Position numbers and translations under genes: made by a program. A DNA stretch of 63,992 nucleotides, counting the filler, from Licmophora abbreviata (lineage: Eukaryota): the NCBI GenBank assembly GCA_900291995.1. It is 13 parts of 13 records of this genome, joined end to end, with 100 filler letters (N's around TTAATTAATTAA, not from the genome) between each part and the next. Parts side by side here need not be neighbours in the genome. Positions count along the whole stretch, not along the records: positions 17,113 to 20,954 come from OLMU01004403.1; 12 more parts are not named here. One strand, written 5' to 3'. The notes under the pieces are model-generated. The model was not told the origin of the DNA. It was given only the letters and a program-made list of their open reading frames with translations, and made no database searches. Positions 1 to 63,992 of this stretch are shown here, piece after piece. How positions within the stretch are numbered: the stretch's first letter is position 1; the number at the start of each line of letters is the position of its first letter.

Positions 1-595
1 GCTTGGAATTAGAACCAGAGGACCTTTTCGGATTGTATCATACAGGTGCATACGAACGGAACGTTGACAAGTTGCACAGCGTGTGAAGTTGATGTGAAGT
101 TTATAAAAATACTCAGACATTAAATTCAATCAACAACCTTTGCGAACACCGGCGTGGGCGCGATGTTGGGCAATTCGTCATCACTGTCGACATCATGTGT
201 TGCGACAACATCATGTTGCCTCTCTTTGCCCTTGCCTTTTTTGGTTCTACTGGCGTGGAGGATCCAACCTTGTTTGCCTTGGTTATCCTTTTCTGTGGGA
301 TCTCTTCGATGACGGCGGGAAGATTGCCTCCGGTGTTCGCACAATTCTGTAGTGTTACTTTTTAAAAATCGTGATAAAATTTTGGACGTGTGAAGTCGGG
401 TTAGGCAAGTCGAAAAAGAATGTCACAGCGTCCGTCATGACGTTTTGAGAGTGCTCTTCGCGTGCGAACGTGTTCTTCTCGAGTTTGAGATGAAGTTCAC
501 GCTTTTTCTTCTCCTTTTGCCATCTTCTCTTCACAACAACGGAACAGAACAATGAAAGACAAGCCTCACTGCTACGAGTAGTACTCAGGTCAATC

Positions 596-2386
596 ATGGT
601 GATGCGGCAACAGCCAATGCCCCTCACGCCCGACCCTCCGGAAGGTTCTCACAAGAAAGTTATCTACTTTGTCCGGCATGCCGAGGCGACGCACAATGTC
701 AAGGAGCGGGAAGCCATTCAGGCAGTGATTGCCGCGGGAGAAACCGACAAGGAGCGGCACGATCAGGCGCGACGAGCTGTTCTACGAGAAGACCCTTCTC
801 TCAAGGATGCTCCTCTCTCTGAGGATGGCACGGAACAGGCCCGAACGTCTGGTAGGAAACTGGAAGCTCTCTTTGGTTCCAGTCCGACGAACAGGAGTCG
901 ACGTTTGTCCCGGAGCAGAAGCGGCAGTAGTGCTACAGGATCCGCCTCTCCCTTTCGTCGTCCTGATGTGGTCCTTGTCTCGCCACTTCGTCGCGCGCTC
1001 ATGACTGCTACAGCTCTCTTTCTCCAGTCCGACGACGATGACACTACTGAGCCTGTCACGTTTTTGGCCATTGAAGCGCTGCGTGAGAAACGCACAGGCC
1101 TGGCGTGTGACGAACGCAGTTCCGTAGCCGAGCTGCGAATCGAATTTCCTCACGTTGATTTTAGTGATGTGGAACGTTGTATTCCTGTAGTGCCCATGGG
1201 AGAGAACAATGTGGCGGTGCGTGCTCGTGCGGCAGAATTCTTGGACACGCGCCTCGCGGCTGTCCCGGGCCAGTACCTGGCCATTGTCAGTCACAAGGGG
1301 TTTCTCCGAGAGCAGCGCAAGATATTGAAAAATAGAGTGGAGGCTGACTTGCTCCGTGCAAACTTTGATGTCAACGAGTGGGACAAGACGCTCTACGGAA
1401 ATGCCGAGGTGCGTGTGGCAGCGTTGCGATGGCAAGACGGCGAGTTGATCTCTGTCGTGTCGAGAAGTGTGGATAATGCCATGCTTGCTTCAGCGGCCAT
1501 GGTGGGCGATGGCTTTGAATTCGCGCTCGGCCCTCCTTCGTCTGGATTTTCCATTTTCTTGGCCGACCGCACCACCAAGGTGCACTTCATAAGCATTGCG
1601 GAGGGCAGGCACAATATTGCGATTCGAGATGCGGCGGACGACTTGTCTCCGGATGGAGCGAATGGCAGTAACTCGGCCCACGCCGAAGCCTTCTTACTGA
1701 GAGAAGAGGACAAGTTACCGTCCGAGCACCCCCTTCACGATGCCAGCTTGACTCGAAAAGGTGTTCGTCAGGCGATCAAGCTGAGGGAGATGCTCGCAAA
1801 GCGTCCGTCGGGCGGGCGACCTTTTACGGCATTTGATCTCGTGATTGTCTCGCCTCTCACACGAGCGTGCGAGACGGCTCAGCATATCTTTAGCAAGACT
1901 CCAGGGACGTACGGCGGCGTCGAAATCCCTCCACCCAAGATCTTGGTGTGGGAAGAATGTCGCGAACGGTACGGACGATATGTCTGCGACGGTCGTAGAT
2001 CGGTGGCGGAGTTGACGGAGGAGTTTCGGGCGTTTGATTTCTCCGAGATGCCCAGTGATCAGGACGATCTTCATGGTGACGAGCGCGAGTCTGGCGTAGA
2101 AATCCGAGAGCGTGCGCTTCGGCTGCTGGAATGGCTCAGTGCGAGGCCGGAGCGGTGCATTGCAGTCGTCACCCACTCGGAATTCCTTCGTCATTTGTTC
2201 GGCCAGTTTGGCGATACTCTGCATGAGGAGGATCGAAGTATTCTACAACGAACGGCGGGAAATTGTGAGCTAAGGTCGGTAGTGTTATGCTCTCACGGAG
2301 CTGTGGAGCGGGAGGAGATGGACGCTCCGGCGTCGACGATTCGAGTACCTTCGTGCTCGAGTCTAGGTTCTCTGGTGTCAATGTAG
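596..2386 (+). CDS. Tandem two-domain histidine phosphatase (phosphoglycerate mutase-like) protein
   Basis: 596-aa ORF. Domain 1 has YFVRHAEATHN, DAPLS, SPLRRALMTA and VSHKGFL. Domain 2 has FISIAEGRHN, DASLT, SPLTRACETA and VTHSEFL. These are branch-1 histidine phosphatase motifs, present twice. Confidence 0.85.
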   Translation: MVMRQQPMPLTPDPPEGSHKKVIYFVRHAEATHNVKEREAIQAVIAAGETDKERHDQARRAVLREDPSLKDAPLSEDGTEQARTSGRKLEALFGSSPTNRSRRLSRSRSGSSATGSASPFRRPDVVLVSPLRRALMTATALFLQSDDDDTTEPVTFLAIEALREKRTGLACDERSSVAELRIEFPHVDFSDVERCIPVVPMGENNVAVRARAAEFLDTRLAAVPGQYLAIVSHKGFLREQRKILKNRVEADLLRANFDVNEWDKTLYGNAEVRVAALRWQDGELISVVSRSVDNAMLASAAMVGDGFEFALGPPSSGFSIFLADRTTKVHFISIAEGRHNIAIRDAADDLSPDGANGSNSAHAEAFLLREEDKLPSEHPLHDASLTRKGVRQAIKLREMLAKRPSGGRPFTAFDLVIVSPLTRACETAQHIFSKTPGTYGGVEIPPPKILVWEECRERYGRYVCDGRRSVAELTEEFRAFDFSEMPSDQDDLHGDERESGVEIRERALRLLEWLSARPERCIAVVTHSEFLRHLFGQFGDTLHEEDRSILQRTAGNCELRSVVLCSHGAVEREEMDAPASTIRVPSCSSLGSLVSM

Positions 2387-2560
2387 GATCAAGAATTGCC
2401 GTAGGATCAGGGTGACTCCGTTCCCTCTTTCGTGGTAATAGCGAGGTTTTTCTTGCATGTCTCCCGCTCAACTTAGGGTTTGTAACTCGTGACTGGAGTG
2501 GTCGGCTTACCCGTGACTCGTTTTCTAAACCCGCCGCCTGCCGCGACGTTCGATTTCGAC

Positions 2561-4612
2561 ATGAGCACCGACGGCTCCCCAACGCAACCCATCCCATCCA
2601 CCGTCTCTATTCTTCATGAGCCTCAAGCCGCTCTTCTAAAGCCCACAATGAGAACTGTAGCTAGTGACGGCGACGAGGCGTCGGTCGAAACGACGCTACA
2701 TGCACTCGCAGATCACTTTTCGCAGCCCATTCACGCTAACCCTGATGCAGGCGGGCACAAAGATGCTCCGTACTTTGACGCACTCTTGGGCGGTCCCACG
2801 CCCTCCTTTTCGCCCGTGACACAGCACTTGTGGGATGAATTACAGCATAGAGACAGTCAGACTACAATACTGGTGTGGCTGGGGGGCTATGGACGACAGA
2901 TTCGACCCTGTCTGATACAGAACGAGAACGTGCCTGATTGGAGCCGGTTGGGAAGTGCAATTGTTGTTTTGCAGCAGTATGAACTGATTCTCACAAGATT
3001 ACGTGGACGAGAAAAAGAGGGACAAACTGCTCGAAGATCTACTGAAACGAACAGTGAACTAGTGCTGTCTGAGACCATGCAGCTACTGGCCGGCGACATC
3101 TCTGTATGGACGACACGTCCTCCCGAAACCGAGGACGTAGTCGCGTCTACCAAGCTCATATCAAATCAGCTACTTCCAATATTGTTGCGGCTACTCTATC
3201 ATGCCTTGCACCTCTCCGACGACTTTTTCCCACGCACTCAGTCCTCCGTCTTGCGGCGCTGCACCATCTCATTGTTGGCATTCGGCGTACCACGCATAGG
3301 TCCTGCGTCGCTTGCCCCGGCCGTTCGCGAGTCCTTGAATCACGTGGTGTACACATTCAATGTGGTTCAAGACACGAATGGTGCTGAAGATGAGAAGATA
3401 CCAATCGGGGACACATGGGTCGACTTGACCAAGCTCGAACTGAACGGAGCCGCTTGGGATGATCCATTGACAGGGATTGCCAGTCGAGCAGCACAAAGTT
3501 GCTGGGAGGCGTTGCTTGAGAGTGAACTTGCAGACCCTGACCGCGACAGTGAAAACCGCTCAGTCCGTCAGAACGTAGTTCGGTCCCTTGGAATGCAGGA
3601 ACTCGCTCTTTTTATTCGAGCCAACTTCTTTGGTCGCCGCGGCCAAGAGGTTGCAGCTTCCCGGCAACCGCCCCCCAAGTATCCGCTCCCACTGCCAACC
3701 CTCGAACCAGAGAAGGCGTACAAACAGAGTCCATCTCGCATTCATGCTGCACTGCATTTCATCTCGCTGCTTCAATGCCCTTCCTCGAGCGTTCTCGCCG
3801 AAGTGCTACCTATTTGCTACGAGCTGCTCGAGAAGGTGGCATATGAAGCAGTTGCAGCGTCGGCCATTGTGCATCTTTTGGAGGCTCAGCCAGATCGTCA
3901 ACAGTGGGAAAACTTTCAGGATACATTGCTATCTGTTCTGGAAATGGCCATCATCCGCAAAGGTCCTGGAGTGATTTTTGCTGCTATGGCACAGAGTCAT
4001 GCCTTTGCTATGTGTACGGAGCGACGCCCACAGCGTCGCAAGGCAACGCACGAGCTCTTGATACTGATACGTCGCATGTCCGCTAACGAAAGTGATCCTG
4101 ATGGGACTGTGACTGGTCTGTTGCTATGTGGTGTGATTCCTTTGTTGCGACAACACTCTGACGAGCCCAACGCCGATGCACTCGAGCTTGGACGACTCGG
4201 TCTCGACGCGTTGCTACCTCTGCTGCGATGGGACGGTGTGCCACGGGTCCAGCTGACCGGTTTGGTGGCACTACGATGCTTGTTGATCGGTGCGTATCCT
4301 GTCATGCCACGGCACGCTGGGAAAGTCATATGCGAGCTTCTCGCTTGCCTCGGTCATACGAGTCGCTGTATAGCAGATGAAGACGCCAGCGAACCGGAGG
4401 TCGAGCTGCGGGAGTCTATTTTGGAGGTTGGGCAGCATGTTGCCAGCCTAGCTGTCATGATTTGTGGAAAGAAAGCCAGTGCCATCCTAGATCAGGTGGA
4501 ACACGGCGGGAATTATGACAAGACTCTTGTGAAACATGTCGGTGCCGTCCGAAAGCTCGCAGAAGGTCTGACTAATGTGACGGATAAAGACACTGATCGT
4601 GGAAAAGAATAG
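2561..4612 (+). CDS. Helical-repeat protein, possibly TTI2 (Tel2-interacting protein 2)-like
   Basis: Long ORF with first ATG at 2561. It is Leu/Ala-rich and helical, and the C-terminal LRCLLIGAYPVMPRHAGKVICELL resembles the Tti2 'WPR..H' segment. Family assignment is tentative. Confidence 0.5.
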   Translation: MSTDGSPTQPIPSTVSILHEPQAALLKPTMRTVASDGDEASVETTLHALADHFSQPIHANPDAGGHKDAPYFDALLGGPTPSFSPVTQHLWDELQHRDSQTTILVWLGGYGRQIRPCLIQNENVPDWSRLGSAIVVLQQYELILTRLRGREKEGQTARRSTETNSELVLSETMQLLAGDISVWTTRPPETEDVVASTKLISNQLLPILLRLLYHALHLSDDFFPRTQSSVLRRCTISLLAFGVPRIGPASLAPAVRESLNHVVYTFNVVQDTNGAEDEKIPIGDTWVDLTKLELNGAAWDDPLTGIASRAAQSCWEALLESELADPDRDSENRSVRQNVVRSLGMQELALFIRANFFGRRGQEVAASRQPPPKYPLPLPTLEPEKAYKQSPSRIHAALHFISLLQCPSSSVLAEVLPICYELLEKVAYEAVAASAIVHLLEAQPDRQQWENFQDTLLSVLEMAIIRKGPGVIFAAMAQSHAFAMCTERRPQRRKATHELLILIRRMSANESDPDGTVTGLLLCGVIPLLRQHSDEPNADALELGRLGLDALLPLLRWDGVPRVQLTGLVALRCLLIGAYPVMPRHAGKVICELLACLGHTSRCIADEDASEPEVELRESILEVGQHVASLAVMICGKKASAILDQVEHGGNYDKTLVKHVGAVRKLAEGLTNVTDKDTDRGKE

Positions 4613-4651
4613 AACTAGAATTGCAACATGGAGCTAACATTAATCACGTAA

Positions 4652-6818
4652 TTATCTTGACGATTCGAACTCTTTATTTTCATTCTCTTCTTGTTGTTGT
4701 TGTCGCTCCAAGTCGATCCCGTCCTCGTTCTCGAGAGCCTTGGAGTTCGTATCGCCACGAAGCGACACCGCCAGCGTATCCAGTTGGTGGAGGCACCAGT
4801 TGACTGCATTGTGAATAGTGACAAAGATGTGTTCTTCGCCCACTTCTTCTGCCAGCCGACTCGTTCGAAATCGTTCCATGACTTGCACAGACGGATTGCT
4901 AAAGCACAAAGTAATTCCACGATCCTTGTACACTTGCAGCATATCGTGCAGCATGTGCAGTCCACTTGTATCGACATGTGACGACGGGACTCAAATCCAG
5001 CACAACGTACTTGACAGTGTCCACGCTTTCCTTTCGCTCCTCGAGCAGCTGTTCCGCCGCCTGCTCGTACTTTTCAAGTTTTTCCCGGACGCTCTGAGTA
5101 TTGGCAAAGTATAACGGAGCGTCGATACGAACCGCCACAATCCCATCATAGCGTTCTGCTTCTGGATACTGCTTGACGTTGCGATAGACAGTCGACCCTG
5201 GCAAACGTCCCAGCACAGCTGTTTGAGGAACCGCCGACTCGTAAATAACCAATAGAAGCGAGGTTCCAACAGAAATTGCTAGTCCGATCTCGACACCCAA
5301 AAACATGGTCCCGATACATGCAATAAGCCATACACAAAAGTCAAACTTGTGCACCTTGAACAAGTAAATGCCCTCCTCGTAATCTAGGAGTCCAATCACT
5401 CCCGAAATGACAATGGCCGCGAGCACACAGAGCGGAAGGTTCTCAAACACAGACGTCAACAATAAAAGTACAATTCCGACCAAAGTGGCTGTCACCATGC
5501 CGCTGATTCCACTTTGCGCTCCGCTCTCATTGTTGACGGCGCTTCGACTAAAGCTGCCCGTGACGGGATAGCTGTGAAACATGGCACCGAGAAAGTTGGC
5601 CATGCCGAGTCCAATCAGTTCGAGCGAACTGTCTAGCTCATACTTGTGTTTGCTGGCGAGCTGTTTGGCAATAGCAATAGACTCCATAAAGCCGACAATC
5701 GTGATGGAAACAACAACAAGGCTGAGCTGGCTGATATCTGGAATCGGAGTCCACAGGTCCCCCGTGAAGGGCGGCAGTCCTTTTGGAATCGTCCCAACAA
5801 TCGGAATGCCATTGGAGCCAAGATCAAATCCCCACGTCAGTGCAATCGTCGCAATCGTCACAGTCAAGGGTCCCAGCGCTCGCATCCACTTGAGCCTGGG
5901 AAAAGTCTTTCCACAATACTTCATGGCCACCAATGTGATGATACTGGCCATGCCCATCAAGAATGTCTTGTAGTTAAAGTCCGACAAGCCCTCAATTAGA
6001 TTCTTGATAATGTCATGCAAGACTTTGCTGTTCTCAATGTCATACCCCAATATGTACTTGAGCTGGGACATACCAATAATGACGGCAGCTCCTGTGGTAA
6101 AGCCACTGACTACTGCATGGGACAGGAAGATGGTGACAAAGCCAAGTCTCAATATTCCCATGACAATATAGGACAGGCCGACAAGAAAGGCTGTCTGAAT
6201 GGACAATATATTGTAGCGCTCCTGGTAGGCAGGGTCGTCCTCTGCAATACCGGTAGAGTTCATAACGCCCGACAGTCCGTTACTCAAGAGAAGACTAATC
6301 AACGCGACAGGTCCAACAGCGAGCTGACGTGAGCTGCCAAAGAGCGCGTAGGCAAAGACGGGCACCAAGGACGAGTAGAGGCCAAATTCGACAGGGAGGC
6401 CAGCAAGCTTGGCGTAGGACATGCTCTGCGGGACAATCATGACGCCGACTGTGCATCCAGCAACGAAATCTTTGGGCAATGTGGATTTCCACTTGTAGTT
6501 CTGAAGCCACTTGTAACAAGGTAAAAAGGTTTCGGTCCACTGGGAAGGAGTCTTCCGGTGGAGTTCATTTCGGAAGGAGTGCAGTGCCTTGCCGCAGGTT
6601 TTGGACGCTTTGGAGCGCGGGGAGCGTTCCGGCACTCGGTGAAGCGTGTTTTGCTTGCCATCATTGGATATGTGTAGCAAATTGCGGCGATGAACTGAAA
6701 CAAAGCCAGTCTGATCACAGCACGGCGACGAAGACGTTGTGGAGCTCGAGTCGCTGCTGCGAGCCGTTGTGCTCAGCGTCTGGTCGCCACCGCCTGAGGA
6801 GTCCTTGAGGAAGTCCAT
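4652..6818 (-). CDS. SLC26/SulP anion (sulfate/bicarbonate) transporter with C-terminal STAS domain; one-base frameshift near 4982
   Basis: Contains PQSMSYAKLAGLP, GLYSS, FGSSRQLAVGP, GFTTGAA, GSFSRSAVN and DAPLYFAN. The STAS motif DLSPV-(S)HVDTSGLHML is split between ORFs 4899..6818 and 4652..4954 by one extra base. Confidence 0.92.
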
Positions 6819-7172
6819 GGCACTGCGGGATTGAGCAGGAAGGCTGTGGAAACGAGATTAATGAATGCGGGTAGGTACCAAGAGAAACTCAAACTACTGC
6901 TTTCAACTTGTAACTTTGAAACTATCGACCTCGCTGCACCAGACGTTGAACGCCGCGGCGTAGAACGGAAATTTCATTATGTGAAAAGACCCGACCGTTC
7001 CACCAATCGAAATCTGTCGCGTAGAGTCTACGTGTTTTCTAATACTGACGTACATACAAGGTATTGAAGTTAACATCGCGCGAAAAACCAATGCCGGCCA
7101 CGTTCTTTGTTTTTTCGAGCTCTGGGGAAATCGACCTCGCCTATGTCGACTCAATCGACTAACGTTTTGTGA

Positions 7173-7389
7173 AGTCGAGTGAGTCACCTCCTTCCACACC
7201 TGCTGCTCCGCGTCGTCCCCTACATCAGCCCTTTCCCTTATCTTCAAGGCACTGTGTTTATCTGCTGGTATGATACCGTGTAGTGTCATGCGATCGCGAT
7301 TGGCACTACTTGTACTGGTTCGACGAGGAAGATTGCAGAGAGTGCATGATCTGAGTCGAGTGAGTCGATCATGGGCAGTCGAGTGAGTC
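7173..7389. promoter_or_regulatory. Three exact copies of AGTCGAGTGAGTC upstream of the SLC26 gene
   Basis: Copies at 7173-7185, 7354-7366 and 7377-7389. The same 13-mer occurs at 16921-16933. A regulatory role is inferred only. Confidence 0.45.
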
Positions 7390-7872
7390 GATTTGACGAT
7401 CGCCCACCTCGCGGAAGATTGTCTGTCGCATGCGACATTCTCATAACAGTTTGGATTGATTCGATTTATTCCACGCGCGGCGACCATAAAAACTCAAAAC
7501 CTTTCATCATCATTGCAATCCCATGACCAAAGCATAATAAGTACCACCGTATCATATCGTACAATAGCTACATTGTACAATGTCAAGAGCTAGGTCTTGA
7601 TACAAGGAAGCCATGGTATGTTTCTGTTTTAATATTATACTAGAGGTATGATAGTTCAATCCATACAAACTACCGATAACTATCAATTCCACACAGGATA
7701 CCAAACCATAGCTCTTTCGTTTCAGGGCACGTCGTCGCTCCCAGGGCTTCAAACCCTGGCCGACATTGGACGTCACAACCGACTGCATCGATCATCCATA
7801 ACCGAGAGGCGAGAGAAAAAGCAGCTCGTTGCTGCTGAACATCAGTGAAATTGTACATCGTAGTACACACAA

Positions 7873-8983
7873 TCAATCGGAACCGTGGAGGACACTTCGC
7901 GGCGAAGTTGACCGAGCGCCGTGACCCGGGAACTGCTCCGTATAGTAGGTCCAGACATGCAGAAAAGTAGGCTCAATCGCAGACTCTTCGTATCCCGTCA
8001 ATCGAACCAATTCGGGTCTCCAGCGCGGCTCGAGTTGCAGGGCCACCCGCGATGCGAGCAAGATGGCAGCAGCCAGCTGGGTGGGCAGGTACTGCTGGAA
8101 GGTGTACTCCTGGAGGGTCAGATTGCAAAAGAAGTCAGCATACTTCTTCACGTATCGCGGAATCTTCTCGATGAGACCACGTCCCTGCCATGTATCGTTC
8201 TCAAAGGTCACACCCTTTGCAAGGAAGTAGCCAATCACATGCAGAGGGGGAACCGCACGCAGTCGCCATCCAAGCTGCCGGAGGACTTCCAGCTCTCCTT
8301 CTCGGAAAGATAGAGATGTATGGCCCGCAAGGTTGAGCTTGGTCAGCTGAAGCAAGTCTGGAATCTGCGGACAATGCTCTTCGGCCTCTTCGTACTTGGC
8401 TGCGACGCTGATACACGCAGTAGCGAGGAGCTGCCATTGGGCGCGGGGGACCACTCGCGAACGAAACATCTTGTCGAGAAAGAGGACAGCAACGTGGACA
8501 GTGCTGTTGTGGAGGTGGAACTGGTCCCCGACGTCGCTCATCCAGTCAACCAAGTATCGGCGGTATGGAAGGTAAGCCGAGCTCGGAGCAAAGGCGGTAG
8601 GAGATACAAAGTCGACCTGTCGTTCGTGCATGTCGAGATAAAGGTCCTCCGTGCACACGTTGAGGACTTCATCGATCGTTTCCTGCGTTACGCGAGTGTC
8701 AAGTAACGGAGTTGAAACGGGTAGCAATATCATGTGCAACATAGGGAATCATGCGGAGAAATCAAATTTATATGTTTTGATGGAAAGGAACGGAGGCAAA
8801 CAATTAGCAACAATGAGTATACAGAATATACAGCTCTGGAATATATATTACAAATTTCAAAGGCCCACGACAAATTTCGAGGACTCCCCCGCGCGGTCAC
8901 CGCCAAAAATGGCGGAATGGTCACGCAAGCAGTTCGACACTCACCTCGATGCCGTAAGGTTTCGATGGCATACTATCATCCAT
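7873..8983 (-). CDS. Cyclin, probably of the diatom-specific cyclin type; exons 8983-8945 and 8682-7873
   Basis: Cyclin box RRYLVDWMSDV..VHVAVLFLDK..QLLATACISVAAKYEE and C-terminal fold YLPTQLAAAILLASR. A GTGAGT...CAG intron at 8944-8683 joins MDDSMPSKPYGIE in frame. Further upstream exons are possible. Confidence 0.88.
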
Positions 8984-10112
8984 GCCGTCGGGAAATACCC
9001 GCTGTATTGAAGGTCTCCAGGAGGAATTGCCGTCCTTCTGCATCGGAGGGAAGAGAAAGGCGAAAATGAAGCGTGAGTATTCGAAGATTTGAATGGATGA
9101 ATTGGAATAGGCAAATTGCGTACAGCACTACGAAATAGACATTTGCGCGTTCGGAGACGCCATGGCGGTCGAGACCACACACCGGCAGCATTACGCCAGA
9201 ACCAGAGCCGTTCCATGCGACCAACGCGGCGCCATGATGATCGCATGAGTCCAGGAGGAGTAATCACGTGAAAGGAACTGTAGCAAAGCGCTCTGCCGTC
9301 TAGATTTTCAAAACGCATCACGAAGTGTCTGACAGAACGACCATTCACTTCCGTTCTCGTTTTCTCGGACTTCGCCACACCCGAAGCTTCCAACAATGCT
9401 TCTCCTCACCTTGATGGGCATAAAGCCACAGTCTGTGGGCAGATCTGGTGCCCCGATAGTCTTCATTGTTGCGCGACACTCTTGTTGGCACGTCGTTGAC
9501 CGTTCCAGTCAAGATTGTGTACCACATGCTTGTGGCTTGCGCGAGTTCCTTCTTGGTTTGAATCGATCTAGTCATGTGGTGGTACACAGTGTACGTAGCC
9601 CGCAGATTTTTGGCTCATTATTGTCTAGTCGGCTATATAGCTTTATGTAGCCTCTACGACACCCCGCGCAAAATTCAAATCTTGGGTTCCATTTTGAACA
9701 TTTAAACACATTCAGTCTTGTAGTAAATTTTCAGAAAGAGGGACATTTTAGCATTGATTCAGTTTTACGTTAGTGTCAGTATTAAGTGTACGTGAGTCGT
9801 ATGTAAAAACCATGGCCATAAGTAGGAATCTTCCGAAAATTTTAGCGCGACTTCAAAAATTTCGAAAAATGGCGCGCGAAGAGTGGCACACTCCTTGACG
9901 GCAACGCTCGATAACTGACACAATGTGTCTGACAAGAACTGACATCTGCTTCGTTGAAGAGGACGTCAGGGAAGCAGACTCCTACCGAATTGAATTGAAC
10001 TCGAATGAAGCCGGTTGGAAGGAGAACCACGGTTTGAGAGACCGTCCCTCTCGCTGAATCGAATCGAAGCTCCAATTGCACACCATGAACCGCCGCGCAG
10101 TCGACAGCCGAA

Positions 10113-10557
10113 ATGAATCGATCAGGAGTTACCAGTACTTGTACCAACGCTCTCGAGACAATCTGGTTCGGCACTGTCTCCAGGGAAAATCTTGCTATTG
10201 CTCTTTGGGTTGAGGCTCTGCTATGGATCAGCGTGCTGTCCTTCGGTGCATCTTTGTTGGAGCACGACTGGCTTTCGAACGTATTGCACGCCTTGGACTC
10301 CACGGTCGCATTGATTTTTCTGTTTCGTCTTCTATGGACTGTACTGTGCCGCCACCTTATTCCTTGGAGACTTCTTGATTGCCTTCCTCGCCGTCGTGTC
10401 ACTGTGTCGACGCCCGGCGGACGGTACTGGCACAGAATGTGGCATGCGACAATGCGGGACATTCGGATGTCAGACTGGATTTCTGAGTCTCGGGAGGCTA
10501 CTCGGGTAAACGTCGGCCGGGCGTGGCTTCGATTCCTTATACTTCTGGAGCGGCACG
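10113..10557 (+). CDS. Hypothetical membrane protein, truncated by gap
   Basis: ORF with two hydrophobic stretches that runs into the N spacer. No recognised family. Confidence 0.3.
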
Positions 10558-10657
10558 NNNNNNNNNNNNNNNNNNNNNNNNNNNNNNNNNNNNNNNNNNN
10601 NTTAATTAATTAANNNNNNNNNNNNNNNNNNNNNNNNNNNNNNNNNNNNNNNNNNNN
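10558..10657. other. Artificial contig spacer N44-TTAATTAATTAA-N44 (first of 12)
   Basis: Identical spacers start at about 10558, 14496, 17013, 20955, 22816, 24210, 25727, 27329, 39920, 50364, 59978 and 62686. TTAATTAATTAA gives stop codons in all six frames. Confidence 0.97.
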
Positions 10658-11265
10658 CCTCTTCTACGTGTCCTCAAAGATGGTCCGACGAGCTGTAGAC
10701 TAGGTCTTTTCTTTCTTAATAGATCTCAGTTGGCCTCGCTCCACCACAATCGAGTCAGTCGTCTGCCTGAAGCCTGCGTTATTCACGAACCATGCGTAGT
10801 CTTCTCTAGATACTCGTATCTGGTATTCTACTATTTGCGAGGACAAGAAAGAAAATCTTCATGGCTCCGCGATCCATTCTGTCTATGCTTTCTTGTTACC
10901 CCGTTGAAAACTGGTGAGTAGACCTAGATGGGAGGCTATTGGAAACCTGCCCATGTGACCATGAGAGTGTGTGAGTCGAGTCAGTCGAGTCGAGTCCTCC
11001 ATTTTCGATTTTCGAGCCTGACCAGGCTTCGAGCTTTCCTTGGAAAAAGCTCGCATCAATGATGAAAAAAGAAAAAAATGAAAACGGCTCGGTTCTCGCC
11101 AACAGTTCAATCATAACAAAAGGGCCCTGACCATGTTGTACAAACGACTTCGTTCGACAGCTTGAAGATTCTTCTTCAACATCTTAGGGTCATAAATCAT
11201 ATTCGCGCAGTCGTTCGGTGCAGCTGGAAACGGCCGCACGACGTAGTAGACGGAACTTGGGGAAA

Positions 11266-14200
11266 ATGAAAAGTTCACATAAACCTCGTTCTGGGTCCTC
11301 GCCAACATCGGGCAATGCGAAGCCTGCACGATTGAATGGAGAGGAACCCGGGTCGTCTGACTTTACTTTCGTTTCCGAGAACTCCCGGACCGTTCAAACT
11401 AGAAAGGCGCCGCCACTGAGGGACGATAAAAAGGAAACTTGGTCCATACTCAGACTTCTAAAATGCCTCGGAATGCTGACGTATGGAATGGCTCTGGCAC
11501 CGGTAGGAGCGAGCCATTGACCGACAGCAGCGCCGACATGAGTGGTAGCCTTCACAACACCCGATCCAGGGCTTCAAAAACGAGTCCAAGCTCACCGTCA
11601 AGTGAGGGACTTGAAGTGGTACGTTCAAAGCCTCCCCATCAGCATTGTCTGGGTTGTTTCGTAGGCTCTTGCACTGCCGGGTGACCCGCCGATATCCATG
11701 GGCCCACGGCTAACGGTATACCAGCACATCTACGTATACGGTGCCGCGTGCTGAGACCTTTCCTTCATCTCTGCTAATTCTTGCTTATCTGAAAACCCAT
11801 CTTTCTCTTTCCTGACGCAGACAAGCTCACGTCTCTCACAGCAGAGCGTTGGGAGCTGTCCGTCACGAGCTGATCCTCAGCATCAGGCGTCGACAAGTCG
11901 CTCCATCGACATGTGCGCCTGGGTCATGGCAGAGCTTGATACTCATGCATTTGAGCGAGCCAAACTACAAGATTCGAACAAGATAATGGAGTCTTGCGTA
12001 TTTCCAATGCGCTTCCCTTGGAGTCACCAAATCAAAGGCCCTCCGGTCGTAAGAAACCTTCCCCGTGACATCGATGAACTCCAGGCCATTCTGCATGTCG
12101 AGGACGAGCGATACAATCCTTTCGATAATGGCACATTTGGATATGGGGGATTTGAGATAGGGAAGAACCGCAAAAGAGTAACCGGGGCGAGTCCTGAAGA
12201 GCCCGAAGGAGAGGAAATCGAGGCGGCAACTCGCCGGTCAGACGACCCTGGAACGCTTGAGCTGACGGTCATAGCAAAAGAAACACTTGCCTTGCCTTTT
12301 TGCTCGCGGATTGTGCCAACATGGGCCAAGGCACAGAGTCCGGAAAGAGAAATGAGTGGCACCTCTGACCTTGCGTCTGTCCTGACGTCTTCAGACAGGA
12401 TGGGAGGGCGGAAACCCGCAGATCCGTCCATCTCTGATTTGGGTTTTGCCTATCGCGATAGGGAAGGTGGTGGCACCATCGAGAAAAAAGATCTCGCTCT
12501 TCAACATTATCAAGAGTTGAGGGCGTCGACGAAGCGGAAAAGGCAGTTTGCTCGTAGCACCGCGAGGAAGATGCGAGTGTCGGTTCGATTTGGAGCGGTG
12601 AGCAGTCGTTCGTCGTTATTTGCCGAAGACCGAATCCGACGTGAGTCCGCGGAGACTGGCGATTCTTCGGTCCCGCTTCTCATTGGGGCCTCTTTGCCAT
12701 CAGATGTACAGAACGGCTCTATTCGAAAGCCGAAAGAAACTACCCGCGTCGCAAAGCAGTTGGGGTCTTATGATTGCGCGTTCCCGTACGACCGCGATGA
12801 GGGAGAAGATGTCTCGAACAACAAGCCATGTTCTGGCCGGACGCGTCTTATCTGGACCACCCTGGCTTCTCGTGAAGATAGAGATGAGGGCACTGAATTG
12901 TATGGATCTCTCTTGACTGGTCGGTCTATCGAGTTGGAAGCAAAGCAACGACCGAGAGAAGTCAGAGTCGGTATCAGACTGAATGGCCGACTACTATTCC
13001 AACGAAATTCGTCTCCGGTGTTCCCTCTGCCTTCTTCTGTGGACAAAGGGGAAACATATGAGTTCCTGAGTGAAGACATCTTTCCAGACGAGGAGACAGT
13101 TCTTGCTGCGATTGATGGTGCTGGCGGTGCTTTCGCATCTGACGACGTTGGGCCCAACGGTACTTGTCTTTTGGAAACGAGCAAACTTCTCGAAAAAATC
13201 GTGGGGCGGGAACGTTCTGCGTTCAATGTGCCACAGCTAGATCGTTTTGACGGCGTTGGGCTTGGTATGGCCCCACAATTCGATTGTCTCCCCCAAGCGA
13301 TTGGGAAGATCAATGTGGTGTGCTCAAAGCCCGGTCGACTTCGGCCTATGTGGGTATCTGACATTCTCTTCAACGCATCAAGGCGCGGGGCCACCTCGCC
13401 CTCTGATGCGAAGTGTTCCATCTGTTGGAGTGGATCTGAAGAGAGCTCGGTCTTAGAACAGTGCCTGGAGTGTGGGGTGTTTGGGCACCTCTCTTGCTTC
13501 AGGGATAGAGGGGAGCGCGCTCATTTGGGCGAAACTGTGACAGCATGGAAATGTTCAATGTGTAGTTTCGGACGAACAGTCCTTACGGCCGAAAAGAACA
13601 CCGAGAATATAGAACAGTCTTCTAGTGGTCTGAAAGCACGCCGACGATCCCACAAGCTCCCCAGTCGCTTTCAGTCTGAAGATTTTGAAGTATTCGACGA
13701 TAAGAATACGCTGGAGAAAGGCTCAACCTTTTCTCGAGGAAGGTCTCCGACACGTAGTGGGAGTCAACGTGAACCTATTCACGGACGTGGTCCCCGTTGT
13801 GCGCTCTGTCCGCATTTTGGTGGCGCCATGTCACCGTGTTCCCCGAGCGCCGAAGACGGCTGGGTCCACGAAGTGTGCCGCATTTGGTCTGGGTGGAAAT
13901 CGGTCGCGAATGACAAAAGGACAAGCCGCAGTTCGTTGCAGTGCTGTGCCATTTGTGGTCTAGAGGAAAAATGCAACTCGAACAAACGAAGTCTGGTGAA
14001 GTGTGCTGCCGATGGCTGCCTTGTTCGATTTCATCCCATGTGTGCACTCGTTGCAACGAAATTGTCCGAGGAAAGATTTGAGGAGCCAACAGTAGCGCCC
14101 GGAACTCAAAACATGGAACTTCTCAAGCAGCGCGATGAGTACTTGTGCAGACTCTACACATTGGACGTGATACGGTGTACACGAGAAGAGCGCGATTCAG

Positions 14201-14879
14201 AATGCAACGCCATATTGAAGAAGTCGTCCATTCTACCAGTCGCATTCTGTGGACTTCATAATCCCAAACGAGATCGTACATTCTATGGATGTTATCCCAG
14301 TGGGTCGTTGATATCTCAAGCGATGCATGTCCCAGCCAAACTACATTTGCCGGTACATGCCGCTGTAGACCCCCGTAATCGCAGAGGACTCACCAAAGAG
14401 CGCTGGACAAAAGAGGAGGACTCTATAGTCGTCGAATTTATCGAGAAGTTCGGTACCGATTTTGGTGCCATCTCACGGCAACTATCAAACCGTACNNNNN
14501 NNNNNNNNNNNNNNNNNNNNNNNNNNNNNNNNNNNNNNNTTAATTAATTAANNNNNNNNNNNNNNNNNNNNNNNNNNNNNNNNNNNNNNNNNNNNTACGC
14601 AAGGGACCCTGGGACGAGAACGAAGACAGAACTCTTTTGGAGAGTCACTCGAGCATGGGCAATCGCTGGGCAGAAATATCAAAGAAACTACCCGGCAGAA
14701 CCGATGGACTTGTTAAGAATCGATGGAACAGCTGTTTGAAGCGACGAGTTGTGAAGTATCTGGCTGACAAGCAAGGCCTCGACAAGCGTGAAATTCGGTG
14801 TGACGGAGATGGCCGGTTCGACTTGATGGGTGACATTGACGGCGTCCTCCGCGCCGTGCGAATAGGTGAGAGCGATTAG
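11266..14879 (+). CDS. PHD/extended-PHD zinc-finger chromatin protein with C-terminal R2R3-type Myb repeats (spans a gap; 5' exons uncertain)
   Basis: ORF 11911.. has a PHD (CSIC..CLEC..HLSC..WKCSMC) and a zf-HC5HC2H-like module (CALC..WVHEVC..CAIC..KCAADGC..FHPMCA..FCGLH). Myb repeat RWTKEEDSIV follows. After the spacer, RKGPWDENED..GNRWAEISKKLPGRTDGLVKNRWNS is a second Myb repeat. Confidence 0.8.
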
Positions 14880-15369
14880 CCCGCGAGACAGATCAAGTTT
14901 TGATGCGTGAGAGGAAGATTGTGGATGCTAGCCTAACCTACAAAGTAGATGAGTCAAACGCCCATGTAGACAACGAATGGAATTCCGGAATACTCAGTAT
15001 CGGCGAGCAATGCAAAAGGCCATCATCTCAATACACGGGGGCGGAGGACCGAAAGACACCCATGGTATCCGTCATGATCAAGTACAGAAGCAGATCGAGG
15101 CGTACGCTGAACCATACCAGGGAGGACGTGGAATATCCAGGTCGGGACTTGAATCCGGAGCTGATGGATGTCTTTCACTGCTCCTTGCCAGGAGGTGCGA
15201 CTCCCGTTGGCTACAATAATCAGAACGGAAATTGAATAGTCAACCCAAGGCTTCAAACCCTACTAGATTCACACTCTATGTTACATAACCCCAAAAGCCC
15301 ACTGCGGCAAATCCAACTTCAAACCGCCTCTCCGTATAAACAAAAAAAACATGAGGCGCATTTGCCACC

Positions 15370-16825
15370 TCAGATAGTCATCTCGAGACCTGATTCATCG
15401 CCCCCAGAGCTTGTAGGACTCTTGTCCCCATGCGCCTCTGCGCCGACAAGAGGGTCAAGCGATACCATACTCGGATACGACGTCTGAAGACCAAGGGACT
15501 CGACCGATGACGCAGAATGGCAGTCGGCACCGTCCTCCATTGCCTCGAATTTCTCGTTCAGTGTACACCACCGAGCGGATTCAACTTTGTCCAAAGACGG
15601 GGCGAATCGACACTGTAGAATGGCATCGACAAGAATGATTCGAAGTTTACGACATTCATCTCGCAACACAATCTGAACCGTGGTGAAGCCGAGATTGGCC
15701 TGGTTAAGAGCAACTCTATCGCACGGGTCCTTGATCTCACAAGAAATACGGCCGATTGCCCGAGTGCCATGAGCTTCAATAGCCTTAGAGAGAACTTTCT
15801 GGCAAAAGCGGTCCATCGCTTCCACACCACCAATCTGGCCCTGCGGAGTATCATGACTGTGTGAGCAAAATGACAAAGAGCAGGACTATCCAGACCAATG
15901 GGGAATGCGAGTAGCTTACCTCTCCTTTTGGAGCAAGAAATTGATGCCCCTCGACATGAAAGACGAAAGCTTTGGTAGACGCCAAGACATCGCACAAAGG
16001 AGTGACGTTACGAGCTAGAGCGGGGCCCTCAGAGAAGGTGACCGTCTTGTCACCAGCGCGATTGCCTGAATCTCTCGGGTTAAGACATTCGTTCCTTCTG
16101 AAGAGCATCGAGCTCATGGTGGAGAGAAGTTGCAACACGCTGTTATGGCGCTGTACATCGAGTTCTTCCCTCTCCAGGAAATTCTTGTACTGTTTCTCGT
16201 TGTCCAATAACTCTTGGTAGCGGGCTTTCTTTCTAATTCGTGTACTCTTGGCGTGCTCTCGATTGCGTGTACGCGTTAGCTCTTGCCTTTCATCAGCACT
16301 GAGGTTGTCCCGCTTTCGCCCACGCTGCGGCTTGGAGCGCAGTGCCGCCTGGATTTCGCCCGTGCGAATGTTGGGCTTATTGTCTTCTCTACTATCGTTG
16401 CCTGGCTTGAAAAAGGCTTGGTTCTGGGACTGCGCAGGGTATCCCATGGAAAGAATGGCGGGCGACACGGGCATCGCAGGCACGCTATGCGAGAGTGCCG
16501 CCGGCTCTAAGGGAAGGAATGCCGGCGATTGAGGATAGAACCTTGCCTTCGCCGCCAAGTGAGGTGAGAAAGACACTTGGCGAGAGCCTGGTAGGGCGTG
16601 GACCGAGCGCTGGAGAGCCTGTCTAGGACGGACTGGCGCAAGGGGGGCAGAAGAAACCACCGCAGCCTTATTCTTCGCTGGTGTCCGACGCATTTCGTTC
16701 CGAGGAGATGGTTTCGTGCCTTCTCCGTCGACGAGACTATCCGATCGAATCCTGAGAAGGGCTTGCATGGCTAGCAGGGAGTCGCTATCAGTATTTCCCT
16801 TAGGGGCTTTGCCGTTGTTGCTCAT
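15370..16825 (-). CDS. bZIP transcription factor; intron 15919-15841
   Basis: Basic region RQELTRTRNREHAKSTRIRKKARYQEL, a typical stramenopile bZIP (N-x7-R). A GTAAG...CAG intron joins ORFs 15851..16825 and 15370..15876 in frame. Confidence 0.85.
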
Positions 16826-18015
16826 GATAGACTAGTCTAGCCCTTCGATCGTCTAACCGAGGGTACCGGTACGAGCTAAACTTTGAGAAAAAAGAAAAGA
16901 ACGTTTTGTGAGACACATTGAGTCGAGTGAGTCAGTCCAGTGAAATGACTTTCCCGCCATTTTTGTTGAAGTATGCATATCCACATGACTGAAGAAACCA
17001 GATTGATCGAAANNNNNNNNNNNNNNNNNNNNNNNNNNNNNNNNNNNNNNNNNNNNTTAATTAATTAANNNNNNNNNNNNNNNNNNNNNNNNNNNNNNNN
17101 NNNNNNNNNNNNTCGAAAGAACAGTGCATCATCAAACTTTTGTTCGCGTTCCTTCATCGTCCGGTTCCAATGACAAGACAGTTCTTGACTATTTCTAGCC
17201 TTCGAAGCCTCTTGAGACGACTCACACCACCAGACAGGTGCTGATCCAGCACCATTAAGTGACTGTTACCGAGTGAGTCAGAATCTGGCCCTGGACTCTC
17301 GTTTCTTTCTGCAGCAAGAACATCTTGTTCGGGAGGGCAAGCAAGCGCCATGGTTCGACGATGGTTTCGGATTTCTGGCTCTAGGTTGCCGTATCGTTGT
17401 CCCCAGAGTACACGAGAATACCATAGAGCTCGCTGAAAGAGGCTGAACCGATAGAAGCAACATTTTGTGGAAGCATCTGACTGGTCAGCGGAGCTTTGGT
17501 CGCTCTTCGTTCTACAAGTCATTAACTTTGGTGAACCTCAAGCGAACACGATGATAAAGGAAGAAAGCGGCAGGGAAGTCTGCTTGTAGCCAGGGACTCT
17601 CGCCCCCTGTTCATATGAAGCATCCTTGCGTTACGTACCTGTGCGCGGCTAAATTACGCGGTCGAATTGCACGATGATGCGTAACCACGGTTCGGAAGGA
17701 CTGCGAAATTCAAAATGACCCTTTCGCTCGAGCTGCGCTTACAAAGAGTTTCTCAACCGGATCGTTTCTGAATATGATATTCGGATTATTCCCACTGAAG
17801 AAAGAAGTCGTCGGGGGCGTCGAGAGCGCAGGAGGGCGTTCTGTTGCTGTCCTTCGCGTCGATTGCGAAGCAGCTGCTGGATTGTCTCAAAGGCGAAAAG
17901 AAAATGACAAGATGCCGCGACTGCTTGTGCGGGTTTGTCCGCTGGCAGATTTGCGGATTTGGTTCTAGCCAACCAGACGTTACGGTTCATCCTGTCCATA
18001 AGTGACAGATCTGAA

Positions 18016-18025
18016 GTGACGTCAC
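18016..18025. promoter_or_regulatory. Perfect CRE-type palindrome GTGACGTCAC
   Basis: 10-bp palindrome about 215 nt upstream of the ATG at 18240. A second GACGTCA lies about 25 nt downstream. Function is inferred. Confidence 0.35.
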
Positions 18026-18239
18026 CTCTGCATAAAATGGGCGACGTCATGGACATTTCGAAAGACGGCTGTACATAACAAATGGTCGAAGGAGTCGAGA
18101 ATAATCGAGAAAGAGGGATGATGTGTTTTGATGATGCGTGGATGGCGGGAAACGTTGTGTCTGAGGTGAACTTTCATGAGACAGCCTGACCCACCATTTT
18201 CAATTTGTTCACATCTGCATCCATTGACAGGAGCCGGAG

Positions 18240-19568
18240 ATGGTCTTAGCGAACAGTGAACATCGAACGATGTCTAAGGCTGTTCCTTTGTCCAGGGAAG
18301 ATGCCAAGGTCTGCCAGAGTCTCCTGTCCGAAGCAGAAATGTTCGAAAAAGTGCCCTCACATCTTCAGAAAACGCTAATCAAGCAGATGAAGCTGCGAGA
18401 GATGAACAAGAACGAGAAACTCATACGACAGGGAGAGCCTACTGACCGCTTTTTCCTGCTCGAGTCAGGGGAGATCAGCCGGACCAATATCAACCCTGAG
18501 ACTGGAAAGGCTCGAACGGTAGAATTTGCAATCAAGGCCAAGTCCATCAACTCCATGCGAGTCCTCTCGGGCGACCCCGCGTTCACCACGGTGAGGTGCC
18601 ACTCGGAGAAATGTCGTGTTTTCGAAATGCTGAGATCCGACTTTATGAAGACACTTCACCATCAACCCGAAATCACCTTGGCTATCGCGGAAGGCTTGTG
18701 TGAACAACTCAGAAAAGGCTCCAAGAAGTTCGCTACTCCCTTGTTGGAACAGCAGCAACAAGATGTAAATGTCCCGGCCGTTTCGATCGCAGCGGGGATC
18801 GAGTCATACTACCGATCTGCGTTGAATGCCATGCTAAATACCAGGCTGACGGGTGTAAAGGCCGAACTTTTCCCGAATATGCATGTACAAGTCCCTGTCC
18901 GTATCGCTTATATCACAGGGTTCAAGGGGCTTCGAACCCTTTTTGACCACAAAGTCGATCCAGAGACGTACTGGTACCCAAACGCGGTTCGACTGGCGGC
19001 TGCAGTTAGTCCTGGAATCATCATGGCTCCGATTAGTTCAGTGCTCGAGGCGTCCAATGCAGGTCACATGAATCAGGAGTCCATGGCCACTCGGTGGATG
19101 CGGGGGATCGTCCCTCGAGCGGGCCGTGAAATCATATTTGGCGTGGGCCTCAACCAGCTCAGTGACTATTTTGAAGAACGACTGCAGCCCATGTTTCCGG
19201 GGCATCGGCTGATGGCCAATGCTGCTGGAAGCATCGCGGCGGGTGTCATCTCGGGCTACTTTTCCCATGTGCCTCACAACATTTCCACGTTTAAGCTCCT
19301 CGAGCCAAATGTTTCCTATCGCAACTTGTATCAGAAATTCGTTGATAAGAGTGTACCTCCCGTTGTCGACAAGATGGTGAGTTCATGGCCGTCATCCACA
19401 CGAGGATTTACAAGGACGCTCTTCGCGACATTGTTCCCGCGAGGCGTCATGATCAGAACGACCCAGATCGTTGGTTCTTTCATGATTCTGAATGGGACAA
19501 TAGCGCAACTCCAACTGAGAGAGCAGTCTAAGATTCTGCAAGCGGTTGGTGGATACGTAGGTGTTTAA
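18240..19568 (+). CDS. Cyclic-nucleotide-binding domain fused to a degenerate mitochondrial-carrier-like membrane domain
   Basis: N-terminal cNMP fold: LIRQGEPTDRFFLLESGEI..PAFTTVRC..VFEMLRSDFMKTL. The C-terminus has carrier-like segments GIIMAPISSVLE, WMRGIVPRAGREIIFG, AGSIAAGVISGYFSHVPHNISTFK and FPRGVMIRTTQI. Confidence 0.7.
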   Translation: MVLANSEHRTMSKAVPLSREDAKVCQSLLSEAEMFEKVPSHLQKTLIKQMKLREMNKNEKLIRQGEPTDRFFLLESGEISRTNINPETGKARTVEFAIKAKSINSMRVLSGDPAFTTVRCHSEKCRVFEMLRSDFMKTLHHQPEITLAIAEGLCEQLRKGSKKFATPLLEQQQQDVNVPAVSIAAGIESYYRSALNAMLNTRLTGVKAELFPNMHVQVPVRIAYITGFKGLRTLFDHKVDPETYWYPNAVRLAAAVSPGIIMAPISSVLEASNAGHMNQESMATRWMRGIVPRAGREIIFGVGLNQLSDYFEERLQPMFPGHRLMANAAGSIAAGVISGYFSHVPHNISTFKLLEPNVSYRNLYQKFVDKSVPPVVDKMVSSWPSSTRGFTRTLFATLFPRGVMIRTTQIVGSFMILNGTIAQLQLREQSKILQAVGGYVGV

Positions 19569-19717
19569 TGTCCTCGTTCGCGTTGGAGTCTTGTTTTTCT
19601 GTTGTGCTATCGATACATGGTACCTGGTACCACTATCTGTCTTTCCCGTAGGGTTCGTGTGGTTTACATTAAGTAAATTCATGTTGTTTTAAGTGAGTCT
19701 AACATGAGGCATGAAAG

Positions 19718-20716
19718 CTAGACAAAGACACTCCACCCGAGTTTTCCATCGCGTAGCAACTCCTTCCTTGCTTCAATCCACCATGCTGGATGAGGCGGGA
19801 GGTGTGGAATCGTATCTTCGGCCCCCCTCAGTGCAGGATGTGATCGAATGACGGTGTACCTGCCAAGAGTCGAGAGTTGATCGACATTCGACATGCCCAG
19901 TCGGAGAGCTGGTTCTACATCCAAGAGTCCATGAACTAGACTATTCCACTCGTCTGATGGCACTCTTGGAATGTCAAAGGAATGGTTCATGTAGGACTGA
20001 ATGCGCTCGGTGGCGAGCAAATCACTATTAGCATGAAACGGTGAACAGCCCTCCGCTATTAGGGCATAGCACATGCATCCCAACGACCACAAGTCCACGG
20101 CAAACGTGGGGTGACTTTCACCCAGCAGAGTTTCAGGACTAGCAAAGTCGGTGGTTCCGAGCAGCATGGTGAGCTGTCTACTATCAATCGCCTTGCCGTC
20201 CTTGTCCAGTTCTACCGCGGAAGCAAAGTCCGTTAAATGCAGAATCCCCGTTTCAGTAACCAAGACGTTGTCGGGCTTGAGATCACAATGAATGACTCTT
20301 TGAGCATGAATGAACTCGAGTGCCTCGACAAGCTGCAGCATGTAGTGAGGAACAACCGTAGAGTTCCATACGATTCTATTGTAGTGATGTTCTCGCTTGG
20401 CCATGACGTGGGCTAGCGTGCCGCGCGTCGCACACTCCATGACAAAGTACAAGAACTCCTTGTCATGAAACGATGCCAACAGTGCAATCACATGACAATT
20501 CGTACTCCACAGTGACTGAGAGAGCATCCGCTGCTCGTTCAGTAGCCCGCGAAGAACTCTCGGGTGTTTCTGGAGCCGAACTTTGCTCACGACCTTGATG
20601 GCAACCGGGCGACGCGTGGCCTTGTGACGCCCGAAGAAGATCTTGGCAAAGGCTCCCTCTCCTATCAGGCTTCCGACTCCATAGTCTTCTATACAGGGTT
20701 CGCCCGACGATGACAT
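19718..20716 (-). CDS. AGC-group Ser/Thr protein kinase, PDK1-like
   Basis: Contains GEGAFAKI, VAIKVV, LYFVMEC, HCDLKPDN, DFA(S), GTTDFASPE and DLWSLGC. Confidence 0.88.
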   Translation of the reverse strand: MSSSGEPCIEDYGVGSLIGEGAFAKIFFGRHKATRRPVAIKVVSKVRLQKHPRVLRGLLNEQRMLSQSLWSTNCHVIALLASFHDKEFLYFVMECATRGTLAHVMAKREHHYNRIVWNSTVVPHYMLQLVEALEFIHAQRVIHCDLKPDNVLVTETGILHLTDFASAVELDKDGKAIDSRQLTMLLGTTDFASPETLLGESHPTFAVDLWSLGCMCYALIAEGCSPFHANSDLLATERIQSYMNHSFDIPRVPSDEWNSLVHGLLDVEPALRLGMSNVDQLSTLGRYTVIRSHPALRGAEDTIPHLPPHPAWWIEARKELLRDGKLGWSVFV

Positions 20717-21109
20717 ACTCTAGAGAGCGCGCTGCACCTTTCCTCCACTCCACCGCAATCGCATGGCTTGTCGCTCATGGCATGCCGCTCGTCGCTCGTC
20801 GCAAACGTTCGAAACTCGAGACTTCCTCATTGTAGGTGTATTGGTTTTCCGACGGCGGGAGCTCGCGTTCGTTTGGAAGCTCCAAAACTAACAGAGGCCA
20901 AGGAGGAGTCCATTCCTTCCAGGCACCATCTGCCTAGTAAGCCGTTGTTTAGGGNNNNNNNNNNNNNNNNNNNNNNNNNNNNNNNNNNNNNNNNNNNNTT
21001 AATTAATTAANNNNNNNNNNNNNNNNNNNNNNNNNNNNNNNNNNNNNNNNNNNNGGCGACCCGAAGGCAGGAACAAACCTATCTCAGTGTTCTTGCTTGA
21101 TCCATCACA

Positions 21110-22223
21110 ATGAGGACGCTTTACACTTTTCTACTGCTGGGGGCAGCGCCCAGAACGTTGGCGGCCTTCGTTCTGGCTCCTTCTTGTGTCCCACACCGCA
21201 CTAGCAGCATTTCGAAACAGCAGCACACGCGTGAGTCTCGCCTTTTCGCCACTAGCACCTCCGCCAACCCCAAGGCGGGCCAGATTGTCACTGTCGACTG
21301 TGCTCTTACTCCCGAGGGAGACTTTGTTCCAGAACCACTCTTCGACACCCACGGGACTCTCACATTCGTGCTCGATAAGGGGAACTACTTGCCTGGACTG
21401 CACGATCTCATCGCTACAATGACAGTCGGTGAAAAAGTTGAGAATGTATCATTAGATGCTGGTTGGGGGGCCCGCAACGAAGATCTTGTGGCGGAGGTCG
21501 CCTTGAAAGACCTTGAACAGTCTCTGGACATTTCGCAGCTTCAAGTTGGAGTTCAGTTGCAGATGGCCAACGGTATGACGTGTGTCGTAACCGAACGGAA
21601 CGACATGACCATCACGATTGATGCCAATCCAAAACTGGCTGGGGCGGGCTACTCGGCCACTGTGGAGCTACTGAATGTCGAAGATGGCCCTGACCAGTGG
21701 GAGTATACGGATGCGGGCCCGGACGAAACTGGCAGGTATCAAGTCGCCACGGTCGCACTCGGTTGCTTCTGGGGTGGAGAACTGGAAATGGCAAGGCAGC
21801 CTGGTGTGGTCGGGACGCAGGTCGGGTATACGCAAGGCACAGTCGACAATCCTACATATGAACAAGTCTGCTCTGGAGGCACTGGTCATACAGAAGCCAT
21901 TCAAGTGGTATTCGATCCGTCAATTGTTTCATATGAGACACTAGTTCACCTGGCGATGGACCGTCTTGCCGAGAGTAAGTATCTCAAGAATCAAGTTGGA
22001 AATGACAAAGGGCACTCAATATCGGCACGGCGTCTACTATCACAATCCGCAGCAATTGAAGGTGGCTCAGGCCATTCTTGCATCTTTTGGGGAGGATTGT
22101 GTCACTGAGCTTCTGCCCGCAACGAAATTTTGGTCTGCCGAGAAGTACCACCAGCTGTATCTCCTAAAAGGAGGGCAGAGTGCCCGGAAAGGAGATGACG
22201 CAGCAATTCGTTGTTATGGTTAG
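21110..22223 (+). CDS. msrA: Plastid-targeted SlyD/FKBP-type PPIase - methionine sulfoxide reductase A fusion; frameshift near 22011
   Basis: Signal peptide ending TLAA-FVLAP. FKBP/SlyD part: LTFVLDKGNYLPGL..AGWG..TIDANPKLAG. MsrA part: GCFWGGE, GYTQG, PTYEQVCSGGTGHTEA, NQVGNDKGTQYR, AEKYHQLYL, IRCYG. One extra G splits the frame. Confidence 0.88.
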
Positions 22224-22263
22224 CAAAAGTAGACGTCATTGCTTGCTTACTGCTTGCAATATG

Positions 22264-25200
22264 TTACAGTACCAAGACAACTCTTCCACATCCACATTTC
22301 AGTACAAAAGCTGATTGACTATCTCTGTACCCAGGGATAGTTCCTGAGCTGACCACGGCCCCAGTGTCTCTGCCTGCCCTTAGATCTCTATTGATTCGAT
22401 TTGATTCAAACCAGGTACTCCCCAGTCCTTCAAAACACCCAGAAACAGGATTGGTCGCTTGGGGACTCCAGAAACTCAGGACCTTCAATGCACACATTTG
22501 CCTCACTTCGAAATCGATCTCTGTCCACATGATTGTGAAAGCGCTCCTGTACCTAGTACGATTTGGTAGAATAGGCCAGGAAGTCTGTTAGAAGATAGCA
22601 GAATCGATGATAATTTTGTCCAATTTAGATTGAGCTACCTAGCTGCAGTGGATCCAGTCAGCCGTAACGGTTGACTTCTCCCATCGGTCTCTGTTATGTT
22701 CAACATGTTCAACAGTTCGCCCTTCTATACTGAACCAGGGCCAAGGGCCAAGTATGAAGTCAGGTGAAAGAGTCACCCGGGGCTCGCAAGCCCATAATGG
22801 TCCTCAAATAAAAGANNNNNNNNNNNNNNNNNNNNNNNNNNNNNNNNNNNNNNNNNNNNTTAATTAATTAANNNNNNNNNNNNNNNNNNNNNNNNNNNNN
22901 NNNNNNNNNNNNNNNGCTCTTCTTTCTTTCCCCAAACATGATATCCACTTCTTTCATCTCAGATTACCAGAATATGTGCAAGTACCGGTATCTAGATGCA
23001 CAATCTTGATAGGAATGGTCACAAAATTTGCATCAAATGTGCCAAACGAAAACGCCTGAAAGTGTAAATAAAATTCACAGGACCAAGCATGAATGCAAGT
23101 ACGAGTATGAGTGAGATTGCAAAGAGCATTCTTTTTCCTCGTACAGAGCTTTGCCCCACTTCCGTGGAATAAGTCGGTTATTATTCCGGATGCACCTCGC
23201 CTTGTAGACAGGTAGCGCCGGGCAATGTTTTGATATCCACAGCCTGTAATTCCAGTAACTTTGCCCTGTCAGACACTGCTGGAGCTCCTTCTACGCTGTT
23301 GGCACATCGTTGTAGTCAGTCAGTCCATGGAGAGAGTAAATGCTGCTCTACGGGCCGTCGTTGCATGCACCTGTCAGGAGTAATTCCATTACTTCCCTTA
23401 AATTTTCTTAACTCAGGATCCGTCGTACATTTTGGTGACGTTTTTATGCCTGCAACAGTGTTGTGATATTTTTTCGAGGATTCAATTGCTGCCTAAGCGC
23501 CTAGATTTGACCGAACCAAATTATGAAGCTAATTTCTCATCGTGAGAACTTACTGTGGCACAAAGACAAATTTCTAATTTGGACGAACCTTTTCGAGCCA
23601 GCCCCTGGGAGCTAAGGGCAGGGGTTCGCTAGTAACGAGTGCATGAGATGGAGTTTTCCAGTTTTATTTGAGATACGGTGACAGCGAGCTGGGCGCTGTC
23701 ATTGGAGTGTGAATAAAAGGAAAAGAGCAAGAACAGATGTAGAGGGACTGCAAGCAGATGCTGACTGACTGCACATTACCTGAGGCCGGGAAGGAACATT
23801 CAGCAGCAAGAACAAAAGGTACTCTCATTTCTCGGTGAGCACCTACCGACCGGTACGGGTAAGAAAAAGAAAAAACCTTCAAGAATTGAAAAGCTCTGGT
23901 GCTTGATGGACACTATCCTCCATTTATAGAGTGAGTAGCTCATTTTTCATTTTCTCTATTTCTCTCGTCGGGCTGCTGTAGCCTGCCGCTAAGCTCATCT
24001 AACATTCATTGGCTGTACTCGTACATAAACAACATACCGGGAGCTTCGAATATGGTGAGGGATTTTGGGATTGTGAGCCAAAGCAGCTGGTGGAGGCCTC
24101 ATTCCACGTTTTGTCAAGCGTTTGAGTGCACCAGGTGCAGCGTTGGGGCATCCCCTGGGCCTGTGGCTTCGTATCGGAACAATGCGAATTCCTAATACCA
24201 CCCATGGATNNNNNNNNNNNNNNNNNNNNNNNNNNNNNNNNNNNNNNNNNNNNTTAATTAATTAANNNNNNNNNNNNNNNNNNNNNNNNNNNNNNNNNNN
24301 NNNNNNNNNCAGGGTCGTTGTCGAGCAATGATGCTTGTTGATTCTCTTCCCAAAAGAGTTGCGATGCCTGAATTGCAGCTTCTAACGCTGGAGAACTGAA
24401 ATGAAGAGTCCCCTCAATGACACCAGAAACAATCGAAACAAACTGCTTGGGGCCTTCTAAGTCAAAGTCCTTGTAGGAAGGAATGACTCCGGTGTACTTG
24501 CCTTGAGATAGCGGGGATGGAAGGTACAAGCAGCAGGGGTCGGCGAGCTGGCAAGGTAATCCCAAAGTACAGAAATAAAATCTCGACTAAAGTGCCACAA
24601 CCAGCAACATTGAATCTAAACCAAGAACAAAACAAAGAACAAAAACAGCAGTTTGAAACAGAATACAGTACAAAATAAGCAAGGAATCAAAACAAAGAAT
24701 GCAATGCAGCAAGACAGAAAGCTTACTGACTGGCTTTAGCAAGGGAGGGATTTCTTTCCTTGTTGGGGTTGGGGCCATGAACAGTCAAGACCTCCAACAT
24801 CAAAGTGACAACCTTAGAATAGAAAACCAAGCCAATCTTGTTATAAGTGGAACGTCCAGACAAGAAAGCAGACCATGTATTCAGAGTCCTCATCTTAGCT
24901 TTAACTAATGTAGGGACAGACACGGAAGACAAAACAACAGCCAAAGCCATGAAGCCAGTCAAGGTCATGCAAATTCCCAGCCGTCACACTGTAAGAGCTG
25001 TAAGAGGGTTCACCAAGAAAGCTTTCCAGCGTGTGAAGATGCGGTTCATGGAAGAGAACAAGGAGAAGAAACTGCAAAGCAACAAGCAAAGGTCTAGGGA
25101 ATCCTTCCACGGTTTTGGGAGGCTTGGCCCAGCGCGCCCTTTGGGCAAGTGGGAGTCCTTGCCAAACGTGGAGACCATCCGCTGGCTGTGTCATCTCCAC

Positions 25201-26520
25201 AACAGAAAGGGACTTTGTTTGTTTCCGGTAACCCTCCAAGTGACGGGACAAAAATCCATCCCGCAAGAGAGCAGGACCAACATTAGATATGGCGCGCTGG
25301 CTGTACTCAACAAATGAGTTGTCGCTTGACTGAACACCATATTTCTCTAGAAGAAAAGAGTGCATCTGCAGGGACTCAACATTCCTGGAACACAGAGCCT
25401 CCTGAGCTGTTTCCAAAGTATTATGAAACGTGTAGGCCTTGGTGTTGGCTTTCAAGATTTTGGCACTCCAGGGCTGCAGGTTACAAGGATTGGCAAGACT
25501 CAAGCAAAACACCATCCGCGACCCAGACAAAGATGCAACATCCAACTGAACATTCGAAACAAGGCGACTGGACACAGGAACCGACAAAAAGGGGAACAGA
25601 AGCGTTGGGTGCAAAACCATGTGCAAAAGAAAGAGAACAACAGATCCGGTGCTGGCCTTCGAAGACAGCAAGGTACAGACCCACAAATCTGTTGAAGAAC
25701 TGTTTAAAGTCACGTCAAACAGACTCNNNNNNNNNNNNNNNNNNNNNNNNNNNNNNNNNNNNNNNNNNNNTTAATTAATTAANNNNNNNNNNNNNNNNNN
25801 NNNNNNNNNNNNNNNNNNNNNNNNNNCACTGCATGATGCGGATGACACAAGGGCAAGGGAAGGCCGGATGCATTATCATGATATATCTCTCTGAAGAAGA
25901 CAACTACACACAACAAGATCCGCATCCTATTGACAGACAAAAAATAACTGCTGAATGCTCCTGATCCCCACTCAACAAGCCTGGATAGATAACACACACT
26001 TGCATGCACATCACAAAGGAAGGAACACCTCACACATGGTGGCAGGCTCCAGCTCTACTGAGCCCCACCAACAAGATAGCAGACAGGGACGGAAAGCAGG
26101 ACAGGTGAGTACAATAGACGGCTATCTTACTAGCCGGACAGCCACAATCAACAAAGATAAGAGACCAAACAGAGGCACACAAGTGAACAAGCTAAGGTTC
26201 AATGGTTCTCTTTGTTGTGTTCCGGCAAAGGCCAAGGACAGCCATGACTCAGTGATGGGGAACTGAGAGCACAGAGGATTTGTTGCTTCTTGTTGGTGGG
26301 TGTGGCTACTGGTACTAGCTAGCTAGCTGTACTTGCCGGCTTGGGGCTGCTCACCAGGCAGCCGCCAGCAGAGTAAGCCAACAATAGCACTGCTGGGTGG
26401 CTGCCCACATTTTTCAACTCTTTTCAGATTCATTTCAAGACTCTCAAGTTGTATGGCACTTCAGTAGTACGTCATAGAGAACCTCTTCAGAGGAATAGAC
26501 CCTATCTTACAGATTTGTTG
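22264..26520. repeat. Gene-poor, CpG-depleted, gap-rich region; probable decayed repeat/transposon sequence
   Basis: Three spacers lie within 3 kb, only short or broken ORFs are present, and CG dinucleotides are visibly few. No diagnostic transposase or RT motif was recognised. Confidence 0.4.
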
Positions 26521-26735
26521 CATTATGAGGGTCCATTACCTCACGGACATGGGGTTGATGGAGGCTTTTCTTGCTTGGCGCCGAAGTGCCGGAAACTCGT
26601 CGAGACACAACTTTGGCAAATTTGAGGGCAGACGGACAGACTACCGACGTCTGGCAGTCATCCAGTGGAGCTCAGATGGACGATGCGCCGAGCGCCCGAT
26701 CATCGCACGATCATCACGGCTCAGCATCAGTCACC

Positions 26736-27328
26736 ATGGCGACGCTTTCAAGCGCCAAGCGCCCTTCAACTGGCCAATCGCCCTCATCTGTCAAGCCGTC
26801 GCTCCTTTGTAACCACTGTCGAAAGCCACTACAGACGACATGCTTCCTGTGCGCCTGTGACTGTATTTTCTGCGAAGGTACGTCTGCACTCCAATGACCA
26901 ATGACGAGCTCCTCTCCTTTCATAGGTGCTTCCAGCATGAATGAAGCGACTCCACTCCATGACGACGGTGTGCGAGATTACCTCCAGGTTTCTCATAGTG
27001 AATTACTGAGACAAGGGTGGGTTGCGATCTTTCGATCTTTTTCCCAGCTTTTTCCTCATTCAGTATCTTTTCGTCCCGCTGTCACCTTTCTCTCGTGTCT
27101 CGTGTTCTGTCGACACACGCCATAGAATGCACGTACTCTCACTTCGAAAAGAGTTCTTCCTGTCCCTCGTGTGGAGACACGCTGACAGAGAAAGACTTTA
27201 CCGAGCTTGTTGTAGCGGACTCAACGAGCTCTTCAGCAGAAATGATGAAGACGAGCCTGCAGGGGCTGTTCACGAGAAAGTCATCGTCGACGACCCTACC
27301 TTTTGCCGATCTCTGCTACAGCGTCATC
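26736..27328 (+). CDS. RING-finger protein, HEI10/CCNB1IP1 (Zip3 family)-like; intron 26878-27125; 3' end lost in gap
   Basis: Spliced product LLCNHCRKPLQTTCFLCACDCIFCEECTYSHFEKSSSCPSCGDTLTEKDF matches the HEI10 pattern (LxCN..CR..L....TxCxHIFC...F....CPxC...L). Confidence 0.65.
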
Positions 27329-27777
27329 NNNNNNNNNNNNNNNNNNNNNNNNNNNNNNNNNNNNNNNNNNNNTTAATTAATTAANNNNNNNNNNNNNNNN
27401 NNNNNNNNNNNNNNNNNNNNNNNNNNNNTATACCATCGGGGGGGGGAAGGGAGGGGGGACCTGGCATTCTGAGCCGTTAGGCTATTTCTCGGACTGCAGC
27501 AACATTCTATGATTTGACCCAGAACTTTACTTTTACATACGGTAATAACACTCCTATACTCCAAAGTCCTGCGGTGAGATAATGTAGCATTAGACGAGAA
27601 CAACCCAACTGTGTCGCCCGAATCGCTCACAAAATAACTACAAACTTGGCTCAGCGAGATCGAGGGCAAACATATCGTAAGACACCTCTGACATGGCCGA
27701 CCTGCGGGAGAAGGGAGAACGAGAAGAATGTGAGCATCCCAACATAGATTCACAATCAGACAAGTGCACAAAACAAC

Positions 27778-29252
27778 TTACCGGAGGCTTTGGTCATCGG
27801 TCAGCATTGCTTGACTGCTGGTGCTCCCCCCACTTCCACTATTCTCTGACAATCTTGACATCAAATACGGATTCATCCAAGACGAATCCGACCCAATTGA
27901 CATGACGGACGATAAGCGCGATCGCTGGGACCCAGCAGAAGCCATCGACATCCCACTCGCGCCTGACTGTGTCCTCGCCCGTGTGGGGGCGTGAGCATGG
28001 AACGGATCACGGCCTCGCAAAGCCGCCGAGAGGGCCCGTCCTGAGGAGCCAGACGACGAGGATGACTTCGTTGCTGCGGTTTGAGTCGAAGCTCCAATGG
28101 TCCCCTCCAATGCACCCATGACATTTATCTCTTCAGAAATTATTGCTGCATAAGAGGCGTCCGTCAAATCCGGATTGCTGAAAGATCGCGAGAGGCCATA
28201 CGGGCTACGGAGCGTCAAGTCACTCAGCTGACTTAAACGCAGGCTAGCAGTTCGCTCTGAGGCCCCGCGAAAGCCACTTGTGTTCGCCCCTGAAAAACCG
28301 CTCAGTCCAGAAATGGTCGAAACTGTCCCAGCCGATCCTGACGATCTTTCCGTGGGTGTGAACTGTCTTCCAAAGGCGATTTGGCTCGCAGGGGGGACCA
28401 AAGCAGGATGCCCAGCAGTTCCTGGCAATTTCATTGCTTCCCGCGCCTTCGAAGACATAACACTAGACCTAACGGGTCCTCCCTGATTATAAAACTGAGT
28501 TGGCACCTTGTATGTTGGGGGAGAGGGAGCGTTCGCACCAGTTTGTGGAGGAAGAGTCCCATAGGGGCCCTGAGGCGGAAGCCCCGCGTAAGTCGAGCCT
28601 GGTTGGGGAGGATACGGCTGATAGGGGGGCAGTTGCTGAGCCGAAGTCGAGTTTGGGATCGGAACTGCGATAGCAGATCCCCGATTGGTGTCGAATCCGG
28701 GAGCTGGTGCTGAAGGAGCTGCGGCCGAAGGAGCTGCTACTGGCTTCTTCTGATCTTCATCGCCCGAAGAGACTTCATCCAACTCTTCGCGGATGCCCTG
28801 GGCATCTTCTCTCAATGCTTGACCTGCCTTCTTGATCGCTTTCGCATCTCCAATGTCATACCAAAAGCCGTCGCTGGCCTCCTCCTTGAGGAAGCGTCCG
28901 GGTGGGTTCATGGTTCGGATATCCTCAACAATCTTGGCGGCTATGTGCGCCTTTGCCAATTTCTTTGTATTTTTAGAAAGATAGTCCTTCTTACGATGAT
29001 TGACTATGTTGCGAAACTGAATGTTGCCCTAAACAGAATAAGAAAAGGCGATTGATTTGAGCAAGAAATGAAGAAATGACAAGGCGAGACGTTACTTCAA
29101 AATCTGTCCTGTGAGTATCGTACCTCATGAGAATTGATGCGTCCACCTCTTCCACAAAGGACGTCATTCCGATTTGGTTCATCGATGGGCCCGATCCCCT
29201 TTGGAGGGACATGAACCGCGGGTCGGGGCTGGGCTGTAGACTTTCTACCCAT
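27778..29252 (-). CDS. DUF6824-domain protein; intron 29123-29029
   Basis: PNRNDVLCGRGGRINSHE|GNIQFR..K..IAAKIVEDIR..PPGRFLK..WYDIGDAKAIKKAGQALRE is the diatom-expanded DUF6824 signature. A Pro/Ser-rich tail follows. Alternative start at 29324. Confidence 0.85.
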
Positions 29253-30221
29253 GCCTAAGAAGGACTCGCCAAATGATTGAACTACGAGGCCAGCAGCTTG
29301 TCGTCTCTGACGCTTTCTGTACATGCGCTGAAACTAAATTGAAATACCCCGGATGAGCCTGGTCAAAATGGCAGGCCCGAGCTTATTTGCTGGGTGAACC
29401 TTAAATTTGAAAGAGGCGCTGTGGGTGAGAAGATGGAATTTTGCTTGTCGCACCTCGGGAAGTCACTCGAAAGACATAATTCTACTCCTTTGCTGGCAAA
29501 CAACAGCGCAGCATCCGCACGCACAGAATTCTTGACACAACGCCAAACACTCCCCAGCGACGCGACAATGAAACAAGATGAAGATGCCAAGTTCTCAAGC
29601 TCGTCAACTCTCTGTGAATTGCCCCAAGTCTTGGCACGAGCCAGGGTTCACCAGGACCTGATAACAGGGAATTCATTCGAGTAGCTCTATGCCTTTCAAC
29701 CAGACGCATCATATTTCCATCTCACTGGCTCACCTCACAAGATTGATACGAGAGGCTTAAGGCTACACAAGGTGCGAAAGACGGAAGGGTTTGCTTTTGT
29801 ATGGGTAGAGTGGAGAATGGAACTACACTAACAACACTCCAATCGCGGCCGCAGGCAGCGCAAGAACCAATCGACTGTGGTGCACAGACCTATGTCCGTC
29901 GGTCATTATTATTCAGGCGAAGAGAGAGTACAATTAGCTGGTACGAGTACACAGCCGCACTCACACACTGGCAGTCTGTCAGGCTTCCGACTTTTCAGAT
30001 GCGAACCAATCATTCCCATCTACGTAGAGTCTACGGTGTTCACAGTACTCATACTATACTCGATGTGTCGAGGGGAAAGTGAGAGTGCTGGGGCTGGGAC
30101 ACCGTGATGACGACGACGTGCATCTTTGCCATCACTCTTGGACTCGACTCGACTCTGGCCTCGTTTGGCTGCAGCGAACCGCAAGCTCTCTCCAACTTCG
30201 TCTCGTGAGCCCCTTAGAGCC

Positions 30222-31945
30222 ATGATTTCCAACACCTCAGAAGTGCCTACCCTCGCTGGAGGGTTCATTGACGTGGATATGGTGAAACGCCCCACTGAAG
30301 TCCGCCAACGTCGATCCAAGATCATTTGTACCCTTGGACCTGCTTGCTGGGACGTTCCTCAGCTCGAGATGCTCATCGACGCCGGTATGAATGTTGCACG
30401 TCTCAACTTCTCTCACGGTGACCACGACGGACACTTGGCTTGCCTCAACCGCCTGCGTGAGGCCGCGAGCAACAAGAATCGAAACATTGGTACGTCAAGG
30501 CTCGAATTTCAATTGTACGTTAGCTCGACCCCCGTACCGGTCGACTCAGTCCAATGGCTAACCACTCGTCGGCGCACTCAATCACGTACACAGCGGTTCT
30601 TCTCGACACTAAGGGCCCGGAGATCCGCTCTGGATTCTTCGCTGATGGTGCTAAAAAGGTCGACCTGGTCAAGGGCGAGACACTCATTCTCACTGGGGAT
30701 TACGCCTTCAAGGGCAACTCCCACAAGCTAGCTTGCTCGTATCCTTCACTCGCCGTGTCGGTCAATCCAGGCCAACAGATTCTGGTCGCCGATGGGTCGT
30801 TGGTGCTGACTGTCCTCTCGACGGATGCGAGCGCTGGTGAAGTCGCCTGCCGTATCGAGAACAACTGCTCGATTGGAGAGCGCAAGAACATGAACCTCCC
30901 TGGCGTCGTCGTCGACCTTCCCACTTTCACCGAAAAAGACGTCAATGATATTGTCAACTTTGGAATCAAACATGACGTCGACTTCATCGCTGCTTCCTTC
31001 GTCCGCAAGGCTTCCGACGTTCGCAACCTTCGTCAGCTCCTCGCTGAGAATGGAGGGCAGAAGATCAAGATCATCTGCAAGATTGAGAACCAAGAAGGAC
31101 TGGAGAACTACCCCAGTATTCTCGAAGCCACCGACGCCATCATGGTAGCCCGTGGCGATCTAGGAATGGAAATCCCGCCGAGCAAGGTCTTTTTGGCACA
31201 GAAGATGATGATTCGCGAAGCGAACATTGCCGGAAAGCCTGTCATCACGGCCACGCAGATGTTGGAGAGTATGATCAGCAACCCTCGCCCCACTCGTGCC
31301 GAGTGCTCCGATGTCGCCAATGCTATTTATGACGGGACGGACTCTGTGATGCTCTCCGGAGAGACAGCGAATGGCCCGTACTTTGAGCAAGCATGCCGTG
31401 TTATGTCGCGGACATGTGCCGAGGCTGAGAGCAGCCGAAACTACAACGAGTTGTTTCAGAGCATTAGGAACAGCGTGGTCGTTCGTTACAAGTTGAATCC
31501 TGGCGAATCCCTTGCTTCATCGGCTGTCAAGACCGCCATTGATGTCAAGGCCAGGTTTATGGTGGTCATGAGCGAAAGCGGAACGACGGCCCGCTACGTT
31601 GCCAAGTATCGCCCGCCGTGTCTCGTCATCTGCCTCACTCCCGATCCCACCATCGCCCGTCAGTCTAGCGGACTTCTCAAGGGCGTGCACTCCTTCGTCG
31701 TCAACTCCCTCGAAGACACCAATGGTCTCGTGAACGCCGTGTCGAACCAGGCAATCAAGTTCGGTTTGGCAGAGGAAGGCGACAAGATCTGCATCGTCTG
31801 TGGAAGGACGTATGGTCGAGGAGCCAATGATCAGGTCAAGGTAGAGGTGGTCCATCGGTACAGTCAAGATCTGGAGGGGGAATCTGATGCTCCTGGTCAC
31901 TTGAAGGCAGGAATCAGCTTTCCGGTGAGCCCTATCAGGAAGTAG
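30222..31945 (+). CDS. PK: Pyruvate kinase (probably cytosolic); intron 30490-30593
   Basis: Contains [52 protein letters not shown] and [10 protein letters not shown]. No obvious presequence. Confidence 0.96.
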
Positions 31946-32153
31946 GATTGTATACAGTAGAGTTTTCTGTACTCGCGCGGCTGTGTCATGGTTCGCCACG
32001 GCCGCCCATGCGATAAAGCTAGCTACGATCGTAGAAACAAATGAATAGCAACGTGCAAAAGTGCTACAGCGCCATACTTGACACTTAGTGCACTCTCAAC
32101 TGAATAACGAACACAGGATCAACTTCTCTCTATGTCTTTGCCGATGAGCCTTT

Positions 32154-33800
32154 TTAGGCATACTGGATCCTCATCACGTTGGTGGAACCAACACGGGAGG
32201 ATGTACCATGGACGACAACAATCGGCTCGCCCACGGTTGCGACACCTCGGCGCTTGAACCCCTCGATCGTTTCCGAAACAATGGAGTCAGTGGCATCCAA
32301 GGCTGGCAAGATGCGGGCTTCGCATCCCTTGAGGATTCCAAAACACTGACGAGCTACAGTCCCACTGGTTGTCAGTACCATGATGGGGCGGCCAGGACGG
32401 AACTTAGCGATCTGGGTTGCTGTCGCACCGGATTCGGAGCAAACGATAATCGCCTTGGCATCCACGTCAACGGCAGTCTTGACGGCCGATGACGCAATGG
32501 ATTCCGAGGTACTCAGCTTGCCGTGCGCTGAAGGGTGGAGTTTCGAACTGCCTGGAACAAAACGTTCAAGCTTGCAGCAGATTCAGCTTCGACGCAGGTT
32601 TCAGCCATGATGTTGACTGCAGCCGTGGGGTGTTCCCCGTTGGCAGTTTCACCGGAAAGCATGACGCAATCCGTGCCATCGAGAACAGCATTCGCAACGT
32701 CAGAGCATTCAGCACGAGTGGGACGAGGGTTACTGATCATACTCTCCAGCATCTGCGTCGCTGTAATAACAGGCTTGCCGGCAATGTTTGCTTCTCGGAT
32801 CATCATTTTCTGAGCCAAAAAGACCTTTTCGGGCGGGATCTCCATTCCAAGATCACCACGGGCAACCATGATTCCATCAGTTGCCTCGAGAATACCATCG
32901 TAGTTTTCCAAACCCTCAAGATTCTCAATCTTACAAATCACCTTGATATCCTTGTGCTCATCGCCGAGGACCTCACGGATCCTGGTGACATCCGACGCCT
33001 TCCGGACGAATGAGGCAGCGATAAAGTCAACACCATGCTTGCATCCCCAATCTTTAATGTCACCAATGTCCTTCTCTGTCAAAGTCGGAAGATCGACGAT
33101 GACACCAGGAAGGTTCATGTTCTTGCGCTCGCCGATAGCTGCGTTGTTCACGATACGGCAGCTGACCTCACCGGCCGCGTCGTCCGTAGCCAACACAGTC
33201 AAGACCAACGAGCCGTCAGCCACGAGTATCTGCTGTCCAATCTTGACGGAGTTGGGAAGGGAGGGGTAGGAGCAGGCCAACTTCTGAGCGTTCCCCTTGA
33301 ATTCGTAGTCAGTCGTTAGGACAAGAGTCTCCCCCTTGACTAGCTCAATCTTCTTGGCACCATCGGCAAAGAAACCGGAACGGATCTCCGGGCCCTTGGT
33401 GTCAAGCAAAACAGCTGTGGATGGTGTACAGAGATTATGCATGTGAGAGAGCATCGGTGAGTGATGATATTTGCTGCTGATTTTGGTTCCGGTAGTAGGT
33501 AAAAAGATCCGTTACGATTCTACACTCACCGACATGCTTGTTCTTGTTCTTGGCAGCTTCACGCAAGCGGTTGAGGCAGGCCAAGTGTCCTTCGTGGTCG
33601 CCATGAGAAAAGTTGAAACGAGCGACACTCATCCCCGCATCAATGAGTTCCTCGAGCTGGTCGACCTTCCAGCAAGCAGGGCCAAGCGTGCAGACAATCT
33701 TGGTCTGCCTCTTGGTCGGATCTGAAGGTTTTGTCACCTTCTCGAGCGTAATGTTGCCACCGCGAAGCTCTGGGCCGGCGAAAGTACTAGTCATGGGCAT
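32154..33800 (-). CDS. PK: Pyruvate kinase paralog; intron 33529-33415; frameshift near 32525
   Basis: Same PK motifs ([37 protein letters not shown]). The C-terminal domain ([27 protein letters not shown]) continues in another frame after a one-base loss. Confidence 0.94.
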
Positions 33801-34205
33801 GATGGAAACAAGATTTAGAGATAGAGAGAGTAGTCAAACTGGAACTTCAGACACAGGGTCAACAAACAATGATGTCTGTTGTCGTCGAGCTCTATGCTTT
33901 TGCCTTTCCGGAAGATTCGAACTTGCGCCAACTCGACCGCGAGACGCTCGCACGCGAAGAAAGCTGCGGCTGCAAAACTGGTCATGAGTCATACACGGGC
34001 GAAGAACAGATCCTTGACGAGCTCGGGTATTTTGAAACGAGCTCGTAAGAAAGGAACACGTACGCGTATCCACAGACCCTCTGGTACAGTTTCTACGTGA
34101 TGCTACGGTTCGGCTGTGATGCCAAAGTTGAAGGCGTGATGGTATTGCATTTGGAAACGTAACCGGCCGCACCACCGACCACTCAAACCGTTCGTTTGTC
34201 TTCTC

Positions 34206-36083
34206 ATGATGAAGTTGTCCGTTGTGATTGCTGCCCTCTTGGGGTCGGATGCCCTTGCCTTTACTCCGCGGGCACCCTTTAGGCCAGCCGTTCAGTCGAG
34301 CAGCGCGCGATCGATGGGCGTCGCGGACGACCTGGGTCTCCCGTGCGAGGACGAATGTGCCCTCGAGAGTTTCCCCAATCTGCCTGAAAGTGTCCACCCT
34401 GGAGTTCTCAGTGGCCAGCCCATGGTCGATCTGCTCAACCATGCTAAGGAGAATGGTACGTCTTTCGTTTGTGAGGAGAAATGCTTTCCGATTCGGCGGT
34501 GCATGCGCATCGGGGCGCGCCGTGCACCTCCCTCCATGGCATGAGACGAGACGAGACGCAACGAGAAAAACTCGTCTCAGAAGAAGGTCGATTCTCTGAC
34601 ATAGGAGTGGTTGTGAAAAGAGGAATGATTGTGCCGGCGTTCCTTTCCTCATCAGGCCGTCATGGTCGGGCGAACCATTTCCAGAGCTCGAGGAGAAAGT
34701 ACAGACCATTCGGTGACGTGGCAGTCAAAAATTGAGCGGTCGCGCTGATTGACACCGGTACCGGTACCCACTTCGAGCTATTACCCCCTCTACCTCCGTG
34801 ATATCTAACCACTTTTCCTTTATTTTTTCGCTACTGCCTGGACAGGATACGCGATCCCAGCTGTGAACTGCGTCTCCTCATCTGGAATCAATGCTTGCCT
34901 GGAGGCTGCTCGTAGGAACGATGCGCCCGTTATTATCCAGTTTTCGTCCGGTGGATCTCAGGTAAGTTGCGCTACCACCTGAGCGTCTTTGTAAATTGCA
35001 GCCTTGTTTATTTACTAAGTGTTGTAATATGTGCGCACTTCTCCCAGTTCTACGGCGGAAAAGGACTGGATAACAAGGATTACAGTGCCGCGATCGCCGG
35101 TGCTGTATCGGGCGCCTTCCATGTAAGAACGATGGCTGAGCAGTACGGAGTCCCTGTAATTCTTCACACTGATCACTGCGCAAAGAAACTTCTACCATGG
35201 ATTGATGGATTGATCGAGGCTTCGGAACGCTACTACAAAGACCATGGGGAGCCTCTGTTCTCGTCCCACATGATCGACTTGTCGGAGGAACCAATTGAGG
35301 AAAACATTGAGATCTGCAAGGAATACCTTGGACGCATGGAGAAGATCGGGCTACTTCTTGAGATGGAACTTGGTATCACGGGAGGAGAGGAAGACGGTGT
35401 GGACAACACTGACGTTGCACAGGAGGATCTATACTCCAAGCCGGAGGAAATTTACCAGGTGTACGAAGAGTTGAGCAAGATCTCTCCTATGTTCACTGTC
35501 GCCGCAGCATTCGGAAACGTGCATGGTGTATACAAGCCTGGAAATGTGCAGCTCGAGCCAGAAATTTTGAGCAGAGCGCAGGATTATATCTCGGACAAAC
35601 TTGGGGATGCTGCCCCCGCCGATCGAAAGCCTGTTTGCTTCGTGTTCCACGGCGGAAGCGGCTCAGATGTCTCTGATATCCAGAAGTCCATTGGCTACGG
35701 TGTGATTAAGATGAACATCGACACGGACACGCAGTGGAGCTACTGGGAGGGTATCAAGAACTTTGAAGAAAAGTATCACGATTACTTGCAGACTCAGATT
35801 GGAAACCCGGAAGGAGGTGAGCGCACGAATCGGATGAAGTCTTTGAATGACGCTCGGCCAATCGCTAATCATTCTGCGTCCTCCTGCTTTTTTAATCACA
35901 GCCGACAAGCCTAATAAGAAATACTACGACCCTCGGGAATGCATGCGTGCAGCCGAAATAGCCACGGTCGATCGTCTCTCGCAGTCCTTCAAAGATTTGA
36001 AATGTGTGAATATTTGTGGCCTTGGTGAAATGGCAGATGCAGGGAACGTTCTTGGTCCACGCCGAGGCGGTCTTCCTGTGTAA
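34206..36083 (+). CDS. FBA: Plastid class II fructose-bisphosphate aldolase (FBAC2-like), 4 exons
   Basis: Presequence MMKLSVVIAALLGSDALA-FTP. Class II motifs GYAIPAVN, LHTDHCAKK, SSHMIDLS, GITGGEED, FGNVHGVY, VFHGGSG, KMNIDTD and KYYDPR. Introns at about 34457-34846, 34962-35047 and 35817-35901. Confidence 0.95.
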
Positions 36084-36236
36084 TGAGCATAAGCCGGGTT
36101 CCTCTTGTGACATAGTAGGAGGTATTATGTCGTGACACAGGCATAATGTAGAGAGCTAGGTTTATGTGCAATGTTTGTTGCTGCTGACTATCAAGATCCG
36201 TCATGTCTTTGCAACGCTCTTGACCTCCACTTAAGA

Positions 36237-37994
36237 CTAGTGACTATCACCCCCTTCGTCCAGGTCAGGATCTTCTTCCGGGTTCAGAACACAGTTGATA
36301 TCACTTCTCACGATTTGAGTCTTGATGAAAGGCTGTCGAAGAAGAGAGATAGAAACACATTAGCGATGACGATACAATGTCAGTGAGGCGGTTCCTGTAT
36401 ACCGGTACATACCATGTAGCCCGTTGCGAATAGAGAAACGATGGAGGCTCCCAGCACTGCTGAAATTACACTTTGTTCTCCAGAAAGATACGACAGAATG
36501 AGTGTTGACGCGATTGCGGTGCGAGTGATCGCCACGTTGATGCTGGCCGCCATGCACAAGCACGCCAGCTGAACGGGCACTCCAGGGATAAGGAACGTGA
36601 TGGCACGGCCGAACGCGGCGCCGGCCGCAAAGAAAGGAAAGATAAATCCTCCACGGTATCCGCCGGCCACGGTAAATGAGATGGCGATCATCTTCGCCAC
36701 TCCTACAAGGAAACATGTGAATGCGGAATTCATTTCAAAGTCGATCAGGCCGCTCGTTGGCCAAACATGTTCCAACGTGGAAGCAGGGCTCAAGGTTGCA
36801 AGCGTCTGAAACTCGCTCTCACCCCAAAACATGGTGTGAGGTATGAGCATGCCAAGTCCAACGACCGCCACGGCACCCAGAAGTGCTCGATACACAGCTC
36901 TGTCATCTCGAAGTAAATCGAAATACTGGAGTGCTGCAACGACTCTCCCATGAAATACAGCAAATAAAAATGCCACGAAGGCACCAACTAGACCCAGCGC
37001 GCACCCCACCAGTACCTGCTGGGGAGACGTGCCATCCAATTTCGTTGTAGCAATCGACCATATAGGGGCGATCGGAAGACGCGCCAGTGCGCGAAACACT
37101 GTCAAACAGACTTCACCACAGAAGATTGCTTCCAGCATGTGTTCAAAATATTCCACACCTGTGTCAACCACAAAAGAGAACACCTCACTTGATGGTTAGA
37201 GCACAAACATGCCGGAAAATGGGTGAGCACTTCATTGTAGTTTGTAGATACGTACCAAAGCGACTGTTTACCTCCAATGCGAACAAGGACCCTCCCAACG
37301 GACAGCCAAAGAAGGCAGCAAGAGCTCCTGCCATGCCCATCAGAGTATGCTTTCGAACGACGTTGCGATTTGTCTGACGAAATACTGTTCGGGAGGTGAA
37401 GCCTGCCAACGCCGCACAGATAGCCACTAGCGGCGCTTCAGGTCCCAAACTTCCTCCACCGAGAATGCTGAACTGAGAGGCGAGCAACATGGGCATCACG
37501 TGGTTCATCGCGATGTAGCCTTTCTCATGAACACATTTGATGGTGTAAGGCAGGTCCCCAGGATCGCCCAGATACTTCACAGAAAGCCCCACTCCGATGC
37601 ACATAGTGAACCCCACAAGAGGAATCCAGTATACGTAAGTAGATTCTGGCCAGACGTCTATGACATATTTGTTGGGAAGGGTGTGCCACATGTACTCGAG
37701 ACCAGCAAATAGTACAAAGTAATAGAGATAAGCGGCAACACCGCAAACGATGCCGACGACAAAGGCCACCACGACGCTCTGGGGAATGGTCCCCTCAGAG
37801 AAACTCCTGGCATCTTCCCAAAAACTAACCCTGGTTTTCATCATAACCCTCTCTTCAACCAGAGAATCCATTGTCTTGGTTGGCGTTTGCGATTGAGAGG
37901 AACCGTTCTCGGCTTTCTCGAGCAGTTGACCGCCATTAGACCCGTAGGAAGGATCCTTCAGTGTCACCATCGGGACCGTTTCTTGCTCGCTCAT
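36237..37994 (-). CDS. CLC-family chloride/anion channel-transporter, bacterial YfeO-like, no CBS domains; introns 37255-37159 and 36412-36333
   Basis: Contains GGSLGPEAP (gating-Glu motif), GMAGALAAFFGCPLGGSLFALE and GYRGGFIFP, with many TM helices. The spliced last exon is PFIKTQ..GGDSH*. Confidence 0.9.
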
Positions 37995-38821
37995 GGCACA
38001 ACGTTCTTGTTATGGAATAGCGTACTGTACAAGTTGACGCGATCAAGATAGCACGTCGCCGTCTGAGGGGAGTCGAAGGAGATGAGCCAGGAAGACGAGA
38101 AGAAGCCACTGCTCGAAAATTGTGGACAGAAGCTTTGTGATTGCGGCGGCGGCTTCCGGCGTTCCTGCTTCCGGCTTCTCGCGCCAATTGATGTTTCCGC
38201 TTCCTGCAGTTTGTGCAAATTGAGGAAGTTTCAAGTTCATCACCGCTTCCCTAGGGTTTTCTTGTACCGACGTGACCGTACGTTTACGAGGAAAGTGTTA
38301 GCGATAGGTAGTACTTCAATCATTTTAGACTTGCTTGGTGAGACTTGACGGATGGCGCGCGCAACTCATTACGCACCGGCAAACTCAAGAGTTGCAAGAC
38401 GACAATCAACTCCACGAGGTGTTGATGTGCTACCGGGGTTAGTCGAAAGACTAGCCTACGGGTAGTCACTTGGCATCTGACAAATCAGATGGGATGTGCC
38501 ACGCTCTAGCTTACCCAGAGAGGAGGTAGAAAGTAAACGGAAGAAGCTTTTATAGTTATAGGAGCACTTGCAGTCGTCTGCGCTCTGTATCATTCTACAG
38601 CTCCTTCGCTAACTACGAGTATACACGACCCGTTTTTCCCCAACCAAGCTACTTTTGATTGCAAAAGTGCATGTTTGCCACATACTAGCTAGCAAGATAG
38701 CCAAAAAGAGAAAAAAAGTGACGTACAGTTCTGTGTTCTACTTTACTCCACATGTCAATTAGTCTTGTGCCAGAACTAATTCGAAAAGAATAGAATGAAA
38801 AGAGAAGAGCAATGCACAGTT

Positions 38822-40210
38822 CTAGTTAAGAACATTTGTGCACTTCAAGTCCTCGGCAGCCTGGCACAAACGATCCGCCATGAAGATCTCGCCCTCTCGC
38901 AGAGCCATACGGGGATCGTAGTACTTCTTGTTGGGCTTGTCGGCACCGTCGGGATTTCCAATCTGACCCTGGAGGTAGTCGTGATACTTGGCTTCGTAAG
39001 AGCGAATTCCGTCCCAGAAAGCCCACTGAGTGTCGGTATCAATGTTCATCTTGATAACTCCGGCCTCGATAGCATACTGGATGTCTTCCGTAGATGAACC
39101 CGATCCGCCGTGGAACACGAATTTCATGGGCTTGGGGTCGTCACTGCCGAGCTTCTCCTGGATGTACTTCTGAGTGTTGTGAAGAATGACAGGCTTGAGT
39201 TCGACATTTCCAGGGGCATAGACACCATGCACGTTTCCGAACGAAGCAGCGCAAGTGAAAGCAGCGTTGGGAATTTCAGAAAGCTGCTGGTAGGCATAGT
39301 AGACTTCCTCGGGCTGAGTATAGAGGCGCGACGAGTCAATGTCAGTGTTATCGACGCCATCCTCTTCTCCGCCAGTCACACCGAGTTCGAACTCGAGCAA
39401 GCAGTCAATCTTGGCCATGCGCTCCATGTACTTTTTGCAGATACCGATGTTCTCCTCAAGGGACTCCTCGGACAAGTCGAGCATGTGCGACGAGAAGAGA
39501 GGCTCGCCGTGCTCCTTGTAGTACTCCTCGTTAGCCTCAATGAGACCATCGAACCAAGGAAGCCACGCTTTCTGGCAATGGTCAGTGTGAAGAATGACAG
39601 GGACGTTGTAGAGCTCGGCAACCTCACGGACGTGCTTGGCACCAGCGATGCATCCAGCAATGGAGGCGGCGTCGTCGGTGTTGTCAGCGGCCTTTCCGGC
39701 GATGTACTGTCCACCACCCTTAGAGAAGGTTACCATGATCGGTCCACCATACTTGGCAGCGGCTTCCATACAGGAATTGATGGAGTTAGTACCAACGATG
39801 TTGACTCCGGGCATGGCGAATCCAGCCTCCTTGGCGTGGTCCAGAAGGTCGACCAAGGCCTGGCCGGTGACGACTCCAGGCTTGACCGTGGCAGGGAGCT
39901 TAGCGAAAGCCTGAGAATGNNNNNNNNNNNNNNNNNNNNNNNNNNNNNNNNNNNNNNNNNNNNTTAATTAATTAANNNNNNNNNNNNNNNNNNNNNNNNN
40001 NNNNNNNNNNNNNNNNNNNCCCGGGAAAACGCTTCCAATGTGCTGTCGACCCCCCGAAAACAAGCGCAGGATAGTTCAAAGCATGAGACTGAACCGTACC
40101 TTGCTCTCAGTGGCAGTCATCTTAAGAGACGACCCCCGACGCCCGAAGGAGCCAGTGGGCGCGAAGGCCACAGCAGGGGCGATAAAAAGGGCGGCGGCGG
40201 CAAGCTTCAT
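38822..40210 (-). CDS. FBA: Plastid class II fructose-bisphosphate aldolase (FBAC1-like); first intron contains a gap
   Basis: Exon 1 is MKLAAAALFIAPAVA-FAPTG..MTATESK (40210-40100). Exon 2 has FAKLPATVKPGVVTG, LHTDHC, GVTGGEED, FGNVHG, FHGGSG and KYYDPR. Confidence 0.95.
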
Positions 40211-40901
40211 CGTGAGCAACACTGTTTTCTTCGAAAGTGAGGTGACCTTCGTTTCTTTCATTGCGAGTACGTTTCTCAGGCACTGGTGCATACGTCATAC
40301 CAGACCTGGTACAAACGGGGCGTAGACCCCACACAAGAATCTTTTCTCGCGTACGTGTTCTGGTCTTCCGTAGTCTCTGGTACGAGTTGCACGTACGAAC
40401 AGACTCTCATTTCTCGAGTCGGGCAGCTCGAACGCAAAGCCAGACGACCGAAACAGGAAAGCGCGCCAAAGCCGTGAAGGCTAACAATGTTATCGGTTAC
40501 GTACCAGCTACTACTCTGGTGGCAACAGGCCATCTGATTGTCACGCCATTCCGAGGATTGGAAGAGACGAAGCAATAAGGATCATCTTAGATCTCAGGTG
40601 TAGTTTAACAAGTCCTCGTGCTCTAGTCTTTGAGAAGAAGAAGCAGTCACCGCAGTTTCCGTTCGCCACACCCTCGTCTGACTGTTAGTTCATGTGAGAG
40701 GTCCACAGCCCAACACTCACAGGACGGACAAGGGGACAGCGTAGACTGATACGTGTCAAGGACACACGTACGCTACTTTGCGTAGAGTTTGTACTGAAAT
40801 GTACAGACTACGTCAGAACAGGTTCTTTGCCTCCGTTGCCTTACTACGTGACCCCACACATTTCACATTTTAGAATTCTGTCGTCGAAATCAACATCCAC
40901 C

Positions 40902-41230
40902 ATGGCCCCTGTAAGTTCTCTTGCTGCGTCGTCCTCAGTGTCGACACTTTCTCGCGAGATGCATCATCTGACAGAGCTTGATCCACTTTCTTGTCGTAAC
41001 AGACCAAGATGATCCTTCTCGCCGCCCTTGTGGCTGGCGCCTCTGCCTTTGCCCCTGCCCCGGCTTTCTCGCGCTCCACGGCCCTCAAGATGAGCGAGGA
41101 GCCCGAGATCGGCGCTGGTGGCATGGCTGACACCCGTAACCCCGCAGAGCACTCCGACGAAGATCCTCGTAAGTCTATCTCTGCCGCTCCTTCCTTCGAG
41201 GAGTACATGAAGCAGCGCCAGCAGGAGTAA
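40902..41230 (+). CDS. Small plastid-targeted protein of unknown function (79 aa precursor); intron 40911-41002
   Basis: MAP|TKMILLAALVAGASA-FAPAPAFSRSTALKM is a textbook ASAFAP bipartite presequence. It is followed by SEEPEIGAGGMADTRNPAEHSDEDPRKSISAAPSFEEYMKQRQQE. Third codon positions are C/G-rich, as in the aldolases. Confidence 0.85.
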
Positions 41231-41725
41231 GTCTAGTTGATTGGGGCACATGACCGGCAGTCCTCAGTGACGTACGTAATTTGGAACTCTTTGTAGTGAG
41301 CCTGGAGATCGTGTGTAGAACATCAACCCATTTTAACTATAGTCTAGGTCAATTGCAGAAACTCCAGTATCGTCTTGTAGAATCTGTCTGCTTCGCATCG
41401 GTTGTTCGATCTCTAAATCCTCCATTTCCGGTCCTGTGGATCTCGCTACTGACAACTAGTACCATATTGCTACGAGATGCGTCTACGTAAAGAGATACGA
41501 GTAGACTAGGTCTCTCTTACAGCTTGACAAACTCGCTACCACTCTATCTAGCCACCATCGAGCCACGCTCTCCTCATGCGTTCGAATATGCGTCTACCGG
41601 CTCTTCGGCCTTGTCGGGCCCACATCTTTTACGAGAGTTCGCTTGCTACCACAGAATCGGATAGAACTATGATACGGTATCTGTCATAGTTTGTGTGCGC
41701 ATTGATTAGTTGGTCTTCTTACTGT

Positions 41726-42325
41726 TTAGTCCTTCTTCTTTCGATTCTCGACGGAGATACGGAATCCAGCCACCTTCGTTTCCTTTTTGGCGATGCGCAT
41801 TGTGGTGAAAGCAGCGAAATCCTTCATCTCATCGGTGACATCCTCCATCACAATCTTTGACTCTGGCTTGGACAACGGCATGATAGTTCCAAGGACCTGA
41901 ACAGGTGTCTCCGACGGCTGGGACTTCTTCGTCCAGACAACAAGGTTCTTTTTGTACTCTTCCAAACGGGCTGCATTGAGCTGCAAGGATTCATTGCTTG
42001 CGTTCTTTCGACGACGATCCACGGCAATCCCCACAGTCTGTGCGTAGCGCGGATTGAGACCGGCCGCCTTGAGTTCCTCAAGAGTGAAGCCACGGCCATA
42101 GCGGACCTTCGCGTTATAGCGCTGCGTAGGGCAGTGGACGATAGGGCGAAGCTTCTGGAGCGGACGGGGGGCAATGGCAGCCGCCCTGGCCGCACGTGCC
42201 AATCGCCGAGACTTCTTCTTGCTGGCCTGGTTCAACGTCAACCTGACCTTGAGAGGACCGCGAGAAGACTCAAGGTACTTCTTGTGGCAATGGATGTTCG
42301 GGAGGACATTGTTATGCTTCACCAT
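41726..42325 (-). CDS. RPL13: 60S ribosomal protein L13 (eL13)
   Basis: Contains MVKHNNVLPNIH, LRPIVHCPTQRYNAKVRYGRGFTLEELKAAG and GIAVDRRRKN. Confidence 0.97.
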   Translation of the reverse strand: MVKHNNVLPNIHCHKKYLESSRGPLKVRLTLNQASKKKSRRLARAARAAAIAPRPLQKLRPIVHCPTQRYNAKVRYGRGFTLEELKAAGLNPRYAQTVGIAVDRRRKNASNESLQLNAARLEEYKKNLVVWTKKSQPSETPVQVLGTIMPLSKPESKIVMEDVTDEMKDFAAFTTMRIAKKETKVAGFRISVENRKKKD

Positions 42326-42896
42326 GGTTCAATGTGTAAGTCTGTGAGACGAGAGCAAGAAAGCAGGAACAACCATCAGTCAGCTTTTATTGGCAAGGAT
42401 CCCCAGATCGGATTCGTTCGACTCAAAAGAGACACCACGACGAGCCACCATGATGAGAGACAACAGCCGCCGCGCAAGAAGCTGACGGGCATTCATCTCC
42501 CAATTTCTCTTATCCAAGACTCCCTCCATGTGCATAGACTCTTTTCACGTGTGGGAACGAGCCATTCCCTTCAGCAAAACCAATCGCGAGCGCCATTGCC
42601 TACCTTGCAGAAACACAGCTTTCAATGCATAGAGCAAGTGGACGGAGTGAGGCTAAGACGTGTAGAATGCACGTAGAATTTCTTACTGAGAGCAGATGAG
42701 TAACCGGTAAGAAAATACAAATACACTGAAGTCGACCGACGGACTGACGCAGTTTGAAGTGGTGTTCTGCAACGCGCGAAACGCGACACACGGTGACCGG
42801 TGACGAGTGCCACAACATCCCTTGCTCAAGCCTCCATTGACTTTCCTTCAGTGCACGACCGTCAGTCTTCCACAACCCAGTGAGACTCACTGAATA

Positions 42897-43841
42897 ATGA
42901 AAAGACAAAACCGCGCCGATATAGCATCGATGAGTGCTGCTCGGTTGTCCTCCAAGACAGCACCCCCTACGAGAGATCGGGACGGATTTTCCCTGGTTCC
43001 TCGATCTCCTATCGTCTACGATGTGAAGCATTCTAGTTTCTCCGACATAACCTATGAAACTTCCACTCAAGATCAATGTGCACGGATCGCTTTCAATCGA
43101 CCCGAAGTTCTTCATGCGTTTCGACCTCAAACTATTCGTGAAATCCAACAAGCGTTGGAGATGGCCTCAGAGGATACACGGGTGGGAGCCATTGTGTTAA
43201 CCAGTAACATTTCAGAAGACTTCACCGCAGCCTTTTGCGCAGGTGGCGACCAGCGGGTCCGGGACAATGATGGTGGATACCAAGATGGGACGGAAGTTGC
43301 ACCAAAGCTAAGGGTGTTGGACCTTCAAGTACAAATGCGTCGTTGCCCCAAGCCAATAATTGCCGTCGTACAGGGATATGCTGTTGGTGGGGGTCATATT
43401 CTGCATATGGTGGCAGACATCACTCTAGCAGCTGACTCGGCCATCTTTGGTCAGACTGGGCCCCGCATGGGAAGCTTCGACGCGGGCTACGGTTCCACGC
43501 ACATGGCAAGGTTGATCGGTCAGAAGCGCGCTCGTGAGATGTGGTTCCTTTGTCGCTATTACACCGCTCAGGAAGCGTACGAGATGGGGCTTATCAATGC
43601 CTGGTATTCTGGCCAGGAGCTTGAAGGGAGGACTGCACAGTGGGTTCGTCGTATCATTATGAACTCTCCGACGGCCATCGCGTGTACAAAGGCTGCATTG
43701 AACGCCGATGAGGATGGGAGTGCAGGTATCGCTCAGATGGGAGGAGAATTGACCAGACTTTTCTACATGTCAAAGGAAAGCCAAGAAGGGCGCGACGCAT
43801 TCCTATCGAAACGAGCACCGAGATTTCGAAGCAAGCTATAG
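42897..43841 (+). CDS. menB: 1,4-dihydroxy-2-naphthoyl-CoA synthase (MenB) with C-terminal PTS1 (SKL)
   Basis: Contains IAFNRPEVLHAFRP, AFCAGGDQRVR, LDLQVQMRRCPKP, GYAVGGGH, FGQTGPRMGSFDAGYG and GQKRAREMWF. Ends RSKL*. Confidence 0.96.
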   Translation: MKRQNRADIASMSAARLSSKTAPPTRDRDGFSLVPRSPIVYDVKHSSFSDITYETSTQDQCARIAFNRPEVLHAFRPQTIREIQQALEMASEDTRVGAIVLTSNISEDFTAAFCAGGDQRVRDNDGGYQDGTEVAPKLRVLDLQVQMRRCPKPIIAVVQGYAVGGGHILHMVADITLAADSAIFGQTGPRMGSFDAGYGSTHMARLIGQKRAREMWFLCRYYTAQEAYEMGLINAWYSGQELEGRTAQWVRRIIMNSPTAIACTKAALNADEDGSAGIAQMGGELTRLFYMSKESQEGRDAFLSKRAPRFRSKL

Positions 43842-44445
43842 AAGTACAAAGCTAGCAACATTGTTTACTCAACCTAGAGTCAGTGGCTGCTATCTGTGAG
43901 ATGATGGAGGGCAAAGATAGCGAGCAGTACCGTTGGCCTTAATGGTACCGTTGTGCGGGTTGCAATCTTTGCATACTCATCAAATGTTAGCAATGAACCA
44001 TTGCTATTTATTTATCACATGCCATCATCATTCTCTAGTCTAGAACAAGCGTTGAAGCGTGACCATCGATCCCACCCATCGCTTGTCAAGATCGAACACA
44101 GAATTTTGCGGAGCGCGCGCCTCGAGTAAGTACGCCTTCGCTATATATATGTCGTCACACTTGAGGACATAAATGTTAACGGATAGATCCAATTTAGAGC
44201 CATCAGAAATGGATGTGGGTTTAAAATACTGTTTGGCTAGGCGCGCTCTTGCTGTGAGAATCTGGATTTTTTGCGATCGACAGAACGAGACACTTGAGTT
44301 CGATTCACAACTTTTGGTCCCATGAGAACCTTCGCTGCGGCGAGTTGTCAACCAAGTTCAGAGCCAAGAGCGACGTAGCGAAGCAAGAGGGGTACCGATC
44401 ACGGTAGGAAGAGAAGCAGAGGTGACTTACCCTGAAATACGCCTG

Positions 44446-47400
44446 ATGGAGCCTCCTCTTTCGCCGGCAAAGGATCGCTATGCAGCCGCGTTGCGCGACT
44501 CACCGACAGAACGAGGGAGGGCACGGGTCGTGAGGTATTCGCCGTCGTCAACCGTTTCACCTTCTCCTACTGGCAGATATCGCTCCCATGCTTCCCCACC
44601 GCCTCCACCTCCACGAGAGGATATGCCACAGCGAGACACGGGGAGCAGTCGGATCACAGCGAGATGGGAACAGGCGATCGCCACCAAGCTTGAATCTACG
44701 ACCGATGCGGCCGCACCACCCCCTCCTCCACCGCCGCCACCCCCACCACCTCGTTACCCCCCCAATCTCAGACACAGTCATCGACTACGGCGTCTCCACA
44801 GCTGATGCATCAGAAGAAGCAATGGGATGCCAACAAGGATATTCCTAGAGGAACGGTGACGAACAGTCCCTTTCAGCCCGTGATAGACCCGCCGTCTCCT
44901 CCTCCGCCTCAGCTCAAACACCAAAAGAATCAATGGAACGCAAAACGTGATATTCCGCGCGGAAAGGTGACTCAGATTTTCCGAGATAGCTCCTTCGGCT
45001 CTCTGACTCATGATGAAGCTCCGGCAAACTCTCAGGGGACGCAAAAGCCTCCTTCGGTTCTCTCGCCGACAACCCCTCCTCGGCAGAAGCGGCAGCACAC
45101 TCCACGGAGTAGCGACGAAAAGGAATCTGTCCCTCATCGTTCGTGGGCCGACGAAGATGCTTTTTCGGCTCCACGCAAATCACCTGTTCGACAGTGGTTT
45201 GTCGAGCGTAACAGTCCACGCGGAAGTCCAATGATCGGGGCCCTCGAAGCCTTCGACGCCTCGTTTGATTATGATGAAGTCGCCTCTGAAGCTCTTTCAC
45301 CACAGATGCTTCAGCAGAAGAAGCAGTGGGACGCTGAAAAAGATATCCCGCAGGGAACGGTGAAGGAAATGACTTCCAAGTTCGCCTCACCCCCTGAAGT
45401 TTCGCCACGCGGACAAGTGGGAGAAGGGTTCGACGGATTGCAGGCTCCTGCCACGCTGAGTAGTGAAAGTGGGAGTCCGCAGAGACCTTCCCCAAGACGG
45501 CCTGCGGACAAGATAGATCCATGGATTGTGCCGCCTAGTGCTTCGAATCAAATGTTCTCAGCGGGGGACGCATGGGGCGAACCTGCCACGGCGTCAGACT
45601 CGCAGGATTGGAGCGAGGACAAAGACTGGTTCAATGCGTTGTCGCGAGGTGACGAAAACAAAACCGAGGGAAGTCCCGTGAAAGAAGTGTCATCAGCAGG
45701 CTCTTCGATTTTCCCGTTAGACAGTGGGAGCGCGTTTGGTATCCCACAGCTCTCTCTGTCGTTGTCAACGAGCACCGAAGGTCCAGCGGCTGCAACCGAA
45801 GGAAATGAGAAGGTTTCTTCCTGGGATTGAAACCTCGCGTAGTGGGAAGCACTCACCCGATGCCATGTTCTCGCCAGATACCGAATTTTCCTCAAAGGCT
45901 GCCTCGTCGCCACGAGCCAAGGATTTGCGGGTTACTACATTGTCGCCTATGAGTAAAAGTTCGCCTGTCGTGTCTTCGCCTGTCTCCGAAGCTCCGCCTG
46001 AGGCAACTGTCATCACGACTGTAGACATTGCGCCACAGGGAGTAGACGAGGCAGCTGTCAAGGGAGCGACTTTTGTCTACGCAAACGATGAGGAGGATCA
46101 CCTACCGGCCCAGGCGGGGCCATCCTCGTCGAAAGTTGACACGGAGCAAGCACTGGCGCAGGATGCTCCGGATTTCTCGAATGACAATACCGCGAGGCAC
46201 GCGCGAGGAAGGAGAGGGAGGAAAATGAAAACGGCGGATGATGTGCCCAAAGAGAAGAAACGTCGTGGTATTTTTGGGATGTTGAGAGTAAGTGATATCG
46301 TGACATTCATGAAGGAACACCGACAATCGAATCTGTACTCATGCATGTTCGCCGTTATGATTTCTTAGAGCAAGGGCTCAAAAGAGGAAGAGAAAACAGG
46401 CAAACAAAATGGTAGAGAACGAGGTTCAACAAATAAGAAGGGAAGAAACTTCCGTCTGTTTTCCCAGTCCACATCCGTCGATTCTGCAGGCATGGGTCGA
46501 ACTCTGAAGGAATCATCGAACGTATATACTGATACAACCAGTGACACCGACAGAGAGGAGGAATTGCATGTCAAGAAGGGAACTCCAGGAGGTATCCAAG
46601 ATGCGGCCCAAGAGCGCGTGGAAACGACGGACAGTCTGTACGGTCCTGCCGTACCGGAGTTCCAAGAGAACCAGGAAAACGTTGAGGACAAGCCGGACGC
46701 TTCAGTAGCGGTCACCTCCACCAAGAGCGCAGATGACACCATCGTTAGCGAGATGACAAACCCTTCTATTTTTCAAGCGAACTCATCGAGAACTGGCGAG
46801 CTTGTCGTCACTTCTGAAGCGGAAGACCCAATGGCTGCGAGCGAGGCTCTGACTAGCTCGGAAACAGCTCAGGCTTCCGTCGATTTAGGTCAAACTGATG
46901 CATTCGACGCCACCTCTCCCATCTTCTCTTCGGGTGACCATTTTCGTACGCCAATGGAGGGAAACAGCCCAAGAGCGAAAAATCCCACCTTCGACATGAA
47001 GGTAGAGACCGATAGCCAAATTGATCTTGAGAGAGGCCAGGCGCACGCAGAAGCATTGGATGCTCCTGATCCTCCGCTAGAAAGTGTGGAAATGATTTCC
47101 AGTGATGAGGAAGGGCAAGACTCGGCTTCAAAGAGATCTGGACGCTCTCGCTCGGAGGCTCCAGTGACCCCAACCAGCTTCTCGTCTCGGCTCAGCAAGG
47201 CGCGACGCGAAGAACGGCGACGGCGGAGAACGAAAGCGCACCAGGCACTACAGAAACAGTCAGACATACAGAGCTTGGTAGAACATGTTCCCACTCAAAA
47301 ATCCACGCCTGATCCGACTCTGATGATGGAGAAGCTTCCTGAGACCCGCATGGAGCATGCTCAGGACAAGCGACCTTCAGAGCTTGCAGAAGTGCGGTCG

Positions 47401-50084
47401 GTGGCGTCCCAAGGCCAGCCAGGAGGTGTCTACAGTAAGCTTAGGTCAAGGGCTTATGGTCGAAGGTCAGGGCTATCCGGGACGGCTGCGGCCAAGAGCC
47501 CCGGACTGGACGAAAGGACGTTCGACCTATCAAGCTCAGCGAGCCAGAAACCTCGGTCAATTCTGAGAAAGCCACGCCGATCTCTGTCTGGAGAGTTCAT
47601 CGCACCGACGGTAAGTGTTACTCCTTTCGTTGACCTAGTATGTCGCTCCGACCATTGTCTAATGTACAAAAAATTGCATTCTTGCAGTTCTCTGACCCCC
47701 AGAACGACGATCCAGTGCTTCGGGCAGGACTTCGTCTCTTAGGAGCTGCTGTAGTTCCAATTCAGACTGAAGTCCGACGGTTCCTGGCGAAGCGTGAAGC
47801 CTTAAATCGCATGTGGGCGCTTATCGTCGTGCAGTCAGCCATCCGTCGCCGTCTATGTGTGAAGGATTATCAGAAACAGGTTTTGGCAGTCCTTGATATA
47901 CAGCGTGTCTATCGTGGATGGCAGGTAAGGGACCAGGTGGAAGACGAGCACTACTGTGCAAAGCAGATTCAACGACATGTGAGAGGCTATCTTGCGACTC
48001 TTGCCGTTTACGAAGACATCTACAAAGTTACACTTCTGCAAAGCTATGTCCGAATGAAGTTTGCGGTGGATCTCGCCACTGATCGCATGGCAGTAGTGAT
48101 CCAGCTGCAGTCTCTTGTTCGCGGGTACATGGTGAGATATAGAAAGAAAGAGCTCACCGAAAAATCCACTGCCATTCAGGCCACGTGGCGTCGCTACCAT
48201 GCGAGAATGAACTACAAGTTCGACCTGCTCGATATTCTGATGGTGCAAAATCTCTACCGACAGAGACTTGCAGTGTCGGCATTGAAACAGCTGAAAAGAG
48301 AGGAAATGTCAGCTTTGACTCTCCAAAAGGGCTGGTCGCGCTACCAATTTATGCGCGACAGACATGTAGCTGCTACAGTGATCCAATGCTTCTGGAGGCG
48401 ATACGTTGCAGAAACCGACTTTCTTGTTCTGCGGGCTGAAGATTATGCCGCCACAACAATCCAGAAGAACTGGAGGAGGTTCTTGGGTTTCTCCTCCTTC
48501 ATTATCATGCTGGACAGTTCCATTCGAATCCAGGCTGCCGTGCGTGGGCTCGTGGTCTCTAAGCAGATCCAGCGAGAGAATAGTAGCGCGATCCGAATCC
48601 AAGCTGCTATGCGTAGCTTCGGCGTGCGTTCTCAGTCTCGGCGGCTCTCAGTGGTCGATCATGCATTGAAGACGGGCGGTGATCTGTCTCAAAAAGAGGC
48701 GAAAGCAGCGACTTGTGTTCAAAGTGTGTACCGTGGGTATGCTGAATACCAGAACTATGTCAACTACATTGCAGCTCGTCGTCTCCAATGTTGCTGGAGA
48801 AGGACTCAGGCGTATCGAGAGCGCGCCACTCGGCGAACGGAGCGACAAGCGGCCACTACAATCCAGACCTCGTGGCGAGGATTCATTTGCTACACAGATT
48901 TCGTCTTCACGATTGCAGACGTTATTTCTGTACAGCGTACTGCTCGAAAGTTCATCGCTCAACGCAAATATCCGCAACTGCGTTGGGAATGGGAACGAAA
49001 TAGGGCTGCTGTCACTATCCAGCGCACGCAAAGGGGCCACATGTATCGAGTTTCATCGGAGCGCAATCGACAAGTGCTCGAGCTGGAGTCTGCCATTCAG
49101 ATCCAGAGAATCGTGCGCGGCCATGGGGCCCTAAAGGCTTACCAACAACAAAGGCTCGACTCCATAATGCAGACTTCCTCTTTTGAAGCAACAAGGGAGG
49201 CGGCATGTGCCACTACTATTACTCGTTGGTGGCGAAAACTCTGGTTGATTCGTCAAACCGCGGAGGCTGTGACGATTCAGGTTTGGTGGAGGAAGCTCAG
49301 GCTAAGTCGCGGTCTGGCGGCGTGGTCCAATTCAATTCGTCGCCATGTGGCAGCAAGTATTATTCAGGAGTGGTGGAGGATTGTTCTATTTTACAAAGAT
49401 GAGAAAGAATCACAAGCTGCTCGAGTTTTGCAGCGTTTCTTTGTTATGGTCAAGATTGAGGTTGACCGCGAAATTCGTGCTGAGAAAGAACGGCGCAAGA
49501 AGAAGAATCAGTGGAAGAGGAGACGAACTCCCGAGACGGAGGACGCTCTTCTCGAAAGCGTCTGGGTGAACACGGTTGAGAGTCTGGACGACCCTCAGTT
49601 TGAGGAGCGACCACCCACGCTCCACGACGCTTCTAGACATTTGGTTCGTTCGACGAGTGCACCGCGCCCTCCCAGGCGTGACAACCGACGTGAGGGATCA
49701 AATTCCTCCCCTGGTAAGCATCGATCGCGACGTTCGCGTGCGACATCTGAGGACAACCACGTTGAAGCACGTGCCCGGTCCATGTCACGAAAGCAGCCTC
49801 GTTTGCCCCCGAGGTACTCGAACCCTCCCCCAGCTGAGAAGATCGGCATCCGATCTGCTGCTTCTTATGACGACGCAGCCAGTGACATATCGGGCCTTAC
49901 GGCGTTGACGCCGAGACATCCGTCCTCGCGGCTGACTTCGTTCACCAGCAAAGATTTGCAGGACGATTATTCTTTGGAAGAAGCGTGGATTGATACTGAA
50001 ATCCGTCAAGTCAAGGCAAAACATCGATCGGCAGGAAGCAAAAAGAAGAAGAAGACATCGAAGTCTCTCCGCACCAAGAAATAA
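44446..50084 (+). CDS. Large protein with Pro/Ser-rich disordered N-terminus and C-terminal array of IQ calmodulin-binding motifs (ASPM-like); multi-exon, probable frameshifts near 44762 and 45828
   Basis: Consecutive + ORFs are joined by GT-AG introns (~46288-46368, ~47611-47687). There are about 20 IQxxxRGxxxR-like motifs (IQRVYRGWQVR, IQRHVRGYLA, LQSLVRGYMVR, IQAAVRG, IQTSWRG and others). Confidence 0.75.
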
Positions 50085-50516
50085 GTTCACGAAGCAGAGG
50101 TTTTCCCTAGGCTGTTTGGCGAGAAAAGTGTTCTATGTTCATAAGTTGTGAATATGTGCGAAAGAGTGTGCGTATGTGTGAAAGAGTTATTTGTAACGCC
50201 GTCACTAGTAGATTAAGCATGAGTAATAAGATCATCCATGGTTGTTTTGTTACCTCGTCATGTCTTCTCACCACGGCTTGCACCTCCAGAACCCCGCTAT
50301 CGCGATACGTCGACTTCTTCGACTCGGGTGTGGACGTCTAGCAGATCTTGAGATCCCTGTAGGNNNNNNNNNNNNNNNNNNNNNNNNNNNNNNNNNNNNN
50401 NNNNNNNTTAATTAATTAANNNNNNNNNNNNNNNNNNNNNNNNNNNNNNNNNNNNNNNNNNNNCAAAACGTCCTGTCTTGGAAGAGTCGAAACCAGGCCT
50501 ACGGGCACACGAAACG

Positions 50517-52252
50517 ATGCATGCTCAGTCTCTCCTGCTTGGTCTGGCCTTTCTTGCAATTTGGACACCGCAGAACATGATGGCGCCGAATCTAACGGCG
50601 ATGGCAGACGAGTTTCATTTCAAGACGGCCGCAGAACGCGATACCTATCTCGGAAGCAACCTCGCCCTGGCGACCGGAGTACTGTCGCTCCCCATTGCTG
50701 GGGGTATTGGTATTCTAGCTGACATGTGGAACCGAAAGCATCTGTTTGTCTTGACCATTGCTGCCAGCGGTGCATTTGCAGCCCTGACAGGAGCCTCTCG
50801 ATCATACCACTGGTTGTTCCTGGCAAGGTTGCTTAACGGAGGATGCATGAGTGGAAGTGTTCCAGTGGCCTTTTCGTTGCTTGGTGATCTTTTTGATACC
50901 CACGAACGGAACGTTGCCAGCTCGGCGTTGACAGCCATGATGGGAATGGGAATTATCGGTGGACAAGTCTACGCAGGCGTCGTGGGAAGCACCTTGGGAT
51001 GGCCACATGCCTTTTACGTGTCCTTTGTCTTCACCTTGACGACTTCGATACTCGTTCTATTTTTAGTACAAGAACCAGTGCGAGGCGGCAAGGAGAAGGT
51101 CCTACAAGATATGCTTGAACAAGGGGCGCAGTACGACCGGAAACTCACTTGGGAAGGGTTTACACACACGATGAGACACAACAAGAGCAATTCGATTCTC
51201 CTATGGCAAGGGTTCTTTTCCAGCATTCCATGGGGCGTGATGTTTGTGTTCCTCAATGACTATCTGTCTCAAGAGCGAGGATTCAGTGTTCCTGATGCGA
51301 CATATCTTGTGTTCATCTTTGGCCTAGGCTGTGCTCTTGGAGGCATCACAGGAGGGTATTTGGGTGGCATTTTTCACGTTGAAAACCCCTCGTATCTCCC
51401 TCTTTTCATGTCTGCAACTACATTCTTGGGAATCTTCCCATTTCTTGCACTCTTGAATGGCAGCTTTACAAACGCCCATGGTTACAAAGCCATTGGATAC
51501 TCGTTCCTCGCTGGGACAATTGCCTCGTTACCATCTGTCAGCGTTCGGCCGTGTATAATCAATGTAAATCCACCCGAAACCAGAGGAGCTGCACTGACTG
51601 CCGCCAACCTCATCATCCAGCTGGCGAGAGGGATCGGTCCATCGTTCATTACCCTCATGGTGGCCATTTTTGGCGTGAATCGACGGTTTAGCCTCAATGT
51701 GACGGTACGTGCGCGTTGATCTGCCTAGCGATGTCCTGCGGAGCAAATCAAATATCTTATGCATCTCTCTTTCTTGATCAGCTTGTTGGGTTTTGGGTTT
51801 TTTCATCAATTCAACTCTTGTTCTTGGCAAGGTCCCTCCCTCGGGATCAAGATGCCATGGAGGCCGAGCTTGCCAAGTACGCTGCCTCAGCGATGGAAAG
51901 AGCCGAAAGCAGCATCCCTGAAGAGGAATCGATTGTCAGCATCGAAGAGAGAATGACCTCGTTCGATGCTGGCGCGGCCCGGCAATCGATCAAGTTTGTA
52001 GGCGATGCCATTCGAGAGATTGAGCAGGAAATCCGGATCAAGAGGCCTTCCCTCCTTTCATGCGGAAGCGATGATGACGAAGGCGACGCCGACATGGAGC
52101 GGCGTCGCAACGCGTGGATAGATCAGCAGCATGCTCTTCAAGACGATCAGCGAGCAGAAATCGGCGATCGCCGTGAGAGGTTTCGGAGCGGAGCGCGGAG
52201 ACTACAGACCTCGGAGCTGTTGCTTCCCACCGAGAAGACCTCGCTTCTGTAG
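50517..52252 (+). CDS. Major facilitator superfamily transporter (spinster-like); intron ~51705-51781
   Basis: Contains GILADMWNRKHL (motif A), LARLLNG, SLLGDLF..ERNVAS, EPVRGGKE and NVNPPETRG, with about 12 TM segments. The 5' end may lie in the gap. Confidence 0.88.
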
Positions 52253-52302
52253 CTATGCACAGAGGGGCCTCCTGCGCTAGATAATCTTTCTATGCCATGT
52301 AC

Positions 52303-52881
52303 CTATGATACACAGCACGTCGTTGTGACATTCTGCATCATTGTCAAGCCAGATTCGCGGCGCCCCCATCGAACTATCACGTCTCTTGCATCGTTGGATT
52401 CTATTGCTTGCATGCCGTTGTCGGTGATCCGTCGCCCAGTCGAATTTTGAACAACAATCACGGACGGCACCTGTGTCGCACCCACCAGCTTCAGAATCCC
52501 AGCTCGATTCTCGTGCTCCCACGGAAGACACGAGAAGCCTGTTCCGTGGCAGAGGTACCCCGCCTCTGCGTCGTTCGGTACACACACACACTGGCATTCT
52601 TCTTTGGCATGGAACTGCACAAACTCCACGAGAGCCGGGCGAAACCGACTCGTGTTGAGATTGTGAGAGTCTGCGAGAAAGAACAGAGTGAAGTCAGACA
52701 GCGAGGGATCGTACTCTTCCAGAACAAGCGGAGGTGCCCCGCCGGTAGGTCTGCCCGCTTTTCGGCGTCGCATCCAACGTGTTGTCTCTTCCAAAGTTTC
52801 TGCATTGTAAGCGTATTTTGGGAGGCGACCCGTCACCAGCGCCAGTATTCCTCGTCTCCGAACAACTGGAGGTGCCTCCAT
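52303..52881 (-). CDS. Thioredoxin-fold (nucleoredoxin/tryparedoxin-like) protein lacking the CxxC motif
   Basis: Pattern LFFLADSHNLNTSRFRPALVEF..CLPWEH..GATQVPSVIVV..TGRRITDNG matches the nucleoredoxin layout. WCxxC is replaced by HNLNT. Confidence 0.65.
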   Translation of the reverse strand: MEAPPVVRRRGILALVTGRLPKYAYNAETLEETTRWMRRRKAGRPTGGAPPLVLEEYDPSLSDFTLFFLADSHNLNTSRFRPALVEFVQFHAKEECQCVCVPNDAEAGYLCHGTGFSCLPWEHENRAGILKLVGATQVPSVIVVQNSTGRRITDNGMQAIESNDARDVIVRWGRRESGLTMMQNVTTTCCVS

Positions 52882-53145
52882 GGTTTCATTTGACTGTCAT
52901 TTGCTTTCGGTAGCCCCTCTTGCACCTTCGGTGCGATGCGATGTGCGATAGCGACGATGAATTTCGAAATTATTGGCGAGCAAGAGAGAGCTTGAACAAA
53001 GAGCTCGTAGCTCGCAAACCCCGGAAGATGCGCTTTGAACTTGCGGGATGAGGTTTCGAAAGTCTACAACAATCTCGTTCGGTTTCACTCGGTATTACCT
53101 GGTACCTACTTCAAAAATGGACTAGCAAAGAGTGGCATTGTCCCC

Positions 53146-54684
53146 TTACCGTCTTGGATGCGTAGCTTTCCAGCGTGCCATCCACTGGTGGATTGCAGCT
53201 TTCTCCTCGCGGCGTACTACGACAACAGACGGCGGGTCCATCGGATGTGAGCCACGTAGGTCCAAATGATGCGCCCCATTTTCAATGATGCGAATGATGA
53301 TTGATTCTGGAGCGCCTTTAGGTTGCTGTTGGATTCCTGCTGCCCGCCAAGGATCCAACTGACCACTTGTCAAGAAGATGTTCGAGCCCGCAGATATGTC
53401 AGCTCCCATGAAAGTCATCTCCTCCCAGTTGGGTCGGGGTTGAACGCCGAATTGTCTCATGCAGTCCTCATAGTAAGCAGTCTGATTGGGGCTATATGGA
53501 AGTTCAAAGTCTGTTTGTCCATCTGTCGGCATTGGCTGATACACTTCAGTACAGGTCTGGTAACCCCAGGCACTGCCATCGGTGAGCTGCGATACCTCAA
53601 CATGCCGTTGATCAATCAGCCGACTTCCACTTTCTTCCTTGTGTCGACGCTCGAAGCGACGACGCTGACTAGCGACTTGACTTCGGTCTCCCTTTCGTTC
53701 CCAATGTCTCATTGCCTCCGATACGACCATTGAATCAAAGTCAAAACATGCCCCTGCCTGACCGGTATGATTGTGGTACACATCTACAGCGGCACGAAGC
53801 GCACCGAGGCCTGTCCCCACCGACAGCATCTTCTCACAAGCCACTCTGAACGGATACGCGGGAACAGGATTGTAAAAGGTCGTCGGATACGGGTAACCGT
53901 ACTGGACCATTGTCTCCAGTGCATCGCTGACCCATCCATGAATCTCGTCAGCAGCCGTACTATCCTGCAATGGATTGCACAAGCCGAGTGCATTGGCGAT
54001 CTTATCTCGCCCTTCCTGGGTAGCAGCACCACCATAGAGCTCTTTCCAGCCCAATCGAACCAGCTGGGGACACACAGCAGACACGTTTCCGTAGGCTTCT
54101 GTCTCAATACGCCCGAATGCGTTGGTCTCTCTCAGTAAATGCTTCAGCGGCGTGGCCGACGAAGCGATTGCCCCAGCCCACAAGTTAGGATTTTTCAGTC
54201 GGAGCCACATGGCCAAGTTGCCACCATAGCTGCCTCCAAAGGCGATAAATGCAGTATCTGACGTCATGTTCCACTGGTTTCGAATGTGCAAATTCAGCGT
54301 GTTGAAGTCTGCCATGGCCTGCTCGACGGTCAAAAATGACATGTCACCGTCGTCTGAAATGATACTTTCTCCATAGTACCGGTGCTCCGCGAAGACCACC
54401 AACGCACCGAACTCTTTCGATGCGTCAAAGAGGAAACCGCTGTTATTAATAAACTGAAATATATTCGCCTCATTGCCCGCATAGAAGAAGCAAGGCCCCG
54501 AGTTTTCATTCCAGTGGTCATCGTTCACAAAGTATCGGAGCGGAAATGTTCGGGTCGAATGAAAAGTGTAGTGGTCCACGACGGCATGAAAGATATGTCT
54601 GTCGACGCTGTATGAAGCCGATGCTAAAGCGAGCCACAGCAGGATCGTTGCTATGGTTCTCGGCACGGTCATCGCTCTCGTCAT
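53146..54684 (-). CDS. Serine peptidase family S28 (prolylcarboxypeptidase/DPP7-like), secreted or lysosomal
   Basis: Signal peptide, then FFYAGNE, FAEHRYYGES, EQAMAD, FGGSYGG (catalytic Ser), YQTCTE, GQLDPW and GAHHLDL. Confidence 0.95.
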   Translation of the reverse strand: MTRAMTVPRTIATILLWLALASASYSVDRHIFHAVVDHYTFHSTRTFPLRYFVNDDHWNENSGPCFFYAGNEANIFQFINNSGFLFDASKEFGALVVFAEHRYYGESIISDDGDMSFLTVEQAMADFNTLNLHIRNQWNMTSDTAFIAFGGSYGGNLAMWLRLKNPNLWAGAIASSATPLKHLLRETNAFGRIETEAYGNVSAVCPQLVRLGWKELYGGAATQEGRDKIANALGLCNPLQDSTAADEIHGWVSDALETMVQYGYPYPTTFYNPVPAYPFRVACEKMLSVGTGLGALRAAVDVYHNHTGQAGACFDFDSMVVSEAMRHWERKGDRSQVASQRRRFERRHKEESGSRLIDQRHVEVSQLTDGSAWGYQTCTEVYQPMPTDGQTDFELPYSPNQTAYYEDCMRQFGVQPRPNWEEMTFMGADISAGSNIFLTSGQLDPWRAAGIQQQPKGAPESIIIRIIENGAHHLDLRGSHPMDPPSVVVVRREEKAAIHQWMARWKATHPRR

Positions 54685-54841
54685 CGTCGCTCAAACTGAA
54701 AACTGTCATGGAACGCGTTGAACCGAATTGACTTGGCATGAAATTCAGAATTCCGGGTCCCCTGAAGTGTGGCGGGCGGCGCACGTACCAGAGAGGACGA
54801 AACCAACGATAACCGCATTCTCTACGAAGTTGCTCCACTCC

Positions 54842-56334
54842 TTAGCCTACCATGTTGCTAGTTAGACTATCAATACGTTTCTTTCGCTCCATGGCACTTG
54901 CTATGCGAAGCGACCACACTTCCATGGCTTTTGTGAAGGCGACTCTCCGGTCTCCACGCCATACAGTTCCATCTTGTTTGTCACCAATCACATTCTGAAA
55001 GAGTTGCCAACACGTGCGCTGCTTTTGCTTCACTTCGGTCCCAGAGTATTGACGGAGAATCCGTGGTAGATCAATGATACGGGCCTCACTGACGCGAACA
55101 ATACACTCGGACCAGTCAATTTCGGGGTGGAAAGGAGCGACAAAATCTTGCGTGACGACTGGTATTCCTCCAGTGGACAGTATTTCAGCGAACCGATACG
55201 AACCAACACTGGAACCTCCTGGAGCGAACCCAAACGTACTATTCCACATCATATCATCGTATGATGACGCAGGAAGACTGTAAGGCTTGATAACGACCTT
55301 TCCCCTCCAACTAGGTTTCGACGTTTGCATTGCACGTCCACCAGTACGTCAGGAGTATCCTCCCAATATTCGGCTGCCAGCCATCTGTGTTGATAATAAG
55401 GATGCATTGAATTCTGAATACTGCCTCTAAAGGTCAAGAGCCATGTTCGTGGTCGATGTATGCCTTGCACAATACCGGAGCGTCCCCACGGGCGTGGGAG
55501 AGGTATTGTGAGATCGTATCCCAAGCGCATGTGCGCCCTAGTCAAGGATCCAGAGGCCAGAGCCGCTCGTTCTGAATGAAAGGTGGTAAAAGGCGCATCA
55601 CAATGATCCGAGTGAAAAAAGCAATGGGATTCCCAGAGGAGGTTATTTTGGCCACCATTCCAGTGCAAGGCACTTGTCATGTCACCCGCTGACTTGTACA
55701 TGCCTCGAGTCACCAACACCAGACAAGCTTGTTCGTGTGTATCCACTCGTTGGAGCTTGGCTGCTGAAGAGGACTTGCCTAGGCTGTTGATGGCATAGTC
55801 AAGGAGTCTATGGGGACCAGTGGCGTTTGTAAAGACAGTAAGGGTTGTATCGTTGCATCGAGAGAGATTGAAGCACGTCGAGACTGTACACATAGGTTGA
55901 TTCACATAGAGTATGGTGTCGACTTTTCCGATTCCAAATCTGGTCAAGGTGCGACCCTCCATACCATCGTTCGAGGTAGGATCAAAGTGACTCTGAAATC
56001 GCGGTGGGTCATCCCATTCTTGTCTAGAAAAGTGAGGACAGTGTCCCTTCGGCCTGACTGTAACACACCTTCCTTCATGGCACTCTTGACATTGCCATTG
56101 CCGATTCCTCCACTGACAAGACCTCCCCACGCTCAAGTCATCTTGAACAGGAGGAGACACTCTCTCCACAGGCAGGTGGATGACTTGATCAAGAGACTTG
56201 ATCGAGCGTTGTCCAATGGAAATGCTCGCTAGCGACACGGCCACCACCACTGCCACGACCACGAACCCAGCAGTAAGTCTTCTCCTGCTTCGAAGCGGAC
56301 GAGTCTTCTTTCCTACTTTAGCACTACGCTCCAT
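54842..56334 (-). CDS. Exostosin-family (GT47) glycosyltransferase, type II membrane; frameshift near 55300
   Basis: N-terminal TM, then WNGGQNNL, RLGYDLTIPL, LLTFRG, STFGFAPGG..GSYRFAEILSTGGIPV and PFHPEIDW. The frame changes in a G/A run. Confidence 0.88.
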
Positions 56335-56735
56335 TGTTACTGAAAAGGCATCGCTCCTTGCCAACGCCGCACTGCATAATGAACGACAGAGTGCAGCATC
56401 AGAAGATGGATGATGATGCGGCCTCTTGCCGCCATAATGAAAAGTGAGAATGCGGTCTGGACCAGGTATGGCTGAAAGGAGTAAATGGAATAAGAGAATT
56501 TCGAAGTTACCAATACACTAACAGCGTCTAGGGCCCTGCTAACGAAAACAAGACGGCGGCAGAGTTGAACTATGAGATCCCGGAAGTCGAACTGTTATCA
56601 TCATCATTCTTCGCTCCCGGGAGATTGGAAACTGAGCAACTTTCCAACCTTCAACTAGAGGAAGCACCGCTCTGCTACCTAAAGTGAACACTGACACTCT
56701 CTTCACCTATAAAACAAAATAGCATCATCATCGCG

Positions 56736-57140
56736 TCATCTCCTCAGGTCCTCCCGAGTCCGTTTCTGCACAGGAATCAAACTGAAGGATGGCAGCGCTG
56801 CTCCTCCACTCGGAAACCCCCCTCGATCCGCAGGCCGTACATTCGGATCGATGCCTTGCCAAGACTGTACGGAATCGTAAATGCTCTTCTCACATGCCAG
56901 CGTGAAGAAGGGCAGAGCGAGCAATCCGTACACGCCGACAGGACTCTTGACGACCGTCTCGACTACTTTGACTGTGGCTCCCCGTGAGTGCCCGTAGCAG
57001 AATGCTGTGAAGGGAACCATGGCGGCAGCAAACGAATACATCCAAGCGGATGATGATGAGTTCTCGCTGCTTCGGTCGTCATGTTCTGAAAGAATGTTTG
57101 GCGATGTTGTTGATGTGGCGACAGATGGAGAGGAAGACAT
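56736..57140 (-). CDS. Hypothetical small membrane protein
   Basis: 134-aa ATG-initiated ORF with two hydrophobic segments and a GGFPSGG motif. No family recognised. Confidence 0.55.
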   Translation of the reverse strand: MSSSPSVATSTTSPNILSEHDDRSSENSSSSAWMYSFAAAMVPFTAFCYGHSRGATVKVVETVVKSPVGVYGLLALPFFTLACEKSIYDSVQSWQGIDPNVRPADRGGFPSGGAALPSFSLIPVQKRTREDLRR

Positions 57141-57478
57141 GCTTTTGAAAGGTTTGTTTCTAGCCAGTAAGGTATTTTACAGTCGATAGGAGAGCGGCGA
57201 TGGAGTGAATGAAACGAGATCACAACTTCGAAATAGGGCGTGCATGTGATCTCATCTCGTCCTTCGCTCTCTCGCACCAATGACGTGTTGACCGCGAACC
57301 GCTCTTCTTCGATAATCCCGGTTGAAGTTTGTTTTTGTACCACAAACTTGCGTAGCTTCTACGACATCACAACACGCACGAGAGCTCGAACTTCAACACG
57401 GAAAAGAGCATTGAGTTCAAACTGGTTGAAAGTTACCACAATATCTCTTGCAGGAGCATTACCATCATTGCAATCGTC

Positions 57479-59977
57479 ATGCTTCGACGAACTGTAGCAA
57501 TTCGCCAGTTGCTGGCCAGACAACAACAGCGTAGTGTGAAACCGCAGAATGTGGTAGTGAGATCATTTCATGCCACTGGACTGGCAGGAGCCGATGCGCT
57601 CGACATGGTGGACACGTTCGCCCGCCGACACAGTGAGTACCAGCCTTGAGCAGCAATGCTGGGTAAAATTGCCGAGCCTTGCTTCTGTACATTTCCAATG
57701 GCACACATATCTCTCACCATAACTGCCTTTTTGCACTTCGGCTGCTCGACAGTGGGTCCTTCGGAAGGAGAAGCCAAGTCAATGTTGACCACGATTGGCT
57801 TTGACTCGTTCGACAGCCTCGTCAAATCGACCGTCCCTCCCAACATTCTCACAGACAAGCCTCTTGATTTGGAACCAGCCCGTACGGAATCGGAAGCCTT
57901 GGCTCGTATTCGTGAGTTTGCCGATCAGAACAAAGTCATGAAATCGTACATCGGAGCTGGATACTACGACACACAGGTCCCTCCCGTCATTCTTCGTAAC
58001 ATGCTGGAGAACCCTGGATGGTACACTGCGTACACCCCGTACCAGGCCGAAATTGCACAGGGACGCTTAGAAATGTTGCTCAACTTCCAGACCATGGTAG
58101 TTGACTTGACAGGACTTCCGATGGCGGTCGCTTCGCTTCTCGACGAGTCGACTGCCGCTGCAGAAGCCATGCAGATGTGCTTTGCGCTAAAGGGCAAGAG
58201 GGGGAAGAGAAACAAATTCTTTGTCTCGCAAGATGTGCACCCCCAAACCGTCGGACTCATCCAGACCCGTGCTGGTGCCATTGGTATTGACGTTATTGTC
58301 GGAGATCACTCTCACCAGGACTTTTCCTCTGGAGATTTCTGTGGTTCTCTCCTGCAATACCCGAACACGTACGGTTCCGTCGAATCGCCCGGCGAGTCCT
58401 ACGAGGCCTTCACGAAACGTGTACATGCTGCCGACGGCATGGTCATTTGCGCGACAGACCTCATGGCCTTGACCAAGCTCGCGGCGCCGTCGACGTGGGG
58501 TGCCGACATTGCCGTGGGATCGGCTCAGCGACTGGGCGTTCCCATGGGGTTTGGAGGTCCTCATGCAGGATTCCTCTCTACTTCTGACGAGTATTCCCGA
58601 AAGATGCCTGGTCGTATCATTGGTGTGACGGTGGATTCGACTGGAAAGCCCTGCCTTCGAATGGCGATGCAGACTCGTGAGCAGCATATTCGTCGTGACA
58701 AGGCCACGTCCAACATTTGCACGGCGCAAGCTCTGTTGGCAAACATGGCGGCTGCCTATGCTATTTACCACGGACCGGACGGTATGCTGGAAATCTCTGG
58801 ACGTATCCATGCCTTGGCGCGTGTGGCGCATCGCGAAATGCCAAGGCGGGATTCAAAGTGACGGAGGGCCCCTTCTTTGACACCTTTACTGTGGACACCT
58901 CGTCCAAGGGTATGTCTGCTGCTCAGGTGCAGGCTGGTGCTGTTAGTGTATCTGCCAATGTTCGTGTTATTGACGAGAATACGGTCGGTATCAGTATGGG
59001 AGAGGGTATTACTCGTGACGACCTCAAGAATCTTCTTGCTGGAGCCTTTGGCTTGACGGGCGCTGATGTCAGTGCCGATGCTTCCATGACCGAGGTGGAT
59101 GCCACCGTAGCGCGCGATGGAGAAATCTTGGAGCACCCGATTTTCCGCCAGCATCACTCGGAGACTCAAATGCTTCGATACCTAAAGGCTCTGGAGAACC
59201 GTGATTTGTCGCTGAACCACTCTATGATCTCGCTGGGATCCTGCACGATGAAGCTGAACGCGACCAGTGAAATGATTCCCGTCACGTGGCCCGAGTTTGC
59301 CAACATTCACCCGTTTGCTCCGACAGACCAAGTGACTGGATACCACGGGCTGATTGAGGATCTCAACAAGGATCTTTCGGAAATCACGGGCTTTGCAGCC
59401 GTCAGTGCACAGCCCAACTCGGGTGCCACTGGCGAGTACGCCGGACTGCTCGCCATCAAGAAGTACTTGGAGTCCAAGGGCGAAGGGCACCGAAATGTTT
59501 GTCTCATTCCCAAGAGTGCTCATGGCACCAACCCTGCCAGTGCGACCATGGCTGGGCTCAAGGTTGTTGTTGTGGACAACGATGAACAAGGAAACATTGA
59601 CATGGCCGATTTGCAGGCCAAGATCGCCAAGCACGAGAAGGATCTTGCGGCCTTTATGGTTACCTATCCTTCTACCTTTGGTGTTTTTGAGGAGGCGATT
59701 GTGGAGATTATTGACGCTGTGCACGCTGCCGGTGGTCAGGTGTACATGGACGGAGCCAACATGAACGCTCAGGTCGGGCTTACCAGCCCTGGGGCGATCG
59801 GAGCTGATGTCTGTCACTTGAATCTTCACAAGACTTTCTGCATTCCTCACGGCGGTGGGGGACCGGGTGTGGGATCTATCGGTGTCGCTGCCCATCTCGC
59901 CCCTTTCCTTCCAGGACACAAGGTGGGGCCGGAAGCGTCCGGAAACCTCTGCGGCAATGACATTTGTGTACCAAAGG
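57479..59977 (+). CDS. GLDP: Mitochondrial glycine decarboxylase P-protein; intron ~57633-57752; frameshift near 58839; 3' end lost in gap
   Basis: Mitochondrial-type leader [14 protein letters not shown], then [51 protein letters not shown] and [18 protein letters not shown] (PLP lysine). Confidence 0.96.
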
Positions 59978-60219
59978 NNNNNNNNNNNNNNNNNNNNNNN
60001 NNNNNNNNNNNNNNNNNNNNNTTAATTAATTAANNNNNNNNNNNNNNNNNNNNNNNNNNNNNNNNNNNNNNNNNNNNCTCAACAAAAGCCCAACGCAAAT
60101 AGTAGCAAACAACGACGGGACTGTGTGGAGTGCTCTGTTGTCGCTTACAGCTCTGTGAGCATTTTTTCTTCCTCTGCCCCGACTCGCAATTGCTCTTATA
60201 GTCTCTATAACAAGAAAAC

Positions 60220-61182
60220 ATGGTAAGAACGGCGATGAAAAAGGAGGAAACGACAGAAAAGAAGCACTGCGAAACGTCGCTGTGTCTTTGGCTGGCGCTC
60301 CTCGTAGGATTCTACGCAGACGATTACTACAAGTCGTACTATACTGAAACGCTTGCCGTGACAGAGCGCAAGTGGGAGGCTTCCAAGCGAGCGAGTAGAC
60401 CCGTTTGACCCGTTGTTCTCACCCTCTCTCTCTCGATTTTCTAGACTGACGTTCAGTACTGGGAAGACACGCTGACCAATGACATTGAAAAGCTGGAAAG
60501 GATGGTCGACAAGTGCGGCCGCATCTCCAACACGGACGACAAGCTCTCGGCCCTCCAAAAGACGGAAAAGAAATTACGACAGGCCAATCAGACCAAGCGC
60601 AGTTTGAAAATGGAAATTCGATTGATCACAGACGTCGCAGCCCGTCGTCAGTACGAACAGACGCTGCAAAAGCTGGACGAATCCTTGAAGCACGTCGGAG
60701 CCGATGTGAGGGCCTTACGGACCCAGGCGGAACGAGAACAGCTCATGAGTGGTGGGAATCATGAAAATGGTGCGGATCAAGACTACACGGAAGATGATTA
60801 TGTCAAGCAGGGTGACTCATTGTTAGGCAAGGCGGCGGAAGTGCAAGACCGGACGCAGGAATCGCTCACGGTCATCAAGAGGACAGTTGCTGAATCGAAA
60901 GAAGTGGGAGTCAGTACACTGGACGAGCTAGAGCGACAGCGCGGAGTCATTGAAAACATTGATAGGGAAGCCGATCGTATTGATGACAACTTGCAGAGAG
61001 CGGAAAAGTTAGTGAAGGCCTTTGGCAAGCGCATGGCGTCGGACAAGTTTATTCAGTGCTTTACGGTCATTAACGTCTTGTTGCTGGTGGGTGTCGTGGC
61101 GTATGCCATTTTTGGAAATGGAAGTCTATCATTCAGCTCTCGAGATGGCGGCAGTCCAGAGAATCCCATCGGAACCAGATGA
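60220..61182 (+). CDS. Qb-SNARE (NPSN/Vti1-like); ATG-only first exon, intron 60223-60444
   Basis: Helical N-terminal domain, SNARE coil ESKEVGVSTLDELERQRGVIE..IDDNLQRAEKLVKAFGKRMASDK, and a C-terminal TM helix. Confidence 0.85.
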
Positions 61183-61594
61183 CTGAACTGGTTTCGAGGA
61201 GGACGGCAAGGCATCTATCTGGCTTGAAGGTTGTCATACGAGTGCAGACTGACGAGACGAGTGAGTCAGTCTGCTCATACTCATCGCTTCTAGAGATAGA
61301 CAGCACGTGGCTTCAATAAAGCAGCAAAATATAAAGAAAGAAAGTTTCGATCAGCGTTAACAAGTTCTGCGAAAGCCCCTCCTCTTTGACTTTATTGTTT
61401 ATGAATTTAAGTATGCGCGATGAAGCGACGACGTCGTCGCTTCCGCTCCTAGTATGGCTACCCACGTAGAAGGTAGACTTTGAAAATATGAATTCCCCCT
61501 TTGAGAGACTGATGTACCAAACAATGTAGCTTGTTACGGCCGCTGCAAAGTACTGCAGCATGCGAGCGATGCCATGTGTGTACTAGAACACGTC

Positions 61595-62490
61595 TCAAAG
61601 CGTTGTGTGCGGTAGTCTCGGAGCTGGTATCGACGCAGCCCTCTGACATTTAGACTGGTTCGAGCTGCCAGCCGTTATCGGCACCGAGGTAGCTAGTGCA
61701 CTCCACCGTCGGAGGCGAGGCAAGTTCTGAAAGTGCGCTGCAATGGCGTCGGCTTCGCCCATCATGCGTGCAAAGATTCGAGCGACACGTGATCGCTTTT
61801 CCGCTTCCGCTTGCAATTCTTCCGGCGACAAGAGCTGCAACCTCGTCACATCTGACTTGACTTTGGAAGCCACTGCACTGCGTGACGAGTTGTGAAGTCG
61901 AGATCCCCATCGTTCGAGGCCACGGCGACTGTCGCCATGCGCGCACCAAATTGCCAGACCCTATCGCGGAAAAGACGAAAGGAAACCCAGTGAGTGTATG
62001 TTTTTCATGTTCGCCAGCGAAACCAATACCTCAAGCCTGTGTTTTGACTTACCTCGTTTATAGAGATAGCTGAGAACTCCTCTTCAAGTTCAGCTTCGTC
62101 TGCTATTTCAGCAAGCGCCTCTGCCCGCATGTAGGCTTCGTCAATTCCAATTGTCATTCTTCGGTTTCGCCGCACTTCCCGCGAAATGCGCTTCGCTTTG
62201 CACTGGAAGCTCTCGAAGTCCTGAACATCCCACCACAGGAGCTTCTTTTCAGAAAGTGGGATTTCTTCGGATGTCGGAAGGTACTCAAGTACTTCTGGCG
62301 TTTCATGAAATCGGATGTGACGGGAGCTAGTGGGTGATTTGTTCACCTTGACGATACGATCTGATTTCAGATCGTTCATATGCTCGGCCTTTTCACGGTC
62401 ATCCACATTTACTTTCTGTCCAATGTGACTCCAGGAATCACAAGAGTTGGACACATTGTCCATGGGAAGGGGATGGAATTCCATTGTCAT
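61595..62490 (-). CDS. Hypothetical protein of a diatom-type 'RGLE' family; intron 62052-61961
   Basis: HIRFHETPEV..EKKLLWW in exon 1. The spliced exon 2 reads GLAIWCAHGDSRRGLERWGS..SRVARIFARMMGEADA. Confidence 0.65.
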
Positions 62491-63079
62491 ACCCGTAGAG
62501 ATGACATGTGACGGGAACTGCTCGAGGATGCGAATACCATGTTTTAAGTGGCGGGTCCCAAAAATTTCAATTTAAAAGCGCTTAGGGCTTAAAAGAAATA
62601 AATAGTTATGTATTTTATATATGGAATATATGTTTTCATGTGAAATTTGTGTAGGTACTTATCAGATATGATCCATTGAAAGTCCNNNNNNNNNNNNNNN
62701 NNNNNNNNNNNNNNNNNNNNNNNNNNNNNTTAATTAATTAANNNNNNNNNNNNNNNNNNNNNNNNNNNNNNNNNNNNNNNNNNNNTCACCACATCGTGAT
62801 GAACGCCGCAGTGCGCCGCAAGTTGGATCAGATTTTCATTTCGCTTGAAAGTTTGTGTTGTCGAAACCAGGAATTTTGAATTTTGAGCTCCCAAAATTCA
62901 ATTTTATGAAAGTCCTCCTCTTTTTACTAAAACTGAGTATTGAATATCCAGATTCCTCATTGTACGCGTTTTGTAGTACATTTTGTACAAAGTATTGGCA
63001 TCTTGCATTCAGCCCAAGACTTCAGAAGCGTTTTTCGCCTTCGGTCCAAAGATCCGAAGTGCAGCCGGCAGATTTGACC

Positions 63080-63992
63080 ATGGCCCTTCGATTCGCGACA
63101 GCGGCCGCATCGCGCCAGGCGACACGCCGATCACTCGTGACGTTCACCTCGGGTGGGTACTGTGTCACTTTGTATCGAAAGTCGCCCTGAAAGTCCTGAA
63201 AATTCCACCAAACTCACCCTTTTTGCCCTCCTCGTGTCCTACCACCATGGATGCCCCGCGTTTGTGATCTCTCGCGTATGTTCTGTTCATGCAGGCAACA
63301 GCCATGTCTCATTCCCCTTCTACGCTAGTCGTTCCTTTTCGAAGCTCACGTTGGATGAGAAGGTCGTGGCTCCTCCCATGGTGTATATTGCCGGCGAGGA
63401 AATGACGCACTATGCCTGCGAGCTGATTGAAGAGCAGTGGATCAAGCCCTACTTTGATACGTCCCAGTGGGAACGATATGATCTGAGCTGCATATCTCGT
63501 GATAAAACCAACGATCAAGTCTTGACAGATGCTGTGGAGGCCGGTAAGAGGGTTGGAGCGATCTTCAAGGAACCCACCATCACCCCAAGTGCGTTGCAGG
63601 TGAAGGAATTTGGACTGAGCAAGGCGTTTGGATCGCCCAATGGAGCCATGCGACGTGGATGGAACGGTATTACGATCTCTCGTGATACGATTCACATTGA
63701 GGGTATCGAACTGGGCTACAAGAATCCTGTCTTCTTCGAACGTCATGCGGTCGGTGGCGAGTACGGTGCCGGATGGAGCCAAGTGGGAAAGGGTACTCTT
63801 CTGACATCGTACATTCCGGAGAATGGAGAAGCTCCCTTCGTCGTGGACAAGAGGGATCTGACCGACGATCATAATGTGTGTGTAGTCTACCACAATCCTT
63901 ATGACAATGTCTCGGAACTGGCTCACTTGTTCTTCAAGCGCTGCCTGGAAGCCAATATTACCCCGTACATTGTGACCAAGAAAACAGTCTTC
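63080..63992 (+). CDS. IDH: Mitochondrial isocitrate dehydrogenase, type II homodimeric; intron ~63153-63294; runs off window end
   Basis: Not in the ORF track because there is no stop in the window. Leader MALRFATAAASRQATRRS, then PPMVYIAGEEMT, DLSCISRDKTNDQV, KEPTITP, SPNGAMRRGWNG and RHAVGGEY. Confidence 0.92.

Follow-up and report, generated by a model that had tools for sequence, protein, structure and literature searches.

The window analysed here is a stretch of 63,992 nucleotides from Licmophora abbreviata (GenBank assembly GCA_900291995.1), made up of 13 parts joined end to end, and its positions 17,113 to 20,954 come from OLMU01004403.1. Within this part lies a gene with a single open reading frame (Table 1), and translation bore out the preliminary description, which had placed an uninterrupted frame of 442 codons here. 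It starts with ATG, has in-frame stops closely upstream and contains no run of N. The encoded protein has 413 database matches at E ≤ 1e-3, the top one at E 2e-215, and the frame is therefore far beyond chance; its best homologs are 75-76% identical to it across 97-99% of the length. The strings PISSVLE (residues 264-270) and PHNISTFK (345-352), which had been picked out by eye, are both present in the translation, and so are the RG..PR..R elements, as R288-G289..P292-R293..R296 and as R401-G402..R406. No carrier was found among the 24 long ORFs of the window. A functional link to the neighbouring protein kinase gene was considered and dropped, there being no evidence for it.

Table 1. Coordinates of the gene and of the parts of its product, counted along the whole window
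Feature	Positions	Strand	Basis
Whole gene: one ORF without interruption, 442 aa + stop codon	18240..19568	+	translation; full-length homologs
CNB-type domain core, residues 53-139 (whole fold ~15-160)	18396..18656	+	Pfam cNMP_binding (PF00027) match; fold matches
Degenerate phosphate-binding cassette, residues 103-117 (INSMRVLSGDPAFTT)	18546..18590	+	HMMER register; N104-S105 for Gly-Glu, A114 for phosphate-binding Arg
Conserved linker from sensor C-helix to helix 1, residues 161-177 (SKKFATPLLEQQQQDVN)	18720..18770	+	conservation
Helix 1, residues 178-204; E188, Y191, R192, S193; without signature proline	18771..18851	+	AF2 model, conservation
Helix 2, residues 214-238; R221, K229 invariant, R232 near-invariant	18879..18953	+	AF2 model, conservation
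Helix 3, residues 247-273; P258-G259, P264 invariant; remnant P264-I-S-S-V-L-E270	18978..19058	+	AF2 model, conservation
Helix 4, residues 290-318; R293, R296, N305 invariant; E297, Q306 near-invariant	19107..19193	+	AF2 model, conservation
Helix 5, residues 323-354; small-residue G330..G335..G339, then remnant P345-H-N-I-S-T-F-K352	19206..19301	+	AF2 model, conservation
Long H5-H6 loop, residues 355-402; three short helices; motif F399-P-R-G402	19302..19445	+	AF2 model
Helix 6, residues 403-440; R406, N418 invariant, Q409 near-invariant	19446..19559	+	AF2 model, conservation

The N-terminal part had been described as a cNMP/CAP-type domain, and both profile and structure upheld this. Pfam cNMP_binding matched residues 53-139 with E 6.5e-9 at 36.1 bits, where the cut-off is 27.5, and the folded model, with the β-barrel and helices of this fold, matched the cyclic-nucleotide-binding (CNB) domains of CRP, PKA-R, PKG and HCN/AKT1. 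In a classical phosphate-binding cassette, Gly-Glu and Arg hold the ribose and the cyclic phosphate. Reading the register from HMMER alignments with CNB domains of PKG, PKA-R and Toxoplasma, we observed that I103-N104-S105 occupies the place of F-G-E, and A114 that of the Arg, in the PKG and PKA-R chains, in agreement with the earlier remark that there is no clear FGE..R. The same loss was noticed throughout the family, where the Glu column held Glu in 0 of 30 and 0 of 39 sequences and the Arg column held Arg in 0 of 31 and 0 of 42. Since every family member examined lacks these two residues, the epithet 'cyclic-nucleotide-gated' found no support, and, judged from these residues, the sensor probably does not bind cAMP or cGMP in the classical way. 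That 3',5'-cAMP or cGMP binds in the N-terminal domain and gates the carrier, which was the strict form of the earlier reading, we consider decidedly unlikely, even with the clear CNB fold, the profile match above threshold and the presence of SLC9C1, HCN and CNG entries among the fold matches, CNB domains being known to gate transporters and channels; in addition, four divergent members carry an Arg one position past the canonical site. Given a cassette without Glu and Arg, we rather take the sensor for a CNB-homology domain which would bind a ligand other than 3',5'-cAMP or cGMP, or bind these in an unusual manner, and it may bind no small ligand at all.

Because the Foldseek listing for the full-length model held CNB matches only, the C-terminal domain (C-domain, residues 171-442) was folded alone. 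Its AF2 model reached a pLDDT of 95.0 and a pTM of 0.89, with six helices of 25-38 residues, and the predicted structure has the six-helix carrier barrel of the SLC25 family. When it was searched against the PDB with Foldseek, the 11 rows listed for ranks 1-12 had TM-scores of 0.44-0.58 and were UCP1 and ADP/ATP carriers by title, together with Tetrahymena complex-IV chains; the other rows listed comprised three more ADP/ATP-carrier entries (0.44-0.49) and a remainder at 0.14-0.25. The carriers superposed with an rmsd of 4-6 Å over 231-239 of the 272 residues. In BFVD, 11 of the top 12 matches came from large DNA viruses and bore the name of mitochondrial carrier proteins. Thus, at the level of a predicted fold, the strong structural matches of the C-domain are SLC25 carriers only (UCP1, ADP/ATP and giant-virus carriers), and the carrier-like character assigned earlier to this half of the protein holds with respect to its fold.

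At the sequence level the picture was different. No Pfam family matched residues 171-442, and Mito_carr (PF00153), the profile that a carrier-like half might have been expected to match, gave no hit at E ≤ 10; it was also absent from the families listed for 43 relatives and from the 25 of 36 families listed for 147 relatives. The only recurrent family among the relatives besides cNMP_binding was PF18405, SLC25_like ('Mitochondrial SLC25 homolog'), with sub-threshold matches in 9 of the 43 and, counted at E ≤ 0.1, in 18 of the 147, always to the C-terminal part. These hits are collinear, the last 100-130 residues of the relatives corresponding to profile positions 141-275 of 285. All of them stay below the curated cut-off of 34.5 bits, however, the best relative scoring 26.9 bits (E 3e-6), and no such hit was obtained for the window protein. 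Among the 60 matches listed for a whole-protein profile against PDB sequences we noticed only CNB-domain proteins, while a profile of the C-domain (E ≤ 10) drew three hits at chance level (E 0.12-0.22) and no carrier. The nearest named clusters in the ESM Atlas were 'mitochondrial carrier' at 0.89, 0.85 and 0.84, which serve as leads only. Carriers of the SLC25 family consist of a threefold repeat of ~100 residues, so that Mito_carr matches each of them three times. The three thirds of the C-domain, compared pairwise with hhalign, gave E 0.03-0.09 at a probability of ~1%, which is not significant, and the short alignments were in a sensible register (helix 1 with helix 5, helix 2 with helix 4).

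These results bear on whether the C-domain could be a helical bundle that is soluble or attached peripherally, with the role of an enzyme or a binding protein, and with a likeness to carriers that arose by convergence. The missing match to any carrier profile and the internal repeats below significance would fit such a protein, as would the invariant His, Arg, Glu and Asn residues, which are numerous and recall an active site, and structure searches with helical bundles call for caution. The hydropathy is also low: the usual Kyte-Doolittle membrane threshold is ~1.6, and the top 19-residue window reached 1.48, with five of the six helices below 1.0. However, where the family tolerates change the six helices behave otherwise, their variable positions being 5% charged and 63% hydrophobic with a mean Kyte-Doolittle value of +1.30, against 34% charged, 29% hydrophobic and a mean of -1.06 in the soluble CNB domain of the same proteins. 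Moreover, the three structure libraries yielded carriers and nothing else near the top, the SLC25_like matches recur among the relatives, and remnants of carrier motifs stand in the correct order. We therefore regard a soluble bundle as very improbable and take the C-domain as a degenerate SLC25-like domain whose lipid-facing surface would be apolar.

The cytoplasmic salt-bridge network of SLC25 carriers has the motif [FY][DE]xx[KR] on helices 2, 4 and 6. At the corresponding places the window protein has F235-D-H-K238 on helix 2, which is poorly conserved, F311-E-E-R314 on helix 4, with the spacing off by one and a conservation of 0.57-0.80, and E428-x-x-K431 on helix 6, with a conservation of 0.26 and 0.62; compared with that of the SLC25 carriers, such a network would be a vestige at best. 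PMC7611774 names this network too, and defines Px[DE]xx[KR] on helices 1, 3 and 5 as the signature that forms the matrix network. In the window protein the charges of the latter motif are lost, as seen in P264-I-S-S-V-L on helix 3 and P345-H-N-I-S-T on helix 5, an assignment made by reading the sequence and not by structural alignment, and helix 1 has no proline after its first turn. The helix 3 and helix 5 remnants are conserved as such across the family. Unlike the carriers, the protein is also predicted to join helices 1 and 2 by a 9-residue loop without the short matrix helix and to have an enlarged loop between helices 5 and 6; the latter loop is the least conserved part of the C-domain and, by analogy with SLC25 topology, would lie on the matrix side. 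A short helix (282-285) and R288-G289 precede helix 4. As both salt-bridge gates appear eroded, gating could not work exactly as it does in canonical carriers.

An erosion of this kind is also known from carrier-derived proteins which do not transport. MTCH1, MTCH2 and SLC25A46, which are atypical members located in the outer membrane, have kept signature prolines and lost the charges of both networks according to PMC7611774, and the window protein appears to show the same pattern, with two of three signature prolines kept (P264 and P345). As the main rival to the reading given below, it could be an SLC25-derived protein without alternating-access transport, an insertase, scramblase, tether or scaffold like those proteins and possibly of the outer membrane, whose CNB-homology domain would be an interaction or regulatory module; the low hydropathy, the very polar helices and the lack of ligand-contact residues in the CNB domain are consistent with this. 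However, six long helices are confidently predicted, whereas the accessible parts of PMC12934571 and 10.64898/2026.08.26.747330 describe MTCH2 with five transmembrane segments after the loss of one helix and with an insertase groove open to lipid. R221 and K229 on helix 2, R293 and R296 on helix 4 and R406 on helix 6 are invariant in 74 sequences, so that all three even-numbered helices, and these alone, bear invariant basic residues of this set, a placement reminiscent of the contact points of carriers, where basic residues line a central cavity. The ACT and CNB modules found in the family are typical sensors of small molecules, a kind of domain that MTCH1/2 and SLC25A46 do not have, and the MTCH insertases are holozoan in the descriptions at hand, whereas all members of the present family that were seen belong to algae and protists. 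On this evidence we consider a non-transporting derivative rather unlikely. The words 'transporter' and 'organellar' nevertheless remain an inference, both salt-bridge networks appearing eroded as in these non-transporting proteins.

The two domains are joined by a linker that is better conserved than the sensor itself. In alignment A1, P167 is invariant and S161, K163 and T166 are almost so, and the mean identity of the linker to the window protein (0.69 in the close set and 0.40 in the diverse set) exceeds that of the CNB domain. In the full-length model the linker has a low pLDDT; the pTM of this model is 0.55 and the inter-domain geometry is not confidently predicted. Overall the mean identity of the C-domain is twice that of the sensor (0.50 against 0.23), and the family keeps ~50% identity from diatoms to euglenozoans.

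We noticed the fusion of a CNB-type domain to this C-domain, among the homologs listed, in diatoms, oomycetes, red algae, cryptophytes, a colponemid and Euglenozoa, the members from Artemidia and Papus being Euglenozoa by taxonomy. It was present in 110 of the 120 homologs listed, some of which are MMETSP transcripts marked 'complete'. The other ten have no CNB domain and start at an internal Met of it, an observation that could raise the suspicion of a fusion created by read-through of two neighbouring genes or by mis-assembly. Truncated gene models would begin in the same manner, however, and the single frame with no N run inside, together with the same architecture in complete transcriptome ORFs and in at least five major lineages, leaves such an artefact a next to negligible probability. 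Thus the architecture read by eye in the preliminary description, a CNB-type domain fused to a degenerate SLC25-like six-helix domain, is found again in other organisms and is conserved across several eukaryotic supergroups; the two outcomes that were to speak against it, a C-terminal half without an SLC25-like fold and homologs without the fusion, are contradicted by the model and by the homologs respectively. A link to diatom CO2/cAMP signalling, which had also been suggested, found no support because the family is not limited to diatoms.

In Thalassiosira, paralogues carry ACT and CNB domains ahead of the same C-domain; precomputed annotation places ACT (PF01842) in 8 of 10 long forms, and in one of those 8 also PF00027. 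No animal, fungal or land-plant member was present among the matches listed, and pattern scans for prokaryotic and viral relatives gave 9 and 19 stretches with 0 confirmed, which is weak evidence of absence. The sole name that the family bears in databases is 'cyclic nucleotide-binding domain-containing protein'. A full-text search of the literature found no paper on a CNB-type domain fused to an SLC25-like domain, and PF18405 was encountered there merely as an entry in a correlation, without description.

In its layout the window protein is akin to the ATP-Mg/Pi carriers (APC; SLC25A23/24/25) and the aspartate/glutamate carriers, which likewise place an N-terminal soluble sensor and a short conserved linker ahead of a carrier-fold domain. 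Their sensors, however, are EF-hands, and no EF-hand family matched the window protein in Pfam at E ≤ 10; here the sensor is of CNB type, with ACT in addition in paralogues, and the carrier part is non-canonical. In the APC the linker helix moves between sensor and carrier and thereby switches transport, as the available portions of PMC7611774, PMC5369052 and PMC6283063 report, and the portion of PMC7611774 describes sensor domains of SLC25 proteins solely for the Ca2+/EF-hand type. A CNB fold joined to a membrane transport module is also found in SLC9C1, in HCN/CNG and in the plant channels AKT1, SKOR and KAT1, and several such channel and transporter domains are the top fold matches for residues ~9-165; PMC6995639 mentions CNB fusions of NTT nucleotide transporters as well. 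In all of these the CNB domain follows a channel or an NHE/NTT fold, whereas in the window protein it precedes an SLC25-type fold and has a cassette without Glu and Arg.

Combined together, these results suggest a two-module membrane protein from an old, widespread and unstudied eukaryotic family. Its C-terminal 265 residues would form the six-helix SLC25-fold bundle embedded in the membrane, with an interior whose polar and basic residues hardly vary and lie for the most part on helices 2, 4 and 6, and would transport an anionic or zwitterionic metabolite. The most likely location would be the mitochondrial inner membrane, with both termini facing the intermembrane space, where the CNB-type domain may sense a ligand and, through the short conserved linker, open or block the carrier, much as the EF-hand domain and amphipathic helix do in the Ca2+-regulated ATP-Mg/Pi carriers. 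We give an even chance to this reading, that of a ligand-regulated SLC25-fold transporter of an anionic or zwitterionic solute whose sensor is probably not a classical cAMP/cGMP binder. More tentatively, and with a good deal less confidence, one may picture an ancient family, possibly as old as LECA, of sensor-gated transporters with a carrier fold which discarded both salt-bridge gates and came to be gated by an exchangeable N-terminal sensor (CNB-homology or ACT with CNB) responding to a metabolite other than cAMP or cGMP. Such a protein would not be a strict exchanger but a uniporter or channel opened by its ligand. On this picture the invariant R296 with the near-invariant E297 on helix 4, in a register that is provisional, together with the ACT-bearing paralogues, hints at solutes of amino-acid type, since carriers of amino acids are marked by R-[DE] at contact point II.

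What crosses the mitochondrial inner membrane is set by the SLC25 carriers. If the transporter reading is true, a second and unrelated class of sensor on the carrier fold would be a new regulatory principle in organelle transport, and the family would lend itself as a natural test case for the working of a carrier fold that is deprived of its two salt-bridge gates. The family is present in diatoms, which are ecologically dominant algae, and in oomycete pathogens of plants and animals.

Judged by its sequence, the ORF at 18240..19568 is a real gene, and 0 of the masked N runs of the window fall inside it. A word-indexed search returned 413 proteins matching the window protein at E <= 1e-3; the top match (E 2e-215) shares 75-76% identity with it across 97-99% of the query. 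When 1.84 billion cluster representatives were scanned exhaustively with HMMER, 799 passed E <= 1e-3 and 116 passed E <= 1e-30; the collections searched did not contain the window's own protein. The closest named relatives were raphid pennate diatoms (Seminavis, Fistulifera, Cylindrotheca, Nitzschia, Epithemia). Of the 120 homologs listed, 110 combine PF00027 with coverage of the full length, MMETSP transcripts marked complete included; the other ten begin at an internal Met of the cyclic-nucleotide-binding (CNB) domain and appear to be incomplete gene models. We regard the chance that the fusion is artefactual as practically negligible.

Coordinates of the studied gene, its neighbours and the predicted helices of its C-terminal domain (nt, window positions; aa, residues of the window protein)
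Feature	Position	Strand	Remarks
Gene studied	nt 18240..19568	+	single open frame, 442 codons, ATG start, in-frame stops just upstream
Ser/Thr protein kinase ORF, 332 aa	nt 19718-20716	-	Pkinase, E 4e-49
Pyruvate kinase ORFs, two	nt 30554-31945 and 32513-33454	+ and -	ORF annotation of window
Class-II fructose-bisphosphate aldolase ORFs, two	nt 35132-35914 and 38822-39814	+ and -	ORF annotation of window
CLC chloride channel	nt 36380-37994	-	two adjacent same-strand ORFs
Glycine-cleavage P-protein (GDC-P)	nt 57656-60033	+	two adjacent same-strand ORFs
H1	aa 178-204		predicted model
H2	aa 214-238		predicted model
H3	aa 247-273		predicted model
Short helix	aa 282-285		between H3 and H4, predicted model
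H4	aa 290-318		predicted model
H5	aa 323-354		predicted model
Three short helices			in long loop H5-H6, predicted model
H6	aa 403-440		predicted model

The genes around it are ordinary diatom-type nuclear genes. The kinase ORF is convergent with the studied gene and lies about 150 bp from its 3' end; we found no evidence of a functional link between these two. Pyruvate kinase and aldolase, two ORFs each within 10 kb, make up a small glycolytic cluster of duplicated genes. The split CLC and GDC-P ORFs probably reflect introns (for GDC-P, alternatively the masked run 59978-60077) rather than broken genes. The 24 N runs of the window make up twelve pairs of exactly 44 N with 12 bases between (for example 10558-10657, 17013-17112, 20955-21054 and 62686-62785), and look more like masked stretches than assembly gaps. 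GC falls to 0.42-0.44 in 22001-26000, which holds several masked runs, against about 0.50 elsewhere, and the AT skew is +0.23 at 24-26 kb.

Named members of the family come from diatoms, oomycetes (Phytophthora, Aphanomyces, Peronospora and others), red algae (Porphyridium and MMETSP labels starting 'Rhodos' and 'Timsp'), cryptophytes (Hanusia and a label starting 'Prote'), Euglena, a diplonemid, a prokinetoplastid and Cryptobia/Trypanoplasma, along with a record labelled Colp12 that we take to be a colponemid; pattern scans, which are weak evidence on this point, found no prokaryotic or viral relatives. In the diverse set, mean identity to the window protein was 0.50 for the carrier-like C-terminal domain (C-domain), 0.40 for the linker (residues 161-177) and 0.23 for the N-terminal sensor, the C-domain being twice as conserved as the sensor. 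Ten matches exceeded 637 aa. Nine of them, including two Thalassiosira proteins, measured 658-726 aa, and in eight of these nine an ACT domain precedes the C-domain, one of the eight also carrying PF00027; the tenth, a Phytophthora model of 1107 aa with WD40 repeats, may be a merged gene. ACT and cNMP_binding occur together in the relative P0161, and the ACT-bearing set (P0319-P0326 and P0161, one MMETSP 'complete' transcript among them) comprises paralogues of the carrier-like domain in which ACT precedes CNB. Some other relatives have Ala/Ser-rich N-termini without a CNB domain. In a quick, midpoint-rooted FastTree analysis of few taxa (248 C-domain columns, 33 chosen sequences) the ACT forms made a clade of their own (SH-like support 1.0), and the red-algal sequences P0090, P0101 and P0308 clustered with the pennate-diatom CNB forms (SH-like 0.997), with the oomycetes elsewhere. 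This grouping may mean that the diatom copy came from a red alga (the endosymbiont), or it may be an artefact of the sparse sampling.

Residues 171-442, folded alone from an input alignment of 74 sequences, gave a model with mean pLDDT 95.0 and pTM 0.89. The 11 PDB matches listed by Foldseek for ranks 1-12 had TM 0.44-0.58 and E 6e-4 to 5e-2 and comprised UCP1 (8hbv, 8g8w), ADP/ATP carriers (4c9h, 4c9g, 4c9q, 6gci) and Tetrahymena complex-IV chains, which we take to be the carrier-family subunits of that complex, their titles being silent on this. Lower among the listed matches stood three further ADP/ATP-carrier entries (TM 0.44-0.49), all the others listed having TM 0.14-0.25. Against BFVD, large DNA viruses supplied 11 of the best 12 matches, each named as a mitochondrial carrier protein. 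The structure searches thus agree that the predicted C-domain resembles SLC25 carriers.

At sequence level, a Pfam scan gave no Mito_carr match to the window protein at E <= 10, no carrier was among the PDB sequences matched by the C-domain profile at E <= 10, and the thirds of the C-domain did not match one another significantly (hhalign E 0.03-0.09). The only recurring Pfam families among the relatives were cNMP_binding and PF18405 (SLC25_like, 'mitochondrial SLC25 homolog'), the latter matching weakly in 4/29, 9/43 and 18/147 relatives, always in the last 100-130 residues and at profile positions 141-275; the best match (E 3e-6, 26.9 bits) lay below the 34.5 cut-off. The closest named ESM Atlas clusters, which are leads only, were 'mitochondrial carrier' (0.89, 0.85, 0.84). 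Canonical carriers have a [WYF][KR]G motif, and an R-[DE] pair at contact point II marks amino-acid carriers. Aromatic-x-Arg-Gly elements precede H4 (W286..R288-G289) and H6 (F399..R401-G402), and the basic residues invariant in the 74 sequences (R221, K229, R293, R296, R406) all lie on even-numbered helices. Substrate contact points of SLC25 proteins are placed on the even-numbered helices, the one on H6 being nearly always positive, in excerpts of PMC7611774. Judged against the SLC25 definitions in the same excerpts, the Px[DE]xx[KR] signature is reduced to its proline in H3 (P264-I-S-S-V-L) and H5 (P345-H-N-I-S-T-F-K), H1 has no proline, and at most a vestige remains of the cytoplasmic network (F311-E-E-R314, E428-x-x-K431). 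Since the altered residues are conserved family-wide, they point to a stable alternative state and not to decay. This pattern of motif loss would also fit a non-transporter of the MTCH/SLC25A46 kind as portrayed there (PMC7611774); the predicted C-domain, however, retains six helices, whereas MTCH2 is described as having lost one (PMC12934571; 10.64898/2026.08.26.747330), and we hold such a non-transporter to be unlikely but not far-fetched.

Because C-domain hydropathy was low (best 19-residue window 1.48), variable alignment positions were compared in 35 full-length members. In the six long helices these were 5% charged and 63% hydrophobic (mean KD +1.30); the corresponding figures for the CNB domain of these proteins were 34% charged and 29% hydrophobic (mean KD -1.06). 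The composition is as would be expected for a bundle with a lipid-facing outside and conserved polar residues turned inward. That the C-domain is instead a soluble look-alike bundle seems very improbable, as both the apolar variable surface and the recurring SLC25_like matches speak against it.

The preliminary description had called the phosphate-binding cassette of the N-terminal domain non-canonical; this was correct and extends to the whole family. In the register set by HMMER alignments of the family profile with PKG and a Toxoplasma CNB protein, I103-N104-S105 of the window protein occupy the F-G-E position and A114 the Arg position. The cassette Glu was absent from the close (0/30) and diverse (0/39) alignment sets, as was the Arg at its canonical column (0/31 and 0/42); an Arg occurs one column further on in four divergent members. 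In classical CNB domains this Glu and Arg hold the ribose and the cyclic phosphate, and the CNB-homology domains of plant channels are not known to bind cyclic nucleotides. From sequence, the N-terminal domain belongs to the CNB-homology type and may or may not bind a ligand. A carrier truly gated by cAMP or cGMP is quite unlikely, the degenerate cassette speaking against it. C120 and C125 (nt 18597-18599 and 18612-18614), in the beta-barrel motif TV[KR]C-x4-C, hardly vary within the close family, and the first is kept in many distant members.

We propose, with evenly balanced confidence, that the gene product is a ligand-regulated transporter built on the carrier fold. It would form a closed six-helix barrel whose basic and highly conserved interior binds an anionic or zwitterionic solute. 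Its probable location is the mitochondrial inner membrane, where, by the established SLC25 topology, the N-terminal sensor would face the intermembrane space. The sensor and the conserved linker may switch access to the transporter by analogy with the ATP-Mg/Pi carriers, whose EF-hand domain and amphipathic helix, as described in excerpts of PMC7611774, serve as the model for them. As both salt-bridge gates appear to be eroded, the transport cycle could not be canonical.

In the full-text literature outside subscription journals, we found nothing on this family under a CNB-carrier fusion or PF18405. Its members carry public names such as 'hypothetical protein', 'cNMP' and 'cyclic nucleotide-binding domain-containing protein', and a superfamily-level 'mitochondrial carrier' tag on family entries (InterPro/Gene3D) may exist. 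A sensor-coupled layout on the SLC25 fold is already known; what would be new here is such a protein with a different type of sensor and a non-canonical type of carrier domain, both folds being predicted.
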